In this document: positions 1 to 64,000 of the stretch, in pieces | Layout of the letters: each line of letters begins with the position of its first letter | Position numbering within the stretch: the stretch's first letter is position 1 | DNA from: Escherichia coli | GTDB lineage: Bacteria > Pseudomonadota > Gammaproteobacteria > Enterobacterales > Enterobacteriaceae | Direction: 5' to 3' (one strand) | Assembly: GCF_003018255.1 (NCBI RefSeq) | Contig: NZ_CP027440.1 | Length of the DNA: 64,000 bases | Made by a program: the position numbers and the translations under genes | Notes under the pieces: model-generated | The model's database searches: none | Told to the model about the DNA's origin: nothing | Seen by the model: the letters and a program-made list of their open reading frames with translations, nothing else

Positions 1-21203: not shown

Positions 21204-21452
21204 AACAATCCCCATTGTTTTTTTGTGTTTGTGTGTTGCTTGAGCCAGGAAAATTCCTGGAGCTGAAAAACCTTATCAGCCATGTGGGTATGGGGAAAAT
21301 GCAAGTATGTTTCTGGCTATGCGTTTTTTGCATAGCGGAAAAATGACGCTGTGTGGCAAAGGTTCTGCGCAGGATTGAGTTGCAGAAAATTCATAAACCC
21401 AGTGACAATGACATCAGTAAATAAAAACAGAAAATCCAGGGACGAGAACGAG

Positions 21453-22007
21453 ATGGCAAAATACAACGACAAAGAGCTGGCAGAGACGAGCAAGTTTTTA
21501 AGTTTTGTCCTCCGACATAAACCAGAGGCGATTGGCATCGTGCTGGACCGTGAAGGATGGGCGGATATCGATAAGCTCATACTCTGTGCCCAAAAAGCGG
21601 GCAAGCGGTTAACCCGCGCATTACTGGATATCGTTGTCGCTACCAGCGATAAAAAGCGCTTTAGTTATTCCAGTGATGGTACGTGTATTCGCGCCGTTCA
21701 GGGGCATTCGACTTCGCAGGTCGCCATTGGCTTCATCGAAAAAACACCGCCACAATTTCTCTACCATGGTACGGCAAGCCGTTTTCTTGACGAGATAAAA
21801 AAACAAGGGCTGATTGCAGGGGAGCGCCATTACGTGCATCTCTCTGCTGATGAAGCAACGGCACGCAAAGTGGGAGCAAGACACGGATCGCCAGTTATTT
21901 TAACCGTCAAAGCACAGGAAATGGCGAAACGAGGCATCCCTTTTTGGCAAGCGGAAAACGGGGTCTGGCTGACATCAACAGTTGCGGTTGAGTTTCTTGA
22001 GTGGTAA
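21453..22007 (+). CDS. kptA: RNA 2'-phosphotransferase KptA (Tpt1 family)
   Basis: Start trimmed to [29 protein letters not shown] (184 aa); Tpt1 signature HGT...RHY. Confidence 0.9.
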
Positions 22008-22019
22008 GGGAAACTTCTC

Positions 22020-23198
22020 TCACGAAGTGACCACTTGTAGCTTAAATAATTGCACTGTGCTGATAAGCGCAGCAATAAACAACGCCGCCGCGCCGCAGAG
22101 AGTGGCGCTGGCAAGCGCCGATGTTCCATTGCCGAGCATACTGGTCAGCGCCGGGCCGAGGATTTGCCCAATGCCGTAAATGAGCGTCACAAAGCCTAAA
22201 AGATTGAGATTTCCCGGTACGCTCAGTTGGCGGGCGATAGTCATCACCAGAGATGTCGTGCCCATAAAGGTACCGCCAAAACCAAGACTGCTGATGATAA
22301 GCAAGAGAGGCGAGTCGCTGGCGAGAGTAAGCAGCACACAGATAGCCTGCACCAGCAAATTCGCCGTCAGGCAGGGCAAAGCCCCCCAACGTTTTGCGGC
22401 CCATAGCCAGCCAAAGCAACCAGGCACAATTGATAAGCCGACTAACGTCCAGAGATGGGCGGTTAACAATGGTGAGCCTGCATCTTTCGCCATGAGCGGC
22501 AGGTAAGTCGCGACGATGATATAACCAAATCCCGCCAGGCCGTACAGAATAGCCAGTAACCACCAGCTCATTATCTGTTGCTCCGTTTTTGCCAATGGCA
22601 TTGGTACGATGGCGTGTTTTTTCGAGGGCATTAAAAGCGTAAGTGCAATCAGTATCATGCCAGAAAGCGCCCCGGCGCCTTGCCATAACGTTTGCGAGGA
22701 GAGGTCAAAATGCAGGCCTGCCAGAATATATTCATTGCCCAGTGCGATGCCAATGCCAACGCCAGAAAACAAAGCTGCCAGCACAAAAGGATGGCGCGTG
22801 TGCTGCATAATCAGCGTCGAACCAAAAATCAGCATTCCGGCGCTGGCGACACCCGCCAGGACGCGAATCAATAACACCAGAATAAATGGCGGCAACCATG
22901 CCATTGCGAGGATCAACAACCCGCTCGCCAGGGCAGAAGCCAACAGAAATGGGCGCAGGCGCGATGGCTGGTGAAATGCGCCAAAAGAAAATAGCAGACT
23001 GCCAGCCAGATACCCCGCATAGTTGCCGCTGGCAATCCACGAGAGCTGGCTAAATGAAAACGATCCTTCCGCCATCATGACGGGCAACATAGGCGTATAA
23101 AGGAAGCGGCCTAAACCCATACCTAAGGTCAGAACCAGCATCCCGAAAAGCGCGGTGCTGAAAGAAAAGCGTTCTACGGGATGCGTGGACGAAGGCAT
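22020..23198 (-). CDS. yjiJ: MFS-type transporter YjiJ
   Basis: 392-aa polytopic membrane protein; synteny. Confidence 0.85.
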
Positions 23199-23265
23199 GT
23201 TTAACCTTGTTTGTCATTTTTGTTGTTAACAAGTTAATAACAAAAAGGTGAAGCATGCCAGCCTG

Positions 23266-24273
<1,008 letters not shown>

Positions 24274-24444
24274 TCACCCATTGAATTTCCTCGCCAGGCG
24301 GACAGGTCAGCCAAATGCATAACCCGCAGCCGCCGCGTAAATCACGGGGAATATCGCTGACGCGAAAAGTCATGCCCGCTGCCTGTAACGCCTTGCGGGT
24401 TTGTATGACGCCGACCGTGGAGTGAAATAAAAACAGATGCTCTT

Positions 24445-26376
<1,932 letters not shown>

Positions 26377-26488
26377 TTTCCTTCCCCGTACCACGGGAGA
26401 TAATGAAAAGAGGCCACATTATTACCATTCTTTTAGTGTGGTTTATTTGATCTCTCTCGCGGTTAGCCACTTAGTTTTTCATGGATTT

Positions 26489-27769
26489 CTATAAATTGCC
26501 GAGGGGGAACAAGGCCGGGAGCTGCGACAGCAAATACAAAATAAGTCCAATACAACCGCCAACCAGCGTACCGTTGACACGGATAAACTGGAGATCTTTG
26601 CCGATATTTAACTCGATTTGCCGCGACATATCCCGTGCGTCCCAGCTTTTTACCGTGTCGCTGATATGGCGAGTCAGGAATGCGGAAAACTCAGGCGCAA
26701 CGCGGTGTGCGGCTTGTTCGAGATGACCATTTAACGACGCCCGCAAGGCATCATCGGCAATTAACGTTTCGCCAAACCATTGCCCCGCCCGCGCGATACG
26801 TTCTTTCACACGAGAATCTTCACTGTTGATATCCGCTTTCAGCCATTCCCGTAAATCCCCCCACAATTCACTGAGATAGCGGTTAAAAGCTTCGTCTTCT
26901 TTCAGATAGCTTTTTACGGCATCGGCTCGCGCTGCCATTTCAGGATCGTTTTTCAGTTTCTCGATCAGGGCGAAGGTAGCGCGATCAAACGCATGGCGGA
27001 TCTGATGCGCACGATCGCGGCTGATATCATCAAGCAAAGAATTCACCGCGTCAGAAACCAACTCCGCGCTATGTTCGCCCAGCCATTCAGTGGGCAAAAT
27101 TTTGGCTTTCAGTGGATGCTCGCTCTCCAGCCAGCGAACAATTTGCTGGGCGATAAACTTGCGCGATTTATCGCGCTGGAGAAGGGCGATCAACTGTGCG
27201 ATCAGCGTATCGAGCAGCACCTGATGACGATCGTTTTTGGTCATACTCTCCAGCATCAACGCACTGGTGCCAGAAAGATCAACCTTATCAATCGCCCGGT
27301 GGACCGCGCGCTTAAGCAGGCGCTGAATACGCGCATCATCGGTCAGTTCAAGAAAACCGCTCATGATCTGCAACAGATGCTGACCAACGCGGCGGGCGTT
27401 TTCTGGCTGACTAAACCAGTTGCCAATCAACAACGCCGGTTCGTGACGTCGAATCAATGCCACCAGCGATTGGGTATCGAGAAATTTTTCCTGCACGAAC
27501 TGACCGAGATTTTCGCCAATCCGGTCTTTATTACGCGGGATAATCGCCGTATGACGAGAAATGATCGGAATCGGCACGCGGCGAAACAGCGCCACCACCG
27601 CAAACCAGTCCGCCAGCGCGCCGACCATCGCCGCTTCAGCAATCGCCTTCACGCCGCTCACCCAAAAATTGGGCGGCAAAAACAGCGTAACGACAAAGGT
27701 AGCAGCGGCGATAAGCAGTAAAGAGAGCGCCAACATTTTGGCGCGTCTGAGTTCAATGAGTTTATTCAT
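26489..27769 (-). CDS. yjiN: DUF445 inner-membrane protein YjiN
   Basis: 426-aa ORF with N-terminal and C-terminal transmembrane helices around a large soluble domain; synteny. Confidence 0.82.
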
Positions 27770-27809
27770 AATGTTAAGAATAGAGCCTGACGGCGGGATC
27801 GCGCAAAAA

Positions 27810-29042
27810 TCACCGCTCCTCCGCCAGCTCGGCAGCCTGATGTTGGCGCACGCGATTGAGCAATCCCGCCAGGGTGAAAACGACGATAACGCCCGCCACG
27901 ACGGCTAACAGATGAAACGGCAAGCGACCGCCGTTAAACCACAGCCACCGGCCGATTTCGACCGAGACAGACATCACCATCAGGATCACCATATTCAGCG
28001 ATGCGGAGACGGTCCCTTTCGGTAAGTTATTGGAAAACAGCGTAAAGCGGAATAAGGTCGGGAAAATCAAACCAATCCCGAAAGCATACAGACTGGTGCC
28101 CAGCACCGACCACAGCCAGACGTGCGGTGACAGCAGATTGCCGATAATCAACAGCGCGAGGCCAACCAGTTGAATGGGTACGGCACGCCAGATAAAGCGC
28201 GGTTCGGTCGGATCTTTAACGAAACGCGCCGCGATGGCATTCGCGACAATCACCGCGCCGAACACCGGAACCTGTGTCCAGGCGAACTGCGAGGTCGTTA
28301 AGCCGCCTGCGTCGATCAGGATCACCGGCGAGACAGCCACCCAACTCATCATTGGGATATAGCTTAAAGAGATGGTTGCTGCGCCAAAGAGGAACAGCCG
28401 ATTGCAAAAGACATTACGAAAATCGCGCAAGACGCTTTTGGCGCTAAATGGAACCGCGCCGCGCTTCACCGTCTCTGGCATCGCCAGCAGTAAGCCAACA
28501 AATGAGATAAAACCCATAACCGCAATGATGGCAAAAAGGACTTTCCAGTGCACAAAGTGCATCAGAGCTGCGCCGGAAAGCGGGCCAATAATCGGCGCAA
28601 TCAGTACGATGGAGGTGATAATCGCCATCAACTTGATCCCTTTTGTCTGTCCAAACGCCTCCTGCACCGTGACATAACCAACGGTGGCAATAAAACAGAT
28701 ACTGGTGCCCTGAATTGCACGCGCGATAAGAAATTGTGTCATTGACGTGGTGAACATTGTCGCGGCGCAGGCAAGGGTAAAAATTAACGCCCCGGTAATC
28801 AGCACCGGCCTGCGGCCAATTCTGTCGGAAAGCGGCCCCAGCAGCCACTGTAACGCCATACCGCCAGCAAGATAGAGACTGACGGCAGCAGGGGCCAGAC
28901 TGACATCGGCATTAAAATCACGGACCACATTAATGATCCCTGGCTGGATCAGGTCCGTCGACAGATACGCAGCAAAGTCATACAAAATCAACGCCATCGG
29001 GAAAAACAGCGTGGCGGCATGGCGGGCAAAAAAACGTGGCAT
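27810..29042 (-). CDS. mdtM: Multidrug efflux MFS transporter MdtM (YjiO)
   Basis: Start trimmed to [26 protein letters not shown] (410 aa); 12-TMS MFS topology. Confidence 0.9.
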
Positions 29043-29508
29043 AACAAACAACTCCTTGTCCGGAGAACCCCAATGGGGAAAACGAAATTCAATACCGTCG
29101 GTAATGACTAAAGGCAGGCGAGAAGGACAAATGTACTGAATTTCATGTAATCAACCACACTGCCTGTGAACACACAGACAGAGAAATACCTTCTGACTCC
29201 AGGTCAGAATGTATAACGATTACAAATAGTCATCAGCACATTACACCTCTTGAATTGATGGGTTGCATAGAAAATATACACCTTAAGTGTAATTAAAATT
29301 TGCGGTTAATCAAAAGAGTGCGGTGGAAAGGGGAATATCTGCCGGGTACAGGAAATGTAAAATGCGAGCCTGTTTCCGGAAAAATGTATCGTTTGCAGAA
29401 GAATAAAAATAGCCTGGAAACCGCCTCGGGGAATAGGAAATAGCCAGGTGTGAATGGCTTTGTTAGTCGCTAAAGTTGGGCCATCTTATCTACAGGTGAC
29501 GGATCGCC

Positions 29509-30453
29509 ATGACAAACTTTACGACCAGCACGCCGCATGACGCATTATTTAAATCCTTTCTCACACACTCTGACACCGCGCGGGATTTTATGGAGATCCA
29601 CTTACCCAAAGATTTACGTGAACTGTGCGATCTCGATAGCTTAAAACTGGAATCCGCCAGCTTTGTCGATGAAAAATTGCGGGCGCTACATTCCGATATT
29701 CTGTGGTCGGTAAAGACCCGTGAAGGCGATGGCTATATTTATGTAGTGATTGAACATCAGAGCCGTGAGGATATTCATATGGCCTTTCGTCTGATGCGAT
29801 ATTCCATGGCGGTGATGCAGCGCCATATCGAACATGATAAACGCCGGCAGCTACCGCTGGTCATCCCGATGCTGTTTTATCACGGTAGCCGTAGTCCTTA
29901 TCCCTGGTCCCTGTGCTGGCTGGACGAATTTGCCGACCCGACTACCGCACGGAAGCTTTATACCGCCGCGTTCCCGCTGGTGGATATCACTGTCGTGCCA
30001 GACGACGAGATTGTGCAGCATCGCAGAGTCGCCCTGTTGGAGTTGATCCAAAAGCATATTCGCCAGCGCGATCTGATGGGGCTTATTGACCAACTGGTAG
30101 TATTACTGGTTACAGAGTGTGCTAATGACAGCCAGATAACTGCGCTGTTAAATTACATTTTACTGACTGGTGATGAAGCGCGTTTTAATGAGTTTATCAG
30201 TGAAATTACCCGTCGACTGCCACAACAAAGGGAGCGAATAATGACGATTGCAGAGCGAATTCATAATGATGGATGGCTGTTAGGGATGGAAAAGGGGAAA
30301 GAAGAAGGGGAACAACGCCTCCTTAGATTGCTTTTGCAGAACGGTGCGGATCCTGAATGGATACAACGATATACTGGACTTTCGGCAGAGCAAATGCAGG
30401 CATTAGAGCAACCCTTGCCTGAAAGCAAGCGCGATCCATGGATCGAGTACTAA
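29509..30453 (+). CDS. rpnD: Recombination-promoting nuclease RpnD (Rpn / transposase_31, PD-(D/E)XK family), apparently intact
   Basis: 314-aa uninterrupted ORF with the Rpn-family core ([21 protein letters not shown]). K-12 carries this locus as the split yjiP/yjiQ pseudogene pair, as I recall. Confidence 0.8.
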
Positions 30454-30547
30454 TCAGAGACTGATGACAAACGCAAAGCTGCCTGATGTGCTACGCTTAT
30501 CAGACCTACATTACCTCTGCAATCTATTGAATTTGCGCGATTTGTAA

Positions 30548-30576
30548 GCCGGATAAGGCGTTCACGCCGCATCCGG
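30548..30576. repeat. REP element
   Basis: GCCGGATAAGGCGTTCACGCCGCATCCGG, near-identical to the copy at 15835-15866. Confidence 0.8.
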
Positions 30577-30694
30577 TATGAACAAAGCACACTTTGCCTA
30601 AGCCATGCTGGAACGTGGCGATGCCCCTGCAAAGATAAAACGAGTCACAGGCGATTCGTGAGAGGAAATCAGGGGCCTCGCCACTAATTCGAAT

Positions 30695-32107
30695 TCATTC
30701 CATTGCCCGATACACGGCTTCGCCAATTTGCTTTAGTGCTTCGCGATAGGTTTCGCTGAGCGGCAAAGCGCAGTTGATGCGCAGACAATTACGGTATTTG
30801 CCGGAAGCCGAGAAAATCGAGCCTGCTGCCACCTGGATTTTCATGCGGTAAAGCTGCCGCGCGACGCAGACCATATCGACCTGTTCAGGCAATTCTATCC
30901 ACAGTAAAAATCCGCCTTTCGGGCGCGTAATACAGATTTCGCAGGGAAAATATTCCCGTATCCAGCAGGTATAAAGCGCCAAATTGCGCTGATAGATCTG
31001 CCGCATCCGCCGGATATGGCGATGATAGTGACCTTCCAGCACAAACGTTGCCGCCGCCATTTGCGTGGACGGCACATTAAAGCTGCTGATGGCGTATTTC
31101 ATATGCATCAGTTTATCGTGATAACGCCCCGGTGCGACCCAACCCACGCGCAGGCCTGGTGCAATACTTTTACTGAACGAGCTGCACAGCAGCACTCGCC
31201 CGTCGATATCCCAGGAATGAATGGTCCGCGGGCGCGGATACTCCGTCGCCAGTTCGCCGTAGACATCATCTTCAAAAATCACAATATCATGACGCTGAGC
31301 GAGAGAGAGAACGGCCCGTTTGCGTGCGTCCGGCATAATAAATCCCAGCGGATTATTACAGTTTGGCACCAGAATGATGCCTTTAATCGGCCACTGTTCC
31401 AGCGCCAGTTCCAGCGCTTCAACGCTGATGCCTGTTTCTGGATCGGTTGGGATTTCAATCACTTTCACGCCCATACCGCGCAGCATCTGCATTGAACCGT
31501 AATAACAGGGGGATTCGACTGCGACAATATCGCCCGGTTTACATACCGCCATTAACGCCAGCGACATCGAGTTATGGCAGCCGCTGGTGATAATGATGTC
31601 ATCGGCGGTGACCACCGAGCCGCTGTCGAGCATCAGGCGGGCAATCTGCTCTCGCAACACTCGCTGACCGGCTAACAAGTCATAACCGAGAACGGTTTGC
31701 AGATTATGCTGCACCACCCGGCTTAGCTCCCGCCACAGCGGTTTCAGGCTGGGCGTTTCGACATCCGGCGTGCTTTTACTTAACGGAACAATGGAACTGT
31801 CGCTATGCGCCTCCAGCATATCCAGCACTTGATCCCACTGGGTAATTTCCACCGGGCGCTGCACCGGACGCGTCATCGGCGGTACTGGCGGCTGGGCTTT
31901 ACGTTGTGCGACAAAATAACCCGAACGCGGCTGCGGAGTGATGAGCTTCATCGTCTCCAGCGTCTGGTACGCCTGCTGCACGGTGCTAATACTGACGCCG
32001 TGCTCCTGACTTAAGCTGCGCACCGACGGCAATTTCTCCCCGTGACGATACAGCCCTTGCTCAATCCGCTCGGCAAGTAGAGTCGCCAGATGTTGATAAC
32101 GCGTCAT
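30695..32107 (-). CDS. yjiR: MocR-family PLP-dependent transcriptional regulator YjiR
   Basis: 470-aa ORF: N-terminal GntR-type helix-turn-helix (EKLPSVRSLSQEHGVSISTVQQAYQTLE) fused to an aminotransferase-fold domain. Confidence 0.9.
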   Translation of the reverse strand: MTRYQHLATLLAERIEQGLYRHGEKLPSVRSLSQEHGVSISTVQQAYQTLETMKLITPQPRSGYFVAQRKAQPPVPPMTRPVQRPVEITQWDQVLDMLEAHSDSSIVPLSKSTPDVETPSLKPLWRELSRVVQHNLQTVLGYDLLAGQRVLREQIARLMLDSGSVVTADDIIITSGCHNSMSLALMAVCKPGDIVAVESPCYYGSMQMLRGMGVKVIEIPTDPETGISVEALELALEQWPIKGIILVPNCNNPLGFIMPDARKRAVLSLAQRHDIVIFEDDVYGELATEYPRPRTIHSWDIDGRVLLCSSFSKSIAPGLRVGWVAPGRYHDKLMHMKYAISSFNVPSTQMAAATFVLEGHYHRHIRRMRQIYQRNLALYTCWIREYFPCEICITRPKGGFLLWIELPEQVDMVCVARQLYRMKIQVAAGSIFSASGKYRNCLRINCALPLSETYREALKQIGEAVYRAME

Positions 32108-32283
32108 GCTGTATTCCTTATTTGGACCATACAGAGAGAAAAACCGGTACAGATGAGGCTAAAAAACCGGATGCAGATGCTGTTTTAACCTGTCTGTATG
32201 TTAAATAAAACTAATATTTGCATCTGTATTGTGAACTGCCAGAAGACGGATGATGAAGCCTCTGAAAGATGAGGAGGCAGCAG

Positions 32284-32448
32284 ATGGAATTTCACGAAAA
32301 CAAAGCTAAAGCACCGTTTATTGGACTTGTGCAACTCTGGCAGGCAGTGAGGCGTTGGCGGCGGCAAATGCAGGCCCGGCGGGTGTTACAGCAGATGAGT
32401 GATGAGCGGTTGAGGGATATTGGGTTACGCAGGGAGGATGTGGAGTGA
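32284..32448 (+). CDS. yjiS: DUF1127 small protein YjiS
   Basis: 54-aa ORF MEFHENKAKAPFIGLVQLWQAVRRWRRQMQARRVLQQMSDERLRDIGLRREDVE, found by hand (below the ORF-track length cutoff); recognised as YjiS. Confidence 0.75.
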   Translation: MEFHENKAKAPFIGLVQLWQAVRRWRRQMQARRVLQQMSDERLRDIGLRREDVE

Positions 32449-32544
32449 TGGGGCAGTTCGTCGCGGATAAACAGGATTTCTCTATAACCTCCACAAGGAA
32501 GTGGTTATTATTGCGAAATCATCGCTTCACGGAAAGACGTCAGA

Positions 32545-34638
32545 ATGAAAGCTACAGAAGCCCGCCTACTCGATTTTTTAAAACGTTCGCAGCAGTTTGT
32601 TATTCCCATTTATCAACGGACTTATTCATGGACAGAACAACAATGTCGGCAACTTTGGGACGACATCATTCGTGCCGGAAAGCGTGACGATATATCAGCG
32701 CATTTTATCGGTTCGGTTGTTTATATAGAGCAGGGATTGTATCAGGTTTCTGGTATTTCTCCGTTGCTGGTCATTGATGGTCAACAGCGGCTGACGACCG
32801 CAATGTTGCTGATTGAGGCTTTATCACGCCATCTTGGCGAAGACGAAGTTTTTGATGGCTTTTCAGCAATGAAATTGCGTAATTATTATTTACTCAATCC
32901 TTATGAGTCCGGCGAGAAAGGATTTAAATTACTGCTGACCGAGACTGATAAAGACAGTTTGCTGGCGTTAATAAAACAAAGACCAATGCCAGAAAACTAT
33001 TCCCATCGAATAATGGAAAACTTTACTTTCTTTGATGAACAAATTGCCAAACTCGGTGATGACTTGATCCCCTTATGTCGTGGGTTAGCAAAGTTATTAA
33101 TTGTCGATGTGGCGCTTAATCGTGGTCAGGATAATCCGCAACTGATTTTTGAAAGTATGAACTCCACCGGTAAGGCGTTAAGTCAGGCCGATCTGGTGCG
33201 CAATTTTATTCTGATGGGCCTCGAACCAGAGCATCAAACCCGGTTGTATGAAGATCACTGGCGTCCAATGGAAGTCGCTTTTGGTCAGCAAGGTTACAGC
33301 GAATATTTTGACAGCTTTATGCGTCATTATCTGACGGTAAAAACGGGGGAGATCCCTCGGACAGATGAAGTCTATGAGGCATTTAAACTCCATGCCCGCA
33401 GCCAGAGTGTTGCTGAAAAAGGCGTAGATCGGCTGGTTGAAGATATTCACATCTACGCGGAGTATTACTGTGCAATGGCATTGGGAAAAGAAAGTGACAA
33501 ATCGCTTGCTACGGCTTTTCAGGATTTGCGCGAGTTAAAGGTCGATGTGGCATATCCTTTCTTACTGGCGCTTTATCATGACTATAAAAATGGCGATTTG
33601 CCTCACGAAGATTTCCTGAGCATAATTCGTTTAATTGAATCTTATGTTTTCCGCCGTGCAGTATGTGCGATTCCGACGAATTCTCTTAACAAGACGTTTG
33701 CCACTTTTTATAAAGTCATTAATAAAGAAAAATATCTGGAAAGTATTCAGGTACATTTTCTGAATCTGCCTTCATATCGTCGTTTCCCCAACGATGATGA
33801 ATTTAAACGGGAATTAAAAGTTCGCGATCTCTATAACTTCCGTAGTCGCAGCTACTGGTTACGACGACTGGAAAACGATAAACGCAGAGAGCGCGTGGAA
33901 GAGTTTACGATTGAGCATATTATGCCGCAGAACGAAAATCTGTCGGCTAAATGGCGCGAAGAGTTGGGAAGCGACTGGCAGCGTGTGCATAAAGAATTGT
34001 TACATACGTTGGGGAATCTCACTTTAACGCGCTATAACTCCCGCTACAGTGACAGACCTTTCGCGGAAAAACGCGATATTGAAGACGGCTTTAAGCATAG
34101 CCCGCTTTATTTGAATATCGGTCTTGGACAGTGCGAAAAATGGGATGAAGCCGCCATTCACGCCCGAGCCGATCGTCTGGCCGATCTTGCGGTTCAGGTT
34201 TGGCAAGCGCCTGCTCTTCCTGAAGAGGTTTTAGCTGTTTATCGGGCGCAGCCGGAGAACAAAACCAGTTACAGCCTGAGTGATTATCCTTTTCTTGCTG
34301 ATGGTTCGCATAGCCGGGTGTTATTTGATCATCTTCGCGATGAAGTTATGCGCCTGGACGCAGGGATCACGCAGGAAGTATTGAAGCTCTATATTGCGTT
34401 TAAAGCTGAAACGAATTTTGTTGATGTTGTGCCGCAAAAAAGCCGACTGCGATTGTCGCTTAATATGCAGTTTCATGAACTGGTCGATCCGAAAGGTATT
34501 GCCAAAGATGTGACAAATGTTGGGCGATGGGGCAATGGCGATGTGGAAATTGGTTTCAGTGACCTCGCACAACTTCCTTACATTATGGGATTAATTCGTC
34601 AGGCATTTGAAAAACAGATGGAGAACGCGTTGGTATAA
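32545..34638 (+). CDS. DUF262 (ParB-like NTPase) + DUF1524 (His-Me finger nuclease) fusion protein; GmrSD-like putative type IV modification-dependent restriction endonuclease
   Basis: 697-aa ORF. N-terminal DUF262 hallmarks (FVIPIYQRTYSW and the DGQQR motif in LLVIDGQQRLTTAMLL); C-terminal DUF1524 hallmark (FTIEHIMPQN ... LGNLTLTRYN). Sits in the slot that holds yjiT/yjiV/mcrBC in K-12. Confidence 0.8.
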   Translation: MKATEARLLDFLKRSQQFVIPIYQRTYSWTEQQCRQLWDDIIRAGKRDDISAHFIGSVVYIEQGLYQVSGISPLLVIDGQQRLTTAMLLIEALSRHLGEDEVFDGFSAMKLRNYYLLNPYESGEKGFKLLLTETDKDSLLALIKQRPMPENYSHRIMENFTFFDEQIAKLGDDLIPLCRGLAKLLIVDVALNRGQDNPQLIFESMNSTGKALSQADLVRNFILMGLEPEHQTRLYEDHWRPMEVAFGQQGYSEYFDSFMRHYLTVKTGEIPRTDEVYEAFKLHARSQSVAEKGVDRLVEDIHIYAEYYCAMALGKESDKSLATAFQDLRELKVDVAYPFLLALYHDYKNGDLPHEDFLSIIRLIESYVFRRAVCAIPTNSLNKTFATFYKVINKEKYLESIQVHFLNLPSYRRFPNDDEFKRELKVRDLYNFRSRSYWLRRLENDKRRERVEEFTIEHIMPQNENLSAKWREELGSDWQRVHKELLHTLGNLTLTRYNSRYSDRPFAEKRDIEDGFKHSPLYLNIGLGQCEKWDEAAIHARADRLADLAVQVWQAPALPEEVLAVYRAQPENKTSYSLSDYPFLADGSHSRVLFDHLRDEVMRLDAGITQEVLKLYIAFKAETNFVDVVPQKSRLRLSLNMQFHELVDPKGIAKDVTNVGRWGNGDVEIGFSDLAQLPYIMGLIRQAFEKQMENALV

Positions 34639-34684
34639 CGTGGCGAATAATACCCGGTAGCACTGGCGCTACCGGGTCAATGTA

Positions 34685-35026
34685 TCAGGCGACTTTCTGT
34701 TTACCCGCAATCACCCCAATAAATTCCCGCACCTGCTTTTGTTTACGCGCCGACAGCTTGCACACCTGGCGCAGCGACTGCATTAGCTCGCTCTCTTCGG
34801 GGGCGGGTGGTTGGGCGGTGAGGACAATACAGCCTTCCATCACTTTGACAGCTATCGCCGTGCCGGTGGCAAAACCGGCGGCTTCCAGCCACTGACCTTT
34901 CAGGGTGATGGCGGGAATACGGCTGTAATCCGGGTAGCGACTCGCATAACTCACGGTTAATTGACGGTTATTTGCCGGGGAGACTTCTGCTTCGAACGGT
35001 TGTGCAATAGAATGCGTGTCAGTCAT
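34685..35026 (-). CDS. symE: SymE, SOS-induced toxin-like protein (type I toxin-antitoxin, AbrB-fold endoribonuclease)
   Basis: Start trimmed to [52 protein letters not shown] (113 aa); lies immediately upstream of hsdS as in K-12. Confidence 0.9.
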
Positions 35027-35100
35027 AACTGCTATTCCTTGAAAATAGTGATTGTGATGAGCGGTGCGGGTGTGTTGGCGCACATCCGCACCGCGCTAAA
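35015..35100 (+). ncRNA. symR: Putative SymR antisense sRNA (antitoxin) overlapping the symE start and 5' UTR; boundaries approximate
   Basis: Known arrangement: SymR is transcribed antisense across the symE translation start. A TAGAAT -10-like hexamer at 35008-35013 and a strong stem-loop at 35061-35094 are present on the plus strand. Ends were not mapped. Confidence 0.3.
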
Positions 35101-35103
35101 TAC

Positions 35104-35119
35104 CTGGATATATCATCAG
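35104..35119. promoter_or_regulatory. Putative LexA box (CTG-N10-CAG) upstream of symE
   Basis: CTGGATATATCATCAG, an AT-rich dyad of the CTG-N10-CAG type, about 80 bp upstream of the symE start; symE is a known SOS gene. Confidence 0.45.
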
Positions 35120-35246
35120 TAAATACAGGGAAAGTCCAGCTAAAAATTAATGAAAATAAGATAGAAGTTAGCGTGAAATATAATTTTTGGTGATGTGAAT
35201 AAAGCGGCTATTGAGCCGCTTTATTGGTTTTATGAGGGCGAGAAAA

Positions 35247-36983
35247 TTAGTTTATCGCCGCGTTAGTCAGTGCGTCTGCAAGGTGCAGTTGGGTTTGTTG
35301 GGCGGTTTTTATACGAGTTTTAAGCTTATCGCATAGTTCATGAAGTAAACCTACTTGTGAAAATATTCTATATTGTTCAGTTAATGGTGGGCATGGGAAT
35401 GAATACAACATTACACTATTTGCTGATAGGTTGGGTTGTGCTGAGCCATTATCAAAGCGGTAAATCTGTGAGCGCCCAAATGGACTGGTTAAATAATTAT
35501 AAATATACCCTCCCATTTCTGTGATAAATGGTCTAATGATCATTAGTGATGAGGCAATAGCTCCTGTTTCATAGGGGGTTACAAAGGCAGTTTTACCAAA
35601 AGTTGCTCCTCGTAGGCAATAAACCAAATCACCTTTTTGAATTTTCCCACTTCTTAATTCATTAAATTTTCCTTCGGTTATAAAATTCATTTCTGTAACC
35701 GTAAGTGTACCATTTTTTTCTATATGTCCAGTATTGATCCAAGGAATACCTTGAGAAACATACTCATTTTTATTGGGATAATTACTTCCACGATCGCCAT
35801 TTATAAACTCTGATGTTAAACCAAATTTACACCACTCCCACCCTTCCGGCAGTTCAAACGGTTTTTCCTCATTGCTAATTGGCGGTAGTGGTTTTTGTTT
35901 TTTTATTTTCCCTTCTTTCACCAGTTGAGCTTTTTCCTGCGCAATTCGTTTGAGCAGTTCAGAGGCGGGTTCGTCATTCGGATCCTGCGGCACAAGTTTA
36001 CCCATTACGGCCAGTTGAAGAATGGTCTGTTTTAACGCATCCACGCTGGCTTCGGTGGTAAATAGGGTGTCGAAATGCTCGCTAATACGCGCCCAGTTTT
36101 CAGCCAGTTCCTCGGCGTTTTGGCTGTCTGTAAGCGTTCCCAACAGGGTTTCAACCAGTTGCTGATGTGCGTCCAGACTGGTCAGGGATTGCTGTTCCAG
36201 TTGGTCGCAGAGAACTGTAAGTTCTCTGATTTTTCTGACAATTTGTTGTTGTTCATTTATAGGCGGTAAAGCGATTATCTGTTGTTCCATTTTTTCTTTA
36301 GTCATATGGAGCATTGCAATACCGTTACCTTGCGATTTTATTTTATCTGTAATGGATAAAAGAAAATCATGTATAAAATATTTGTTTGAGTACTCTTCTG
36401 CAAATAAATTTAATTTCCATATATGGTAGTGATAAATTACTTTTTCTCCTGTCCAAATGAATGGCCCAAAAGATGCGGACCAAGCGTATATTAAATCACC
36501 ATTATTTATATATTTGTTTTCGTCTAATTGGAGGTCAGAGTAATACCACTCATTTGATGTGAATAGATTACCAACACGCAGCAAAGGAGTGCCTGTTTGA
36601 AGCATTTCATGTTTTTTATATGCTCGACCGTTAATAACCTCCATGAGATCTGCAACCCGCACCCACTCCCATCCCTCCGGCAATTCAAACGGCTTCTCTT
36701 CCTCGCTAATTCCTGGCAGTGGTTTTTGCTTTTTAATTTTACCTTGCTTCACCAGCTCTGCTTTTTCCGCAGCAATACGCTTCAGCAGCTCCGACGCCGG
36801 TTCATCATTCGGATCCTGCGGCACCAGTTTACCGCGCACCGCCAGTTCCAGAATCAGCTCACGCAATTTCTTAATGCCATACAAATCAATTTTACCGGAA
36901 CTGCCGCGCCCGGCGGTGGAACGGGTTTGCAACGCCGAGGTCCAGGTTTCCATATGATCAACGATCAGCTTTTCCACACTCAT
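35247..36983 (-). CDS. hsdS: Type I restriction-modification specificity subunit HsdS (non-EcoKI allele; family-IB-like domain order)
   Basis: 578-aa ORF with two variable target-recognition regions. A conserved segment occurs twice, at the N-terminus and in the centre (GKLVPQDPNDEPASELLKRIA.EKA.LVK.GKIKKQKPLP.IS.EEKPFELPEGWEW). Its ATG overlaps the hsdM stop (ATGA). Confidence 0.88.
   Translation of the reverse strand: MSVEKLIVDHMETWTSALQTRSTAGRGSSGKIDLYGIKKLRELILELAVRGKLVPQDPNDEPASELLKRIAAEKAELVKQGKIKKQKPLPGISEEEKPFELPEGWEWVRVADLMEVINGRAYKKHEMLQTGTPLLRVGNLFTSNEWYYSDLQLDENKYINNGDLIYAWSASFGPFIWTGEKVIYHYHIWKLNLFAEEYSNKYFIHDFLLSITDKIKSQGNGIAMLHMTKEKMEQQIIALPPINEQQQIVRKIRELTVLCDQLEQQSLTSLDAHQQLVETLLGTLTDSQNAEELAENWARISEHFDTLFTTEASVDALKQTILQLAVMGKLVPQDPNDEPASELLKRIAQEKAQLVKEGKIKKQKPLPPISNEEKPFELPEGWEWCKFGLTSEFINGDRGSNYPNKNEYVSQGIPWINTGHIEKNGTLTVTEMNFITEGKFNELRSGKIQKGDLVYCLRGATFGKTAFVTPYETGAIASSLMIIRPFITEMGGYIYNYLTSPFGRSQIYRFDNGSAQPNLSANSVMLYSFPCPPLTEQYRIFSQVGLLHELCDKLKTRIKTAQQTQLHLADALTNAAIN
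35832..36020. repeat. Internal direct repeat of hsdS, copy 2 (central conserved region)
   Basis: About 190 bp of high DNA identity to 36663-36852, including the shared core TCATTCGGATCCTGCGGCAC. Confidence 0.8.
36663..36852. repeat. Internal direct repeat of hsdS, copy 1 (N-terminal conserved region)
   Basis: Direct repeat partner of 35832-36020. Confidence 0.8.
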
Positions 36984-38452
36984 CAGTTAACCTCCTTGCC
37001 AGACAGCGCAGCGCCAAGAATATCGCGCAGTTGATTACGCAGCGTCTGGATCTCCGCCTGCTGTTTTGCATACTGCGCTAACAGTTCGTCCGGGTCATGG
37101 CTGACGGTTTCCGCCTGATGTGGGTTTTTAATATCCAGATTGAAGTTACGCGCAATCACGTCATCAATGCTGACTTTCCACGCTTGCTCATTCTCGATGC
37201 GGCTGGCAAAACCATCGGCCTCGTTACCCCACCAGTCAATCTCCGCCTGAAACTCTTCGAACTTCATCGGCTTGGTTTTACTGTAATTTTTCACGCCCGC
37301 CGGATACGGATGCTCATAGAACCAAATCTCTTTGGTTGGCTGACCTTTGGTAAAAAACAACAGGTTGGTTTTAATGCCGGTATAGGGGTTAAACACACCA
37401 TTCGGTAAACGCACGATGGTATGCAGATTGCACTCTTCGGTAAGCAGCTTTTTGATTTTGGTTTTAACGCCTTCGCCAAATAGCGTGCCATCCGGCAATA
37501 CCACCGCCGCGCGACCGTTTTTCGCCAGTACTTCCACAATCAGTTGCAGAAACAGATCCGCTGTTTCGCGGGTTTGCATCTCTGCCGGAAAGTTCTTCTC
37601 AATACCGTCTTCTTCCGTGCCACCAAACGGCGGGTTGGTAACAATGACATCCAGTTGCTCATCCCAGGAGGAAAGCGGTTTGTTCAGGGTGTTGTCGTGA
37701 CGAATTTGTACAGGCACTTCAATGCCGTGCAGCAGCATATTGGTGGTCGCCAGCAGGTGCGGAAGCTGTTTTTTCTCGACACCGTGGATCTGTTGTTGCA
37801 GCGTCTGATGATCGGCGACGCTCTTCACGTATTTGTTCTTTACATGATCGAACGCGCAGGCAAGAAAACCGCCCGTACCGCAGGCCGGGTCCATAATGGA
37901 TTCGCCGAGTTTCGGATCAACGCGATCCACCATAAAGCGAGTGACGGCGCGTGGCGTATAGAATTCGCCAGCATTGCCCGCAGATTGCAGATCTTTAAGG
38001 ATCTGTTCGTAAATATCACCAAACAGATGGCGTTCGCTGGCGCTGGTAAAGTCAATTTCGTTCAGCTTGTTGATCACCTGGCGCAGTAGCGTACCGTTTT
38101 TCATATAGTTATAGGCATCGCTGAACGCCTGCTTCACCACGTAGCCGCGTGGGTTTTTATCGATAGGCGCAGTGAGGTTTTTCAACGCCGGGAACAGATC
38201 ATCATTAACGAATTCCAGCAGGGAATCACCGGTAATGCCCTGAGCGTTTGCGGCCCAACTGCGCCATAAATAACGCTGTGGGATCGGATATTGATAGTTA
38301 TCCTGCTCCAGTTCCAGCGCCTCTTCCTGGGCATCGAAGATTTTCAAAAACAGCAGCCAGGAGAGCTGACCGAGACGCTGCGCATCGCCATCCACACCGG
38401 CATCTTTGCGCATAATATCTTGTAATGATTTGATTACTGAACTGATAGACAT
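36983..38452 (-). CDS. hsdM: Type I restriction-modification N6-adenine DNA methyltransferase HsdM (non-EcoKI allele)
   Basis: SAM-binding motif I (DPACGTGGFL) and catalytic motif IV (VVTNPPFGG). Start trimmed to MSISSVIKSL (489 aa). Confidence 0.88.
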   Translation of the reverse strand: MSISSVIKSLQDIMRKDAGVDGDAQRLGQLSWLLFLKIFDAQEEALELEQDNYQYPIPQRYLWRSWAANAQGITGDSLLEFVNDDLFPALKNLTAPIDKNPRGYVVKQAFSDAYNYMKNGTLLRQVINKLNEIDFTSASERHLFGDIYEQILKDLQSAGNAGEFYTPRAVTRFMVDRVDPKLGESIMDPACGTGGFLACAFDHVKNKYVKSVADHQTLQQQIHGVEKKQLPHLLATTNMLLHGIEVPVQIRHDNTLNKPLSSWDEQLDVIVTNPPFGGTEEDGIEKNFPAEMQTRETADLFLQLIVEVLAKNGRAAVVLPDGTLFGEGVKTKIKKLLTEECNLHTIVRLPNGVFNPYTGIKTNLLFFTKGQPTKEIWFYEHPYPAGVKNYSKTKPMKFEEFQAEIDWWGNEADGFASRIENEQAWKVSIDDVIARNFNLDIKNPHQAETVSHDPDELLAQYAKQQAEIQTLRNQLRDILGAALSGKEVN

Positions 38453-38518
38453 GTTGTATTCCATGAAAAACAAGGCCTTCTGCAACATGATGGTTGCAGA
38501 AGGCGCAAAAGAGAGTTG

Positions 38519-40951
38519 TTAAGCAGAGCGGGGCGGTAATTGGTAGATTTCGTTTTCCAGCTCGCTGAGCGCCTGATTATACCCGTTACGGTCGCCAAAT
38601 CCGGTTTTAATAATCTCCGGTAAGGTGCCCATGCTGTCGAATGGTTTAAGTTTCAGCACCTGAATACTTTCGATCTCCTGTACGCCCGCATCGGCGTATT
38701 TATCCAGCAGATTATCGAGCACGGCTTGCGCTGCTTCAGAGTATTTTGTGAAGTAGTTCCGCTTGCGCACGTTCTCGGCGCGCTCTTTGCGGGTTAACGG
38801 CGGCTGACCATACACTACGTGGCAAAGCATGTCGAACGGGTCGAGATCTTTACCGACTTCTTCTGCCAGTACTTCCCAGATGATCCCCTGTTGTTCCAGC
38901 TCGTGAATGATCGCTTCTTTGCGATCGGCGTCCTGCCACTTGCGGGTAAAGTCATCCAGCGAGGCATATTCTTTGAGCAGTGTTTTGCGGGTGTAATCTT
39001 TAAAAGATTCGGTAACCAGTTTACCGTCGGCATCGTAATACTGAACACGCTGCGCAATAACGCCCACCGCTACACCGTTGACGTGAAACTTGCGGATTTT
39101 CTTCTCGTCTTCTTCCGGAAGTGGGCCGACATCATCGGTATCGGTAACCTGGTATGGTGGCGCAGGCGGTTCATCAACGCCTGTTACCTGTTCGTCGTCA
39201 TGTTCGCTGATTTCTTCGAGTTTCTCTTCAAAATCAGATTCTGGATCGGCGATATCCTCTGATGTGGTATCCATGACTTTTTCGGGAATGCCATCGAAAC
39301 GCTCATCGGCAAACAGTTCGGTGGCTTTTTTAAAGTCGAGGATGGTAAACCAGAGTTTGCCGTAACGTTCGTCGATGCGTGTACCACGACCGATAATTTG
39401 CTTGAATTTGGTCATCGACTGGATGTTCTGGTCCAGTACTACCAGTTTGCAGGTTTTAGCATCCACACCAGTGGTCATCAGCTCTGAAGTGGTCGCGATA
39501 ACCGGGTACGCTTTTTTCGGGTTGATGAAGTTATCCAACTGAGCTTTGCCAATTTCATCATCGCCGGTGATTTTCATGACGTATTTGTCGTTCTTTTTCA
39601 CCTGCTCCGGGTTGAGATTCACCAGGGCGCGGCGCATACGTTCTGCATGATCGATGTCGTTACAGAAGACGATGGTTTTATCCATCGGGTTGGTGCGCTT
39701 GAGGTAGTCGGTAATGGTTCTGGCAACCAGTTCTGTCCGTTCGTCGATTACCATCGTGCGATCGAAATCTTTCTGGTTATAGATACGATCGTCGATCACT
39801 TCGCCGTTTAAGTCAGTTTGCCCTTTGGTTGGGCGCCAGCCTTGCAGATCAACATCAATATCAACACGGACAACTTTATAAGGGGCGAGGAAGCCGTCTT
39901 CGATCCCTTCTTTTAGCGAGTAGACGTAAACCGGATCGCCGAAGTAATCCGTGCTGGAGACTTCATGCGTCTCTTTTGGCGTGGCGGTTAAGCCAATTTG
40001 GGTGGCGGAACTGAAATAATCAAGGATCTCTCGCCAGGCGCTGTCTTCGGATGCGCTGCCGCGATGGCATTCGTCGATCACGATCAGATCGAAGAAATCT
40101 GGTGCGACTTGTTTAAACGCTTTTTGGTCTTCCTCCGGGCCAGTTATAGCCTGATAGAGCGCGAGGTGAATTTCATAAGCGGGATCAATGGTGCGTCCGC
40201 TGACTTTGGTCATTGCCGTACCAAATGGCTGGAAATCATTATTTTTGGTTTGGTCGACCAGAATGTTGCGATCGGCAAGGAACAAAATGCGTTTTTTATT
40301 TTTTGATTTCCACAGGCGCCAGATGATCTGGAATGCGGTATAGGTTTTCCCTGTTCCGGTCGCCATGACCAGCAGAACGCGGTTTTGCCCGTTGGAGACG
40401 GCTTCAATGGTTTTGTTGATTGCCTGAAGCTGGTAATAACGAGGCGATTTGCCGCTGCCATCGTCGTAATAGTCCTGAGTAATCACCGGAAGCTGAGCTT
40501 GTGTGTATCCTTTCCAGAGGCAGAATTTTTGCCAGAGTTCAGCGGGGGAGGGGAAGTCATCCAGCGTTATTTGCTTTTCAAGGCATTCACCTTCAGCTGC
40601 GGTGGCATCGCGGAAGATAAAGCCATCACCGTTGGTGGCAAAAACAAAAGGAACGTCCAGCAGGCGCGCATATTCAATGCCCTGTTGCATCCCTTTGCCA
40701 ATTTCATGTTTGTTGGCTTTTGCTTCAATCACGGCTAAGGGAATGCCTGGTTTGTGATACAGCACGATGTCAGCAGATTTTACCGTTCTGCGTGCCGCAA
40801 CTTTACCACGTACGATGACTTTACCGTTCCGGAGTTTGACCTCCTGTCTGATTTGCGTTGTGTTGTCCCAGCCTGCATTGAGAATGGCTGGCATAACGCA
40901 TTTGGTAATGATGTCTGCTTCCGTCAGGTTACTTAGGTTCAGTTCCGCCAT
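38519..40951 (-). CDS. hsdR: Type I restriction-modification endonuclease/translocase HsdR (810 aa, non-EcoKI; family-IB-like)
   Basis: N-terminal PD-(D/E)XK nuclease region ([19 protein letters not shown]), SF2 helicase Walker A (MATGTGKT) and motif II (DECHR). Much shorter than the roughly 1170-aa EcoKI HsdR. Confidence 0.88.
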
Positions 40952-41091
40952 GGGGTGTTCTCATCTAAATGCGATGCGTAAATTCTACACAGAAAAATAG
41001 ATGAATTCATCTGTTCAAAGAGTATTATCAGCGTTAAGTCACTGTTTTAAAGGTATTCTTGAGTTTCATCAATAGCTGGATAAGGATTCAT

Positions 41092-42060
41092 ATGGAGAAT
41101 GTTCGGTTCTTGCAAGGAGTGAAACAATATTTTTGTACTAAGGCATTAGATGTCATTCTGCTAATTTATCTACTCCTTGGTTTTATACTTCTCCCTTATA
41201 AATATCTGTGGAAAGATATTATTTTATCTCTGTACTTTGTTGGTATTCTTCTTTATGCATTAGTGGAAGAAAATCGCATTGCAGAATATATGGGGTATTT
41301 TGTTAAGTTCAGTAATAAAAACAGGTTGAATAGTTGTGCTGCCTGGTGTTCACTTATTGCATGGTTTATATTTTTGTTTTTTGTGCTTTCAATTAATATT
41401 TTTCCAGTCAGTGCCTCTGTATATATTTTTAGTGCTTTTTCATTATTTGTTTTTCTGGGGGGTATTTTTATTATATTAGAGTTAGAGTTTAAAGAAAATA
41501 AAAAATTAATGATTATTAGGTCTGTGACTATAGCAGTCATGCCAATTATATATTTATTCACAAGTAGTTATGCTTCCAGTTTATTTTTAAGTTTGAGTAA
41601 TCTAAACATTACGCTAACTCCATGGGTTGAGTATTTCTGGAAAGGGATGGTTTTTATGTTGCTTTTCTTCATGTTAATGCAACTTATTATCTATTTTGCT
41701 TTTTTAACTCTGGGGACTAAATTAAGTGTGTATAGGTTGTTTATACTTGCCGGAGCATTTGTAGTATCTACTTTTTTAGTGGCTTTTGCTTTAAAAAATG
41801 TAGAAGGTATTTCGTACTACGTTTTAAAAAGCACCATAGATTTTGAATGGCGTAATCAGATTAAATGTGGCCAGTTGAATATTTCACGTTCGAATGAAAA
41901 GTATTTTGGGTTTAATACTGATAAATATACTGTATTTTATTCCGGCAGAGATGGTAAATGGGGCTTTGATGAGTTGAAATGTAAGAAAGGTTCTGACAGG
42001 AGAGATGCATATTCTATTGAGAATGTCTCAGAATATAACGTGCCTGGATGGCTGAAATAA
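41092..42060 (+). CDS. Hypothetical multi-pass membrane protein with C-terminal soluble domain, strongly AT-rich (foreign composition); occupies the position of mrr in K-12
   Basis: ORF-track frame 41059-42060 (TTG start); trimmed to ATG at 41092, preceded by AAGGA. At least six hydrophobic helices (e.g. ILLIYLLLGFILLP, IAWFIFLFFVLSINIF, MVFMLLFFMLMQLIIYFAFLTL), then a charged C-terminal tail of about 80 aa. I recognise no catalytic motif. Confidence 0.6.
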   Translation: MENVRFLQGVKQYFCTKALDVILLIYLLLGFILLPYKYLWKDIILSLYFVGILLYALVEENRIAEYMGYFVKFSNKNRLNSCAAWCSLIAWFIFLFFVLSINIFPVSASVYIFSAFSLFVFLGGIFIILELEFKENKKLMIIRSVTIAVMPIIYLFTSSYASSLFLSLSNLNITLTPWVEYFWKGMVFMLLFFMLMQLIIYFAFLTLGTKLSVYRLFILAGAFVVSTFLVAFALKNVEGISYYVLKSTIDFEWRNQIKCGQLNISRSNEKYFGFNTDKYTVFYSGRDGKWGFDELKCKKGSDRRDAYSIENVSEYNVPGWLK

Positions 42061-42377
42061 GTCATCTTTATAAATTATATAGTAAAGGTTCTGGTCATAA
42101 ACGAGCATAGTTAAACATAAACGGGGCATACTCCACACACTTGATGTGCAGCAAGAAGTTGAACTCATGGCTTTGGTTAATAAATCTGACGAAGATATTG
42201 ATTACAGCGACATTCCTGCGTCTGGTAGCGAAGCATGGGCTGACGCCACACGCGGCAATTTTTTGCCAGATCCAGGTATTCACGCGCAATAAAACTTAGC
42301 GGAGGGGAGCACGTCGTTCTGTTTCCCCCTCACTGCTAAGTGGGGCATTGGGTTGCTTTACACTCAACCTTTTACGA

Positions 42378-43334
42378 TTATTTCCTCAACCCCGCAAACG
42401 CCGCCCGAATCTTATCCTCCGGCAGCTGAATCCCGATAAACACCATTGTGCTATGCGGTGTTTCATCGCCCCACGGGCGGTCCCAGTCGGCGCTGTAGAG
42501 GCGTTGGACGCCCTGGAACAGCAGGCGGCTAGGTTCGCCGTCAATCCACAGCATCCCTTTGTAACGCAGTAGTTTATCCGCCGATTCCAGCAGCAGGTTT
42601 TCCATCACGCGGGAAACTTCGCTGATATCTACCGGGTAATCCAGTTCCACCACAATCGACGAAATATCGTTTTGTTTATCCGCGATAAAGTGGAAACGCG
42701 GTTTGGTGCTGACGACGTTTTCTTCCAGCATAAAACCGTTGGTGTTGAACAACAGGCCCAGGTCGATGTCACCGTGGGTGACGGTGTAGACCGGTGCGCG
42801 GGCGTTGATGCGCGCCAGGCGTTCACGCAGTTTCTCTACTTCGCCTGCGACGTCGGTTTTAGTCAGCAGAATACGGTCAGCGTAGCCCACCTGGGACTGG
42901 GCGATGGTGAACTGGTTCATCTGCTCATCGGCATGTACCGCATCCACCAGCGCAATCACGCCATCCAGCAGGTAACGCTGGCATAAAATCTCATGGGAGA
43001 AAAAGGTCTGAATAATCGGGCCGGGATCGGCCATGCCGGTGCATTCAATGACCAGACGGTCGAACTGAATATTGCCCTTGTCGAGATTGTCCAGCAGGTC
43101 GAGTAGCGCGTCCTCCAGCTCGTTGGAGCGCGAACAGCAGATGCAGCCGTTGGTCAGCGTTTTGATCTGCGTGGCGCGGTCGCCAATCAGTTGATCATCA
43201 ACGGAGACTTCGCCGAATTCGTTTTCAATCACGGCAATTTTGTAGCCGTGCTGTTCATTAAGAATATGGCGCAGCAGGGTGGTTTTGCCCGCGCCTAAAA
43301 AACCGGTGAGTAGGGTAACTGCAATCGGGTTCAT
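42378..43334 (-). CDS. yjiA: CobW/HypB-family (COG0523) metal-binding GTPase YjiA
   Basis: Start trimmed to MNPIAVTLLTGFLGAGKTTLL (P-loop) with the CxCC motif (GCICCS); 318 aa. Confidence 0.92.
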   Translation of the reverse strand: MNPIAVTLLTGFLGAGKTTLLRHILNEQHGYKIAVIENEFGEVSVDDQLIGDRATQIKTLTNGCICCSRSNELEDALLDLLDNLDKGNIQFDRLVIECTGMADPGPIIQTFFSHEILCQRYLLDGVIALVDAVHADEQMNQFTIAQSQVGYADRILLTKTDVAGEVEKLRERLARINARAPVYTVTHGDIDLGLLFNTNGFMLEENVVSTKPRFHFIADKQNDISSIVVELDYPVDISEVSRVMENLLLESADKLLRYKGMLWIDGEPSRLLFQGVQRLYSADWDRPWGDETPHSTMVFIGIQLPEDKIRAAFAGLRK

Positions 43335-43344
43335 GCTCTCTCCA

Positions 43345-43548
43345 TTAACAACAGCGCATACCGCCTTTACCATCGCCGCCGTAGCGCGCGTTCTGGCGTT
43401 CGCGGAAGAATTCTTCATAGCTCATGTACGGCTTGTCGGGATGGTTGGTCTTCATATGCTCGACGTAGTTGTCGTAGTCTGGAATGCCAATCAACATCTT
43501 CGCCGCCTGGCCGAGATATTTTTTTGCCTGTCCTAAGTTACCAAACAT
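43345..43548 (-). CDS. yjiX: DUF466 small protein YjiX
   Basis: 67-aa [61 protein letters not shown]...; downstream partner of btsT/yjiY. Confidence 0.88.
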
Positions 43549-43560
43549 AGTTCACTCTGA

Positions 43561-43588
43561 TAAGAACAAAGCCCCGCCGAAGCGGGGC
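43561..43588 (-). terminator. Hairpin with U-rich tail between btsT and yjiX (terminator or attenuator)
   Basis: GCCCCGC-CGAA-GCGGGGC stem-loop; on the minus strand it is followed by TTTGTTCTTA. Confidence 0.5.
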
Positions 43589-43597
43589 TAAACACGG

Positions 43598-45748
43598 TTA
43601 GTGGTGCGAAGAGATCTTCACGCCGCCTTCCGGGATTGGAACGTACGGAGTTTCTTTGTCAGTACGTTTGTCGCTGTTACGCACCGCAAGCCAGGTTTTG
43701 AAACCGTAGAAGATGATGCTGTACACCACAATCAGGAACAGAATACTCAGACCCGCGTTAGTGTAGTTGTTCACAACGATGTGGTTCATGTTGGCAATCT
43801 GCTGTGCCGTCAGGTCAGTACCGTTAGCAATCTTCTCTTTGTACTGGCTTGCCATGTAGAAGAAGCCTTCCATCTGCGGGTTGGTGCTGAACAGTTTCAG
43901 GCCCAGCGCCCAGGTGGTGCAGATAAGCAGCCATACAGCCGGAACAACAGTTACCCAGATGTATTGGGTGCGCTTCATCTTAATCAGCACAACGGTGCCC
44001 AGTACCAGTGCTACGGCTGCCAGCATCTGGTTGGAAATACCGAACAGCGGCCACAGGCTCTTAACGCCGCCCAGCGGATCGACCACGCCCTGATACAGCA
44101 GGTAGCCCCACAGACCCACACAGCCCGCAGTACCGATGATACCAGCAACCAGAGAGTCGGTTTTTTTCAGGAACGGGATGAAGTTACCCAGCAGGTCTTG
44201 CAGCATAAAGCGGCCAGAACGGGTACCCGCATCCAGCGCGGTCAGGATGAACAGGGCTTCGAACAGAATACCGAAGTGATACCAGAAGCCCATGTCAGCC
44301 ATCGGCAGCACTTTGTGGAACACGTGCGCGATACCTACCGCCAGCGTCGGCGCACCACCTGCACGGTTCAGGACAGAAGGTTCACCAATGTCTTTCGCGG
44401 TTTGCAGGATCTGCTCTGGCGAAATCACGAAGCCCCAGGAGCTGACGGTCGCCGCCGCGTGTGCGGTAACGTCTTTCAACTGCGCCATGATGATCGGCGC
44501 GTTCTCGCCACCCATTTCATGCAGGTTAGGCATGGTGATGCCAAGGCCAGCAGGCGGGGTGTTCATCGCGAAGTAAAGACCCGGTTCGATGATGGACGCA
44601 GCAACCAGCGCCATAATCGCCACGAAGGACTCCATCAGCATTGCGCCGTAGCCAATGAAACGCGCGTCGGTTTCGTTAGCCAGCAGTTTCGGCGTCGTAC
44701 CGGAAGAGATCAGCGCGTGGAAGCCAGATACCGCACCACAGGCGATGGTGATGAACAGGAACGGGAACAGAGCGCCTTTCCACAGCGGGCCAGTACCGTC
44801 AATGTACTGGGTCATCGCAGGCATTTTCAGTTCCGGGTTCAGCACCACGATACCCAGCGCCAGGCCGACGATAACGCCGATTTTCAGGAAGGTTGCCAGA
44901 TAGTCGCGTGGTGCGAGGATCAGCCACACCGGCAGCAGCGCGGAAACAAACGCATAGCCAATCAGCGCGAAGGTAATGGTGGTGTCTTTAAAGGTCAGTG
45001 CCGGACCCCAGTACGGATCGTGAGCAATCACGCCACCGAAGTAGATAGAGGCAACCAGCAGCACGATACCAATGACAGAGACTTCACCCACACGCCCCGG
45101 ACGAATAAAGCGCATGTAGATACCCATAAACAGCGCAATCGGTACGGTTGAGCAAACGGTGAAGACACCCCACGGACTTTCGGCCAGGGCTTTAACCACA
45201 ATCAGCGCCAGGACGGCGAGGATGATGATCATGATTAAGAAACAGCCAAACAGCGCGATAGTCCCCGGTACTGGCCCCATCTCTTCTTTGATCATCTCAC
45301 CAAGAGATGCGCCATTACGGCGAGAGGAGATAAACAGCACCATAAAGTCCTGAACCGCACCGGCCAGCACGACCCCCGCCAGCAGCCACAGCGTGCCAGG
45401 CAGGTAGCCCATCTGCGCGGCGAGAACCGGACCCACCAGCGGACCTGCACCGGCGATAGCGGCGAAGTGGTGACCAAACAACACGTAACGGTTGGTCGGA
45501 ACGTAGTTCAGACCGTCGTTGTTAATAACCGCAGGCGTCGCGCGCGTGGGGTCGAGTTTCATCACCTTCTGGGCGATGTACAGACTGTAGTAGCGATAAG
45601 CCACCAGATACACCGACACAGAGGCGACCACGATCCACAGGGCGCTGACGTGCTCCCCCCGACGTAATGCAACTACCGCGAGGCAGAATGCACCGATGAT
45701 TCCGAGAATCACCCAGGGTATGTGCTTGAATATCTTTTTAGTATCCAT
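43598..45748 (-). CDS. btsT: CstA-family pyruvate/H+ symporter BtsT (YjiY)
   Basis: Start trimmed to MDTKKIFKHIPWVILG (716 aa); large polytopic CstA-family transporter. Confidence 0.92.
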   Translation of the reverse strand: MDTKKIFKHIPWVILGIIGAFCLAVVALRRGEHVSALWIVVASVSVYLVAYRYYSLYIAQKVMKLDPTRATPAVINNDGLNYVPTNRYVLFGHHFAAIAGAGPLVGPVLAAQMGYLPGTLWLLAGVVLAGAVQDFMVLFISSRRNGASLGEMIKEEMGPVPGTIALFGCFLIMIIILAVLALIVVKALAESPWGVFTVCSTVPIALFMGIYMRFIRPGRVGEVSVIGIVLLVASIYFGGVIAHDPYWGPALTFKDTTITFALIGYAFVSALLPVWLILAPRDYLATFLKIGVIVGLALGIVVLNPELKMPAMTQYIDGTGPLWKGALFPFLFITIACGAVSGFHALISSGTTPKLLANETDARFIGYGAMLMESFVAIMALVAASIIEPGLYFAMNTPPAGLGITMPNLHEMGGENAPIIMAQLKDVTAHAAATVSSWGFVISPEQILQTAKDIGEPSVLNRAGGAPTLAVGIAHVFHKVLPMADMGFWYHFGILFEALFILTALDAGTRSGRFMLQDLLGNFIPFLKKTDSLVAGIIGTAGCVGLWGYLLYQGVVDPLGGVKSLWPLFGISNQMLAAVALVLGTVVLIKMKRTQYIWVTVVPAVWLLICTTWALGLKLFSTNPQMEGFFYMASQYKEKIANGTDLTAQQIANMNHIVVNNYTNAGLSILFLIVVYSIIFYGFKTWLAVRNSDKRTDKETPYVPIPEGGVKISSHH

Positions 45749-46015
45749 AGTAAAACCTGGCATGTATTGATTAATAGTTGGCCGAAGCCGTTCTAGGTTT
45801 GCGTTGCGTTTGAGGAGGTAAATTGACCGCTATCCTGCAGTGATGTTGCCAGAGTTACGCGCGCGTAAAGTAAGGTAAATAACTGAGTGGTTATTTTAGG
45901 GACGTAAGCGGTCAGGAATGGCGGTGAGCGGTTGGGCAAGAATTATTCGTCGGGTGGATATGTGATTGAGATCACAATAAAAATGCCCCTTCGATAATTA
46001 ACCGAAGGGGCGTTC

Positions 46016-47236
46016 TTAGAAGAGAGTGTCTAATTCTGCCAGTACGTTGTAGTCGTCATCAGTCAATAACAACGTTTTCCATTTGTCGAAGGTCAGGCAC
46101 GGATGCGATGTGCCAAACACCAGAATATCCCCCACTTGCACGTCGCTATTAGCTGACAGTTGCAACATGCAGTGCTGATCCATAATACCTGTACTGCGAA
46201 TCGCCTGTGGATCAAATGCCAGTGATTTGCCGTTGCGGTAGTGGGCGACTGGTTGCGGCAGTCCGGCGTCGAAGGCGCAATCACGCTTACCAAAATTTAC
46301 CACCGCACGATCAGCTTCCGGCACCGATTGCACCATGGCGACCAGTTCCAGCGCAGATGTGAGATCGCCTGCCAGATCGCAGGCCACAGGATCACGGGCA
46401 AGCAACTGTTGTTGTGCCGCGTCGTAGATCCCGGTGTCGTGAGTGATGTAGCAGCCAGGGCGAATAACAATGCGGCAGTTATCAGGCTTTTCTGCCGCCA
46501 GCCAGATATTGCACACCACGTCATACCAGACCGTGCCTGCTCCGGTGAGAATAAACTCGCCATCAACCAGACTTGCCATATCACAGGCCAGTTGTGCGGC
46601 ATCCCGCAGCAGAGCTTCTACCTGCGGTTGTGGATCGTCACCGTGTAAAACGCCTTCATATAACTCAAGCCCCCGCAGGCGTAACCCCGGTAATTGGGCT
46701 GCCTGTTTAGCCAGTGTCAGTGCGGCATCCCTTGAGCGGCAACCACAGCGCCCGCCGGGGACACCCAACTCAATCATCACGTTCAGTGTCTGTTGCTGAC
46801 TGGCAAAAAAGGCAGACAAAGCGCGGGCGTTCTCAATGCTGTCGATACAGCAGATAAAATCGACCGTCGGGTAATGTCGTTGCAACTGGGCAATCAACTG
46901 CATATTCGCCTTGCCGACCAGCTGGTTAACCATCAGCACTCGCTGAATACCGCTCGCCATTGCCGCACCAGCCTGCCATGCGCTACCGACACCTATTGCC
47001 CAGGCGCCTGCCGCCTGCTGCGCCTGAAAAATCCACGGCGTCATGGTGGTTTTACCGTGCGGTGCCAGCGAAACGCCGCGCGCGTCAGCATAACGCTGCA
47101 TCCACGTAATGTTGTTCTCCAGGGCCTGCTTTTTAATGATCGCGGCAGGTAAACAGACATCTTCGGCAAGGAGATTTGCGGGCATTTGCATCAGGGCAGA
47201 TTTATGGGGAACCAGAGGTTCTGAGTGGTATTTCAT
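46016..47236 (-). CDS. DSD1-family PLP enzyme (alanine-racemase-fold N-domain; D-serine dehydratase / D-threonine aldolase-like)
   Basis: 406-aa ORF; N-terminal region LPAAIIKKQALENNITWMQRYADARGVSLAPHGKTTM resembles the lysine-containing PLP site (RPH-K-T-H-K type) of DSD1/YGL196W enzymes. True start among M1/M16/M18 is uncertain. Confidence 0.65.
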   Translation of the reverse strand: MKYHSEPLVPHKSALMQMPANLLAEDVCLPAAIIKKQALENNITWMQRYADARGVSLAPHGKTTMTPWIFQAQQAAGAWAIGVGSAWQAGAAMASGIQRVLMVNQLVGKANMQLIAQLQRHYPTVDFICCIDSIENARALSAFFASQQQTLNVMIELGVPGGRCGCRSRDAALTLAKQAAQLPGLRLRGLELYEGVLHGDDPQPQVEALLRDAAQLACDMASLVDGEFILTGAGTVWYDVVCNIWLAAEKPDNCRIVIRPGCYITHDTGIYDAAQQQLLARDPVACDLAGDLTSALELVAMVQSVPEADRAVVNFGKRDCAFDAGLPQPVAHYRNGKSLAFDPQAIRSTGIMDQHCMLQLSANSDVQVGDILVFGTSHPCLTFDKWKTLLLTDDDYNVLAELDTLF

Positions 47237-47286
47237 AACATTTACCTTTTAAGTTTTTCACCGTATCGGATGTGAGTATCACTTGT

Positions 47287-47313
47287 AACTAAATGAAATA
47301 TAAATATTTAGTT
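47287..47313. promoter_or_regulatory. Perfect 8-bp inverted repeat (AACTAAAT-N11-ATTTAGTT) in the divergent promoter region; candidate operator
   Basis: Read directly from the sequence; sits in the AT-rich gap between the DSD1-like gene and the D-aminoacylase operon. Confidence 0.4.
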
Positions 47314-47427
47314 TATTTATCTTATTATTTATGAATAAAAGTATCATAAAATCATCTGGGTTTTGCGTAGTTTTCCACTGTTTTTCGTCCTTGTAAATGG
47401 TTAACTTGTCACCATTGCAGAAATGGA

Positions 47428-48879
47428 GTGACGAACATGCAGGTTGACTGGTTAATCAAAAATGTGACCGTTATCGACGGTAGCGGCGGCCCTGAATTTC
47501 GCGGTGACGTGGCAATAACAGGTGATCGGATTGTCGATATTGCCCCTGCGCTTAACGTTACGGCGCAGCAGGTCATTGACGGGGAAGGGCGGGTGCTGGC
47601 ACCCGGGTTTATCGACGTTCATACCCATGACGATATCAACGTTATTCGCATCCCGGAATATCTGCCAAAGATCAGCCAGGGGATCACTACGGTGATTGTC
47701 GGTAACTGCGGGATTAGTGCGGCGTCGGCGAAAATGAAAGGTGAAGTTCCTGACCCGATGAATCTGTTGGGGGAAGCAGAGCACTTTATTTATCCTACCG
47801 TTGAAAGCTATGCCCAGGCAGTGGAAGCAGCCAGGCCGTCACTGAACGTTGGCACGCTGATTGGTCATACGGCGCTGCGTAATAACCATATGGACGACCT
47901 GTTTCGCCCGGCGACGGTGGATGAAATTGCCGCTATGCGTGCCGACTTACGTCTGGCGTTGAGTCAGGGGGCGCTGGGGTTAAGTTCCGGGCTGGCCTAT
48001 GCAACGGCATTTCAGGCGACTACCGAAGAAGTCATGGCGCTGGCGGAAGAATTAGCCGGTGAGAAGGGCGTTTATACCACCCATCTGCGTTCTGAATTTG
48101 AACCGATTCTCGATGCCCTGGATGAGGCGTTTCGTATTGGGCGTCATGGCAAAGTGCCTGTCGTGGTTTCCCACCATAAATGTGCCGGGGCGAAAAACTG
48201 GGGGCGGACAAAAGAAACGTTGGCCTTTTTTGACCAAATGCGTCAACACCAGGAAATTGGCTGCGATGTCTACCCTTACTCAGCCAGCTCTTCAACGCTG
48301 GATCTCAAACAAGTCACCGACGAATTCGATATTGTGATCACCTGGTCACAAACACATCCGCAGCAGGCCGGGAAAACACTGGCGCAAATCGCCATCGACT
48401 GGCAGATGAGTATGCTGGAGGCCGCGAAGCTGCTAATGCCTGCCGGGGCTATCTATTACAACATGGACGAGCGCGACGTCCGCCGAGTGTTGAGTTATCC
48501 GGTCAGTATGATTGGCTCTGACGGCCTGCCCAATGATCCCATGCCGCATCCACGTTTATGGGGCGCCTTCCCTCGCGTGCTGGGCCACTATTGCCGTGAT
48601 GAAGGCTTATTCCCACTGACCACGGCTATCCACAAAATGACCGGGCTTTCTGCCAGCCGTTTTCGCCTGCCCCAGCGTGGACTGGTGAAAGTCGGTTATT
48701 TTGCGGACCTGGTGTTGTTCGATCCACAAACCATTCGTGATGTTGCCAGCTTTTCTGATCCCAAACGCCCGGCAGATGGCATTGAGGCGGTGATGGTGAA
48801 CGGCGTTATGAGCTATGGTCCCGATAAACATATTACAGGCCGTGCGGGACGCTTCCTGCGCCGGCAGACCTCACATTAA
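47428..48879 (+). CDS. N-acyl-D-amino-acid deacylase (D-aminoacylase) family amidohydrolase
   Basis: 483-aa ORF; N-terminus DWLIKNVTVIDGSGGPEFRGDVAITGDRIVDIAPAL...APGFIDVHTHDD is typical of metal-dependent D-aminoacylases. Start is M1 or M4. Confidence 0.75.
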   Translation: MTNMQVDWLIKNVTVIDGSGGPEFRGDVAITGDRIVDIAPALNVTAQQVIDGEGRVLAPGFIDVHTHDDINVIRIPEYLPKISQGITTVIVGNCGISAASAKMKGEVPDPMNLLGEAEHFIYPTVESYAQAVEAARPSLNVGTLIGHTALRNNHMDDLFRPATVDEIAAMRADLRLALSQGALGLSSGLAYATAFQATTEEVMALAEELAGEKGVYTTHLRSEFEPILDALDEAFRIGRHGKVPVVVSHHKCAGAKNWGRTKETLAFFDQMRQHQEIGCDVYPYSASSSTLDLKQVTDEFDIVITWSQTHPQQAGKTLAQIAIDWQMSMLEAAKLLMPAGAIYYNMDERDVRRVLSYPVSMIGSDGLPNDPMPHPRLWGAFPRVLGHYCRDEGLFPLTTAIHKMTGLSASRFRLPQRGLVKVGYFADLVLFDPQTIRDVASFSDPKRPADGIEAVMVNGVMSYGPDKHITGRAGRFLRRQTSH

Positions 48880-48882
48880 GGA

Positions 48883-49278
48883 GTGAATATGAGCATTAAA
48901 CGTTACGGTACGGAAGGTGGAACAGGCACTGGCGGGCAGCATTTGCCTTTTGCCAGGGCGGTTGAGGCGGGCGGCTGGCTGTACGTCTCCGGGCAAACAC
49001 CCATGAAAAACGGTGAAGTGGTAGAAGGCGGAATCGTTGAACAGTCACGACTGGCGATCCAAAACTGTGTCGACATCATGACTGAAGCCGGTTATAGCCT
49101 GGCGGATGTGGTTCACGTGAAAGTGATCCTGACCGACGCCCGCTATTTCCAGTCATTTAATAAAGTATTCAGAGAATTTTTTGGCGAGAATCCGCCTGCA
49201 CGTATTTGTTGTGTGGCTGATCTGGTTGTCGATTGTAAAGTCGAAGTCGATGTGACCTGTTATAACGCGACCCGCTAA
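48883..49278 (+). CDS. RidA/YjgF/TdcF-family reactive enamine/imine deaminase
   Basis: 131-aa ORF (...GGWLYVSGQTPMKNGEVVEGG...ARICCVADL...), characteristic of the RidA fold; starts 4 nt after the aminoacylase stop. Confidence 0.75.
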   Translation: MNMSIKRYGTEGGTGTGGQHLPFARAVEAGGWLYVSGQTPMKNGEVVEGGIVEQSRLAIQNCVDIMTEAGYSLADVVHVKVILTDARYFQSFNKVFREFFGENPPARICCVADLVVDCKVEVDVTCYNATR

Positions 49279-49380
49279 TAAATTTAAGAATTAAAAAAAC
49301 AGACCGCAATTGAGTGCTGAATACATTCAGCACTCCGGGAACTCTTACATTAATTTCTCTCTACTGGCAGGATGTGAATT

Positions 49381-50850
49381 ATGAACAGTCATATCTTTTT
49401 AGTCGGCTTTATTATTTATGCCATCGCCATGATTTGGCTTGGTTGGTTTGTTTCTCGTAATCAGAAAAGCGGAGAAGATTTTCTGCTGGGCGGGCGTTCG
49501 CTGCCGCTGTTTCTGACGCTGGGGTCAACCGTTGCCACGATGGTTGGCACGGGTTCCAGTATGGGGGCAGTGGGCTTTGGCTACAGCAATGGCTGGGCCG
49601 GAATGCTTTATGGCGTCGGTGGAGCCGTAGGTATATTGCTGGTGGCGTGGCTGTTTGCACCGGTACGTAAATTACGTTTTATGACCATGAGTGAAGAACT
49701 CTCTTATTATACTGGCGGTAGTCATTTAATTAAAAATATTGTCGGCCTGATGATATTTATTGCCTCTATTGGCTGGCTGGGGGCGCATATATTAGGTGGA
49801 AGTATGTATCTTGCCTGGGCGACGGGTATTGATCTTACTGTGGCAAAATTAATTATCGCCTTAGCTTTTGCGATTTATGTTATTATCGGCGGTTATTCGG
49901 CGGTAGTGTGGACAGATACTATTCAGGCCCTAATTCTGTTCTTTGGCTTTATATTAATGGCTATTCTTGCCGTTGTTCACGTTGGCGGCTGGAGTGCGAT
50001 TGAGCAGGCGATGGACCCAAAAGCGATGAGCCTGTTTGCGATTGATAAAATGGGCGTGCTGCCTGCGCTTTCGCTGGCACTGGTTATTGGCGTAGGTGTG
50101 CTGGCAACACCGTCTTATCGCCAGCGTATTTACTCGGGTAAAGATGTTCCCTCTGTACGCCGTTCGTTTGTTATTACTGGGGTGTTATATCTGTTCTTCT
50201 CGATTTTGCCTGCCATTATCGGCATGGCGGCGTTCACCATGAACCCAAATCTGGAAAACAGCAACTACGCCTTCTTGTTCGCGACCAGTTTCTTACCTGC
50301 CATTCTTGGGCTGGTGGTGCTGATTGCCGGGCTTTCAGCCACCATGTCTTCTGCCAGCTCCGATGCCATCGCGGCGGTGGCGATTATGATGCGCGACGTC
50401 TACACCATGATTACCGGCAGAATGCCGCCGGAGGACAAGGCCATTACTTACTCACGCTGGATGTTGACCTTTGTTATTGGCCTGGCGCTGGTCTTTGCTC
50501 TGACCTCTAATGACATCATCAGCTACATTACCAAAATGATTTCGATGCTGATGTCCGGGCTGTTTATCTGCTCGATTCTCGGTCGCTTCTGGCTACGCTT
50601 TAACTGGCAGGGCGCGCTGGCGGTGTTAGTGAGCGGTATGGTGATGTCAATTGTGGTGCTGATGAATGCCGACTGGCTGGCTTACTGGGGTAACCCGTGT
50701 ATTCCGTCAGTGCTGGGCAGCCTGGTCGCTGGCGTACTGGTGACGTTGGTAACGCCAGCAAGTCAGGTCAGCCGGGAAGAAGCTTTGGCGATTATCACCA
50801 ATGAGCGTGAAAACCAGAGTGTCGTGATCACCAAACCTGAAGAAGCATAA
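49381..50850 (+). CDS. Sodium:solute symporter family (SSF) transporter
   Basis: 489-aa polytopic membrane protein with PutP/PanF-like helices; third gene of the plus-strand operon. Confidence 0.75.
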   Translation: MNSHIFLVGFIIYAIAMIWLGWFVSRNQKSGEDFLLGGRSLPLFLTLGSTVATMVGTGSSMGAVGFGYSNGWAGMLYGVGGAVGILLVAWLFAPVRKLRFMTMSEELSYYTGGSHLIKNIVGLMIFIASIGWLGAHILGGSMYLAWATGIDLTVAKLIIALAFAIYVIIGGYSAVVWTDTIQALILFFGFILMAILAVVHVGGWSAIEQAMDPKAMSLFAIDKMGVLPALSLALVIGVGVLATPSYRQRIYSGKDVPSVRRSFVITGVLYLFFSILPAIIGMAAFTMNPNLENSNYAFLFATSFLPAILGLVVLIAGLSATMSSASSDAIAAVAIMMRDVYTMITGRMPPEDKAITYSRWMLTFVIGLALVFALTSNDIISYITKMISMLMSGLFICSILGRFWLRFNWQGALAVLVSGMVMSIVVLMNADWLAYWGNPCIPSVLGSLVAGVLVTLVTPASQVSREEALAIITNERENQSVVITKPEEA

Positions 50851-50859
50851 CCAACAATG

Positions 50860-51765
50860 CTAATCGCCAAGTGGCTGGCGGTTAGCGCCCCCACGGTGGC
50901 TGTCTAACACCAGTTTTATCCGCCGCAGGCGATCTTTCGCCTGCGCTTTATTTGCCATTGCCAGTTCTGTTGCCAGTACATCGACCATGGCTAACATCGC
51001 GTAGCGGGAAGGGGTGGGCTTAAAGATGTAATCACTTTCCTGAACCAGTAACGGCAATACCAGATCCACCTGTTCCGCCAGCGGTGTTTGTGCTGGTGTA
51101 ATGGCAATAACACGCGCGCCATACTGACGGGCGATTGCCGCACTTTCGATGATTTCCGGTGTATAACCGCCCAGCGACAGTACAATCACCACATCCTGCG
51201 GCATCACTGCCGAGCACATCATTCTCATCATCAGGGCATCATTCTGACTGACCACCGGTAGCCCCAGACGGAATAAACGGTACTGAATCTCCTGTGAACA
51301 GATGGTGGAACCGCCGCCAGTTCCCAATGCAAGAATTTGCCGCGCCTGACTTAACCAGCTTACAGCCTGGCTGATGGCATTCATATCCAGCGAACGACGA
51401 TGCGTTTCCAGCACGCTAATAATCGCTTCGTAGATCCCCTGAACACCGTCAAGATCCGGTACATCGAGAATAAACCGCTGCCCGACAGCCAGTGACTGCG
51501 CCAGTTTGACTTTCAACTCGCGGACATCTTTGCACCCCAGTGCACGGGCAAAACGCGTCACCGACGCCTGACTGGTTTGCGTTAACCGCGCCAGCTCAGC
51601 AATGGGCAGTTCCACCGCGGCGGGGACATCATCAAGAATAAATTGTGCGATACGCTTTTCAGTGGCGGTTAACGCCATAAACCGTTCGGTAATACAGGAG
51701 ATGATATCGATGCTATAAGCCATAGGAGTATCACTGGTTCGAAGAAGATTGATACTTTGTACCAT
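50860..51765 (-). CDS. RpiR/MurR-family transcriptional regulator (helix-turn-helix + SIS sugar-phosphate-binding domain)
   Basis: N-terminal HTH (LTATEKRIAQFILDDV...IAELARLTQTSQASVTRFARALG) followed by a SIS-like domain (ILALGTGGGS). Start uncertain. Confidence 0.72.
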   Translation of the reverse strand: MVQSINLLRTSDTPMAYSIDIISCITERFMALTATEKRIAQFILDDVPAAVELPIAELARLTQTSQASVTRFARALGCKDVRELKVKLAQSLAVGQRFILDVPDLDGVQGIYEAIISVLETHRRSLDMNAISQAVSWLSQARQILALGTGGGSTICSQEIQYRLFRLGLPVVSQNDALMMRMMCSAVMPQDVVIVLSLGGYTPEIIESAAIARQYGARVIAITPAQTPLAEQVDLVLPLLVQESDYIFKPTPSRYAMLAMVDVLATELAMANKAQAKDRLRRIKLVLDSHRGGANRQPLGD

Positions 51766-51904
51766 AAACTGCCGCTATAGAGTGTGACCCTCACAAAAAA
51801 CGCAAGTTTGCTGCAACAAAAGCAGTGCCGACGCTTTTCCACAGCATAAAGTTTTCCACCACCAGGCCGACAACCAGTGTATCTGTCTAGTGGAAAGAGA
51901 AACC

Positions 51905-53569
51905 ATGTTAAAACGTATCAAGATCGTGACCAGCTTACTGCTGGTTTTGGCCGTTTTTGGCCTTTTACAACTGACATCAGGCGGTCTGTTCTTTAATGCC
52001 TTAAAGAATGACAAAGAAAATTTCACTGTTTTACAAACCATTCGCCAGCAGCAATCCACGCTGAATGGCAGCTGGGTTGCGTTGTTGCAGACGCGTAACA
52101 CCCTCAACCGCGCGGGTATCCGCTACATGATGGATCAGAATAATATTGGTAGCGGTTCAACCGTTGCTGAGCTGATGCAGAGTGCCAGTATTTCGCTGAA
52201 ACAGGCGGAAAAAAACTGGGCGGATTACGAAGCGTTGCCGCGTGACCCGCGTCAGAGCACCGCCGCAGCGTCAGAGATCAAACGTAATTACGATATTTAT
52301 CACAATGCGCTGGCGGAGCTGATCCAACTGTTAGGTGCAGGCAAAATCAACGAGTTCTTTGATCAACCGACCCAGGGATATCAGGACGGTTTCGAGAAGC
52401 AGTATGTGGCTTACATGGAGCAAAACGATCGGCTCTATGATATCGCCGTCAGCGATAACAATGCCTCCTACAGCCAGGCGATGTGGATTCTGGTAGGCGT
52501 GATGATCGTCGTACTGGCGGTCATCCTCGCCGTCTGGTTCGGTATTAAAGCCTCGCTGGTCGCGCCAATGAATCGCCTGATTGACAGCATTCGTCATATT
52601 GCAGGCGGCGATCTGGTGAAACCGATTGAGGTGGATGGCTCTAATGAGATGGGGCAACTGGCAGAGAGTTTGCGCCATATGCAGGGAGAGCTGATGCGTA
52701 CCGTCGGTGATGTGCGCAACGGGGCCAATGCCATCTATAGCGGTGCCAGCGAAATCGCCACCGGCAATAACGATCTCTCTTCGCGCACCGAGCAACAGGC
52801 CGCTTCGCTGGAAGAGACGGCAGCCAGCATGGAGCAACTGACCGCAACGGTGAAGCAGAACGCCGAAAATGCGCGTCAGGCCAGCCACCTGGCGTTAAGT
52901 GCTTCCGAAACGGCGCAACGCGGCGGCAAAGTGGTGGATAACGTGGTGCAGACTATGCGCGATATCTCCACCAGTTCGCAGAAAATCGCCGATATTATCA
53001 GCGTAATTGACGGTATTGCCTTCCAGACCAATATTCTGGCTTTGAACGCGGCGGTTGAAGCAGCGCGCGCGGGTGAGCAAGGGCGCGGTTTTGCGGTGGT
53101 TGCGGGAGAAGTGCGTAATCTGGCCCAGCGTAGCGCTCAGGCTGCTCGTGAAATTAAAAGCCTGATTGAAGACTCGGTGGGGAAAGTGGATGTTGGCTCT
53201 ACGCTGGTCGAAAGCGCCGGGGAAACAATGGCGGAGATTGTCAGTGCCGTGACCCGCGTGACGGACATTATGGGCGAAATTGCTTCTGCTTCTGATGAGC
53301 AGAGCCGTGGTATCGATCAGGTTGGCTTAGCGGTTGCTGAGATGGACCGGGTAACCCAACAAAACGCCGCGCTGGTGGAAGAATCTGCCGCTGCCGCCGC
53401 CGCGCTGGAAGAGCAGGCCAGTCGCCTGACCGAAGCAGTGGCAGTGTTCCGGATTCAGCAACAGCAGCAACAGCAGCGTGAAACATCGGCTGTAGTAAAA
53501 ACCGTGACGCCAGCTACGCCGCGTAAAATGGCCGTGGCAGATAGCGGCGAGAATTGGGAAACGTTTTAA
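51905..53569 (+). CDS. tsr: Serine chemoreceptor Tsr (methyl-accepting chemotaxis protein I), allele with an extended Gln run
   Basis: Start trimmed to [24 protein letters not shown] signalling domain; C-terminal ...NWETF pentapeptide; seven-Gln run ([13 protein letters not shown]). Confidence 0.93.
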
Positions 53570-53576
53570 TCGCCAT

Positions 53577-53610
53577 AAAAATGCCCGATAAGCAAAATGT
53601 TATCGGGCAT
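53577..53610 (-). terminator. Hairpin terminator between the convergent tsr and lgoT
   Basis: ATGCCCGATAA ... TTATCGGGCAT perfect stem, flanked by an A/T run on the minus-strand downstream side. Confidence 0.55.
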
Positions 53611-53617
53611 AGGGAGT

Positions 53618-64000: not shown

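Follow-up and report, generated by a model that had tools for sequence, protein, structure and literature searches.

The type IB haplotype of the Escherichia coli immigration control region as a probable mosaic of independently exchanged modules

The locus and the described immigration control region

The immigration control region (ICR) of Escherichia coli, known also as defence hotspot 36, is described as a replaceable cassette between the genes yjiS and yjiA (Sibley & Raleigh 2004, as reported in PMC2481252 and PMC3874165). GmrSD homologues occupy the ICR where McrBC is absent (PMC4437046), and the co-localization of GmrSD with type I systems is statistically supported (PMC4619093). In an enterobacterial survey of 9,040 genomes, 8,424 of which had a recognisable ICR, type IB systems were reported in 11% and GmrSD in 12% (PMC12707154); symE/symR and brnAT are also among the listed ICR content (Raleigh-group EcoSal review 2025, PMC12707154). 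The cassettes found at this site differ between strains: yjiT-yjiV-mcrCB / EcoKI-mrr in K-12, a type IB system with a DUF262-HNH gene in O157 and CFT073, and GmrSD with a type IA system and mrr in FDAARGOS_1289.

Here we analyse a 64-kb stretch of E. coli DNA (the window), in which a variable segment lies between conserved yjiS, on the yjiR side, and yjiA. The segment was delimited exactly, from the first base of yjiS (32284) to the base preceding the yjiA stop codon (42377), and all the components that an earlier interpretation made from the DNA alone (the sequence-only reading) had named within it were identified: a GmrSD-like nuclease, symE/symR, a non-EcoKI type I system, and an AT-rich membrane protein gene (Table 1). 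Nucleotide homology to K-12 is confined to positions up to 32453, a block at 34689-35147 that is 93% identical, and positions from 42378 onwards; YjiR is 99.6% identical to its K-12 counterpart. Homology to the type IB haplotype of O157/CFT073 extends up to 40962 and is found again from 42378. The K-12 proteins McrB, McrC, Mrr, and YjiT have no homologues in the whole window (tblastn, E<=1e-3), which agrees with the earlier statement that mcrBC and mrr are both missing and that both type IV systems of K-12 are replaced by other cargo at this locus.

Table 1. Features of the variable segment and its conserved anchors
Feature	Position	Strand	Evidence
yjiS (DUF1127), conserved left anchor	32284..32448	+	95% identity to K-12 YjiS; yjiS in RefSeq neighbours; K-12 homology stops at 32453
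GmrSD-family nuclease (DUF262 + DUF1524 His-Me finger) with C-terminal DUF5655, 697 aa, intact	32545..34638	+	Pfam, PADLOC
symE, toxin of SymE/SymR type I toxin-antitoxin pair	34685..35026	-	NCBIfam NF010128, 224.6 bits (cut-off 132); 93% identity to K-12 SymE
symR, antisense RNA antitoxin, overlaps symE 5' end	35021..35097	+	Rfam RF01809, 91.7 bits (gathering score 61), full length 1-77
hsdS, type IB specificity subunit, 578 aa	35247..36983	-	PADLOC Specificity_I PDLC03179, 2.3e-267; conserved repeat duplicated
hsdM, type IB N6-adenine methyltransferase, 489 aa	36983..38452	-	PADLOC MTase_I; motifs DPACGTGGF188, NPPF273
hsdR, EcoAI/FtnUII-family (type IB) restriction subunit, 810 aa	38519..40951	-	NF046051, 1191.8 bits (cut-off 550)
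Divergent intergenic region between hsdR and membrane gene, 140 nt	40952..41091		Part of replaceable slot cassette 40963-42377
Orphan AT-rich inner-membrane protein, 322 aa, ~7 predicted TM helices	41092..42060	+	RefSeq annotation, homologue alignment
brnA antitoxin gene remnant, 192 nt, N-terminal half only, no brnT	42101..42292	+	57% identity over 54 aa to Klebsiella BrnA N-terminus, E=1e-21
yjiA (CobW-family GTPase), conserved right anchor	42378..43334	-	98% identity to K-12 YjiA; K-12 homology restarts exactly at 42378

The chromosomal site, the anchors (yjiR/yjiS on the left and yjiA on the right), and the cassette behaviour are the same in the window as in the published ICR, the content lists of which hold type IB hsdRMS, a GmrSD homologue, symE/symR, and a trace of brnA (PMC12707154); nothing essential differs. 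We interpret the window as the ICR haplotype of E. coli that carries a type IB system, a mosaic of self-contained and independently exchanged modules (probability about 0.85). The description of the locus as a hotspot of defence gene exchange is correct but long established in the literature, and the sequence-only reading mostly repeats published knowledge, namely the cassette behaviour, the replacement of McrBC by GmrSD, and the presence of type IB systems at this site. That reading was to be given up if the gene set proved to be a common, already characterised haplotype with all components functionally assigned, and this is largely what was found: the haplotype is common and described, while the GmrSD-DUF5655 protein and the membrane protein stand outside the assigned part, since no experimental assignment for either was found in the literature.

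Restriction and toxin-antitoxin modules

The type I genes hsdR, hsdM, and hsdS are complete and intact (Walker A, DECH, motif VI, PD-(D/E)xK-like IEAK, NPPF, and AdoMet motif), with IEAK75, GTGKT199, DECH293, and QIIGRGTR518 present in HsdR. HsdR belongs to the EcoAI/FtnUII equivalog and not to the EcoKI type: it scores 216.6 bits against the EcoKI-type model NF008521, below the cut-off of 729, and is 27% identical to EcoKI HsdR. The type IB systems EcoAI, EcoEI, and EcoAO83I match the system of the window in the size of HsdR (810 aa), HsdM (489 aa), and HsdS (~580 aa, with a duplicated repeat), as well as in their position in the ICR. The classical criteria of the EcoAI family are subunit complementation and antibody cross-reaction (PMC2481252), and the assignment made here is one by sequence. 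HsdM is 97% identical to its Klebsiella orthologue, and the exact HsdS protein is found on 569 public contigs. The two target-recognition regions of HsdS are unlike those of the O157:H7, CFT073, and O26:H11 alleles, and its recognition sequence therefore probably differs from theirs; at the nucleotide level, hsdS matches neither the O157 nor the CFT073 allele over about 35345-35821 and 36234-36657. The system would methylate a bipartite target set by the HsdS allele and cut unmodified DNA after ATP-driven translocation.

The product of the gene next to yjiS has the features of the GmrSD family: an N-terminal DUF262 domain (GmrS) with DGQQR at residue 78 and a DUF1524 His-Me finger domain (GmrD), in which the (D/E/H)HxxP motif is EHIMP at residue 457. 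The Pfam E-values are 9.4e-35 for GmrSD_N, 1.6e-26 for GmrSD_C, and 3.4e-13 for DUF5655. In PADLOC the protein is assigned to 'Orf5' (PDLC02693, 3.8e-223), a family name behind which no described system was found, and also to HEC-06 and mREase_IV. The gene is under purifying selection (dN/dS 0.06). With Eco94GmrSD and BrxU it shares both motif-bearing domains, the ParB-like NTPase domain DUF262 (DGQQR) and the His-Me finger DUF1524 (EHxxP), and, like other members of the GmrSD family, it encodes a single chain in a stand-alone gene that lies in a defence island beside a type I system. By these likenesses it is a predicted type IV (modification-dependent) restriction enzyme, which most likely cuts incoming DNA with modified bases by analogy to GmrSD/BrxU and would thus take the role of McrBC in K-12.

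The relation to the characterised GmrSD enzymes is a distant one. The only matches in the PDB are DndI (9JFL, E=5.9e-13) and SspE (E=3.3e-6), and these closest solved relatives sense phosphorothioate rather than base modifications, which counts against a base-modification specificity; neither dnd nor ssp genes adjoin the gene in the window. An ICR-located homologue in strain APEC O1 is 24% identical to Eco94GmrSD (PMC4437046), and no published experiment showing modification dependence was found for the GmrSD-DUF5655 subfamily. The additional, highly conserved C-terminal DUF5655 domain is absent from the characterised GmrSD enzymes. Its model (pLDDT 86.8) has a YdhG/YjbR-like alpha-beta fold with a weaker likeness to the C-terminal, DNA-binding domain of phage T4 MotA, and the domain may be an additional DNA-binding module.

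The SymE/SymR pair separates the two restriction modules: SymE scores above its cut-off, symR overlaps the symE start at 35026, and symR falls within the K-12-like block.

Independent assortment of the modules

The frequencies of the modules were determined in a sample of 5,426 complete E. coli genomes. The GmrSD gene was found in 1,360 of them, the type IB hsdR in 945, the membrane protein gene in 408, the junction of hsdR with the membrane gene in 399, the DUF262-HNH gene, which is the alternative occupant of the same slot, in 574, and the K-12-type mrr in 944. The 399 junctions and the 574 DUF262-HNH genes add up to roughly the number of type IB carriers. Two main alleles of the slot therefore exist, and in about 41% of type IB haplotypes it is the membrane protein that takes the place of mrr. 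The full gene order of the window recurs in about 400 of the 5,426 genomes, and identical sequences were present in public data for all five proteins looked up (GmrSD, HsdS, HsdM, HsdR, and the membrane protein).

The sequence-only reading had suggested that the block as a whole may act together, and one form of this suggestion is a single co-operating system of interdependent parts, made up of the type I enzyme, the GmrSD-like nuclease, and the membrane protein, the last being an effector triggered by the nucleases. The physical clustering of the genes and their conserved order in about 400 E. coli genomes speak for such a system. Nevertheless, the same GmrSD gene is paired with type IA and Mrr, with type IB and DUF262-HNH, or with type IB and the membrane protein, the first two combinations being without the membrane gene, and at least 415 genomes carry GmrSD without this type IB hsdR (1,360 vs 945). 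In Klebsiella and Salmonella, the cassettes combine the membrane protein, in divergent orientation to hsdR, with the type IB system, and GmrSD is absent; distant homologues of the membrane protein lack an adjacent type I system; and each half of the segment has recombination breakpoints of its own around symE/symR. Given this independent assortment of the cassettes, the idea of one system is unsupported and already largely refuted, and we regard it as very improbable. An IS1 deletion derivative of the locus also exists.

In the mosaic interpretation, the modules are a stand-alone GmrSD enzyme, the toxin SymE paired with the antisense RNA SymR, a complete EcoAI-family system, and the cargo of the slot, and they would be exchanged by homologous recombination at the conserved anchors yjiS, the symE/symR block, the 5' end of hsdR, and yjiA. 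Such modules would provide layered and mechanistically independent protection.

The membrane protein in the mrr slot

In place of the K-12 mrr gene, the slot here holds the gene of a predicted seven-helix membrane protein followed by a dead brnA fragment. No mention of a 322-aa membrane protein filling the mrr slot was found in the published ICR descriptions consulted. The occupants of this slot, between the start of hsdR and the stop codon of yjiA, are soluble nucleases in K-12 (Mrr) and in O157:H7/CFT073 (DUF262-HNH), whereas that of the window is a polytopic membrane protein with neither a nuclease nor any other recognisable domain. The GC content of the gene is 0.31, compared with about 0.49 in its neighbours. 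Its true start is most likely the ATG at 41092 and not the TTG at 41059, since the former fits the RefSeq annotation, the N-termini of the homologues, and an AAGGA Shine-Dalgarno sequence. The conserved, beta-rich C-terminal domain contains the motif YFGFNTDKYTV and two conserved cysteines, and is probably a small, periplasmic, disulfide-bonded domain.

The family is small and confined to Enterobacterales. In Pectobacterium, Serratia, Enterobacter, Lonsdalea, and one unclassified Enterobacteriaceae isolate, the gene directly follows a P4-like integrase, and in the Pectobacterium and Serratia islands genes were also called for toxin-antitoxin pairs and for proteins of defence type, namely a TIR-domain protein, an OLD-type nuclease, and an Mrr-type nuclease. 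In Kosakonia, the membrane gene stands after a truncated integrase and before mrr, symE, a type IA system, and a Zorya-like gene. The protein is probably an old cargo of both the type IB cassette and P4-like integrative islands.

One explanation of the protein is a dedicated accessory of the type IB enzyme, which would localise the enzyme to the inner membrane or regulate it there, and whose gene would share its regulation with hsdR through the divergent promoter region. Among the E. coli copies, 399 of 408 adjoin a type IB hsdR, and the divergent arrangement is kept in three genera in spite of a protein identity of only 42%; in Klebsiella and Salmonella the intergenic region is almost unchanged in length and has a mean column identity of 88%, and the slot cassette takes in the upstream region of hsdR. 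This association with a shared conserved intergenic region is a caveat to the independence of the modules and leaves room for some functional coupling. The promoter search in the intergenic region gave a single weak candidate, on the minus strand, which is not above chance expectation. Against a dedicated accessory, a near-identical type IB hsdR (~99% nucleotide identity) stands with DUF262-HNH instead in about 574 E. coli genomes, O157:H7 EDL933 and CFT073 among them, a clade of 315-aa proteins lies beside an integrase without a type I system, and the Kosakonia homologue neighbours a type IA system. Moreover, type IB loci outside Enterobacteriaceae mostly lack the family, with no more than 5 loci counted across 100,044 species genomes. 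We consider this explanation improbable.

The second explanation is neutral or non-defence cargo without any part in immunity, such as an H-NS-silenced envelope protein from horizontally acquired DNA. The protein has no significant match in any catalogued anti-phage defence family or solved fold: PADLOC, NCBIfam, and Pfam gave 0 matches, PHROGs a marginal match to a generic 'membrane protein' family (E=0.0076), and Foldseek no PDB match at E<0.3 (best E=0.39), the AF2 model having a pLDDT of 67.8; its matches in AFDB are uncharacterised proteins only. At least one homologue is located between formate dehydrogenase and allantoin genes without defence neighbours, the ICR is documented to carry non-defence cargo as well (PMC12707154), many truncated copies are present in public data, and no homologue was found in phage records. 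Opposed to these observations are the purifying selection on the gene (dN/dS about 0.3), with the ORF intact across alleles differing by dS 0.19, the strong conservation of the C-terminal motif across genera in the homologue alignment, the exact slot that is otherwise filled by an Mrr or DUF262-HNH nuclease, and the integrase-adjacent cargo position beside toxin-antitoxin and defence genes in other genera. The odds of this explanation appear to be about even.

Our best guess at a function is a single-gene, envelope-level exclusion or abortive-infection activity, and it is reasonable to treat the gene as a candidate defence gene. That it founds an unrecognised single-gene family of phage-exclusion or abortive-infection proteins of Enterobacterales is a tentative and rather unlikely proposal; a role as membrane partner of type IB restriction enzymes in particular is the less likely variant. 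Bearing on the exclusion-family proposal are the seven predicted helices, the conserved and probably periplasmic YFGFNTDKYTV domain, the fact that Mrr or DUF262-HNH, both type IV nucleases, can fill the slot between hsdR and yjiA instead, and the adjacency to a P4-like integrase.

Downstream of the membrane gene lies the brnA remnant, which was overlooked in the sequence-only reading. Only BrnA residues 1-54 are recognisable, the Pfam BrnA domain gives no match in the remnant, and the upstream gap of 40 nt leaves no room for brnT, so that a functional BrnT/BrnA pair was rejected. The start codon of the remnant is lost in the window by a change from ATG to ACG (at 42102), and in RefSeq the remnant is labelled either 'antitoxin' or 'hypothetical'.

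Gene content of the yjiS-yjiA interval

The interval from yjiS to yjiA, known as the immigration control region (ICR), was analyzed over positions 32284-42377, the first of which opens yjiS and the last of which immediately precedes the yjiA stop codon.

Features of the immigration control region in the window
Feature	Coordinates	Strand	Properties
yjiS	32284-32448	+	
GmrSD-DUF5655 ORF	32545-34638	+	697 aa; Pfam GmrSD_N, GmrSD_C, DUF5655
symE	34685-35026	-	NCBIfam NF010128, 224.6 bits (cut-off 132)
symR	35021-35097	+	Rfam RF01809, 91.7 bits, full length
hsdS	35247-36983	-	
hsdM	36983-38452	-	
hsdR	38519-40951	-	
Divergent intergenic region			140 nt, between hsdR and the membrane-protein gene
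Membrane-protein ORF	41092-42060	+	322 aa; likely start ATG 41092; AT-rich (GC 0.31)
brnA fragment	42101-42292		192 nt; RefSeq label "antitoxin"; followed by yjiA

Every catalytic motif checked is intact: DGQQR78 and EHIMP457 in the GmrSD-like protein, IEAK75, GTGKT199, DECH293 and QIIGRGTR518 in HsdR, and DPACGTGGF188 and NPPF273 in HsdM. HsdR scored 1191.8 bits against the EcoAI/FtnUII model NF046051 (cut-off 550), the EcoKI-type model fell far below its own cut-off, and identity to the HsdR of EcoKI was 27%; the protein is clearly a subunit of the EcoAI/FtnUII family (type IB). The K-12 proteins McrB, McrC, Mrr and YjiT gave no tblastn match over the full 64-kb window, and the gene content proposed from the sequence alone, with neither mcrBC nor mrr, was confirmed. 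The brnA fragment encodes the first 54 residues of BrnA (57% identity to Klebsiella BrnA, E=1e-21), lacks both the C-terminal domain and brnT, and has its start codon changed from ATG to ACG in the window; it is a recombination scar rather than a gene. A simple pattern search for LexA boxes in the vicinity of symE found none, the number of matches not being above chance, and a scan for promoters and terminators in the slot (the segment between the hsdR start and the yjiA stop, which holds mrr in K-12) gave results no better than those for shuffled sequence.

That the region is a defence-gene exchange hotspot in which both type IV systems of K-12 are replaced, as the sequence-only reading held, is true but already known. 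The ICR was described as a replaceable cassette extending from yjiS to yjiA by Sibley and Raleigh in 2004 (as relayed in PMC2481252 and PMC3874165), GmrSD homologues were reported in it beside type I systems, with McrBC absent (He et al. 2015, PMC4437046), and the strongest neighbourhood enrichment around GmrSD genes was for type I domains (Machnicka et al. 2015, PMC4619093). In the 2025 EcoSal review (PMC12707154), a survey of 9,040 enterobacterial genomes found a recognisable ICR in 8,424, with type IB (11%), GmrSD (12%), Mrr (22%) and McrBC (6%) systems as well as symE/symR and brnAT among its contents. The main text of the Hochhauser 2023 hotspot paper does not mention the locus by gene name. 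Given this prior literature, the main conclusions of the sequence-only reading are correct but known. Its suggestion that the genes of the block may act together is not supported, and the interpretation as a whole is partly supported. The region as a whole matters little, being a textbook defence island re-found in one of its common states.

Cassette assortment and frequency in E. coli

Nucleotide homology to K-12 is restricted to positions up to 32453, to 34689-35147 (symE/symR) and to positions from 42378 onwards; the interval thus consists of two variable segments with a conserved symE/symR anchor between them. Homology to the type IB haplotype of O157/CFT073 runs through hsdR up to 40962 and resumes at 42378, which places the slot cassette at 40963-42377, so that the replaced segment takes in the hsdR upstream region. 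The alignments to K-12 and to the O157/CFT073 haplotypes bear out replaceable cassettes, with breakpoints at 32453, 40962 and 42378. The same GmrSD gene was found together with type IA hsdRMS and mrr, with type IB and a DUF262-HNH gene, with type IB and the membrane protein, and with an IS1-mediated deletion of all that lies between symE and the brnA scar; cassettes on the left and on the right assort independently of each other. In E. coli N9 (locus L017), IS1A (8288-9202) lies between symE and the brnA remnant in place of hsdSMR and the membrane gene, both missing, so that this locus derives from the same haplotype by an IS-associated deletion.

The closest genome (L001) is identical to the window over 6.4 kb (32284-38724), and all 43 differing sites fall in 38725-42373, 30 of them in 41379-42194. 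This change from identity on the left to divergence on the right suggests a recent recombination breakpoint within hsdR.

Frequencies were counted among 5,426 complete E. coli genomes. The whole 10.1 kb was matched at 99.5-99.6% by 6 genomes, and at least 80% of the interval was covered in 450. The GmrSD-DUF5655 gene is present in a quarter of the genomes (1,360), O157:H7 and CFT073 included, type IB hsdR in 945, K-12-type mrr in 944, the membrane gene in 408, the hsdR-membrane junction in 399, and a DUF262-HNH gene in the slot, as in O157:H7 EDL933 and CFT073, in 574. Since the last two counts together account for approximately all type IB carriers, type IB haplotypes have two main slot alleles, the membrane protein (~41%) and the DUF262-HNH nuclease (~59%). 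The membrane-protein version is carried by the O26:H11 and O111:H11 EHEC lineages, and for 5 of 5 proteins looked up an identical sequence exists in public data.

The DUF262-HNH gene is one 550-aa CDS in CFT073 (L016, 10711-12363). In EDL933 (L015, 10711-12362) the annotation splits it into two CDSs, of 94 and 452 aa, and the gene may be disrupted there. An entire E. coli ICR of the type IB haplotype also occurs on a 10.5-kb contig labelled 'MAG: Bacillota bacterium' (L027, JAEWTL010000091.1), with proteins 89-99.8% identical to those of the window; the contig is almost certainly of Escherichia origin and mis-binned into this metagenome-assembled genome.

The GmrSD-DUF5655 enzyme

The top PADLOC families for the 697-aa ORF were "Orf5" (3.8e-223), HEC-06 and mREase_IV, and its nearest solved structures were DndI (9JFL, E=5.9e-13) and SspE, both DUF262-HNH proteins sensing phosphorothioate. 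No source for the family name "Orf5" was traced in the literature, and a literature search on DUF5655 returned nothing useful. On its sequence, the ORF is classed as a divergent member of the GmrSD family; purifying selection on the gene is strong (dN/dS 0.06), and the most likely function of its product, by analogy, is that of a stand-alone modification-dependent nuclease.

In every genome inspected, RefSeq/PGAP presents this ORF as a partial 'DUF262 pseudogene' and a separate 387-aa 'GmrSD domain' CDS. Translation of the ORF in L001 (4262-6355) and in another comparison locus, L002 (3262-5355), encountered neither a stop codon nor a frameshift, and the split is therefore an annotation artefact. 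The possibility that the gene is broken in close relatives, raised by the RefSeq "pseudogene" label, was dropped, as the translated ORF is intact and identical. If as general as it looks, the annotation split touches the ~1,360 complete genomes carrying the gene.

The slot membrane protein and flanking loci

The membrane protein has no family match in Pfam, PADLOC or NCBIfam and a marginal one in PHROGs. A word-indexed search yielded 43 relatives, all from Enterobacterales and all "hypothetical", and profile searching across 1.84 billion representatives yielded 41 clusters only, all of one architecture and with no informative domain fusion among them. A scan of species genomes found a copy in only 5 of 100,044, too few loci for co-occurrence statistics. 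The homologue alignment shows about seven hydrophobic helices followed by a C-terminal domain of ~70 residues, the best-conserved part, in which the YFGFNTDKYT run is invariant and two cysteines are conserved; by the positive-inside rule, this domain would lie in the periplasm. Foldseek matches in AFDB50 were all uncharacterised proteins and none in the PDB was significant, fold negatives that are weak evidence given the moderate quality of the AF2 model (pLDDT 67.8). The ORF is a real gene, with a dN/dS of ~0.3 over alleles whose dS is 0.19; as the dS of the neighbouring hsdR is 0.013, it carries old polymorphism, much older than that of hsdR.

Homologues with 42% identity in Klebsiella michiganensis and Salmonella enterica are likewise divergent to a type IB hsdR, the intergenic region being closely similar in length (88% column identity), and the HsdM and HsdR proteins are 91-97% and 81-92% identical to those of the window. 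A 30-34%-identical clade from Pectobacterium, Serratia, Enterobacter, Lonsdalea and one unclassified Enterobacteriaceae isolate follows a conserved P4-like integrase at a distance of ~50 nt, usually beside lptG, and the genes called in the Pectobacterium and Serratia islands include toxin-antitoxin pairs and TIR, OLD-like and Mrr-like genes. In Kosakonia, a truncated integrase lies before the homologue, and mrr, symE, type IA hsdSMR and a Zorya-like gene come after it. One distant homologue lies between housekeeping genes, and two others are on contigs below 2 kb, where the context is uninformative. These contexts across genera show the gene to be cargo of mobile elements and defence islands, with no obligatory tie to type I systems.

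A prophage-borne superinfection-exclusion gene was considered and dropped, since tblastn gave no match in phage records and a single match in plasmid records, on a 373-kb "plasmid" that we suspect to be chromosomal. We consider it unlikely that the protein acts, as a single gene, as a so far unrecognised determinant of exclusion or defence; the protein is the only residual novelty of the region, and a cheap and well-defined candidate for a defence screen.

In the five loci from Pectobacterium, Serratia, Enterobacter, Lonsdalea and the unclassified isolate (L008, L014, L028, L029 and L031, ~8700-10950), the 315-aa clade of the family always lies ~50 nt downstream of a 91-96%-identical P4-like integrase, on an island that also bears primase and AlpA genes, and there the gene looks like a constant island part, not variable cargo.

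Adjoining the ICR, an Rpn-family ORF (rpnD, 29509-30453, +) has an intact 314-aa frame in the window; its K-12 counterpart is a pseudogene, and in the closest genome the ORF carries a frameshift. Paper titles connect Rpn proteins with RecA-independent recombination at the rpnD/ICR locus. On the other side, btsT and tsr are separated by 5.9 kb of inserted sequence (45931-51845) that is absent from K-12. Its products in a near-identical genome are an amino acid deaminase, an N-acyl-D-amino-acid deacylase, a RidA protein, a sodium:solute symporter and a MurR/RpiR regulator, and it looks like a small D-amino-acid catabolic island.

Follow-up and report, generated by a model that had tools for sequence, protein, structure and literature searches.

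What occupies the ICR of this Escherichia coli strain at the place where K-12 carries mcrBC, and may its product be considered a restriction enzyme directed against modified DNA? In the window (the whole analysed stretch of 64,000 nucleotides from contig NZ_CP027440.1), this place is taken by an ORF of the GmrSD family, which runs in a single frame with no internal stop between two conserved anchors. The features of the locus are the following:

32284..32448, plus strand: yjiS (DUF1127), the conserved left anchor, on the same strand as the ORF and 96 bp upstream of it
32455..34684, no strand: variable cassette without a K-12 counterpart, from the yjiS stop to the symE stop (pairwise alignments with NC_000913.3)
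32545..34638, plus strand: GmrSD-family ORF of 697 aa, with an ATG start and its end including the TAA stop
34653..34676, no strand: perfect 9-bp inverted repeat CCCGGTAGC / GCTACCGGG with a 6-nt loop, read from the sequence
34685..35026, minus strand: symE, which is convergent with the GmrSD-family gene and forms the conserved anchor on the right
35021..35097: symR, downstream of the GmrSD-family gene (Rfam, 91.7 bits)
35247..40951, minus strand: adjacent type IB hsdS-hsdM-hsdR operon of the EcoAI/FtnUII family (hsdR, 1192 bits to NF046051)

Pairwise alignments demonstrate that homology to K-12 is lost about 6 bp past the yjiS stop codon and regained at the symE stop codon, and these breaks define the GmrSD-family gene as a cassette alternative to yjiT-yjiV-mcrCB. 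An earlier sequence-only reading had located the gene between yjiS and symE in place of mcrBC, which the alignments bear out, although the K-12 interval holds four genes (yjiT, the pseudogene yjiV, mcrC, and mcrB) and not mcrBC alone. The same reading supposed that the strain “exchanged” McrBC; the occupant is indeed different, but the direction implied by this word is not given by the data, as the cassette DNA is present in 1480 of the 5426 complete E. coli genomes (27%) and mcrBC in 597 (11%), the GmrSD cassette being more than twice as common. The window gene is one of several alternative yjiS-symE cassettes. In line with the textbook view, the ICR swaps defence cassettes, and the mcrBC of K-12 represents a minority state. 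It had also to be considered whether the ORF is simply the intact ortholog of a K-12 pseudogene; orthology with yjiT was ruled out, since the two are unrelated (BLASTP E 0.19).

McrBC shares with the window gene the chromosomal slot and the general role presumed for it (modification-dependent, NTP-using restriction). McrBC is an AAA+ GTPase with a PD-(D/E)xK nuclease, a protein pair unrelated to the GmrSD-family protein.

The occupant of the locus has been described before. He et al. (2015) noted GmrSD homologs at the ICR (APECO1_2080, c5421, UTI89_C5048, etc.), located beside the Rpn “transposase”, symE, hsdSMR, and yjiA, with McrBC being absent; a literature search by locus tags for the ICR homologs returned this publication only. 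According to the 2025 EcoSal Plus review, a GmrSD homolog replaces McrBC in the ICR, and a “GmrSD” class of ICR loci is distinguished. In the accessible part of Silas et al. (2025; doi 10.1038/s41467-025-63056-3), CLS_001 is the commonest enterobacterial GmrSD cluster, one representative per group (including CLS_001) was synthesised and assayed, and five additional active systems are reported; this part of the text gives neither the phenotype nor the substrate of CLS_001, and no published phenotype or nuclease assay for this cluster was found in the accessible literature. In the same accessible material, the O157:H7 copy located directly after yjiS carries the label CLS_001, with agreeing coordinates, and the cluster includes WP_001513533 and WP_042105862, the accession numbers of which lie between those of the genes flanking E. 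coli copies. Judging from these neighbouring numbers, and not from sequence, the window gene would be the same gene as WP_001513533/WP_042105862. It is an allele of the ICR GmrSD homolog of He et al. (2015) and CLS_001 at the same locus, which is already known and not new.

The domains and motifs of the product, all encoded on the plus strand, are arranged as follows:

32569..33210: GmrSD_N (DUF262), a ParB-Srx-like NTPase domain, aa 9-222 (PF03235, 9.4e-35)
32776..32790: DGQQR motif within GmrSD_N, aa 78-82
33211..33786: all-helical linker region, aa 223-414 (AF2 model)
33787..34185: GmrSD_C (DUF1524), a His-Me finger nuclease domain, aa 415-547 (PF07510, 1.6e-26)
33913..33930: EHIMPQ, a nuclease motif of the (D/E)HxxP form, aa 457-462
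34009..34038: stretch from LGNLTL (489-494) to N498, aa 489-498, bearing the His-Me finger Asn residues
34315..34614: DUF5655 C-terminal domain, aa 591-690 (PF18899, 3e-13)

The sequence-only reading had assigned the protein to the GmrSD/BrxU/SspE type from a DUF262 N-terminus, a DUF1524 C-terminus, and the motifs DGQQR, EHIMPQ, and LGNLTL. Significant matches to both profiles, the presence of all three motifs at the positions given above, and a collinear match with GmrSD_CT596 confirm this assignment; its two-domain description holds for these two domains and missed the third one, DUF5655. In addition, GmrSD_N bears YQR (23-25) and FESMNSTG (202-209). A family alignment of 61 sequences shows no variation at D78, Q80, Q81, R82, P461, and N491, and E457, H458, and N498 each reach a conservation of 90% or more. 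The AF2 model of the 697-aa protein (overall pLDDT 92.2) has helices at 228-426 and resembles the DndI, SspE, and BrxU folds. The DUF5655 domain was placed, by fold comparison only, among YdhG/YjbR/frataxin-like alpha-beta folds; no sequence relative of this C-terminal domain was found among solved structures, and an NCBIfam search with the entire protein matched no model. The domain may represent an added DNA- or ligand-binding module.

The GmrSD of CT596 (Eco94GmrSD) is the prototype Type IV enzyme for glucosyl-hmC/hmC DNA. The window protein is collinear with it (BLASTP, aa 1-553 on 1-625, 23.8% identity, E 1e-29, 111 bits): the two share the order DUF262, helical linker, DUF1524, their linkers align, and YQR, DGQQR, IFExxNxxG, (D/E)HxMPQ, LGNLTL, and KWDE are common to both, with EHIMPQ of the window protein aligned with DHLMPQ of GmrSD_CT596 (EH versus DH). 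However, the window protein has an extra C-terminal region of 140 aa with DUF5655, which is missing in GmrSD_CT596, and its gene is a chromosomal ICR cassette, whereas GmrSD_CT596 is prophage-borne. In Eco94GmrSD, DH mutants are dead and cleavage is stimulated by NTP.

Other relatives belong to other genomic contexts. HEC-06, a GmrSD-like protein embedded in Hma systems (full-length PADLOC profile match of 226 bits, aa 8-555), has the nuclease motif EHICP, an EHxxP variant like EHIMPQ, and its Q79A, R80A, E471A, and H472A substitutions abolish phage defence (Payne et al. 2024, preprint); it represents another subfamily, found in the Hma context and not in the ICR, and its phage range is not transferable to the window protein. 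BrxU (BREX-embedded; PDB 7P9K) resembles the window protein in its overall fold (Foldseek E 3e-5) and likewise carries DGQQR and (D/E)HxxP, while the sequence likeness is N-terminal only (E 1e-3), its RLFDS motif is replaced by QLWDD at the aligned position, and the window gene has no BREX context. SspE (a PT-sensing nickase; PDB 6JIV/7DRS) also combines DUF262 bearing DGQQR with DUF1524, but its likeness falls mainly on aa 3-101 of the window protein, and it requires PT made by sspABCD, whereas the window gene has no ssp genes nearby.

We consider it probable that the product of the ORF is an intact GmrSD-family nuclease made of a single chain, working on its own in the ICR as a Type IV-like restriction enzyme. 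By analogy with Eco94GmrSD, BrxU, HEC-06, and DndI, the N-terminal ParB-like domain would bind and hydrolyse NTP, governing DNA binding or release; the protein would probably act as a dimer, and E457/H458 together with N491/N498 are the putative residues that cut or nick DNA. As suggested by the genomic context, its target would most likely be DNA with a modification that the host lacks, for instance phage bases that are hydroxymethylated, glucosylated, or hypermodified in another way, and the protein may act as a complement to the type I system next to it, which phages with modified DNA evade. The annotation of about 64 kb surrounding the copy with 100% identity (NZ_CP027452.1) includes hsdM as the only modification gene and lists neither dnd nor ssp genes, and the GmrSD-family gene adjoins many different hsd alleles and families. 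Since a dedicated modification gene is absent and the hsd neighbours are diverse, the cutting of foreign-modified DNA is the likeliest rule for distinguishing self from non-self, and we infer modification-dependent cutting as the likeliest mechanism. The sequence-only reading had derived modification dependence from the architecture, which does not guarantee it, because DndI, the closest solved structure, cuts unmodified DNA; its caution that the specificity cannot be read from the sequence was right.

This behaviour of DndI suggests an alternative in which the window protein, like DndI or SspE, is guarded by a host mark and attacks unmodified foreign DNA, or is switched by such a mark, modified phage DNA not being the target. 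The mark could be phosphorothioate produced at another place in the genome or m6A of the neighbouring type I methylase, and the family does recurrently adjoin type I methylases. DndI (PDB 9JFL; ORF5 in the dnd cluster of Salmonella Cerro 87) is released from PT-marked self DNA, the host mark providing self-protection, and residues equivalent to DGQQR are needed for its ATPase activity. It is the best solved-structure match to the window protein (profile search against 9jfl, 3.4e-39 over the full length; Foldseek E 8.7e-17, TM 0.50/0.56), both having DGQQR and the His-Me finger; the top PADLOC model is “Orf5” (PDLC02693, 740 bits, full length), as dndI was originally called, and Y25, the PT-sensing Tyr in the YQR motif of DndI, corresponds to Y23. 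However, the same Tyr is conserved in GmrSD_CT596, and we rejected it as a DndI discriminator. In pairwise sequence comparison, GmrSD_CT596 is closer (111 bits) than DndI (52 bits), which has 596 aa, compared with 697 aa in the window protein, and is without DUF5655. Moreover, the dndI gene is co-transcribed with dndFGH beside dndBCDE, whereas dnd and ssp genes are absent within about 30 kb on each side of the gene in the identical strain, and PT systems are absent from the 9,040 ICR loci surveyed in the 2025 EcoSal Plus review. The diversity of the adjoining hsd alleles and families also means that no one methylation pattern could serve as the cognate mark. Taken with these data, guarding by a host mark is unlikely.

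It is quite improbable that the gene is silent or decaying, with no restriction phenotype in this strain, and that it owes its intactness to recent descent alone or has poor expression. Inactivation has occurred independently in several lineages, including O157:H7 (the copy of which bears a genuine frameshift and is split into a pair of 293 aa and 387 aa), HB-Coli0, and 23CRST042 (an IS1 insertion); partial deletions are present in other lineages too, and among 34 full-length copies taken by even sampling, 12 lack 1 bp. A promoter and terminator scan of 32050-35300 gave a site count not above that of shuffled sequence, with no promoter above the chance level upstream of the gene, and the lack of a published CLS_001 phenotype in the accessible literature is consistent with silence as well. 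Against this, dN/dS of the ORF is 0.05-0.09 (about 0.06) and low in every domain when compared with three E. coli/E. albertii alleles; purifying selection acts on it, and it is not a chance ORF. Every catalytic motif is intact, and the exact 697-aa protein was found on 546 public contigs, its 90% cluster including 3852 members. The allele DNA is 100% identical in NZ_CP027452.1, the matches listed include six genomes at this identity, and most copies have 96-98% DNA identity to it. A scan of genome contigs revealed homologs at 60-77% identity spread across phyla, the family having been widely transferred among them, and this also speaks against a silent gene.

Two further alternatives concern the type I R-M neighbourhood. 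Homologs of hsdS, hsdM, and hsdR are neighbours in 30-33 of 80 homolog loci from many phyla, and in other phyla the order M>S>G>R, or a similar one, is frequent on the same strand within hsd operons; over half of these loci have no hsd genes in the available sequence around them. In the window, symE/symR stand between the GmrSD-family gene and the hsd operon, the gene and the operon being convergent.

One can suppose that the DUF5655-bearing, type I R-M-associated subfamily is not a classical hmC/glc-hmC enzyme and that its YjbR/YdhG-like domain provides a different trigger, either another class of hypermodified DNA or a coupling to the type I state via the host methylation mark or anti-restriction sensing. 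We regard this as quite improbable; if true, the commonest “GmrSD” cluster of enterobacteria, for which the accessible literature states no substrate and in which the third domain is uncharacterised, would differ in mechanism from GmrSD, BrxU, SspE, and DndI.

Least plausible, and in our view very doubtful, is a back-up effector that is silenced by or cooperates with the Hsd proteins and is unleashed once a phage anti-restriction protein disables them, as with PrrC and EcoprrI: the homologs inside hsd operons and the similar type I R-M context of the “R-linked ORF” genes RloF and PrrC favour it, but the separation by symE/symR in E. coli, the many loci with no hsd genes, and the ability of the relatives GmrSD, BrxU, and HEC-06 to act alone when cloned do not.

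Two minor observations concern the ends and the annotation of the gene. The inverted repeat at 34653..34676 sits between the convergent stops of the GmrSD-family gene and symE, and it was missed by the terminator scan because it has no T run. Neither the unstated substrate of the cluster nor the mis-splitting of the gene in RefSeq makes the window copy a discovery. RefSeq annotates the intact ORF as a pseudogene plus a CDS of 387 aa, and owing to this splitting, protein-based surveys of defence systems in RefSeq genomes will undercount the GmrSD-family gene.

The 697-aa product encoded between yjiS and symE belongs to the GmrSD family; its domains, motifs and neighbours in the window are as follows.

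32545..34638, + strand: GmrSD-family gene, an ORF of 697 aa that starts with ATG and has no interruption
aa 9-222: GmrSD_N (PF03235, formerly DUF262), Pfam 9.4e-35
aa 78-82: DGQQR motif
aa 415-547: GmrSD_C (PF07510, formerly DUF1524), Pfam 1.6e-26
aa 457-462: EHIMPQ motif
aa 489-494: LGNLTL motif
aa 591-690: DUF5655 (PF18899), Pfam 3.4e-13
96 bp upstream of the gene, same strand: yjiS
directly downstream of the gene, convergent: symE/symR
beyond symE/symR: type IB hsdS-hsdM-hsdR operon (EcoAI/FtnUII family)

The DUF262 plus DUF1524 architecture and the motifs quoted for it in the sequence-only reading are thus borne out, while the third domain, DUF5655, had been missed. HMMER, run against 1.84 billion representatives, yielded 2793 clusters below 1e-30. 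In an alignment of the protein with 60 homologs drawn from this search (33-65% identity), residues Q24, R25, W29, D78, Q80, Q81, R82, N206, P461 and N491 are invariant, with E457, H458 and N498 conserved in at least 90% of these 61 sequences. By the Nei-Gojobori method, dN/dS comes to 0.060 in the comparison with a B2-phylogroup allele, 0.086 with the E. albertii allele and 0.055 with an E. coli allele of 74% identity, and it is low in every domain separately. The ORF is a genuine gene, held under purifying selection.

In pairwise alignment, identity with K-12 stops about six bases past the yjiS stop codon and restarts exactly at the symE stop codon, which makes the 2.2-kb cassette found here the counterpart of a 7.6-kb K-12 cassette. 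The latter holds yjiT, the yjiV pseudogene, mcrC and mcrB, so the gene does lie in the K-12 slot of mcrBC, as had been claimed. Since the K-12 YjiT is an unrelated protein, the objection that the gene is the intact ortholog of a K-12 pseudogene has no hold here. A perfect 9-bp inverted repeat (34653-34676; CCCGGTAGC, 6-nt loop, GCTACCGGG) sits within the 46-bp gap separating the convergent stop codons of the gene and symE; it was not called by the terminator scan because it has no T run. Between hsdR and yjiA, at the mrr position of K-12, a stretch of about 30% G+C carries a 333-aa ORF (41059-42060, + strand) without a match in Pfam, NCBIfam, PADLOC or PDB sequences; in the NZ_CP027452.1 genome, whose copy of the GmrSD-family gene is 100% identical in DNA, it is labelled "hypothetical protein" and is followed by a second small hypothetical gene.

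Of 5426 complete E. coli genomes, 1480 carry cassette DNA, which is nearly full length in 1360 of them and mostly at 95-99% identity (100% in six genomes among the matches listed); K-12-type mcrCB occurs in only 597 of the 5426, and many of these 597 are laboratory K-12 derivatives. The identical protein is encoded on 546 contigs in public data, where it is named "DUF262 domain-containing protein". With one genome scanned for each species, 80 loci of 40-77% identity emerged, in Proteobacteria, Actinobacteria, Firmicutes, Bacteroidetes, Planctomycetes, Cyanobacteria and methanogenic archaea. When the neighbours were clustered, 33 of these loci proved to have an hsdS-like gene, 30 an hsdM-like one and 18+14 an hsdR-like one, identities that NCBIfam confirmed; the homolog (G) is often embedded in the hsd operon in the same orientation, in the order M>S>G>R or M>G>S>R. 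Homologs that share the three-domain build keep 60-77% identity even between distant phyla and in archaea (Methanococcoides, Methanobrevibacter); they often lie within type I R-M operons and sometimes adjoin tyrosine recombinases, a pattern that fits frequent horizontal transfer of the cassette.

Several of these facts have precedents. [quoted passage not shown] 2015 had already reported GmrSD homologs (APECO1_2080, c5421, UTI89_C5048 and others), adjoining the Rpn "transposase", symE, hsdSMR and yjiA, and noted the absence of McrBC there. A 2025 EcoSal review has a GmrSD homolog taking the place of McrBC in the region and lists GmrSD for 12% and McrBC for 6% of 9,040 ICR loci. In Silas et al. 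2025, CLS_001, the largest of their enterobacterial GmrSD clusters, includes the O157:H7 gene directly after yjiS, with coordinates matching the two ORFs that we see in O157:H7. WP_001513533 and WP_042105862 belong to it as well, and the accession numbers of these two lie between those given to the genes on either side at two of our loci (L006 and L001). The authors synthesised one representative for each of 15 groups and identified five further active systems. GmrSD homologs had likewise been linked to type I R-M loci before (RloF; Machnicka et al. 2015; Payne et al. 2024). The finding is therefore correct and already known: the original observation is confirmed and its interpretation supported, with corrections.

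BLASTP against the prototype GmrSD, that of E. coli CT596 (sequence supplied with Silas et al. 2025), gave one alignment, collinear over aa 1-553/1-625 (23.8% identity, E 1e-29), with YQR, DGQQR, IFExxNxxG, (D/E)HxMPQ, LGNLTL and KWDE shared. The full-length PADLOC matches are "Orf5" (740 bits), which is ORF5 of the Salmonella Cerro 87 dpt/dnd cluster, later renamed DndI, and HEC-06 (226 bits), which has the same EHxxP nuclease motif. DndI, with the same two core domains, is also matched over its full length by sequence profile (3e-39). A confident AlphaFold2 model built on the 61-sequence alignment (pLDDT 92.2, pTM 0.79) has DndI 9JFL (E 9e-17), SspE 7DRS and BrxU 7P9K as its best solved-structure matches. 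In sequence, the BLASTP match to BrxU is confined to the N-terminus, and the PADLOC matches to SspE are N-terminal.

By analogy with DndI and HEC-06, which lose function upon substitution of R87A in the former and of Q79A or R80A in the latter, the ParB-like domain would hydrolyse NTP and regulate DNA binding. The His-Me finger presumably cuts DNA, as the D507A and H508A mutants of Eco94GmrSD are inactive in vitro and the E471A and H472A mutants of HEC-06 lose phage defence. We favour a modification-dependent (Type IV) action because hsdM is the only modification gene within about 30 kb either side of the gene in NZ_CP027452.1, the gene accompanies many different hsd alleles, cloned relatives act alone, and the sequence is closer to GmrSD_CT596 than to DndI. 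The last point also weighs against the main caveat, namely that the enzyme may follow DndI, which cleaves DNA lacking modification and dissociates from self DNA that bears phosphorothioate, so that a host mark would protect self. The phosphorothioate-sensing Tyr of DndI was rejected as a discriminator because its YQR motif occurs in GmrSD_CT596 too. PrrC-like coupling to the type I system and a silent or decaying copy in the window are lesser rivals to Type IV action.

RefSeq/PGAP splits the intact ORF into a "DUF262 ... missing C-terminus" pseudogene and a 387-aa CDS named "GmrSD restriction endonuclease domain-containing protein" (L001 9001-11094, which equals 32545-34638 of the window, and L006 1501-3594), even where the DNA is 100% identical; two annotated features lie under every full-length match listed in complete E. 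coli genomes. The probable cause is that annotation takes as evidence the pair of proteins encoded by the O157:H7 copy, which is frameshifted. Protein-based RefSeq surveys would undercount the gene because of this split. The O157:H7 copy (L005 1501-3593) lacks 1 bp and is thereby split into ORFs of 293 and 387 aa, the HB-Coli0 copy (L090 301-2393) has a different frameshift (173 aa and 387 aa), one strain (hit H51) carries an IS1 insertion, others have partial deletions, and 12 of 34 evenly sampled full-length matches measure 2093 bp, not 2094. Putative inactivation has arisen independently in several lineages.

The gene is a mosaic in its synonymous divergence from the E. albertii (L011) and L006 alleles; relative to E. 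albertii, dS amounts to 0.16 (aa 1-230), 0.20 (231-414), 0.89 (415-555) and 0.08 (556-697), which suggests intragenic recombination with a swapped nuclease-domain segment. A second form of the gene (L003 6001-8100, 74% DNA identity), carried by about 73 complete E. coli genomes, occupies another ICR position, where it is divergent from a type I hsdM-S-R operon and has Fic and BrnA genes after it, and PGAP annotates it as one intact gene.

Follow-up and report, generated by a model that had tools for sequence, protein, structure and literature searches.

The window analysed here comprises 64,000 nt of Escherichia coli DNA (GCF_003018255.1, contig NZ_CP027440.1), and the module under study lies at positions 34685–35119, within an immigration control region (ICR) in which the genes run in the order yjiN ... 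yjiR, yjiS / GmrSD, symE, hsdSMR, two hypothetical ORFs / yjiA. The symE coding sequence occupies 34685–35026 on the minus strand (ATG 35026–35024, TGA 34687–34685) as an intact ORF of 113 aa, the product of which matches the Pfam family PF08845 SymE_toxin at 76 bits (cut-off 29); RefSeq gives identical DNA the label symE. SymE, which has the AbrB/MazE fold, acts as the toxin of the pair. It matched none of the PADLOC defence models, so these lend no support to filing it as a known defence protein. Compared with symE of MG1655, the nucleotide identity is 93.9%, with 11 synonymous and 8 non-synonymous codon differences: eight amino acids are changed, leaving 105 of 113 residues identical (93%), the stop codon is TGA here and TAA in K-12, and the first 87 nt of the coding sequence are the same in both.

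On the plus strand, symR (35021–35097) encodes a 77-nt cis-antisense RNA, the antitoxin, which is complementary to the 5′ UTR, Shine–Dalgarno sequence, start codon and second codon of symE. It matches the Rfam model RF01809 over positions 1–77 of 77 with 91.7 bits (gathering score 61, E = 2.4e-17), and carries no RefSeq annotation in the closest genome. symR starts 5 nt inside the symE coding sequence, with the same geometry and offset to the ATG as in the MG1655 annotation, and overlaps both the ATG (35026–35024) and the Shine–Dalgarno sequence (35040–35036). The predicted SymR fold consists of two stem-loops (−39.3 kcal/mol, z = −6.1), and both helices are kept, with 29 pairs, in a consensus fold across 15 loci from 6 genera. 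Covariation support for the fold is modest, given how similar the sequences are: the changes in the 15 loci amount to one compensatory pair and several one-sided G–U/A–U substitutions. The 5′ stem-loop (35022–35058, plus strand), placed by the fold and the consensus structure, presents an apical loop (35037–35043) that is antisense to the Shine–Dalgarno region of symE, AAGGA (35040–35036 on the minus strand). The 6-nt patch at 35038–35043 is strongly strain-variable, with five versions in seven E. coli loci that always have a purine-rich ending; AAGGA in the patch here stands against GGAG in K-12. The 3′ stem-loop (35061–35094, plus strand) is a 15-bp hairpin at positions 41–74 of the Rfam model, with a folding energy of −28.8 kcal/mol (z = −6.2) that none of 200 shuffled sequences equalled; its mirror image in the symE mRNA leader, on the minus strand, reaches −23.4 kcal/mol (z = −4.5). 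The strong hairpin that the first-pass annotation had placed in the overlapped symE 5′ UTR is thus real, and it is the SymR 3′ stem-loop. One stem mismatch of the K-12 SymR is a perfect pair here. Two sub-threshold Rfam matches over 35052–35237 (IS128, 26.6 bits against a threshold of 80; sraL, 23.4 against 39) were taken as chance.

A consensus sigma-70 scan of 34500–35400 returned neither a symE nor a symR promoter, and the promoter positions proposed here are accordingly drawn from identity with K-12. Read from the sequence, a candidate symR −10-like hexamer, TAGAAT, lies at 35008–35013 on the plus strand, within symE codons 5–7 and 7 nt before SymR position 1, which would embed the symR promoter in the first symE codons, in a stretch whose sequence is identical in K-12. 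A pair of silent mutations in the K-12 symR −10 element abolished SymR (PMC1891008), an RNA that is reported to be very stable and present in 10-fold excess (PMC1891008).

The predicted LexA operator, or SOS box, lies at 35102–35121 and reads TACTGATGATATATCCAGGT on the symE strand; its core dyad at 35104–35119 has the form CTG-N10-CAG with an AT-rich spacer (CTGGATATATCATCAG). It lies 5–24 nt upstream of the stretch that base pairs with the SymR 3′ end and 76–95 nt upstream of the symE ATG, so that it would coincide with the symE transcript start or lie immediately before it. The box is orthologous to the published K-12 yjiW/symE box TACTGATGATATATACAGGT, from which it differs by one substitution, ACAG to CCAG; just upstream, TG is found here for CA in K-12. 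A bare CTG-N10-CAG pattern is within chance expectation for a palindromic 6-base pattern in 64 kb (20 in the window against ~16 expected), and the full 20-mer was scored with a heterology-index (HI) matrix built from the 16 published LexA sites of Table 4 in PMC3009722. With the unsymmetrised matrix, the box has an HI of 9.46 and ranks first of the 63,981 20-mers in the window, with 0.05 such sites expected per 64 kb from shuffled sequences; with the symmetrised matrix, it has an HI of 12.34 and ranks second of 63,981 (0.40 expected per 64 kb). The K-12 site gives 8.11 and 11.43, respectively, on a scale that is close to but not exactly the published one, since the matrix comes from 16 sites and is not the original Lewis 1994 matrix (K-12 symE: 7.9 published, 8.1 here). 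In leave-one-out scoring, the 16 real sites span HI 0.5–12.9 (unsymmetrised) and 2.2–16.6 (symmetrised), and the box falls inside both ranges. SOS control, which the first-pass annotation had read from the dyad, is thus consistent with the weight-matrix scores, although its score by itself would class the box as a LexA site of middling to weak strength. The dyad is kept in Pseudocitrobacter and two Pantoea species despite diverged flanks; it is disrupted by TTG in Kosakonia and by TAG in P. persica.

Upstream of the box, a conserved block (35122–35147, minus strand) contains a −35-like TGGACT at 35138–35133 and may have a promoter role. Its ATTTTTAGCTGGACTTTCCC is invariant in seven E. coli loci, loci linked to other hsd families cease to resemble this one upstream of ~35147, and the block forms the right-hand end of a homology island common to all E. 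coli symE loci. A candidate for a second LexA site in this region, CTGTATTTACTGATGA, which includes the TG allele (35127–35126), has a consensus left half but TGA for CAG and was not counted.

Alignment of the MG1655 ICR to the window by blastn delimits this island to 459 bp (34689–35147), containing symE, symR and the promoter/operator. It aligns with MG1655 at 93.5% identity over 459 nt with no gaps and, apart from the anchor genes, is the only homology to MG1655 across the ICR and the only shared DNA between yjiS and yjiA. Its GC content is 0.53, against 0.44 for the GmrSD gene and 0.42 for hsdS. Around it, a GmrSD gene stands in place of the K-12 mcrBC genes, an EcoAI-family (type IB) hsdSMR set in place of the type IA hsdSMR genes, and two hypothetical ORFs in place of mrr, bearing out the earlier proposal that symE has been kept while its neighbours were exchanged. 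The type IB operon hsdR-hsdM-hsdS (35247–40951, minus strand) was identified from the Pfam domains Methylase_S, N6_Mtase with HsdM_N, and ResIII, EcoEI_R_C and HSDR_N, and is labelled ‘EcoAI/FtnUII family’ in RefSeq; hsdS (35247–36983) is its promoter-distal gene and stands in tandem with symE, as K-12 symE likewise lies downstream of hsdS on the same strand. On the other side, a single-chain GmrSD-type type IV restriction gene (32545–34638, plus strand; 697 aa; Pfam GmrSD_N, GmrSD_C and DUF5655; PADLOC Orf5/HEC-06/mREase_IV) is convergent with symE and fills the slot of K-12 mcrBC. GmrSD and symE converge, with 46 nt between their stop codons, and this gap holds an inverted repeat, CCCGGTAGC-N6-GCTACCGGG (34653–34676), which is probably a shared terminator; it has no T-run and was missed by the terminator scan for that reason, and it is also kept in the GmrSD-linked locus WP7. 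The sole hit of that scan in 34500–35400 was a palindromic terminator-like hairpin at 35198–35225, with a 12-pair stem and detected on the plus strand only, which separates the end of hsdS (stop codon at 35247) from the symE promoter. This hairpin is part of the flank specific to type IB loci and probably insulates symE from hsd read-through.

An earlier description of the enterobacterial ICR is reportedly that of Sibley and Raleigh in 2004. In a 2025 EcoSal Plus review (PMC12707154), the ICR (‘hotspot 36’) is bounded by yjiA and yjiN and contains symE-symR together with a type I hsd operon of family IA, IB or ID and a type IV enzyme, which may be mcrBC, mrr or a GmrSD homologue, and the order ‘GmrSD - endoribonuclease - hsdS - hsdM - hsdR’ has been described for APEC O1 and other strains (PMC4437046). 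The anchors, the hsd operon, the type IV gene and symE are all present in the window, as judged by annotation, Pfam and homology to MG1655. Nothing essential sets it apart from the described ICRs: the two hypothetical ORFs stand at the usual place of mrr, and the GmrSD gene is intact, not split. The K-12 pair, symE (yjiW, b4347) and symR (ryjC, b4625), was described by Kawano, Aravind and Storz in 2007 (PMC1891008) with the same gene order, overlap, 77-nt SymR and two-hairpin fold, and the comparison with K-12 that the first-pass annotation had proposed returned the same order, overlap geometry and LexA box position. All four elements that the annotation had named (symE, symR, the hairpin and the dyad) were found where it had placed them, and the Pfam, Rfam and heterology-index tests agree with the K-12 alignment in upholding its identification of a symE/symR module. 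Judged from its sequence, the locus is very probably a complete and apparently functional copy of the canonical chromosomal symE-symR type I toxin–antitoxin module of the SymE ‘proper’ group, as known from the E. coli ICR. The pair, its LexA control and its position in the ICR are already known from published work (PMC1891008, PMC4437046, PMC12707154). The tisB/istR-1 and dinQ/agrB systems likewise combine a LexA-repressed toxin with a constitutive small RNA that blocks translation of the toxin (PMC4147584). In contrast, those systems have small membrane peptides as toxins, and RNAs that are divergently encoded or trans-acting, whereas SymE, with 113 aa, is soluble, has the AbrB fold and binds DNA, and SymR is perfectly complementary in cis to the symE leader.

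The near-identity of the sequences suggests that the circuit established in K-12 (PMC1891008, PMC4147584) would also operate here. LexA bound at 35102–35121 would keep symE off until DNA damage triggers LexA cleavage, and SymR would pair with the symE leader, Shine–Dalgarno sequence and start codon, acting mainly as a block to translation. Any SymE that escapes the block would be removed by Lon, with excess SymE expected to stop growth. For the K-12 allele only, it has been reported that overproduced SymE halts growth, that SymR represses SymE synthesis and that Lon degrades SymE (PMC1891008). Initial work described SymE as an RNase-like toxin; the current view, in the summary of Thompson 2022 given in PMC11894785, is that it binds DNA non-specifically and condenses the nucleoid.

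Among complete E. coli genomes, 2873 of 5426 carry symE. At 2844 of these 2873 loci (~99%), symE directly follows the end of a type I operon, and these operons fall into three unrelated families, with 966 junctions to type IB hsdS, 915 to type IA hsdS and 963 to an operon in which hsdR is distal. The proposal that symE is linked to the promoter-distal end of hsd is therefore strongly supported. The description of the type I system in this strain as ‘foreign’ did not survive the same count, as type IB is a resident alternative about as common as each of the other two. The ~99% linkage and the three near-equal junction classes are a quantification, not a new type of arrangement.

Three alternative accounts, which bear on the operator, on the meaning of the linkage and on the history of the cassettes, were weighed against this evidence. 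It is highly improbable that the dyad is no longer a working LexA site in this strain, with the A-to-C change and a non-consensus CTGA left half leaving control to SymR and Lon only. The HI lies 0.9–1.35 units above that of the K-12 site, and the box falls in the weaker third of the real sites; even the K-12 symE box, a published LexA site with an HI of 7.9 (PMC1891008; PMC11228462), goes with weak induction: in a K-12 RNA-seq study, symE was LexA-dependent (2.5-fold) but induced only 1.5-fold by AZT (PMC11228462). Against such decay, C at box position 15, which gives CCAG, occurs in 6 of the 16 bona fide training sites (recN, dinI, ruvA, uvrD, cho and uvrB), the HI remains within the LexA-responding range (published tables reach HI 13), and the box is the best or second-best 20-mer in the window, depending on the matrix. 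CCAG is also the majority natural allele, with 1966 complete E. coli genomes carrying it against 437 with the K-12 form; these counts come from 30-nt queries with the variable base inside every 28-nt seed, and ~470 symE genomes match neither 30-mer (earlier 56-nt queries gave overlapping match sets, 2252 + 890 > 2873, and were discarded). A functional partnership of symE with the type I operon, in which, for example, SOS-induced SymE protects the chromosome from restriction or backs it up, or the toxin–antitoxin pair stabilises the hsd cassette, is unlikely. It would fit the ~99% of symE loci that lie directly downstream of one of three non-homologous operons, and the ~47% of genomes without symE, which add essentially no hsd 3′-end matches (totals of 2862, 2682 and 2857 against 2873). 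SymE-family genes near restriction–modification genes had been noted earlier (PMC1891008), and binding of DNA by SymE, as summarised in PMC11894785, is in keeping with such a role. However, in Kosakonia cowanii and two Pantoea species the LexA-box/symR/symE module neighbours genes for integrase, fimbriae or the type VI secretion protein Hcp instead of hsd; the very stable SymR in 10-fold excess (PMC1891008) poorly fits a classical addiction module; SymE lacks a match to the PADLOC defence models; and deletion of hsdSMR in three strains gave no phenotype beyond restriction (PMC8287963). Because ~99% of symE genes adjoin type I operons and symE is absent without such an operon, the module could be conceived of more specifically as a functional accessory of type I restriction, with SymE coating or compacting DNA against self-restriction, or with the SymR loop/Shine–Dalgarno patch defining specificity groups; we consider this very unlikely. 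If true, SOS-induced SymE would limit self-restriction when unmodified targets appear after damage and repair or, alternatively, the strain-specific patch would mark specificity groups that are relevant in ICR cassette exchange.

The history of the cassettes is less clear-cut. The first-pass annotation had suggested that symE serves as a flank for cassette exchange, and of this suggestion the plausibility stands, from homology that breaks at or inside the symE edges, mixed cassette pairs and a four-gamete violation, while the role itself is inferred only. The 459-bp module marks the boundary of two separately varying slots, with the hsd operon on its upstream side and a defence gene, type IV or other, on its downstream side, and the comparative data suggest that homologous crossovers within or at the edges of the island have created new combinations of the two sides on at least a few occasions. 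GmrSD is paired with type IB in this window and in O157:H7, and with type IA in WP7; type IA, in turn, is paired with GmrSD, mcrBC or a 2114-aa helicase. Homology breakpoints fall at the symE stop codon, within the last eight symE codons or ~120 nt upstream of the ATG, and alignment columns 370 and 466, both inside symE, show all four gametes among six sequences, a pattern that recurrent mutation could also explain. As the side cassettes occur in varied combinations and symE is mosaic, crossovers within the 459-bp island are plausible. A tangible, if somewhat doubtful, alternative is that symE is a mere passenger: ICR haplotypes would be swapped whole through the outer genes (yjiA, yjiN/yjiR) or by RecA-independent events with a neighbouring Rpn nuclease, each hsd family having joined the resident symE once, long ago, and the island would not be a working recombination flank. 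In evenly spaced rows of the match list, read together with eight inspected loci, the left and right cassettes are indeed strongly linked (the IB junction always with GmrSD, the hsdR-distal type always without a type IV gene in the sampled rows), and most exchange may thus be replacement of whole ICR haplotypes via the outer anchor genes. Identity with K-12 also falls towards the ICR edges (yjiS 93.3% and yjiA 96.2%, compared with yjiX 100% and btsT 98.8%), which is what exchange of old, entire haplotypes through their flanks would produce. An Rpn/YhgA gene, recognised by Pfam, adjoins the ICR, and RecA-independent replacement at the ICR locus has been published (PMC4498929, PMC5350276). Set against the passenger account are the junction of GmrSD and symE with two unrelated hsd families, the three left neighbours of type IA and the internal mosaicism of symE; the mixed pairings point to at least several exchanges between the slots, where no DNA other than the symE island is shared.

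As a discovery, the locus matters little; the check shows that the annotation of the window is sound and that symR is present. It also shows that the reference LexA box of K-12 is a minority allele and that the CCAG form is the common one. A linkage that was formerly described in qualitative terms can now be given in numbers, with ~99% of E. coli symE loci abutting the distal end of a type I operon. Together with the position of the 459-bp island between two independently varying defence slots, this linkage could aid modelling of how defence islands are reshuffled.

The locus that holds symE/symR, a toxin gene with its cis-antisense antitoxin RNA, is the immigration control region (ICR), running from yjiN/yjiR/yjiS to yjiA. 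Its K-12 order is mcrCB–symE/symR–hsdS-M-R (type IA)–mrr; in the window, a single-chain GmrSD gene (32545–34638, + strand) precedes symE/symR, beyond which lie an EcoAI-family type IB hsdS-M-R operon (35247–40951) and then two hypothetical ORFs. Comparison of the MG1655 region with the window by blastn returned three kinds of match only: the left anchors (95.0%), the right anchors (98.0%) and an ungapped 459-bp island (34689–35147; 93.5% to MG1655) comprising symE, symR, the LexA box and ~26 nt beyond. As this island alone is shared with MG1655 between the anchors, the first-pass annotation was right that symE is kept while its neighbours are exchanged. The GC content is 0.53 for the island, 0.44 for GmrSD and 0.42 for hsdS.

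The GmrSD gene is one unbroken 697-aa frame whose domains are GmrSD_N, GmrSD_C and, at the C-terminus, DUF5655. In O157:H7 a frameshift divides the orthologue into two ORFs; the RefSeq record of E. coli 2014C-3338 breaks identical DNA into a 'partial' pseudogene and a CDS, apparently an annotation artefact inherited from the split form. The hsdR-adjacent slot, occupied by mrr in K-12, holds ORFs of 333 aa (41059–42060, + strand; GC 0.31) and 63 aa (42101–42292, + strand); the former has no match in Pfam or PADLOC and is an uncharacterised gene in a defence-island position. Between btsT and tsr, ~5.9 kb absent from MG1655 (45931–51845) encodes a D-serine-dehydratase-like/alanine-racemase-fold enzyme, an amidohydrolase, a RidA/L-PSP protein, a sodium:solute symporter and an RpiR-type regulator, and looks like a small catabolic island.

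In all eight ICR loci inspected, symE lies in tandem directly past the last gene of the type I operon. It stands between GmrSD and IB in the window and O157:H7, GmrSD and IA in WP7-S18-ESBL-09, a 2114-aa helicase and IA in strain 204446, mcrCB and IA in K-12, and yjiS and an hsdR-hsdS-hsdM operon, with hsdR as the distal gene, in D7 and AHB1; judged by gene order, this last operon probably belongs to the type ID family that PMC12707154 lists. Junction queries of 301 nt, split evenly between conserved island and family-specific flank, were searched against 5426 complete genomes at a coverage of at least 80%, and the IB, IA and hsdR-distal junctions were found in 966, 915 and 963 genomes, respectively. 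Together they account for 2844 of the 2873 symE-bearing genomes (about 99%), strongly supporting the suspected tie between symE and the promoter-distal end of hsd. All matching genomes per search numbered 2862, 2682 and 2857, none above the symE count, and these hsd 3′ ends therefore rarely occur without symE. The near-equal junction counts also mean that the type IB system, initially called 'foreign', is instead a resident, about as frequent as each of the two others.

The symE ORF (34685–35026, − strand; RefSeq's own label) is intact, with 113 codons and a Pfam SymE_toxin score of 76 bits against a cut-off of 29. The stretch 34600–35300 is 100% identical to E. coli 2014C-3338 (NZ_CP027452.1), which matches the window at 99.08% over 24.7 kb with no differences in 31000–38500. 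SymE differs from the K-12 protein at 8 of 113 residues, and the codon differences comprise 11 synonymous and 8 non-synonymous changes. As PMC11894785 relays Thompson et al. 2022, SymE was initially put forward as an endoribonuclease and later described as a non-specific DNA-binding protein that has no RNase activity and condenses the nucleoid; the MG1655 annotation now carries the DNA-binding, nucleoid-condensing description.

The dyad CTGGATATATCATCAG was found at 35104–35119, within a 20-mer (35102–35121) that reads TACTGATGATATATCCAGGT on the symE strand. Its K-12 orthologue, TACTGATGATATATACAGGT, is the published yjiW/symE LexA site (PMC1891008), for which PMC11228462 gives a heterology index (HI) of 7.9. 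Taken alone, the bare CTG-N10-CAG pattern means little (20 observed in the window versus about 16 expected); because it occurs near chance frequency, a Berg–von Hippel heterology matrix was built from the 16 LexA sites in Table 4 of PMC3009722, with and without symmetrising. The HI values of the window and K-12 sites were 9.46 and 8.11 with the unsymmetrised matrix and 12.34 and 11.43 with the symmetrised one, where leave-one-out values for the 16 real sites span 0.5–12.9 and 2.2–16.6, respectively. Among the 63,981 20-mers of the window, the site ranks first (0.05 expected per 64 kb, from shuffles) or second (0.40 expected). The sole substitution relative to K-12 places C at box position 15, as in 6 of the 16 real sites, and the resulting CCAG allele (exact 30-mer) is present in 1966 complete E. 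coli genomes and the K-12 form in 437, many of them laboratory K-12 derivatives: the CCAG form is the common natural allele and the K-12 LexA box the minority one. The candidate LexA box therefore scores within the range of functional sites, not below it, and from its position it would be an operator overlapping the symE promoter. The dyad is kept in Pseudocitrobacter, Pantoea dispersa and P. piersonii despite diverged upstream DNA; Kosakonia cowanii (TTG) and Pantoea persica (TAG) have a broken dyad. Elsewhere in the window, a further CTG-N10-CAG dyad, its spacer moderately AT-rich (GCCTGGTTTGTGATACAGCA, 40745–40764; HI 12.9 unsymmetrised, 15.5 symmetrised) lies ~190 nt inside the hsdR 5′ end and is probably a chance match; the other low-HI LexA-like 20-mer, TACTGTATTTTATTCCGGCA (41928–41947), is within the 333-aa ORF and is without the CAG half.

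The Rfam SymR model matches 35021–35097 (+ strand) at full length (91.7 bits versus a gathering score of 61; E = 2.4e-17). SymR starts 5 nt within the symE CDS, the same offset as in the MG1655 annotation, and is therefore antisense to the start codon, the Shine-Dalgarno sequence AAGGA (35040–35036) and the leader. The RNA is predicted to fold into two stem-loops (−39.3 kcal/mol, z = −6.1), of which the 3′ one is the 'strong hairpin' already noticed at 35061–35094 (15 pairs, −28.8 kcal/mol, z = −6.2); both helices recur in the predictions for 15 loci spanning six genera, where one pair changes in a compensatory way and several others on one side only. Across the first 87 nt of the symE CDS, the putative symR promoter region, the window is the same as K-12, and a −10-like TAGAAT lies at 35008–35013. 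A 6-nt patch at 35038–35043, which falls in loop 1 of SymR and in the Shine-Dalgarno region of symE, varies strongly between strains (seven E. coli loci show five versions, and 15 loci about ten) within ~150 nt that are otherwise almost invariant. Such variation could tune translation or SymR specificity; most simply, the patch is an unconstrained loop obliged to keep a ribosome-binding site, its 3′ end staying purine-rich in every version (GGAG, AGGG or AAGG).

Carried over by sequence identity from the K-12 allele, for which the steps were demonstrated, LexA would repress symE transcription, SymR would be made from a promoter within symE and chiefly block SymE translation, and Lon would degrade SymE. 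SymR of K-12 is stable and in about 10-fold excess, and mutating the symR −10 element raises SymE protein sevenfold and its mRNA threefold (PMC1891008; PMC4147584).

The suggestion that symE acts as a flank for cassette exchange is plausible from the shared island and the mosaic gene but is not demonstrated, and we regard a crossover role as evenly poised. The island is the sole DNA shared between the two variable slots; homology to the K-12 and 204446 haplotypes stops at the symE stop codon, that to D7 and AHB1 within the last eight codons, where the C-terminus differs, and the other limit among haplotypes lies about 120 nt upstream of the ATG. One GmrSD–symE junction is found with IA as well as IB, IA occurs with three different left neighbours, and symE is itself a mosaic in which alignment columns 370 and 466 show every one of the four allele combinations, although this four-gamete signal for a crossover within symE comes from six sequences. 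Among evenly spaced rows of the hit list, however, IB was always found with GmrSD and the hsdR-distal type always without a type IV gene, and given this tight pairing of left and right cassettes most change may be whole-haplotype replacement via the outer anchors. Divergence from K-12 likewise climbs toward the ICR edges (30695–32453 and 42378–45931; identity of yjiS 93.3%, yjiA 96.2%, yjiR 98.2%, btsT 98.8% and yjiX 100%), a pattern expected near a locus long kept polymorphic.

Rpn proteins are implicated in RecA-independent exchange at the ICR. An Rpn/YhgA-like (Transposase_31) ORF at 29509–30453 (+ strand) owes its intact frame (314 aa) to one G at 29906, the single indel that separates the window from the closest RefSeq genome, where the copy of this ORF is annotated as frameshifted. 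Between rpn and yjiR, at 30502–30583, Rfam matches fall below threshold: one to ES036/CssrF (33.4 bits versus 37.6), another to naRNA4 (a REP-like element), limited to its first hairpin.

A pattern search of one genome per species for a LexA-type dyad, SymR and symE found the module in Escherichia whittamii, Pseudocitrobacter, Kosakonia and three Pantoea species. The upstream flank of the module resembles the E. coli IB type in Pseudocitrobacter faecalis and the IA type in E. whittamii; in Kosakonia and in two of the Pantoea species it adjoins not hsd but an integrase, fimbrial genes or Hcp/Tlde1 genes of type VI secretion, and the ~0.5-kb module is thus able to exist where there is no type I system. 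This distribution argues for historical linkage, rather than obligate cooperation, as the likely basis of the symE–hsd association in Escherichia, and is consistent with PMC1891008, which viewed SymE loci as small selfish units settling in variable islands. Two contigs (L016 and L018) assigned to 'Bacillota bacterium' metagenome bins carry symE-symR regions nearly identical to E. coli, including an IB-type or IA-type upstream flank, and are probably mis-binned enterobacterial contigs.

All essentials of the locus are already published: symE/symR with its three-layer repression (PMC1891008), the ICR with IA, IB and ID hsd families, mcrBC, mrr, GmrSD and 'symE symR' among its toxin-antitoxin systems (PMC12707154), and, for several pathogenic strains, the gene order GmrSD–'endoribonuclease'–hsdS–hsdM–hsdR (PMC4437046). 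The analysis thus confirms the observation and supports its interpretation, and what it adds is quantitative: the 99% linkage, the three equal junction classes, the minority status of the K-12 LexA box and the variable 6-nt patch.

Follow-up and report, generated by a model that had tools for sequence, protein, structure and literature searches.

Evidence for an intact family IB type I restriction-modification locus with a mosaic specificity subunit in the Escherichia coli immigration control region

[quoted passage not shown] Restriction of GAG(N7)GTCA by EcoCFTI, a type IB enzyme, has been established experimentally (PMC8287963). For EcoCFTI, 99% identity to EcoAO83I has been reported, EcoAO83I in turn being 99%/98% identical to EcoAI, and the EcoCFTI sequence served here as a proxy for the EcoAI prototype in identity comparisons; HsdR and HsdM are ∼90% or more alike within a family and only about 17–33% identical to those of other families (PMC2481252). 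Compared with other families, HsdM is shorter and HsdS longer in family IB (PMC3510504), and type IB S subunits are defined by the permuted order D2-S1-D1-S2 (PMC3874165). The interval between methylated adenines is 9 in every type IB enzyme listed (PMC3874165). EcoGIV (CCAC N8 TGAY) also has a 9-bp methylation interval (PMC3874165 Table 1). Among the immigration control regions of enterobacteria, about 11% hold a family IB system (PMC12707154).

The window analyzed here, a 64,000-nt stretch of an E. coli contig (NZ_CP027440.1), contains three co-directional minus-strand ORFs that exactly span positions 35247–40951. These are arranged in the order hsdR-hsdM-hsdS, all three genes being intact and full length with complete catalytic motifs (Table 1). 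We conclude that the locus is almost certainly an intact chromosomal family IB (EcoAI family) type I R-M system within the immigration control region, allelic to the EcoKI hsd genes of K-12. An identical locus is present in strain 2014C-3338 (NZ_CP027452, a long-read assembly), where it is annotated likewise by RefSeq. Other genomes with this allele are SCU-171, CFIAFB20140388, JNE120442, 21F61 and JNEC-KY177.

Table 1. Positions of the hsd genes and associated features in the window.
Feature	Position	Strand	Evidence
hsdR, type IB restriction/translocase subunit, 810 aa	38519..40951	-	ORF, NCBIfam, Pfam, PADLOC, identity to CFT073
Hairpin, 12-bp stem + T-run, between hsdR stop and hsdM start	38465..38504	-	Terminator scan, RNA fold
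hsdM, N6-adenine methyltransferase subunit, 489 aa	36983..38452	-	ORF, RefSeq start, PADLOC, identity to CFT073
hsdM/hsdS junction	36981..36997	-	SD AAGGAGG 36991-36997; hsdM stop TGA 36983-36985; hsdS ATG 36981-36983
hsdS, specificity subunit, 578 aa	35247..36983	-	Pfam, PADLOC, alignment with CFT073, O104:H4 and O26 HsdS
HsdS conserved repeat copy 1, N-terminal (about residues 44-107)	36663..36854	-	Direct repeat, protein alignment
TRD1, residues 108-258	36210..36662	-	Identical to O104:H4 2011C-3493, 55989 and HUSEC2011 HsdS TRD1
HsdS conserved repeat copy 2, central (about residues 321-384)	35832..36023	-	Direct repeat, protein alignment
TRD2, residues 385-562	35298..35831	-	Essentially identical to O26:H11 and O111:H11 HsdS TRD2

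Subunits and family assignment

HsdR scored 1191.8 bits (cutoff, 550) with NF046051, the NCBIfam equivalog for R subunits of EcoAI/FtnUII family type I restriction enzymes, and aligned along the whole model (positions 1–768 of 768). Pfam searches identified HSDR_N, ResIII, Helicase_C and EcoEI_R_C domains, the last of these at the C-terminus (residues 648–803, E = 1.7e-36), and the PADLOC model REase_I PDLC03049 spanned residues 1–810. The nuclease triad (D61/E76/K78) was present, as were the helicase motifs GTGKT (199–203), DECH (293–296), TATP (322–325) and GRGTR (521–525). HsdM carried the AdoMet motif DPACGTGGF (188–196) and the catalytic motif NPPF (273–276), and matched positions 1–480 of the 491-position PADLOC profile MTase_I PDLC03021. 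The longest hsdM ORF (36983–38488) encodes 501 aa from its first ATG; this ATG, at 38488, falls within the loop of the hairpin upstream and has no counterpart in Salmonella. Counted from the ATG at 38452, the start used by RefSeq, HsdM has the length of about 489 aa given in a preliminary description of the locus, which had also correctly noted that HsdR is much shorter than its K-12 counterpart. The lengths relative to K-12 (HsdR 810 vs 1170 aa, HsdM 489 vs 529 aa, HsdS 578 vs 464 aa) fit type IB.

The same description had proposed a family IB-like system unlike EcoKI, and the identity comparisons bear this out. HsdR shares 805 of its 810 residues (99.4%) and HsdM 487 of 489 (99.6%) with EcoCFTI of CFT073, as against 27% and 29% identity, respectively, to EcoKI, values that fall within the published inter-family range. 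Nucleotide identity to CFT073 is 98.5% over hsdM-hsdR, so that DNA hybridization with the EcoAI subunit genes is a safe prediction. No best match fell in family IA or IC.

The order of domains in HsdS points the same way. It comprises a conserved block, TRD1, a second conserved block, TRD2 and a short conserved tail of about 16 residues, with Pfam Methylase_S detected twice (102–269 and 396–549) and all 589 positions of the PADLOC profile Specificity_I PDLC03179 matched. A repeat previously noticed at the N-terminus and center of the protein was recovered at residues 46–107 and 323–384, where 55 of 62 residues are identical and the two copies stand a constant 277 residues apart; in the DNA, 192-nt direct repeats of 80% identity are spaced 831 nt apart. 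The placement of the repeat, together with the D2-S1-D1-S2 order, upholds the circular permutation that had been proposed for this subunit.

It might be argued that the genes belong to another type I family (IA, EcoKI-like; IC, EcoR124I-like; ID or IE), the small size of HsdR being coincidental. All of these have the same basic type I architecture, and HsdR does align weakly with NF008521, the EcoKI-type model, at a score below threshold (216.6 bits vs a cutoff of 729). The probability of this reading is nonetheless negligible, given the near-identity to a type IB enzyme, an HsdR score more than twofold above the type IB equivalog cutoff, the family IB domain order of HsdS and a PDB search with HsdR that returned no EcoR124I HsdR chain at E ≤ 0.001. 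Type IA, the EcoKI family, is contradicted by both the low HsdR and HsdM identities to EcoKI and the permuted S subunit. All sequence-based features open to testing thus support the assignment to family IB.

Weak matches of HsdM and HsdS to MAD2 and MAD5, and of HsdM to the BREX protein PglX, could be taken to indicate a phasevarion, or part of a MADS/BREX-like methylation-based defense, rather than plain restriction. This is very improbable. The MADS matches lie far below the NCBIfam cutoffs (MAD2, 101 bits vs 720; MAD5, 33.3 vs 400), the genes contain no simple-sequence tracts, no inverted repeats of at least 25 bp were found in 16 kb, and the region has neither a second hsdS nor an invertase. 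In addition, deletion of EcoCFTI in CFT073 altered no gene expression or phenotype (PMC8287963). Phase variation was rejected in the absence of repeats or invertons, and MADS or BREX membership on the grounds that all matches were sub-threshold.

Specificity subunit and predicted target

Judged by its sequence, HsdS is a natural mosaic of two known TRDs, each from a different E. coli lineage (Table 1). TRD1 was found in 59 of 5426 complete E. coli genomes, with every copy at least 99% identical; its identity to the TRDs of CFT073, which are of EcoAI type, is only 19–23%. TRD2 occurs at ≥99% identity in 146 of the same 5426 genomes and, among public proteins, is joined to no fewer than six TRD1 types.

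The O104:H4 enzyme of the immigration control region is taken to be EcoGIV, whose 9-bp methylation interval is characteristic of family IB, E. coli C227-11 being presumed to have a single type I system. Since TRD1 is identical to that of the O104:H4 enzyme, and hence to that of EcoGIV (CCAC N8 TGAY) if this identification is correct, one half-site is probably CCAC or RTCA; family IB half-site geometry is compatible with both orientations of the EcoGIV half-sites for TRD1. CfrAI recognizes GCA N8 GTGG, and GTGG is common to the CfrAI and EcoGIV sites; a search with the O104 TRD2 for a named CfrAI match returned unnamed fragments only.

For TRD2, the EcoAI half-site GTCA is not expected. A sensitive nucleotide search with this domain yielded no E. 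coli relative of 80%–99% identity assignable to strain A0 34/86 (EcoEI/EcoAO83I ATGC type). Transfer of specificity from the EcoKI TRD1 (AAC) to TRD2 was considered and rejected, the similarity of 26% being too low. A full-text literature search turned up no mention of the RefSeq accessions of the locus, and queries with the motif strings RTCAN8 and N8TGAY gave irrelevant matches only. The published methylomes of E. coli, STEC and O26 strains with type I motifs that literature searches retrieved covered neither this allele nor the O26 allele, and the MRE600, ST101, ST131 and O111:H- methylome papers did not cover this hsdS allele. In agreement with the earlier description, the DNA by itself does not reveal the target, but the sharing of TRDs restricts the choice for one half-site. 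There is also a small chance that the combination of the O104 TRD1 with the O26 TRD2 specifies a recognition sequence so far unreported.

Expression, chromosomal setting and neighboring gene

An overlap between the hsdM stop and the hsdS start had been described as ATGA. The overlap itself is present, but the sequence reads TGATG with one base shared (36983); ATGA is the junction of EcoKI in K-12. A 1-nt hsdM/hsdS overlap likewise appears in the CFT073 annotation. Translational coupling remains a reasonable proposal because a strong Shine-Dalgarno sequence, AAGGAGG, precedes the hsdS ATG.

The hairpin between hsdR and hsdM folds as RNA at −24.6 kcal/mol (z = −4.7) and is conserved in the type IB loci of CFT073, Klebsiella and Salmonella; at 4 of the 12 stem pairs, compensatory changes affect both sides. 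It looks like an intrinsic terminator. A promoter scan found 6 sites vs 10 expected, and so did not rise above chance. Both the scan and the position of a terminator-like hairpin immediately before hsdM would fit a system that, despite intact genes, lacks restriction activity in this strain or is silent (methylase only, or unexpressed). We consider this unlikely, as none of the three ORFs is truncated or lacks a catalytic motif, HsdR and HsdM differ from the functional CFT073 proteins by only 5 and 2 residues, the functional CFT073 locus has the same hairpin, and TRD1 and TRD2 are kept at ≥99% identity in the 59 and 146 complete genomes noted above.

As a working R-M system, the locus would be expected to operate as other type I enzymes do. 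By analogy, one HsdS and two HsdM would form a methyltransferase in which each TRD reads one half of an asymmetric bipartite site (PMC3874165), hsdS translation probably being coupled to that of hsdM through the TGATG overlap and strong Shine-Dalgarno sequence. The methyltransferase would modify one adenine per strand, the two lying 9 bp apart as in family IB, and addition of two HsdR would give an R2M2S1 enzyme that, at an unmethylated site, would pull DNA in an ATP-driven manner and cleave far away (PMC3874165).

The chromosomal position is that of the classic immigration control region (symE-hsdSMR-yjiA). Synteny in the window is yjiR-yjiS-GmrSD-symE/symR-hsdS-hsdM-hsdR-X-yjiA-yjiX-btsT, the K-12 counterpart being yjiR...mcrBC-symE-hsdSMR-mrr-yjiA. 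The locus was matched in 1002 of 5426 complete E. coli genomes (18%), and each of the three proteins has exact copies on tens to hundreds of public contigs. The system is thus already catalogued, its exact proteins standing in RefSeq under the correct family name; only the HsdS mosaic is individual.

The gene marked X, at 41092–42060, adjoins hsdR, is divergently transcribed and encodes a 322-aa multi-pass membrane protein. It is AT-rich (31% GC), and the C-terminal beta domain of its product, which contains Cys, is strongly conserved (YFGFNTDKYTV...KWGF). The protein had no Pfam, NCBIfam or PADLOC match; its AlphaFold model was of moderate quality (pLDDT 66), and a Foldseek search of AFDB50 returned uncharacterized proteins only. 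It directly adjoins type IB hsdR in E. coli, Salmonella and Klebsiella, despite divergence to 42% identity. In Pectobacterium and Serratia the gene is the first after the integrase of P4-like islands, and in Kosakonia it follows a truncated integrase beside a type IA-like hsd cluster. That the type IB hsd cassette travels with this protein as an unrecognized fourth gene is a tentative and rather doubtful suggestion; the gene could be a new stand-alone defense or exclusion gene.

The importance of the locus is small beyond correct annotation. In practice, DNA to be transformed or conjugated into the strain must either lack target sites or be methylated beforehand, and the mosaic HsdS would offer a clean natural case of TRD shuffling changing specificity.

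Comparison with known systems

The closest described relatives, EcoAI and EcoCFTI, share with this locus the gene order, the chromosomal slot and the lengths of HsdR and HsdM. The conserved regions of HsdS are nearly identical to those of EcoCFTI, which also has the hairpin between hsdR and hsdM and the TGATG junction. In contrast, both TRDs are unrelated to those of EcoAI and EcoCFTI (19–26% identity), whose HsdS is 589 aa long; the recognition sequence is therefore expected to differ in both halves.

Two other alleles each match one half of HsdS. The presumed EcoGIV locus (O104:H4 C227-11/2011C-3493) is of type IB and lies in the same slot, with an HsdS of likewise 578 aa and a TRD1 that is 100% identical in nucleotides; however, its TRD2 is unrelated (26%), and the neighbor of its hsdR is a DUF262 protein rather than the membrane protein. 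The O26:H11 (11368, RM8426)/O111:H11 allele shares TRD2 at 99.4–99.6% nucleotide identity, as well as the membrane-protein neighbor, whereas its TRD1 is unrelated (23%) and the O26-type HsdS has 589 aa.

EcoKI of K-12, the type IA prototype (AAC N6 GTGC), lies at the allelic site between symE and yjiA and has the same R-M-S order and overall mechanism. It differs in the lengths of all three subunits (1170, 529 and 464 aa for HsdR, HsdM and HsdS) and in their sequences, at 27%, 29% and 26% identity, the last value referring to a local TRD alignment. Its S subunit has the order S1-D1-S2-D2, its hsdM/hsdS junction is ATGA and its hsdR and hsdM are separated by a 200-bp gap. EcoKI is flanked by mrr and mcrBC, and the locus described here by the membrane protein and GmrSD.

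Family membership and predicted activity

Three co-directional minus-strand open reading frames (ORFs), hsdR, hsdM and hsdS, fill positions 35247–40951 and leave no space for further genes (see the table of features). Their coordinates agree with the interval and the protein sizes (HsdR 810 aa, HsdM 489 aa) reported in the preliminary description. HsdR contains the Pfam domains HSDR_N, ResIII, Helicase_C and a C-terminal EcoEI_R_C, and matched the NCBIfam equivalog NF046051, "EcoAI/FtnUII family type I restriction enzyme subunit R", end to end at 1191.8 bits (cutoff 550); the EcoKI-type model scored 216.6 bits, below its cutoff of 729. Among solved structures its closest relative was an N-terminal fragment of Vibrio vulnificus HsdR (3h1t, E = 1e-157), and no EcoR124I chain was matched. 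PADLOC matches identified the 489-aa HsdM as a type I methyltransferase, with the AdoMet motif DPACGTGGF and the catalytic motif NPPF.

The family was assigned by direct comparison with reference loci taken from complete genomes (K-12 and CFT073). Identity to EcoKI of K-12 (family IA) was 27% for HsdR and 29% for HsdM, against 805 of 810 and 487 of 489 residues, respectively, for EcoCFTI of CFT073. EcoCFTI is a type IB system which, in transformation assays, restricts GAG(N7)GTCA, the EcoAI site (PMC8287963). HsdR and HsdM of CFT073 are 99% identical to those of EcoAO83I, which in turn share 99% and 98% identity with EcoAI and 26% and 28% with EcoKI; as a rule, members of a family share more than ~90% identity, compared with 17–33% between families (PMC2481252). 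The identities obtained here match this within- and between-family rule exactly. HsdS has the order D2-S1-D1-S2 rather than S1-D1-S2-D2, the former being the definition of type IB S subunits, in which the direct repeat begins near residues 50 and 325 (PMC3874165, PMC2481252). A shorter HsdM and a longer HsdS are recognized type IB traits (PMC3510504), and both were found in the window. The earlier proposal of a type IB system from a family other than that of EcoKI was therefore upheld, as subunit identities, NF046051 score and HsdS order all agree.

Type I M2S1 complexes methylate hemimethylated or unmethylated sites (EcoAI, not EcoKI, is reported to methylate de novo), while R2M2S1 starts ATP-driven DNA translocation at an unmethylated site and cleaves far away from it; in families IA and IB, ClpXP degrades HsdR once the host chromosome is unmodified (PMC3874165). 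By analogy, M2S1 of this locus would methylate its own sites, and R2M2S1 would translocate from unmethylated sites before cutting at a distance. The system is very probably functional, since the ORFs and motifs are intact, including the HsdR nuclease triad (D61/E76/K78) and helicase motifs (GTGKT, DECH, TATP and GRGTR), and a total of seven residues separates HsdR and HsdM from their working CFT073 counterparts. Phase variation is not suggested, because the region was found to be without simple-sequence tracts, inverted repeats or a spare hsdS. No regulatory effect was seen when the near-identical EcoCFTI was deleted (PMC8287963). Judged by its genes, this is an ordinary family IB system that has already been annotated, and as such nothing new; its individual feature is HsdS.

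Features of the hsd locus and its surroundings (window positions)
Feature	Position	Strand	Description
Rpn-family gene	29345-30595		94% identity to CFT073 recombination-promoting nuclease gene
GmrSD/DUF262-type ORF	32545-34638	+	697 aa, intact; in place of mcrBC
symE	34685-35097		toxin gene; NCBIfam 223.9 bits
symR	35021-35097	+	antisense RNA; Rfam RF01809, 91.7 bits
Hairpin	35198-35225		between symE and hsdS
hsdS	35247-36983	-	ORF, 578 aa
TRD2	35298-35831	-	residues 385-562; alignment
HsdS direct repeat	36663-36854 and 35832-36023		192 nt, 80% identity
TRD1	36210-36662	-	residues 108-258; alignment
hsdM	36983-38488	-	ORF, 501 aa from first ATG; 489 aa from ATG 38452
Hairpin	38465-38504	-	12-bp stem then T-run; -24.6 kcal/mol, z = -4.7
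hsdR	38519-40951	-	ORF, 810 aa
Membrane-protein gene	41092-42060 (ORF from TTG 41059)	+	322 aa, 31% GC; in slot of K-12 mrr

Gene junctions and expression signals

GC content is ~0.49–0.51 across hsdR and hsdM and 0.39 in the variable parts of hsdS. The hsdM/hsdS junction reads ...AAGGAGGTTAACTGATGAGT..., in which the hsdM stop TGA (36985-36983) and the hsdS start ATG (36983-36981) share one base. The overlap described previously is thus real, but its form is TGATG and not ATGA, which is the junction of K-12 EcoKI. A few bases 5' of the hsdS ATG is AAGGAGG, a near-perfect Shine-Dalgarno sequence, and translational coupling, as treated for type I systems (PMC3510504), is a fair inference for hsdM and hsdS.

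A hairpin that looks like an hsdR terminator takes up nearly all of the 66 nt separating hsdR from hsdM. The type IB loci of CFT073, Klebsiella michiganensis and Salmonella retain it, and 4 of the 12 stem pairs show compensatory changes on both sides. As only ~13–25 nt separate the hairpin from the hsdM start codon, there is almost no room for an hsdM-hsdS promoter between them, and consensus promoter matches in the hsdR-hsdM region were not above chance. In the alignment, the in-frame ATGs further upstream fall within the hairpin or immediately behind it and have no counterpart in Salmonella, which supports ATG 38452 as the probable hsdM start.

Chromosomal slot and neighboring genes

The gene order in the window (yjiR, (yjiS), GmrSD-type gene, symE/symR, hsdS, hsdM, hsdR, hypothetical gene, yjiA, yjiX, btsT) shares its frame with K-12 (yjiR...mcrCB, symE/symR, hsdS, hsdM, hsdR, mrr, yjiA), placing the locus in the immigration control region. 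This reflects the known allelism of hsd genes of families IA and IB. The locus query was matched by 1002 of 5426 complete E. coli genomes, 920 of them covering at least 80% of it, and a recent review assigns type IB to 11% of enterobacterial immigration control regions (PMC12707154). The exact sequences are public (HsdR on 53 contigs, HsdM on 711 and HsdS on 569), and hsdR of 2014C-3338, a near-identical strain, is named "EcoAI/FtnUII family" in RefSeq.

As in K-12, symE, together with symR, lies directly downstream of hsdS. The GmrSD/DUF262-type ORF matches PADLOC 'Orf5' over residues 10–553, with a PDC-S18-like tail at 591–688. RefSeq splits its equivalent in CFT073 and O26 RM8426 into a 'partial DUF262' pseudogene and a 387-aa GmrSD protein, despite a frame without internal stop; in O104:H4 2011C-3493 the equivalent is genuinely interrupted, by a stop at codon 239. 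Rpn-family nuclease genes belong to the toxin-like genes that the immigration control region typically contains, and the one here is annotated as frameshifted in 2014C-3338.

On the other side of hsdR lies a gene for a multi-pass membrane protein whose C-terminal beta domain is conserved and contains two invariant cysteines as well as the motif YFGFNTDKYTV...KWGF. It had no match in Pfam, NCBIfam or PADLOC, and its structure model was of moderate quality (pLDDT 66). All relatives are uncharacterized, and the sequence homologues found were all from Enterobacterales. Even where identity has fallen to 42%, homologues adjoin the type IB hsdR of E. coli, Salmonella and Klebsiella; in Pectobacterium and Serratia the gene comes immediately behind the integrase of P4-like islands. 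The Kosakonia homologue is preceded by a truncated integrase and followed by an mrr-like gene, symE and a type IA-like hsdSMR cluster. The gene is possibly an unrecognized island-borne defense or exclusion gene, which we offer as a lead rather than a finding.

Mosaic HsdS and its expected site

HsdS has two Methylase_S domains, and its proposed internal duplication was borne out at both levels: residues 46–107 match residues 323–384, at a constant distance of 277 residues, in 55 of 62 positions, and the DNA contains the corresponding direct repeat. The conserved regions hardly differ from those of CFT073 HsdS, whereas both target-recognition domains, TRD1 (first) and TRD2 (second), are unrelated (19–26% identity). 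Among the 5426 complete E. coli genomes, TRD1 occurs in 59, each at ≥99% identity, including O104:H4 2011C-3493, HUSEC2011 and 55989, and TRD2 in 146, mainly O26:H11 and O111:H11 Shiga-toxin-producing strains; only ~7–8 carry both. A four-way alignment resolved this HsdS as the O104 TRD1 and the O26 TRD2 joined via the shared conserved regions. New type I specificities classically arise by such shuffling. Across the protein collection, TRD2 was paired with six or more different TRD1 types, among them the GAG domain of EcoAI, and TRD1 with at least four TRD2 types. The same pair recurs at 64–87% identity in Salmonella, Hafnia, Erwinia, Vibrio cholerae and the methanotroph Methylotuvimicrobium, so that the pairing is ancient and horizontally spread.

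EcoGIV, the type I enzyme of O104:H4 C227-11, recognizes CCAC N8 TGAY, and its methylation interval of 9 is that of type IB enzymes (PMC3874165, Table 1). The O104:H4 hsd locus in the same slot is type IB. If EcoGIV is the product of that locus, TRD1 would read CCAC or RTCA, both orientations being compatible with family IB half-site geometry. The CfrAI site, GCA N8 GTGG, has GTGG in common with EcoGIV; a sequence search for a named CfrAI relative gave no usable match. A literature search found no published motif for any allele carrying TRD2. TRD2 has 26% similarity to the AAC-reading TRD of EcoKI, too little for a specificity to be carried over. The site is expected to consist of a 3–4 bp half, 7–8 unspecified bases and a 4 bp half, and to be unlike that of EcoAI in both halves.

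Follow-up and report, generated by a model that had tools for sequence, protein, structure and literature searches.

Two long, similar segments lie within hsdS, the specificity gene of a type I restriction-modification system in Escherichia coli, and they raise the question of whether this gene can rearrange its own specificity. An earlier note on this DNA had placed the segments at 35832-36020 and 36663-36852 and held that they are substrates for recombination or slippage with each other, by which a target-recognition domain (TRD) could be deleted or swapped. We analysed the window, that is, the whole 64-kb stretch of DNA that contains the gene (64,000 nucleotides), and compared hsdS with its relatives. 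Our reading, to which we give a probability of roughly 0.9, is that the segments stem from an ancient duplication held by selection on the protein, and that they act as boundaries for the reassortment of TRDs between alleles.

A duplicated segment in a type IB specificity gene

In this window, hsdS belongs to an hsdR-hsdM-hsdS operon with an EcoAI/EcoEI-type HsdR (Table 1), and the stop codon of hsdM overlaps the start codon of hsdS by 1 nt. Pfam searches returned two Methylase_S matches in HsdS (E 1.7e-33), an N6_Mtase match in HsdM, and ResIII and EcoEI_R_C matches in HsdR (E 6e-37). The hsdS product and RefSeq WP_042105856.1, found in E. coli 2014C-3338, are 100% identical. In that strain, yjiA and symE flank the identical locus, whose HsdR bears the annotation "EcoAI/FtnUII family type I restriction enzyme subunit R". 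The system is type IB, in the classical hsd position. HsdS is long (578 aa vs 464 aa for EcoKI HsdS) and HsdM is short (489 aa vs 529 aa for EcoKI HsdM). We found the long N-terminal conserved region and the domain order D2-S1-D1-S2 that are described for type IB (PMC3874165, PMC3510504); the equivalent permutation points in EcoAI HsdS are cp91 and cp380 (PMC3874165). The repeat motif GKLVPQDPNDEPASELL begins at aa 51 and again at aa 328, and the conserved regions share 95-100% DNA identity with the allele of strain A0 34/86, whose EcoAO83I system is type IB by experiment (PMC2481252). On sequence criteria, HsdS would count as a member of the type IB (EcoAI) family, for which the strict classical definition is subunit complementation and antibody cross-reactivity.

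Genes of this type are common, and this particular allele is not. A type IB hsdS is present in about 980 of 5426 complete E. coli genomes, and the window allele, at 80% or more of its length, in only 7 of the 5426. The identical HsdS protein is recorded from 569 contigs, and near-identical proteins occur in Shigella. Salmonella, Hafnia, and Erwinia have the same pair of TRDs at 82-88% identity, and Vibrio cholerae and Methylotuvimicrobium have it at about 69%. In the literature that we searched, we found no recognition sequence for the O104:H4 type I system (EcoGIV).

Table 1. Features of the hsd locus, with positions counted from the first letter of the window
Feature	Position	Strand	Extent in gene or protein	Remarks
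hsdR	38519..40951	minus	810 aa	EcoAI/EcoEI-type; Pfam ResIII and EcoEI_R_C, RefSeq product name
hsdM	36983..38452	minus	489 aa per RefSeq annotation	ORF reaches 38488
hsdS	35247..36983	minus	578 aa	specificity subunit of a type I restriction-modification system, assigned to type IB (EcoAI family); ORF, Pfam, RefSeq identity
N-terminal conserved region	36663..36983	minus	gene nt 1-321/326, aa 1-107	96-98% DNA identity across E. coli type IB alleles
N-terminal repeat copy	36663..36854	minus	gene nt 130-321, aa 44-107	directly upstream of TRD1
Longest exact run between copies, 20 nt, GTGCCGCAGGATCCGAATGA	36805..36824	minus		in the N-terminal copy; central counterpart at 35974-35993
TRD1, variable	36213..36662	minus	gene nt ~322-771	common to O104:H4 2011C-3493 allele
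Central conserved region	35829..36212	minus	gene nt ~712/772-1155	91-98% identity across alleles; central repeat copy at 3' end
Central repeat copy	35832..36023	minus	gene nt 961-1152, aa 321-384	directly upstream of TRD2
TRD2, variable	35309..35828	minus	gene nt ~1156-1675	common to O26:H11 allele
Short C-terminal conserved region	35247..35308	minus	gene nt 1676-1737	

The repeat was where the earlier note had put it, to within 2-3 nt. It is a single direct-repeat family of 192 nt (35832-36023 and 36663-36854), and its two copies, here called N-terminal and central, are 80% identical in DNA. They start 831 nt apart, which is 277 codons (3 x 277), and thus share a reading frame. The protein segments that they encode are identical at 57 of 64 residues (89%), which bears out the suggestion that a conserved part of HsdS has been duplicated. 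The comparison of hsdS with itself that the note had called for was run as a self-diagonal scan: at an offset of 831, the best 100-nt window had 81 matches, and all other offsets had 50 or fewer. The window has exactly two occurrences of a 35-nt core pattern, both on the minus strand, and 100 dinucleotide shuffles gave none. The hsdS repeat is the sole repeat of at least 60 nt within the 64-kb window, which has no inverted copy or inverted repeat of that length, and Tandem Repeats Finder reported no tandem repeat within 35200-37050. A weaker likeness extends beyond the 64-aa core at an offset of 292, where PPINEQQQIV...LCDQLEQQ resembles PPLTEQYRIF...LCDKLKTR. Given this similarity outside the core, the whole of HsdS is a diverged tandem duplication of a half-S unit, with the 192-nt repeat as its best-kept part.

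A repeat of this kind in type IB HsdS was described by Kannan et al. 1989 and by Weiserova & Ryu 2008 (PMC2481252), and what we see here is that long-known internal duplication of type IB specificity genes. The window gene resembles EcoAI, EcoEI, CfrAI, StySKI, and EcoAO83I in family, position, motif, and the order D2-S1-D1-S2; the repeat cores lie at about aa 50 and about aa 325 in the window HsdS and in the known members alike. The EcoAO83I allele of strain A0 34/86, which we aligned, has two copies that are 79% identical in DNA, like those of the window. The sole difference between the window allele and the documented repeat-bearing type IB proteins is its pair of TRDs.

To place the repeat within the gene, we compared the window gene by pairwise blastn with 10 other E. 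coli alleles. Homology between alleles stops a few nucleotides from the 3' end of each copy, at gene nt 321-326 and 1148-1165. Each copy closes a conserved block at its 3' end and is therefore the segment directly upstream of a TRD. The copies flank TRD1, as the earlier note had said, with the N-terminal copy ending at nt 321, TRD1 at about nt 322-771, and the central copy at nt 961-1152. The TRD1 part of the window gene has no match in most of the other alleles, and TRD2 has a remote similarity to the amino-terminal TRD of EcoKI.

Forces that keep the two copies alike

A predicted structure suggests what each copy contributes to the protein. We examined an AF2 model of HsdS with a mean pLDDT of 78.5, built on a shallow alignment of 20 sequences and of low confidence at residues 1-32. 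The predicted fold matches the solved HsdS structures 1YF2, 3OKG, and 5YBB_D. In the model, the N-terminal copy covers the end of a helix (30-49), the loop RGKLVPQDPNDEP, a second helix (63-79), a 26-aa linker, and the first TRD strand (106-109). The central copy gives the same set of elements: a helix at 311-326, a loop, a helix at 340-356, a linker, and a strand at 383-386. The final stretch of the repeat, EKPFELPEGWEW, aligns in sequence with both TRD starts of the T. tengcongensis HsdS. Each copy would thus form a cassette immediately N-terminal to its TRD, in which the end of a long dimerisation helix leads through the loop GKLVPQDPNDEP into a 17-residue helix, followed by some 26 residues of extended linker and the first beta-strand of the TRD (PFELPEGWEW).

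The DNA of the copies has diverged far more at silent positions than at those that change the protein. Synonymous divergence between them is near saturation (pS 0.64, dS about 1.45), and nonsynonymous divergence is small (pN 0.076, dN about 0.08). The earlier note had allowed that the likeness might prove to be conserved in the protein only. This is nearly the case, with a DNA divergence of 20%, a pS of 0.64, and a longest exact run of 20 nt.

The pattern across alleles shows how the copies relate. Within one gene, DNA identity between the N-terminal and central copies is 78-80% for 10 of 11 E. coli alleles, all but IAI39. Orthologous copies are far more alike, at up to 98.4% (N-terminal) and 99.5% (central), with means of 91% and 87% when IAI39 is included. 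The same seven amino-acid differences separate the two copies in ten E. coli alleles, again with IAI39 as the exception. In their protein sequence, the copies of Salmonella, Hafnia, Erwinia, and Citrobacter also group by position, N-terminal with N-terminal and central with central, and two residues specific to the copies, E/Q at 46 and R/M at 50, are retained as far as Vibrio and Methylotuvimicrobium. Of 10 sites with substitutions found in the window allele alone, 4 agree with the other copy, which is about the level of chance. The orthologue-wise grouping, the seven identical differences, and the chance-level substitutions indicate that the copies do not homogenise each other.

These observations bear on the idea that the repeat arose recently by duplication of DNA, or that continuing gene conversion keeps the pair alike. 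The 80% identity over 192 nt greatly exceeds background, and in distant lineages the two copies have lineage-specific amino acids in common, as concerted evolution would predict; in one related protein (P0165) these shared residues read RIQAEKAKL..EGKLKKEKPLAPI. The synonymous sites, however, are close to saturation not only in E. coli but also in two distant homologues with such shared residues (pS 0.74 and 0.63), orthologous copies cluster across the Enterobacterales, two copy-specific residues persist to Vibrio and Methylotuvimicrobium, and the substitutions specific to the window match the other copy no more often than chance. Gene conversion between the copies is contradicted by the saturated synonymous sites, the orthologue-wise grouping, and the chance-level unique substitutions, and we regard recent duplication or concerted evolution as hardly credible. 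Shared lineage-specific residues at saturated synonymous divergence point to parallel selection on the protein. From this parallel evolution and the symmetry of the subunit, we infer a contact between each copy and one of the pair of identical HsdM subunits.

A further proposal concerns where the sequence came from, and it is compatible with an ancient duplication. The extra sequence specific to type IB in each copy may descend from the C-terminal tail of an HsdM like those of types IA and IC; in the account of Roberts et al. 2012 (PMC3510504), a shift of the hsdM/hsdS frame boundary captured the HsdM tail into hsdS, and duplication followed. The sizes agree, with HsdS 114 aa longer than that of EcoKI, or about two 57-aa inserts, and HsdM 40 aa shorter. 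In a one-sequence search, a fusion of the EcoKI HsdM tail and HsdS N-terminus aligned to aa 71-128 of the window HsdS (E 1e-4), although most of that alignment rests on the start of the TRD (LPEGW), and the part from the HsdM tail is weak. Moreover, the window HsdM keeps a C-terminal helix, which aligns with the C-terminal helix of T. tengcongensis HsdM (5YBB), its tail compared with the repeat by BLASTP gave no significant match (E 0.28-0.5), and a search of solved structures with the repeat yielded no HsdM chain. We consider an origin from the HsdM tail possible but doubtful.

The ancient duplication, by contrast with the origin of its extra sequence, carries our main reading. The copies would be the best-conserved part of an internal duplication of HsdS into two half-S units, a hallmark of type IB. 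Purifying selection on the protein would keep them alike and so maintain the pseudo-two-fold symmetry of HsdS, in which the two copies would each turn the same surface towards one of two identical HsdM subunits.

Exchange between alleles and possible exchange between copies

The earlier note had described recombination at such repeats as a known route by which type I specificity evolves. Recombination in conserved segments is indeed documented (PMC3874165), but the recombination visible here runs between alleles, with no sign of it between the copies. Over nt 1-1155, the window gene is 98.2% identical to the allele of O104:H4 2011C-3493, and over nt 772-1737 it is 98.3% identical to that of O26:H11 FWSEC0001. 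By its sequence, the window allele is a mosaic of an O104:H4-type TRD1 and an O26:H11-type TRD2. In a set of 32 HsdS proteins, drawn from matches to the window gene and therefore biased toward its own TRDs, the window TRD1 (type A1) is paired with 5 types of TRD2 and the window TRD2 (type b1) with 8 types of TRD1. In E. coli genomes, the same TRD2 stands behind TRD1s of at least three lengths. A single crossover point between O104-type and O26-type parents was rejected: the informative sites in the central region form a patchwork, and the sampled O104 and O26 alleles are therefore not the direct parents. In the IAI39 allele, homology to the other alleles breaks inside both repeat copies, just past the ...NDEPA core, and a related protein (P0110) has the same break after this core in the N-terminal copy only. 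The recombination that is visible is between alleles, N-terminal copy with N-terminal copy and central with central, and it reassorts whole TRDs. The mosaicism probably came from homologous recombination in the conserved segments.

Known systems offer a parallel. The type IA hybrids StySQ and StySJ arose when StySB and StySP crossed over within their central conserved region. TRD reassortment of this kind, first shown in type IA with StySQ, has been reproduced in vitro for type IB with StySKI and EcoAI (PMC3874165). In StySQ and StySJ, as in the similarly mosaic window allele, conserved segments between TRDs provide the homology for recombination between alleles, and in neither case is the exchange between the two repeats of one gene. 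The type IA events were observed experimentally, whereas the mosaicism of the window is deduced from natural type IB alleles.

Could the two copies nonetheless recombine with each other? Intragenic homologous recombination or replication slippage would give an in-frame deletion of 831 nt, or the reciprocal duplication, and a changed specificity. The predicted deletion product has 301 aa and consists of the N-terminal region, TRD2, and the C-terminus. We looked for the deletion allele with a 1003-nt query, in which 501 nt (the 3' end of hsdM and hsdS nt 1-321) were joined to 502 nt (the 3' end of hsdS and symE), such that only a deletion allele could join both parts in one place. At a threshold of 80% coverage, it was found in 0 of 5426 complete E. 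coli genomes. A synthetic junction query (the N-terminal region and the start of TRD2) matched 58 genomes over at least 80% of its length; among the 30 matches listed, all were in two pieces that spanned 1452-1485 nt, with a full TRD1 between them. The 301-aa product was not found in a search of 5.8 billion public proteins, which returned fragments, internally started ORFs, and full-length relatives, these last apparently capped by a length filter of the search; matches of 307-331 aa start within the central conserved region, as fragments or as calls with an internal start. As for duplication, 1 of 982 matching records had a second match to the gene, which makes it at most very rare. An apparent insertion near the repeat in H85 proved to be a frameshifted hsdM together with an hsdS disrupted by IS1. 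Exchange between an N-terminal and a central copy would move TRDs between slots, and a comparison of TRD1s with TRD2s therefore tests for it. Among 22 x 22 distinct TRDs, none was common to slot 1 and slot 2; the best identity between a TRD1 and a TRD2 was 37%, over partial length.

The copies do have what such an event would use. They are direct, in frame, and 80% identical, with a 20-nt exact core, and the predicted product retains the N-terminal region, TRD2, and the C-terminal helix intact. Truncated type IC HsdS proteins with a single TRD work as homodimers, as in EcoDXXI, EcoR124I delta-50, and NgoAV, but according to the same review, homodimeric S subunits are unreported outside type IC (PMC3874165). 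Against recombination between the copies also stand the absence of the deletion from the 5426 genomes, about 980 of them with a type IB hsdS, and of the 301-aa protein from the public databases, which sample fixed or common alleles, so that rare deletions at the population level could escape; hybrid copies and concerted evolution were likewise unseen, and the same TRD was never found in both slots. In E. coli, a divergence of 20% with an exact maximum of 20 nt is at or below the minimal efficient processing segment for RecA-dependent recombination, and mismatch repair strongly suppresses recombination at 20% divergence. The proposal that the copies are substrates for each other found no support, and we judge it very improbable as an explanation of this repeat. 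With the 20-nt exact core and 80% identity, recombination between the copies is not impossible. It is similarly a long shot that they occasionally recombine, for example at this core, to give a homodimerising 301-aa HsdS with a single TRD and a palindromic site. If true, type IB would have its first half-S specificity switch, and the event could be transient or counter-selected and hence invisible in assembled genomes.

The systems in which hsdS repeats are known to switch specificity are built differently. In phase-variable type I systems, such as SpnD39III of Streptococcus pneumoniae and that of Mycoplasma pulmonis, repeats inside or beside the conserved regions of hsdS serve to exchange TRDs. 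Invertible systems of this kind need inverted repeats, additional silent copies of hsdS, and usually a site-specific recombinase. The window, in contrast, has one hsdS and direct copies only; inverted repeats of 60 nt or more and additional cassettes are absent from it. In type IC, unequal crossing-over at a 12-bp TAEL tandem repeat changes the specificity of EcoR124I/II (PMC3874165), an intragenic change of the sort that the earlier note envisaged. Those repeats are short, exact, and in tandem, whereas the copies in the window are 831 nt apart and 20% divergent, and no tandem repeat accompanies them. Neither short exact tandem repeats nor natural variants with a deletion or duplication bounded by the repeat, the marks of switching in the type IC manner, were found here.

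Meaning for type IB specificity genes

On our main reading, the two copies would act as conserved module boundaries, and their likeness would not come from mutual exchange of DNA. New bipartite specificities would arise as different hsdS alleles recombine homologously at orthologous copies and so reassort whole TRDs.

This repeat in type IB HsdS has been textbook knowledge since 1989, and the present case has little import beyond correct annotation. That protein-level evolution is parallel in the two copies while their synonymous sites are saturated is a small extra observation, which fits a contact of each copy with one HsdM. The symmetric half-S model of type I specificity subunits rests on this repeat. 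Such repeats mark the module boundaries for TRD reassortment between alleles and are not unstable substrates for recombination within a gene; scans of genomes should accordingly not report them as evidence of phase variation or of specificity switching in progress.

Neighborhood of the hsd operon

The operon and its flanks carry several features that we located from open reading frames and domain content, and these are collected in the table together with two genes from related loci.

Features of the hsd region and of two distant type IB-like loci
Feature	Location	Strand	Remarks
hsdM stop/hsdS start overlap, TGATG	window 36981-36986	-	one base common to both, 36983
Type IV restriction-like protein, 697 aa	window 32545-34638	+	intact ORF; domains GmrSD_N, GmrSD_C, DUF5655
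ORF between hsdR and yjiA, 333 aa	window 41059-42060	+	reference genome gives no product name beyond "hypothetical protein"
Rpn-family (YhgA-like, Transposase_31) recombination-promoting nuclease, 314 aa	window 29509-30453	+	intact in window
DUF559 (Vsr-like) gene, hsdM-hsdS gap	L017 3499-4008
GIY-YIG gene, hsdM-hsdS gap	L018 2519-2809

In type I systems, a one-base overlap between hsdM and hsdS, as seen here, has been linked to translational coupling (PMC3510504). The GmrSD-type ORF adjoins symE and hsdS. In 2014C-3338, the closest complete genome, and in other genomes as well, RefSeq splits the same interval into a 1,164-nt coding sequence and a DUF262 pseudogene. The window and 2014C-3338 are 99.3% identical across 13.7 kb, yet their hsdS genes are 100% identical. 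According to the annotation of the closest reference genome, the Rpn-family nuclease gene is frameshifted there. The protein encoded between hsdR and yjiA appears hydrophobic and high in Ile, Leu, Phe, and Lys, and we found no Pfam match for it.

Interrupted and rearranged type IB loci

Insertion sequences have inactivated type IB hsdS in several E. coli genomes, namely, AR_0118, MSI001, and CP131_Sichuan (loci L011, L013, and L015). In AR_0118 and CP131_Sichuan, the element is IS1, located downstream of the hsdS central region; MSI001 has an IS5-family element (ISKpn26) in place of hsdR, hsdM, and the 5′ portion of hsdS. Two distant type IB-like loci, L017 and L018, carry a small nuclease-family gene between hsdM and hsdS. 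In L017, hsdS also has a TGG-to-TAG stop at the final codon of the central repeat, followed by a remnant of TRD2, the second target-recognition domain.

A cross-family TRD relationship and the repeat core

Residues 377 to 578 of HsdS, comprising TRD2 and the next helix (window 35247-35855), align with residues 5 to 206 of EcoKI HsdS, with a whole-sequence E value of 1.1e-14. In this type IA protein, the matching region is the amino-terminal TRD and the central helix. The TRD relationship crosses families, and the domain occupies the opposite slot.

The IAI39 hsdS allele (L012, locus nt 401-2161) loses its homology to other type IB alleles within both repeat copies, directly after GKLVPQDPNDEPA. 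The related protein P0110 breaks at the same point, but in the N copy only. The TRD modules of the IAI39 allele and P0110 bring their own helix and linker, which points to the best-conserved core of the repeat as a possible recombination junction in its own right.

Follow-up and report, generated by a model that had tools for sequence, protein, structure and literature searches.

We have analyzed a small open reading frame that lies beside yjiA in a 64,000-nucleotide stretch of Escherichia coli DNA, to which we refer as the window. We conclude that this frame of 41 codons very probably survives from a brnA antitoxin gene that is decaying as a pseudogene at the yjiA edge of the immigration control region of E. 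coli. The evidence comprises homology to BrnA, synteny, the loss of the domain, the Shine-Dalgarno sequence and the start codon, the spectrum of disrupted alleles in related strains, and a relaxed dN/dS ratio.

The reading frame and its relation to brnA

The frame runs from ATG to TAA at 42167-42292 on the plus strand and translates into MALVNKSDEDIDYSDIPASGSEAWADATRGNFLPDPGIHAQ, exactly as given in a preliminary description of this DNA. The peptide is acidic (eight D/E against two K/R) and not hydrophobic, also in agreement with that description. An AT-rich membrane gene lies upstream on the same strand, with its stop codon (42058-42060) at a distance of 107 bp, and the stop codon of the convergent yjiA gene (42378) is 85 bp away. 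The features of the locus are as follows.

36983-38488, minus strand: hsdM
38519-40951, minus strand: hsdR, of the EcoAI family
41092-42060, plus strand: AT-rich membrane gene with several hydrophobic stretches (GC content 31%)
42079-42100, plus strand: junction zone, possibly the last ~20 nt of the deleted brnT, i.e., the former brnA leader (alignments A1 and A2)
42101-42109, plus strand: former brnA start (MSM), now ACG AGC ATA, with both ATG codons lost (alignment)
42101-42262, plus strand: 5′ remnant of brnA, antitoxin codons 1-54 (tblastn; phmmer match to 7VD7_B)
42167-42292, plus strand: small frame of 41 codons, starting at the internal Met23 of the old BrnA frame and ending at a new stop
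42259-42264, plus strand: T6 run where brnA homology ends, a frameshift hot spot in related alleles (alignment A1; variants)
42263-42292, plus strand: non-brnA tail LPDPGIHAQ and stop, from the replacement sequence (alignments A1 and A2 diverge after codon ~54)
42288-42340, minus strand: probable intrinsic terminator of yjiA, a hairpin at 42295-42340 followed by UUUUAUU at 42288-42294 (RNA fold)
42378-43334, minus strand: yjiA, convergent with the small frame; then yjiX and btsT

The preliminary description had treated the 41 codons as a unit, but they are the inner part of a longer homologous frame, which is open from 42101 to 42292 (63 codons). The earliest start codons within it here are GTG at 42146, which would open a frame of 48 codons, and the ATG at 42167. 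Size alone is uninformative, since an 8-kb stretch around the locus holds 75 open frames of at least 30 aa. What raises this one above chance is homology, with tblastn and phmmer giving E = 1.7e-21 and E = 1.3e-10 respectively.

Nor is the frame unannotated, as had been supposed. The exact 41-aa peptide (P0220) is a 'hypothetical protein' on 68 contigs at NCBI, and more than 1000 contigs carry the 63-aa form under the name 'antitoxin'. Three assemblies (L031-L033, positions 1435-1626) retain the ATG of the 63-codon frame, and yet their deposited annotation calls the internal 41-aa frame, showing that gene calling at this locus is inconsistent.

Residues 2-54 of E. coli BrnA match 42104-42262 with 69.8% identity (tblastn against the window, E = 1.7e-21). 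On alignment, homology joins the first ~54 residues of the 63-aa frame with the N-terminal half of BrnA (100 aa in full), and the remainder is unrelated. The family motif E-L..L..K.D..IDYSDIP...W..A.RG.F is retained, and its portion from IDYSDIP onward is nearly invariant across the BrnA family; K53 of the RGKF element is replaced by N. The GC content of the remnant is 45.7% (46-47% for the open frame), compared with 47.5% for intact brnA and 31% for the membrane gene. Scans of the 41-aa and 63-aa peptides against Pfam, NCBIfam and PADLOC gave no match, and the identification was made from the annotation of homologous loci together with tblastn. BrnT/BrnA is a type II toxin-antitoxin system with its prototype in Brucella abortus (Heaton et al., 2012, as cited in PMC11980606). 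The Pfam family of the antitoxin is PF14384 (BrnA_antitoxin, formerly DUF4415).

The suggestion that the frame is a remnant of a replaced gene was therefore sound in part. It is indeed a remnant, but the source is brnA rather than mrr, and the surviving portion is from the 5′ side of the gene rather than a 3′ tail. An origin from the mrr tail was considered and rejected, as BLASTP of the 63-aa frame against K-12 Mrr aligned just four residues (E = 3.0).

Loss of the toxin gene, the translation signals and the C-terminal half

The window contains no significant match to BrnT along its 64 kb (tblastn; the best has E = 0.062 over 16 aa, and is located elsewhere). The position of brnT is taken by the AT-rich membrane gene. 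Homology with intact loci begins within about 20 nt of the brnA start. In the junction zone nine nucleotides match the 3′ end of brnT (ATCGTAAAG in the O26 allele, ATAGTAAAG here), beyond which the sequences diverge up to the start of brnA; the breakpoint is placed only approximately.

The same zone has lost the signals for translation. The strong Shine-Dalgarno sequence GAGGAG of brnA is replaced by GTTCTGG. The energy of the anti-Shine-Dalgarno duplex, -8.6 kcal/mol for intact brnA, is here just -4.0 kcal/mol at the former start and -1.1 kcal/mol upstream of the ATG at 42167, bearing out the earlier remark that no convincing Shine-Dalgarno sequence is visible. A consensus promoter scan found no promoter-like site near the frame on the plus strand.

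The start region exists in several allelic forms. It reads ATG AGC ATG in two relatives (L001 and L002) and ATG AGC ATA in four others (L008 and L031-L033), while ACG in place of the first ATG is common to the window and L030. The responsible T to C change at 42102 is among only 4-6 differences that separate the window from L031-L033 over 3.1 kb. Because these near-identical assemblies keep the ATG and L030 shares the ACG, the loss of the start in the window is real and very recent.

The preliminary description had also proposed that the frame might share a transcript with the membrane gene and encode a small accessory protein. The membrane gene encodes a protein of 322 aa, in which about 6-7 hydrophobic stretches fall within residues 13-237 and the C-terminal ~85 aa are soluble; Pfam, NCBIfam and PADLOC gave no match for it. 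In Salmonella and Klebsiella, homologs with 30-45% identity adjoin EcoAI-family hsdR in divergent orientation, and in islands of Pectobacterium and Kosakonia such homologs immediately follow a phage-type integrase. The dN/dS ratio of 0.31-0.45 indicates that the membrane gene is maintained, and travels with defence cassettes.

A functionally coupled accessory product, such as an immunity or regulatory peptide, would fit the common strand of the two frames, the absence of a detected terminator between them, and their close spacing: the 63-codon frame begins 40 bp past the membrane-gene stop, a distance fixed in all full E. coli copies examined. However, no small frame of this kind lies downstream of the homologs in Salmonella (where yjiA comes directly after the gene), Klebsiella, Pectobacterium or Kosakonia. 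Moreover, the composition of the frame fits brnA and not the membrane gene, it lacks a ribosome-binding site, and its sequence is demonstrably derived from brnA. We therefore regard a role as accessory gene as extremely improbable. Since no terminator was found between the two, passive co-transcription by read-through from the membrane gene is possible. We infer that no functional product is made, and that a transcript would arise only by such read-through.

Only one contig seemed to combine the membrane gene with full-length brnA (L011, with protein P0016, an 856-bp metagenome scaffold from ENA), and it was rejected as an intermediate because it is a hybrid. By segment-wise identity, its brnA agrees with the E. 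coli remnant over nucleotides 1-120 (at least 98%) and with brnA of the Citrobacter type over nucleotides 121-303 (about 99-100%). The halves join at an exact shared run of 23-24 nt, and the downstream sequence fits neither context. The scaffold is probably an assembly chimera, to judge from this mosaic, and as a hybrid it was dropped as evidence for the order of events.

At the other end of the remnant, the C-terminal half of BrnA has been removed. PF14384 matches intact BrnA over residues 37-93 (E = 1.9e-17; 63.8 bits against a cut-off of 26.1), whereas neither the 63-aa remnant nor the window frame is matched even at E ≤ 10. A block nearly invariant across enterobacterial genera, LKTQASVRIDADVMEWLKRPGKGYQTRLNAILREAML, is absent from the remnant. 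The lost block corresponds to the C-terminal RHH domain, a DNA-binding domain that is said to control brnTA transcription (PMC11980606). With full BrnA as query, tblastn finds nothing at this locus beyond 42262. All full-length matches to the frame in a search of 1.84 billion representatives end their alignment at query position ~55, and no full-length progenitor of the tail LPDPGIHAQ was found among those representatives.

The tail is read from DNA unrelated to brnA. On the yjiA strand this DNA folds into a hairpin of -27.8 kcal/mol (z = -2.5), and the TAA stop of the small frame (42290-42292) is the complement of the U-tract that follows the hairpin. A consensus terminator scan did not report the hairpin, presumably owing to its restriction to loops of 3-8. 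From its predicted fold, the element at 42288-42340 is a probable yjiA terminator specific to the remnant haplotype. In strains with brnTA, the corresponding position is taken by another inverted repeat, GGCCGCCACATGGCGGCC.

A 133-bp segment (42258-42390) is always linked to the remnant, in 511 genomes. Within E. coli the replacement segment of ~120 bp occurs only with the remnant, and the junctions of K-12, Salmonella and Klebsiella do not contain it. A scan of representative genomes found it in just one cryptic Escherichia genome and in one contig from a metagenome-assembled genome labeled as Bacillota (L029, JAEWTL010000091.1), which is really E. coli. The last 840 bp of that contig (9700-10539) contain the membrane gene, the brnA remnant and yjiA as ordinary E. 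coli sequence, and so the assembly includes a mis-binned E. coli contig.

Might this DNA persist for reasons other than coding, serving yjiA as 3′ end and terminator and a swappable hsd cassette as right-hand recombination anchor, with the open frame being incidental? The stable hairpin and U-tract overlap the stop of the frame, and the 133-bp segment always accompanies the remnant and remains beside yjiA even where IS elements or other DNA have replaced everything to its left. Yet this would account only for 42288-42340, and not for the persistence of 160 bp of brnA-derived sequence. Rfam provided no family match (none at E ≤ 1 in the region 40900-42500 of the window). As the explanation of the frame we consider it very improbable, and it is compatible with a pseudogene rather than opposed to one.

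Decay in relatives and the putative toxin-binding segment

The remnant is broken in several ways in other strains. At the T6 run (42259-42264) the reading frame shifts in four variant proteins (P0008, P0011, P0012 and P0013), leading to four different tails. Other alleles are fused to the ends of IS elements, have a premature stop or have lost the start, and insertions of IS1 and ISKpn26 cut the remnant in relatives.

Selection was assessed by the Nei-Gojobori method on six full alleles, giving pairwise dN/dS values of 0.25-1.6 for the remnant. At least 19 nonsynonymous and nine synonymous changes among these alleles correspond to an omega of about 0.57. An omega of 0.1 is rejected (p = 8e-6); with six alleles neither neutrality (p = 0.12) nor an omega of 0.35, as in the adjacent membrane gene (p = 0.16), is rejected. 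The values of omega for comparison were obtained with genes from the same or comparable genomes.

Membrane gene: 0.31-0.45
yjiA: 0.01-0.07 in nine of ten pairs, and 0.21 in the closest pair, which has five differences
Intact brnA: 0.04-0.11

The N-terminal 53 codons of intact brnA give 0.08-0.18. The omega of the remnant is 5-10 times that of intact brnA. Purifying selection comparable to that on functional BrnA is not observed, and the data are compatible with weak constraint. The preliminary description had held that lack of conservation of the frame in related genomes would count against a gene, and here the outcome is mixed. Frameshifts, IS cuts, a premature stop, start losses and relaxed dN/dS are all found, but the 63-codon frame is open in most of the ~450 carriers despite nucleotide divergence of up to ~9%. 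The chance of meeting no stop through the observed 10-28 substitutions is 0.38-0.71, and the open frame is therefore not evidence of function.

A crystal structure bears upon what has survived. PDB entry 7VD7 is a toxin-antitoxin complex, comprising chain A of 94 aa ('toxin') and chain B of 44 aa ('antitoxin'). Chain A aligns to residues 2-95 of E. coli BrnT (E = 1.5e-52), and the counterpart of chain B is BrnA 14-57. By phmmer, chain B is matched by residues 15-55 of the window frame (E = 1.3e-10). The complex is closely related to E. coli BrnT/BrnA and is labeled with just these general names; a literature search found no paper that describes it. From these alignments the remnant appears to be almost exactly the toxin-binding segment of BrnA, and a peptide made from it could in principle still bind BrnT.

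Such a peptide might act as an orphan mini-antitoxin. Weak translation of read-through transcripts from the membrane gene would yield a truncated BrnA, of 63 aa in most strains and 41-48 aa in the window, that neutralizes BrnT entering on plasmids or by recombination, in the manner of an anti-addiction function, without a DNA-binding domain. The alignment of the retained segment with the crystallized antitoxin fragment is in keeping with this, as are the intact conserved motif, the frame that is open in most carriers, an omega below 1 (about 0.57), the lack of a detected terminator after the membrane gene, and the fact that BrnT homologs do occur on enterobacterial plasmids. Against this, the frame has neither a Shine-Dalgarno sequence nor a promoter-like site nearby on the plus strand. 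The start codon is lost in the window, where the 41-aa product begins nine residues into the chain B segment and lacks residues 14-22. Relatives have acquired independent frameshifts, IS cuts and a premature stop, omega is several-fold that of intact brnA and statistically compatible with neutrality, and K53 of RGKF has become N. In addition, E. coli carries this brnT as one chromosomal copy, and Escherichia contributes just 11 of the 762 plasmids on which a BrnT homolog was found. We judge this explanation to be improbable, and a residual toxin-binding role of the remnant, as it may be assessed from these comparisons, unlikely.

It is more improbable still that a fragment of BrnA capable only of toxin binding, lacking both DNA-binding domain and cognate toxin, is maintained in roughly 9% of E. 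coli genomes to serve, at a low level, as a 'solo' anti-toxin. If that were true, the fragment at the edge of the defence island would weaken BrnT-based addiction or abortive-infection modules on their entry, and the start-less allele of the window would be a recent loss of this function. Since what survives happens to coincide with the toxin-binding segment, one may nevertheless ask whether such remnants keep neutralizing activity.

Probable cassette replacement at yjiA and comparison with known systems

By megablast, the segment 42061-42400 is present in 513 of 5,426 complete E. coli genomes, with full length in 449, so that roughly 9% of E. coli genomes carry the remnant. In the carriers PGAP places a 63-aa 'antitoxin' or a 'hypothetical protein' between the same membrane gene and yjiA. 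One weaker match is an intact brnT-brnA pair beside yjiA, in strain TUM10008. Intact brnTA is present as a single copy in 1,781-2,112 of the 5,426 genomes. The order brnT (95 aa), brnA (100 aa), yjiA is found in E. coli TUM10008, ST131 and Sanji, and intact brnTA adjoins yjiA in Citrobacter also. Every intact pair inspected sits at this same site. In K-12 the locus is occupied by mrr, which ends only 45 bp before yjiA.

In Escherichia sp. MOD1-EC7003, a member of a cryptic clade (L028, 6340-6480), only the last ~18 codons of the remnant and the hairpin lie beside yjiA, with other DNA to the left. The 3′ truncation is thus not confined to E. coli, and is either old or has been transferred between Escherichia species.

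PMC12707154 places the variable immigration control region between yjiN and yjiA, with yjiA as its conserved anchor on the right. Given that intact brnTA adjoins yjiA elsewhere, we take the remnant to be a scar left by a brnTA module that resided at the border of an exchangeable defence island. Among remnant-bearing strains (the window against L001, L002 and L021), yjiA has a synonymous divergence of 0.12-0.18 with dN/dS of 0.01-0.07. In our judgement this divergence looks high for one species, and it would fit the 'bastion of polymorphism' that PMC12707154 attributes to the surroundings of the region.

The arrangement in the window most likely arose as follows, although the order of the events is deduced. 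The ancestral state would have been a brnT-brnA type II toxin-antitoxin operon directly beside yjiA. In this haplotype brnT, the promoter of the operon and the brnA ribosome-binding site have given way to a block consisting of EcoAI-family hsdSMR and the AT-rich membrane gene. In a second rearrangement the conserved C-terminal half of brnA (the RHH/PF14384 core) would have been swapped for about 120 bp of unrelated DNA with the yjiA terminator, leaving the 63-codon frame. The T to C change in the sub-lineage of the window would then have destroyed the start codon, with only the 41-codon ATG frame or the 48-codon GTG frame left visible.

The remnant marks the right-hand scar of a cassette replacement in the immigration control region. 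Our data suggest that the EcoAI-type hsd and membrane-gene block overwrote a resident brnTA, and not mrr. There is also a practical consequence, in that the entries labeled 'antitoxin' or 'hypothetical protein' are a truncated, partnerless brnA fragment and should carry a pseudogene flag.

With the BrnA antitoxin of E. coli (PF14384) the remnant shares the N-terminal 54 residues at 70% identity, including the IDYSDIP...W..A.RG.F motif. It differs from it in lacking the C-terminal half, the brnT partner, the Shine-Dalgarno sequence and, in this window, the start codon, as well as in the absence of a Pfam match and in its relaxed constraint. Its chromosomal position beside yjiA is the same as that of the intact brnTA of E. 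coli and Citrobacter. The remnant covers the toxin-bound segment of chain B in 7VD7, but that fragment is an experimental construct from a functional pair, while the window has no toxin gene.

Close counterparts are the 63-aa 'antitoxin' of RefSeq/PGAP, WP_000063145.1, and its relatives in E. coli, E. fergusonii and the cryptic Escherichia clades. These share the locus, the truncation and the tail GNFLPDPGIHAQ, and are 89-98% identical to the window frame; alleles of the WP_000063145.1 type keep the ATG start, whereas the window and L030 have ACG. In the wider setting, the review of the immigration control region (PMC12707154) discusses its restriction genes, and its excerpts do not mention brnTA or a boundary remnant. 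The remnant sits exactly at the yjiA anchor of that variable defence island, the edge of which is occupied by mrr in K-12, by brnTA in other strains, and in this haplotype by EcoAI-type hsd, the membrane gene and the remnant of brnA.

Follow-up and report, generated by a model that had tools for sequence, protein, structure and literature searches.

We identified a five-gene island between btsT and tsr in a 64-kb stretch of Escherichia coli DNA (64,000 nucleotides, hereafter the window). An ORF scan of the window found all five ORFs at 46016-51765 intact and on the strands listed below, in agreement with the original prediction of a five-gene block with these flanks, and near-identical genomes carry the same five CDS in their RefSeq annotation. 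We named the genes after their homologues in the ong cluster of Pseudoalteromonas prydzensis ACAM 620, which degrades GlcNAc1A (Jiang et al. 2022, PMC9537276). The features of the locus are as follows.

43598-45763, minus strand: btsT, the left flank of the island.
45932-51844, no strand: non-K-12 DNA (the island), delimited by a BLAST search of the window with the K-12 btsT-tsr spacer and by how far matches reach in island-free genomes.
45985-46011, minus strand: intrinsic-terminator-like hairpin of 11 pairs plus a T run, directly after the ongC stop codon (also inverted repeat I12).
46016-47236, minus strand: ongC homologue, a fold-type III PLP enzyme of 406 aa ("amino acid deaminase"), assigned by homology.
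47237-47436, no strand: AT-rich divergent ongC/ongB control region, from a MAFFT alignment of intergenic regions.
47437-48879, plus strand: ongB homologue, an amidohydrolase, assigned from PDB matches and a residue table.
48889-49278, plus strand: ongD homologue of the RidA subfamily, assigned from RidA-family matches and alignment (longest ORF from 48883).
49312-49335, no strand: perfect 24-nt hairpin-forming inverted repeat in the ongD-ongIT gap, read from the sequence.
49381-50850, plus strand: ongIT homologue, a sodium:solute symporter, assigned from an SSS superfamily match.
50860-51723, minus strand: ongR homologue of the RpiR/MurR family (HTH_6 plus SIS), assigned from NCBIfam HexR/RpiR matches, with the RefSeq start.
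51750-51764, minus strand: 15-bp near-palindrome TGGTACAAAGTATCA, lying 27-41 bp before the start codon (ATG) of ongR.
51847-51873, plus strand: sigma-28-type tsr promoter (TAAAGTTT-N11-GCCGACAA), a boundary marker outside the island, named from the sigma-28 consensus.
51905-53569, plus strand: tsr, the right flank of the island.

The longest ongB ORF begins at a GTG at 47428, but RefSeq and the homologues start at 47437; the longest ORF of ongR reaches 51765. Alignment with K-12 places the breakpoints at about 45920-45931 and 51845, between which the window holds about 5.9 kb and K-12 holds 135 bp of unrelated DNA. The whole btsT-tsr spacer measures 377 bp in a K-12 derivative, which bears out the earlier expectation of a short intergenic region there. 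The left 63 bp of the island (45932-45994) are common to alleles with an hpa cluster at the same site, and ong-specific DNA begins at about 45995. At the right edge, K-12 homology restarts 2 bp upstream of the tsr promoter. The btsT-tsr site acts as a hot spot of recombination that can carry other cargo instead. The GC content of the island genes is 52-57%. No mobility genes (integrase, transposase) were found at the island and no repeats flank it; it does not have the make-up of a mobile genomic island.

The full block was found in 193 of 5426 complete E. coli genomes (approximately 3.6%) and is thus strain-variable, as had been proposed; the left junction is identical in 159 of these 193. 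All five ORFs are intact in every island copy examined, and dN/dS of the island genes against divergent copies is 0-0.11, so that purifying selection acts on them. Many of the carriers are poultry or APEC isolates, and human and water isolates are also found. More widely, the order ongC / ongB-ongD-(ongIT) / ongR is kept in 49 enterobacterial species, and the five-gene layout is also conserved in several other genera. The cluster itself is not new to E. coli: in their Supplementary Data 3, Jiang et al. credit 13 strains of the species with exactly this five-gene ong set (PMC9537276).

Homology searches placed the amidohydrolase in the D-aminoacylase lineage, and not among the dihydroorotases or allantoinases, as originally predicted. 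It is 54% identical to PpOngB (PDB 9KB1; 4e-167), 84% identical to KleDacyl (PDB 9G5M) and 47% identical to the Alcaligenes D-aminoacylase AfDam. C94, H219 and H249 as metal ligands and D365 as the catalytic residue are present and make up a mononuclear amidohydrolase centre of subtype V (Cys/His/His with a catalytic Asp), and the carboxylate and acetamido binders of OngB are kept. The crystal structure of PpOngB with GlcNAc1A shows a sugar pocket of Ala193, Glu226, Ala256, Ser290, Ser291, Ser292, Gln298 and Gly348 (Wang et al. 2025, PMC12017989). Seven of these eight residues are matched in the E. coli protein (A190, E223, A253, S287, S288, S289 and Q295), and the eighth is Asn345. At this position (348 in PpOngB) the Enterobacterales all have Asn; Alteromonadales, Psychromonas and Pseudomonas have Gly there, and Vibrionaceae have Cys. 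In the Alcaligenes D-aminoacylase only the Glu and the middle Ser of this pocket recur; the other positions are Phe, Met, Gly, Thr, Leu and Met. Neither the AfDam-like set (Phe191/Met254/Leu298/Met346 with Thr at the Ser292 site) nor the BbDam-like Arg298 was found in the E. coli protein; instead, E. coli and each of the 49 enterobacterial orthologues have Ala, Ala, Gln, Asn and Ser at those side-chain positions. We assign the deacylase to the OngB sister family within the D-aminoacylase lineage, with a predicted activity as de-N-acetylase of 2-acetamido-2-deoxy-D-hexonate.

The OngC homologue is 45% identical over its full length to Pseudoalteromonas OngC and matches PDB 3GWQ at 1e-106, compared with only 1e-28 for D-threonine aldolases. 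Its PLP lysine motif PHGK (K62) and its SHPC His/Cys motif (H378, C380) are conserved with marine OngC, whose homologues have Ala_racemase_N and D-ser_dehydrat domains on record. In DSD1-type enzymes, the C-terminal His/Cys motif supplies zinc ligands. From these matches, the enzyme is predicted to be a D-hexosaminate ammonia-lyase/dehydratase that yields 2-keto-3-deoxy-hexonate and NH3. The OngD homologue is 84% identical to Pseudoalteromonas OngD and keeps the RidA active-site arginine (Arg105 of Salmonella RidA), with "PPARI" aligned to the archetypal "KPARV"; its predicted task is hydrolysis of the enamine/imine that OngC releases. The OngIT homologue (58% identity, full length) is a predicted inner-membrane importer of the sugar acid, and the OngR homologue (44% identity) would act as a repressor. 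A sugar-acid substrate would also explain the RpiR type of regulator.

Several non-coding elements accompany these genes. Within the ongC/ongB control region, three non-coding blocks (47332-47346, 47361-47384 and 47391-47407) are conserved across 18 enterobacterial genera in the MAFFT alignment and are candidate promoter or operator elements. The word AGTATCA occurs seven times in the 64-kb window, four of them inside the two ong control regions. At the position of TGGTACAAAGTATCA, TGGTAC-AAA-GTACCA is present in 17 of the 18 enterobacterial loci inspected, and we regard this palindrome as a candidate OngR (auto)operator.

Jiang et al. recognise an ong cluster by at least four co-clustered ong homologues with more than 30% identity each (PMC9537276). 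In the E. coli island all five homologues were found, one-to-one and near full length, at 44-84% identity. For the ong cluster, SSF import, de-N-acylation, PLP-dependent alpha,beta-elimination with deamination, RidA and RpiR control have been shown (PMC9537276), and Pseudoalteromonas genetics and biochemistry establish each step except the part of OngD. The original prediction of an N-acyl-D-amino-acid module therefore holds in its logic of import, deacylation, PLP chemistry, RidA and RpiR regulation, which is that of the homologous ong mechanism, but it left the substrate open with a lean towards ordinary N-acyl-D-amino acids and D-Ser/D-Thr, and our evidence favours a 2-acetamido-2-deoxy-D-hexonate, GlcNAc1A being the substrate established for the family.

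Combining the homology, active-site residues, synteny and purifying selection observed here with Pseudoalteromonas experiments and textbook E. coli metabolism, from which we infer the substrate, the OngD role, the repressor model and the use of KdgK and Eda, we lean towards the view that the island provides the core, cytoplasmic part of an ong-type route which breaks down an oxidised N-acetylhexosamine. OngIT would take up free 2-acetamido-2-deoxy-D-hexonate, by default GlcNAc1A arising from C1 oxidation of GlcNAc or chitin. OngB would remove the acetyl group to give D-2-amino-2-deoxy-hexonate and acetate; OngC would use PLP to eliminate the C3 hydroxyl and the amino group, leaving 2-keto-3-deoxy-hexonate and ammonia; and OngD would speed the hydrolysis of the enamine/imine intermediate. 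OngR would keep the genes repressed until the substrate is present. Since the island has neither kinase nor aldolase, the core-genome enzymes KdgK and Eda would have to take the KDG product through the remaining steps. In the literature searched, no Enterobacterales growth, induction, OngB or OngC assay with GlcNAc1A was found.

No TonB receptor OngOT, periplasmic GH20 OngA or LPMO was found in the island or the 64-kb window, and Jiang et al. also score E. coli without lpmo, ongOT-1 and ongA (PMC9537276). Nor was any PfkB or DGOK homologue found in the window. With receptor, hexosaminidase, LPMO and kinase absent, the island would scavenge only the monomer, and E. coli would obtain it from other organisms or from chemical or host oxidation. 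It is a monomer-catabolic core, not a complete oxidative chitin pathway. In E. coli, neither an enzyme known to make the substrate (LPMO) nor a hexosaminidase is linked to the island, an observation that counts against the GlcNAc1A reading.

The relatives of the island raise the question of a different epimer. In 30 of the 49 enterobacterial species, two extra genes lie between ongIT and ongR. The first encodes a DGOK-family kinase (Pfam PF05035, 3e-89; PDB 3R1X, 4e-88) and the second an aldolase that matches DgoA, the KDPGal aldolase of E. coli (2V81, 2e-83), far better than it matches Eda (1e-13). Marine clusters, in contrast, carry a PfkB KDG kinase and a GH20, with or without an Eda-type aldolase (1EUA 4e-55 vs 2V81 2e-16), and no GH20, PfkB or Eda-type gene was found within 8 kb of any enterobacterial locus. 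This linkage, which is the new point of the analysis, argues that the clade may make KDGal rather than KDG, and because it is to DgoK/DgoA and not to KdgK/Eda, the enterobacterial substrate could be the galacto epimer. It is possible, if doubtful, that the enterobacterial clade, this island included, is specialised for the C4 epimer and converts N-acetyl-D-galactosaminate/D-galactosaminate to 2-keto-3-deoxy-D-galactonate for DgoK and DgoA, which would be cluster-encoded in Klebsiella-type clusters and supplied by the core dgo genes in E. coli; oxidised GalNAc from mucin, not chitin, would be a plausible source. The fact that all enterobacterial OngBs have Asn instead of Gly or Cys at position 348 of the pocket is consistent with this, and the C2/C3 chemistry of OngC should be the same for both epimers. 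However, that Asn could be a mere lineage marker, seven of the eight sugar-contact residues are the same as in the GlcNAc1A-bound enzyme, the literature searched yielded no pathway for galactosaminate catabolism, and both epimers may be accepted. The E. coli island also lacks the DgoK/DgoA paralogues, as does the cluster of Escherichia sp. E1V33. D-galactonate induces the core dgo operon, which KDGal is not known to do, and kdgK and eda are induced by KDG via KdgR, so the five-gene cluster fits KDG better. We hold it slightly more doubtful again that the clade represents an undescribed N-acetyl-D-galactosaminate/D-galactosaminate route, not chitin oxidation, which would draw on C1-oxidised GalNAc from mucin O-glycans and supply the De Ley-Doudoroff lower pathway by way of KDGal. 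Such GalNAc oxidation would take place in the gut under oxidative or nitrosative conditions. If true, this would be the amino-sugar equivalent of galactarate and glucarate, nutrients that arise from host-driven oxidation of sugars.

Two further explanations are improbable. In general salvage of N-acyl-D-amino acids, the deacylase would free D-Ser, D-Thr or D-Met and the DSD1-like enzyme would deaminate D-Ser/D-Thr. GlcNAc1A (N-acetyl-D-glucosaminate) is itself formally an N-acetyl-D-amino acid. The D-aminoacylase ancestry, with 47% identity to the Alcaligenes enzyme, favours salvage, as does the ability of Pseudoalteromonas OngC to deaminate D-Ser and D-Thr as well (PMC9537276). In addition, the 84% identical KleDacyl stereospecifically hydrolyses N-acetyl-D-Met, N-acetyl-D-Phe and N-acetyl-D-Trp, but with very low efficiency (kcat/Km 1.5-2.8 per min per mM and Km 19-32 mM; 2.8 per min per mM and 32 mM for N-acetyl-D-Met), and it was assayed as a D-acylase only (PMC12149444). 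These kinetics are typical of a side activity, and the substrates in the published assays of the Klebsiella "D-acylase" were probably not its physiological ones. The OngBs tested so far, including one 57% identical to PpOngB, have GlcNAc1A as their sole substrate and do not hydrolyse N-acetyl-D-amino acids. Together with the OngB-type pocket, in which the D-aminoacylase specificity residues are all replaced, and the weak activity of KleDacyl, this argues for a sugar-acid substrate over ordinary N-acyl-D-amino acids. The RpiR/SIS sugar-type regulator, the glucose/sialate-like SSS transporter and the linkage of relatives to sugar-acid kinases and aldolases also fit salvage poorly. Least probable of all is that the island is cryptic or in decay, what is left of an ong cluster after loss of its kinase, hexosaminidase and receptor, and would no longer confer any growth phenotype. 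Three of the eight ong genes are indeed missing and few complete genomes keep the block, but the uniformly intact ORFs, the low dN/dS, the same layout in several other genera and the conserved control-region motifs speak against decay. The missing KDG kinase function would be available from the E. coli core gene kdgK.

With the island, about 3.6% of sequenced E. coli are predicted to use an oxidised amino sugar as a carbon and nitrogen source, and since the carriers lack the substrate-making enzymes, they would live on what others produce. The island offers an inexpensive and clearly bounded system in which to ask about feeding of gut Enterobacteriaceae on LPMO-derived or host-oxidised amino sugars, about the function of RidA in the ong pathway and about an enteric switch to the galacto epimer.

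Comparison with known systems places the island closest to other ong clusters. The Salmonella dgaABCDEF pathway for D-glucosaminate likewise brings an aminated gluconate into the Entner-Doudoroff lower pathway, but it begins with PTS uptake and phosphorylation and then uses a different ammonia-lyase (DgaE); it is not known to have a deacetylase or any genes homologous to those of the ong island. D-aminoacylases have a hydrophobic or basic pocket (Phe, Met, Leu or Arg, Met, Thr), unlike the E. coli deacylase, whose genomic context is that of sugar-acid catabolism. The seven-gene cluster of Klebsiella/Raoultella shares with E. coli orthologues of 75-96% identity, the order ongC / ongB ongD ongIT ... 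ongR, the control-region blocks and the ongR palindrome, and differs by the DgoK-like and DgoA-like genes between ongIT and ongR. The Pseudoalteromonas cluster has in common with the island ongC, ongB, ongD, ongIT and ongR, the OngB metal site, most of the sugar pocket and the predicted order of import, deacetylation, PLP deamination and keto-deoxy acid formation, but the island lacks the TonB receptor (ongOT-1), the GH20 OngA, the PfkB KdgK and the LPMO. The Pseudoalteromonas genes run ongC-R-B-D, whereas in E. coli ongC is divergent and ongR lies at the far end, convergent with ongIT, and position 348 of OngB is Gly in the former and Asn in the latter. Pseudoalteromonas is a marine chitin degrader, whereas the E. 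coli island resides in an enteric commensal or pathogen.

The block between btsT and tsr consists of five long, intact open reading frames with the order and strands given in the original prediction, and the same five CDS are annotated by RefSeq in near-identical genomes:

46016-47236, minus strand, fold-type III PLP enzyme of 406 aa (OngC homologue), intact ORF
47437-48879, plus strand, D-aminoacylase-like amidohydrolase (OngB homologue), intact ORF
48889-49278, plus strand, RidA protein (OngD homologue), intact ORF
49381-50850, plus strand, SSF symporter (OngIT homologue), intact ORF
50860-51723, minus strand, RpiR regulator (OngR homologue), intact ORF

The block had also been predicted to be strain-variable, and indeed the whole of it occurs in 193 of 5426 complete E. 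coli genomes, 159 of which have the window's left junction, and is missing from K-12. In a K-12 derivative the gap from btsT to tsr is 377 bp. By alignment, homology with K-12 ends at about 45920-45931 and restarts at 51845, just 2 bp upstream of the -35 element in the sigma-28-type promoter of tsr. In place of the window's approximately 5.9 kb, K-12 carries 135 bases of unrelated sequence, and no island remnants were found in the K-12 spacer at a word size of 7. The base composition of the island is ordinary, and its genes are under purifying selection (dN/dS of 0-0.11 against the copies of ETEC and Escherichia sp. E1V33).

NCBIfam gave only generic names, below cutoff, for all five proteins. 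The decisive lead to their identity was a PDB sequence search with the amidohydrolase, which is 84% identical to a Klebsiella pneumoniae "D-acylase" (KleDacyl, 9G5M) and matches OngB of Pseudoalteromonas prydzensis (PpOngB, 9KB1; 4e-167) far better than the Alcaligenes D-aminoacylase (4e-136) or the Bordetella N-acyl-D-glutamate deacylase (3e-116). Compared with one Pseudoalteromonas ong locus as the reference, all five proteins have one-to-one, near full-length homologues (OngC 45%, OngB 54%, OngD 84%, OngIT 58% and OngR 44% identity). In P. prydzensis, where the roles rest on knock-outs and in vitro assays, the sodium:solute symporter-type (SSS) transporter OngIT imports 2-acetamido-2-deoxy-D-gluconate (N-acetyl-D-glucosaminate, GlcNAc1A), the de-N-acetylase OngB converts it to D-glucosaminate and acetate, and the PLP enzyme OngC yields 2-keto-3-deoxy-gluconate (KDG) and ammonia, after which KDG is phosphorylated by KdgK; the RidA protein OngD is essential, and the RpiR protein OngR is a repressor relieved by GlcNAc1A (PMC9537276).

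The crystal structure of PpOngB with GlcNAc1A separates the anchors of the acetamido and carboxylate groups, common with D-aminoacylases, from a distinct set of polar sugar-pocket residues (PMC12017989). In the E. coli OngB the metal ligands are C94, H219 and H249, the catalytic residue is D365, and every anchoring residue is present. Seven of its eight sugar-pocket residues (A190, E223, A253, S287, S288, S289 and Q295) are as in PpOngB, and none of the D-aminoacylase pocket residues (Phe, Met, Leu or Arg, Met, Thr) is present. The same seven recur without exception in the 49 enterobacterial, 11 Alteromonadales-type and nine Vibrionaceae homologues. The sole change, PpOngB Gly348 to Asn345, follows the clades, with Asn in enterobacterial, Gly in Alteromonadales-type and Cys in Vibrionaceae proteins. 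In OngC the PLP lysine motif PHGK and the SHPC His/Cys motif are kept, as is the RidA arginine in OngD. GlcNAc1A is the only substrate of three Pseudoalteromonas OngBs, of which one shares just 57% identity with PpOngB; they do not act on N-acetyl-D-amino acids. KleDacyl hydrolyses N-acetyl-D-Met, -Phe and -Trp with a Km of 19-32 mM and a kcat/Km of 1.5-2.8 per min per mM, in a study whose substrates included no sugar acids; PpOngB is about 30-fold more efficient on GlcNAc1A, at 1.6 per s per mM, and the KleDacyl reaction looks promiscuous.

The most likely function of the island is catabolism of an oxidised N-acetylhexosamine. It would take up the free compound and convert it to a 2-keto-3-deoxy-hexonate, acetate and ammonia under the control of OngR. 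The original interpretation, an N-acyl-D-amino-acid catabolic module, is thus partly supported: its chemistry holds, and the class of substrate can be narrowed to an N-acetylated amino-sugar acid. The island includes no TonB receptor, GH20 hexosaminidase, PfkB kinase or LPMO, and oxidised chito-oligosaccharides therefore cannot be processed by it. Since there is no kinase, the last steps must fall to core-genome enzymes, presumably KdgK and Eda.

The btsT-tsr spacer (45764-51904) is a hot spot in which alternative metabolic modules are found. K-12 and the type strain ATCC 11775 have no cargo there, PCN033 has the hpa 4-hydroxyphenylacetate cluster, an O6:H16 ETEC has a hydroxyproline-catabolism cluster of approximately 10 kb together with ong, and the window has ong alone. 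We found no integrases or other mobility genes, tRNAs, or flanking direct or inverted repeats at the island. The ong cluster of K. pneumoniae adjoins hpaR and an Ldh-family gene. This neighbourhood is reminiscent of the E. coli cargo and suggests that a larger ancestral region may have been exchanged by homologous recombination. Among the 40 best-matching carriers whose left junction is identical, approximately 23 come from poultry or are avian-pathogenic (chicken, turkey, APEC O2 and APEC O78), a plain count that suggests a possible enrichment by lineage or host.

Several short elements lie in and beside the island:

45961-45976, perfect CRP-consensus palindrome TGTGATTGAGATCACA, about 200 bp upstream of the btsT start
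47332-47346, half-site AAAGTATCA of the ongR palindrome, in a conserved block of the ongC-ongB spacer
49312-49335, perfect 24-nt inverted repeat GAGTGCTGAAT ACA... TTCAGCACTC, between ongD and ongIT, with no T-run
51750-51764, ongR-upstream palindrome TGGTACAAAGTA(C/T)CA, conserved across enterobacterial genera

The CRP-like palindrome belongs to a 63-bp segment (45932-45994) that is common to ong-type and hpa-type alleles and absent from K-12, and might change how btsT or the adjacent cargo responds to catabolite control. Of 18 enterobacterial loci inspected, 17 have the 15-bp palindrome TGGTAC-AAA-GTA(C/T)CA at 27-41 bp ahead of ongR; it is a plausible candidate for the OngR operator. Allowing up to three mismatches, its consensus matches nowhere else in the window; the ongC-ongB region, in which non-coding blocks are kept across genera, matches at the half-site only. 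The word AGTATCA occurs seven times in the 64-kb window, four of them inside the two ong control regions. A sigma-70 promoter scan of these regions gave no more hits than shuffled sequence, and no -35 or -10 elements could be assigned to the conserved blocks. The 24-nt inverted repeat could serve in processing or stabilising a transcript, or act as an operator.

Elsewhere in the window, the 3' part of tsr (53455-53480) encodes a glutamine run, QQQQQQQ, longer than in K-12; tsr copies of other strains vary here by multiples of 3 nt, giving genes of 1656, 1665 and 1674 nt. The variable "immigration control" region at about 32500-42300 includes a DUF262 pseudogene, a GmrSD-type restriction endonuclease, symE, an EcoAI-family type I R-M system, an AT-rich gene for a 322-aa hypothetical membrane protein (41092-42060) and a 63-aa ORF adjoining yjiA. 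Other ong-positive strains have BrnT/BrnA and a different R-M set there.

Growth phenotype did not serve as a proxy for the island. On Biolog PM-01, D-glucosaminic acid is reported as positive for ATCC 11775 and negative for K-12 (PMC4334874), and the btsT-tsr site of ATCC 11775 (4059440-4063623) is empty. Another system must therefore underlie this phenotype.

Among species-representative genomes, 49 enterobacterial species carry an orthologous cluster in the same order (OngB identity 77-86%), including Klebsiella, Raoultella, Serratia, Buttiauxella, Cedecea, Kluyvera, Rahnella, Pantoea and Franconibacter. The five-gene layout of E. coli is found in seven, and 12 are also without the transporter. 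Thirty have two additional genes between ongIT and ongR (for example, 7208-8645 of locus L047), encoding a DGOK-family kinase (a DgoK paralogue; PF05035; PDB 3R1X, 4e-88) and an aldolase that resembles Eda (1e-13) far less than it does DgoA, the KDPGal aldolase of E. coli (2e-83). Val154/Thr161 may be a stereochemical determinant distinguishing KDPGal from KDPG aldolases; as we found no literature support for it, the aldolase call rests on the overall similarity to DgoA versus Eda. No GH20, PfkB kinase or Eda-type aldolase gene was found near the cluster in any of the 49 species, whereas the marine clusters compared (Pseudoalteromonas, Vibrio harveyi, V. vulnificus, Thaumasiovibrio, Psychromonas and Motilimonas) combine a PfkB kinase with GH20 or a chitinase, and some also have an Eda-type aldolase. 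An ong cluster of the usual enterobacterial kind, with DGOK and DgoA (OngB 82%), stands on a contig labelled Chryseobacterium sp. 18061, which is probably contamination or a mislabelled assembly.

This split of DgoK/DgoA-type from PfkB/Eda-type lower pathways suggests that the enteric clade may use a galacto-configured substrate, possibly N-acetyl-D-galactosaminate, and yield 2-keto-3-deoxy-galactonate (KDGal). That the whole clade, E. coli island included, is specialised in this way draws on the linkage in 30 of 49 clusters but is the less likely reading. For E. coli, some points count against a galacto substrate: the island is without the DgoK and DgoA paralogues, the sugar-contact residues of OngB are unchanged, and KDG, unlike KDGal, induces its own core pathway. 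For the island we lean slightly towards the gluco epimer, and both epimers may be accepted.

On the use of N-acetylglucosaminate by E. coli or on the btsT-tsr island, our literature searches returned only a supplementary table of Jiang et al.; they gave nothing on any galactosaminate pathway and no test or discussion of the ong cluster in E. coli, and Jiang et al. do not remark on the enteric/marine split. In their Supplementary Data 3 (2022), precisely this set of five genes is entered for 13 environmental E. coli strains, for E. fergusonii and for an Escherichia sp., and is counted as an ong cluster that lacks lpmo, ongOT-1, kdgK and ongA. Since this kind of pathway was published in 2022 and E. 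coli strains were tabulated, the island is already known; its interest lies in the physiology of a gut bacterium unable to make the substrate, in the requirement for RidA and in the DgoK/DgoA linkage of its enteric relatives.

Follow-up and report, generated by a model that had tools for sequence, protein, structure and literature searches.

A glutamine run near the C-terminus of the Escherichia coli serine receptor Tsr is probably an in-frame 9-bp variable-number tandem repeat

The tsr gene of the analysed sequence

We studied a stretch of 64,000 nucleotides of Escherichia coli DNA (contig NZ_CP027440.1 of assembly GCF_003018255.1), hereafter called the window, and in particular its tsr gene (Table 1). 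The annotated start of this gene is an ATG (MLKRIK...), and the list of open reading frames places it at a GTG 15 nt further upstream. The RefSeq annotation of the collinear genome 2017.09.02CC has tsr at the matching position, and RefSeq gives this name to the matching gene in all the genomes listed. The gene of the window differs from that of K-12 at 33 of 1,656 aligned nucleotides (98% nucleotide identity) and in both genomes the convergent lgoT lies downstream, so that it is the ortholog of K-12 tsr in sequence and in synteny. Precomputed Pfam matches on proteins that are 100% or 99% identical to the product comprise PF02203 (TarH), PF00672 (HAMP), and PF00015 (MCPsignal). These are the TarH/4HB periplasmic sensor, HAMP, and signalling domains of the Tsr-type methyl-accepting chemotaxis proteins (MCP), i.e., the pentapeptide-bearing receptors of the 36-heptad class. 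The C-terminal end, ...SGENWETF, has the xWxxF pentapeptide that closes the non-conserved linker of such receptors. The secondary structure predicted by AF2 is a long helical hairpin, as expected for an MCP. By its domains, pentapeptide, sequence identity, and synteny, the protein is classified as Tsr, and its orthology predicts that it senses serine and docks CheR and CheB.

Table 1. Coordinates of the features of the window discussed in the text.
Feature	Position	Strand	Remarks
tsr, serine chemoreceptor (methyl-accepting chemotaxis protein I)	51905..53569	+	554 aa plus stop codon; from open reading frame and annotation
C-terminal tether, residues 517-549	53453..53551	+	from I517 to the residue before NWETF; 33 residues vs 30 in K-12
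Gln7 run, Tsr residues 518-524	53456..53476	+	perfect 9-bp tandem repeat, (CAGCAACAG)x2 plus CAG; variable part of tsr
NWETF pentapeptide, residues 550-554	53552..53566	+	read directly; CheR/CheB function from the literature
Inverted repeat, perfect 11-bp, 8-nt loop	53581..53610	.	in the 48 bp that separate the convergent tsr and lgoT
GmrSD-type restriction endonuclease	32545-34638	+	
EcoEI-family type I hsdS/hsdM/hsdR set	35247-40951	-	
333-aa ORF	41059-42060	+	no Pfam match

The hairpin that separates tsr from lgoT has a T-tail on the minus (lgoT) strand only, and it is probably a terminator shared by the two genes. An antisense ORF of 72 aa at 53268-53486 was also considered as a functional gene and rejected as being without support.

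A repeat unit of 9 bp

The preliminary description of this DNA reported seven consecutive glutamines within 53449-53480, just ahead of a flexible C-terminal tail whose last residues are NWETF. This segment reads CCGGATTCAGCAACAGCAGCAACAGCAGCGTG and encodes R-I-Q7-R in the frame of tsr; it comprises the glutamine run and parts of the flanking Arg, Ile, and Arg codons. The sequence bears out both the run and its placement just before and within the tail. The codons of the run are CAG CAA CAG CAG CAA CAG CAG. Glutamine accounts for 6.6-7.8% of Tsr, a composition from which approximately 3e-6 to 9e-6 runs of at least seven are expected, and none was obtained in 200,000 shuffles of the protein. A run of seven glutamines is beyond chance. 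It is also the longest run of a single residue among the ORFs of at least 100 aa in the window.

Tandem Repeats Finder describes the run as a head-to-tail repeat with a period of 9 (CAGCAACAG, i.e., QQQ), 2.4 copies, and 100% matches. Treated as a repeat of period 3, it has only 78% matches because CAA interrupts CAG. The same unit accounts for the differences between strains. The tsr gene of K-12 MG1655 has CAGCAACAGCAG at this position, which encodes four glutamines in a protein of 551 aa, and is exactly 9 nt shorter than that of the window. When the protein of the window is aligned with PDB 6S1K (K-12 Tsr, 551 aa), the gap of three residues falls inside the run. The preliminary description had stated that K-12 Tsr is three residues shorter here and proposed this alignment as a check, and the counts, seven in the window against four in K-12, agree with it. 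We also aligned the repeat of the window with those of five E. coli genomes. UTI89 has CAGCAACAGCAG, four glutamines, and 551 aa; the window, strain 2017.09.02CC, and Nissle 1917 have one unit more than K-12 (seven glutamines, 554 aa), and GF130 has two units more (10 glutamines, 557 aa). The repeat unit of the glutamine run of tsr is thus 9 bp, not 3 bp.

The length of a low-complexity stretch could in principle be an artefact of sequencing or assembly, but nothing speaks for this beyond the general difficulty of assembling repeats. The repeat, with its 21 bp, is far shorter than any read, and the same seven glutamines are present in about 4,055 independently finished genomes and in PDB 3ZX6. 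We regard the probability of such an artefact as negligible and have ruled it out.

Lengths of the run in complete genomes

We searched the 5,426 complete E. coli genomes of RefSeq, of which approximately 5,342 carry tsr. In the latter, the allele with seven glutamines (7Q) was found approximately 4,055 times (76%), 4Q approximately 1,210 times (23%), 10Q 72 times (1.3%), and 13Q three times, these percentages not being population frequencies, since clinical clones and laboratory strains are over-represented among RefSeq complete genomes. Hence, one, two, three, or four units give 4, 7, 10, or 13 glutamines and proteins of 551, 554, 557, or 560 aa, all of which occur naturally.

The counts were obtained with several queries. 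A query of 191 nt across the repeat had matches in 5,345 genomes. All of the 30 sampled rows with at least 95% identity had the length of the window, and sampled rows below 95% were 9 nt shorter, with the exception of one that was 9 nt longer. A query of 113 nt from K-12 (4Q) placed 4,055 genomes in the band corresponding to a gap of one unit, where 44 of 44 sampled rows span 9 nt more; another 1,286 genomes matched it at 95% or more, a group that includes the 10Q and 13Q genomes. The 10Q alleles are not countable from such identity bands: two pieces joined across the 18-nt gap score about 99% identity, as in H53. Stringent E-value cut-offs were used instead for 10Q and 5Q. A synthetic 10Q query at E<=1e-50 matched 72 genomes, among them LF82, NRG 857C, HS, MP1, and an O104:H21 strain, and 40 of 40 sampled rows span exactly 130 nt. 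The 13Q alleles, with a span of 139 nt, are in RM14723, A13, and Z1323HEC0355, and were confirmed from the whole tsr genes of the first two.

Intermediate lengths were absent from the survey. The weakest match to the 10Q query at E<=1e-50 is still 10Q, and neither 9Q nor 11Q was found in the 5,426 genomes. Synthetic 6Q and 8Q queries had no match of the same length, their top rows being the three 13Q genomes followed by 7Q genomes with a 3-nt gap, and the 5Q query had no match at E<=1e-48 among the complete E. coli genomes. As these results rest on BLAST identity bands and E-values with flanks close to the consensus, an allele of odd length with at least three flanking SNPs could escape them. 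The search with the full-length Tsr protein returned only near-identical E. coli entries, and the proteins of 553 aa and 555 aa have indels elsewhere and are not 6Q or 8Q forms.

The population survey of linker length proposed with the preliminary description thus reveals that the length does vary, but the trinucleotide slippage that had been suggested does not fit a 9-bp unit with alleles of 4, 7, 10, and 13 glutamines only. Strains differ from one another by whole units of the repeat, whereas a polyglutamine expansion by triplet (CAG) repeats has a unit of one codon and a continuous range of lengths. Every allele examined remains in frame and keeps the NWETF end, hence the repeat cannot be an on/off switch. 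We have rejected phase variation on these grounds, and the locus, with its 9-bp unit, lacks the switching of expression that defines simple-sequence contingency loci. The 7Q allele is the majority form of tsr, and we are dealing with an ordinary length polymorphism. We think it likely that the glutamine run is an in-frame coding variable-number tandem repeat (VNTR), (CAGCAACAG)n plus CAG, of which the window has the most common allele in a well-known gene. It resembles the coding minisatellite or VNTR loci of enterobacteria used in MLVA typing, and the contingency loci, by its perfect short intragenic repeat and recurrent changes in copy number. It differs from them in having one to four copies only and a unit that is a multiple of three, so that changes in copy number always preserve the reading frame and phase variation of the on/off kind does not occur.

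Length changes on different backgrounds

Whole tsr genes were taken from 12 strains picked to include rare alleles, and a neighbour-joining (NJ) tree of 13 genes was built after removal of the repeat columns. Fitch parsimony gives at least eight length changes among the 13 tips, in a tree that was deliberately enriched for rare alleles and takes no account of intragenic recombination. Alleles of different lengths are often close relatives over 1,656 sites: O111 (7Q) and HS (10Q) differ at 2 nt, GF130 (10Q) and RM14723 (13Q) at 5, LF82 (10Q) and A13 (13Q) at 8, O157:H7 (7Q) and ET350 (10Q) at 13, and Nissle (7Q) and O104:H21 (10Q) at 17. Flanking sequences place the 10Q allele on four haplotypes or more, distinguished by SNPs that lie within tens of bases of the repeat. 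The 4Q allele occurs on the backgrounds of K-12 (linked to lgoT) and UTI89 (linked to a TRAP transporter), and with further tails among protein fragments. Conversely, a single protein tail (...SGENWETF) is found with 4Q, 7Q, and 10Q. Changes of one unit arose many times independently, and recurrent (homoplasic) change is what characterises coding VNTR, even if this sample was enriched for rare alleles.

The changes would arise by slipped-strand mispairing between 9-bp units during replication. Each length might instead have arisen once and then spread by homologous recombination, with no need for repeated slippage. The neighbourhood of tsr is mosaic, with lgoT or a TRAP transporter downstream and differing genes upstream, and recombination therefore does occur around the gene. 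But the 10Q alleles can be told apart by SNPs lying within tens of bases of the repeat on either side, the nearest relative of each is a 7Q or 13Q allele from the same background (HS and O111 being a case in point), and imports would require repeated tracts of less than about 100 bp. A single origin of each length followed by spread is therefore very improbable. Repeated slippage of units is the simplest explanation, and import by very short recombination tracts a weaker alternative.

Seven glutamines as the ancestral length

The preliminary description called the run of the window expanded. To orient the changes, we compared E. coli with one divergent Escherichia lineage, ten other genera, and short protein fragments of Escherichia-like or Salmonella origin, which are the basis of the polarity given here; E. 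albertii, E. fergusonii, and Salmonella tsr loci were absent among the matches listed in the genome scan, as was the locus of the E. coli representative. The divergent lineage, a separate species in GTDB, has a Tsr of 554 aa in which QQAQQRQ-HE matches, codon for codon, the QQQQQQQ-RE of E. coli. Escherichia-like fragments have QQEQQRQRE and QQEQKRQRE, and those of Salmonella have QQEQQRARE and QQQQQRARD. In Leclercia, Enterobacter, Citrobacter, and Kluyvera, the receptors are 553-557 aa long and have QQ[DE]QQ[KR]AR (e.g., QQEQQRA) at the position of the run.

Since 7Q is the majority allele, has the same length in the divergent Escherichia lineage, and corresponds to similar stretches in other enteric genera, we infer that a length of seven residues is ancestral and that the 4Q allele of K-12 is a contraction, i.e., a derived loss of one unit. 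The polarity implied by "expanded" is thus wrong: the window has the usual form, present in about 76% of the approximately 5,342 genomes, and the stretch of the divergent Escherichia lineage has the 7Q length. In this scenario, E. coli probably inherited an imperfect (QQx)2 periodicity that a few point substitutions turned into a perfect 9-bp repeat, which would hence have become prone to slippage. The 4Q allele, with only 1.3 units, would be hard to re-expand and may represent a stable derived state.

Place of the run in the receptor

In the constructs of the Parkinson lab, the conserved Tsr sequence is taken to end at residue 517 (PMC4692393), and the residues after it are treated in the literature as non-conserved and unstructured (PMC4692393, PMC10561060). 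Counted from I517, the tether has 30 residues in K-12 Tsr and 34 in Tar (PMC10561060), and the tethers of the 4Q, 7Q, 10Q, and 13Q alleles have 30, 33, 36, and 39. In our alignment of 28 ortholog sequences, N550, W551, E552, T553, and F554 are invariant and the preceding 30 or so residues diverge. Across genera, the tails of Tsr diverge after VFRI, and the sequence of the tether is not conserved. Known structures end nearby: the chain of 1QU7 ends in ...RIQQQ (residue 520), and that of 8C5V, based on cryo-ET, at residue 516. The AF2 model, a monomer built from the 28-sequence alignment (pTM 0.39) and used for the boundary between order and disorder rather than for helix packing, has a long helix to residue 513, a break at 514-518, and a short helix at 519-528, with pLDDT below 50 from residue 520 to 554. 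By these boundaries, the glutamine run makes up the opening part of the flexible tether, at the end of the C-terminal helix of the cytoplasmic bundle, and it possibly has some helical tendency.

A different effect would follow if the additional glutamines extended the methylation helix MH2 by about one turn, beside MH1 below the HAMP domain, and thereby altered the stability of the bundle and the signalling bias. Gln-rich stretches beside coiled coils tend to be helical, the chain of 1QU7 includes Q518-Q520, and AF2 does draw a short helix at 519-528. However, this helix has pLDDT below 50 and is parted from the main one by the break at 514-518, the chain of 8C5V stops before the run, residues after 517 are described as unstructured, and orthologs have unrelated sequences at the position of the run. 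An extension of MH2 is thus highly doubtful, and we retain the placement of the run at the base of the tether.

Predicted effect on adaptation

Linkers of 22, 29, 34, and 46 aa in Tar shift the most probable position of CheR, x0, by 0.128 +/- 0.048 nm per residue with an intercept of 6.0 nm (PMC10561060). Each step in the Tsr repeat would add or remove three uncharged residues, or about 1.1 nm of contour length, at the base of the tether. Under the tethered-particle model derived from Tar, x0 of bound CheR would then move by about 0.4 nm in about 10 nm, i.e., about 4% per step, an effect size that we carry over from Tar to Tsr by inference. The charge pattern of the linker (bioRxiv 2024.03.07.583918) is unaffected because glutamine is uncharged. 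Linkers found in nature are between 29 and 91 residues long. The tuning of tether length is thus physically plausible and its effect, as extrapolated, would probably be small. Most likely, the polymorphism is close to neutral; at best it would modify adaptation kinetics weakly and in a quantitative way, and it is not a switch. Against this speaks the spectrum of lengths, which has a strong peak at 7Q and does not extend beyond 13Q, and which stabilising selection for a certain tether length, rather than mutation alone, could have shaped.

Read along the lines of the preliminary description, the run would be a CAG/CAA trinucleotide tract, expanded in this strain by single-codon slippage and serving as an evolvable knob for the adaptive tuning of the CheR and CheB tether. 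The length of the run does vary recurrently among strains, linker length measurably affects the positioning of CheR in Tar, and the 33-aa tether of 7Q almost equals the 34 aa of Tar. Yet 7Q is the majority state and has the ancestral length, which leaves no expansion to explain, the steps are of three codons only with 78% matches at period 3, and the predicted effect per step, transposed from Tar data, is about 4% of the reach. We consider this account unlikely. The 9-bp repeat could still be a heritable dial of tether length (30, 33, 36, and 39 residues) under selection, which also strikes us as a rather slim prospect. If it were so, lineages would set the reach of docked CheR and CheB along the methylation sites of Tsr and into neighbouring receptors, serine adaptation would differ in speed and in precision by host or niche, and K-12, on which quantitative models are based, would carry an atypically short tether. 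The near-neutral length polymorphism remains our preferred reading.

In 2006, Li and Hazelbauer reportedly truncated the linker that joins the helical body to NWETF. The engineered Tar variants of 22, 29, 34, and 46 residues (PMC10561060) likewise alter how many residues this linker has, as do the natural alleles of Tsr. Both sets are laboratory constructs in Tar with larger steps, of 5-12 residues, at the end of the linker proximal to the pentapeptide, whereas the natural alleles have steps of three residues at the end proximal to the helix. K-12 Tsr (6S1K, 1QU7, 8C5V) shares with the window the chromosomal position next to lgoT, the domains, and the NWETF end, and differs in having one 9-bp unit fewer and PAAPRK...SEENWETF in place of PATPRK...SGENWETF. 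The last 101 residues of PDB 3ZX6, a fusion of the Af1503 HAMP domain with Tsr, are identical to those of the window, including the seven glutamines and SGENWETF, so that a clone and a deposited entry of the 7Q form already exist, albeit as an engineered chimera.

The 7Q sequence itself is thus already known, being annotated in most RefSeq E. coli genomes and present in 3ZX6, and the polymorphism is plain in public databases. In the open-access subset of the literature, we found no description of a repeat polymorphism in tsr. The direct importance of the finding is small, as this is the textbook Tsr in which the form with seven glutamines is the usual one. Of modest use to chemotaxis researchers may be that the receptor of K-12, the reference for essentially all quantitative work, has a minority contraction of the tether by three residues. 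It has been argued that the tether of Tsr (30 aa) is shorter than that of Tar (34 aa) to match the spacing of the methylation sites (PMC10561060). This argument holds for K-12 and not for most E. coli, where the tether of Tsr has 33 aa. The natural allelic series of 30, 33, 36, and 39 residues could serve to test the tethered-particle model of CheR without engineered sequences.

Other variation in tsr and its surroundings

The 3' end of the tsr gene of the window (53380-53570) is a rare nucleotide haplotype, with only 8 of 5,345 genomes at least 99% identical over 191 nt. The protein tail that it encodes is common, and is identical in O157:H7 and in PDB 3ZX6. Between 81 and 84 of the 5,426 complete E. 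coli genomes have no match to this 3' end, for which gene loss or disruption may apply, and three of the matches sit on plasmid-labelled records. A second homopolymeric run, of six alanines, lies inside the methylation helix (residues 495-500, 53387-53404), where Tandem Repeats Finder gives a period of 6 (CTGCCG) and 3.2 copies. Three Tsr database entries, a protein of 553 aa and two fragments, have five alanines. A deletion of one alanine in the methylation helix would shift its register, and these entries may be errors or defective alleles. Two other E. coli Tsr entries have in-frame internal duplications, one of 16 aa in HAMP (570 aa in total) and one of 14 aa in the first methylation helix (568 aa).

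The gene directly downstream of tsr (53618-54979 on the minus strand of the window) varies among E. coli. It is lgoT, encoding an MFS transporter, in the window, K-12, Nissle, HS, O157, O111, O104:H21, and ET350, and the gene of a TRAP transporter large permease in UTI89, GF130, LF82, RM14723, and A13. The 3' end of tsr hence abuts a mosaic junction. Upstream, between btsT and tsr (approximately 46016-51765), the window has five genes, named from the annotation of the collinear genome 2017.09.02CC, for an amino acid deaminase, an N-acyl-D-amino-acid deacylase, RidA, a sodium:solute symporter, and an RpiR/MurR regulator. In HS and O111, hpaR is directly upstream of tsr in place of this block. 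Further away, positions 32263-42376 of the window are absent from the nearest complete genome, with flanks that are 98.9-99.3% identical. This segment, which holds the two restriction systems and the 333-aa ORF of Table 1, is the usual variable immigration-control region.
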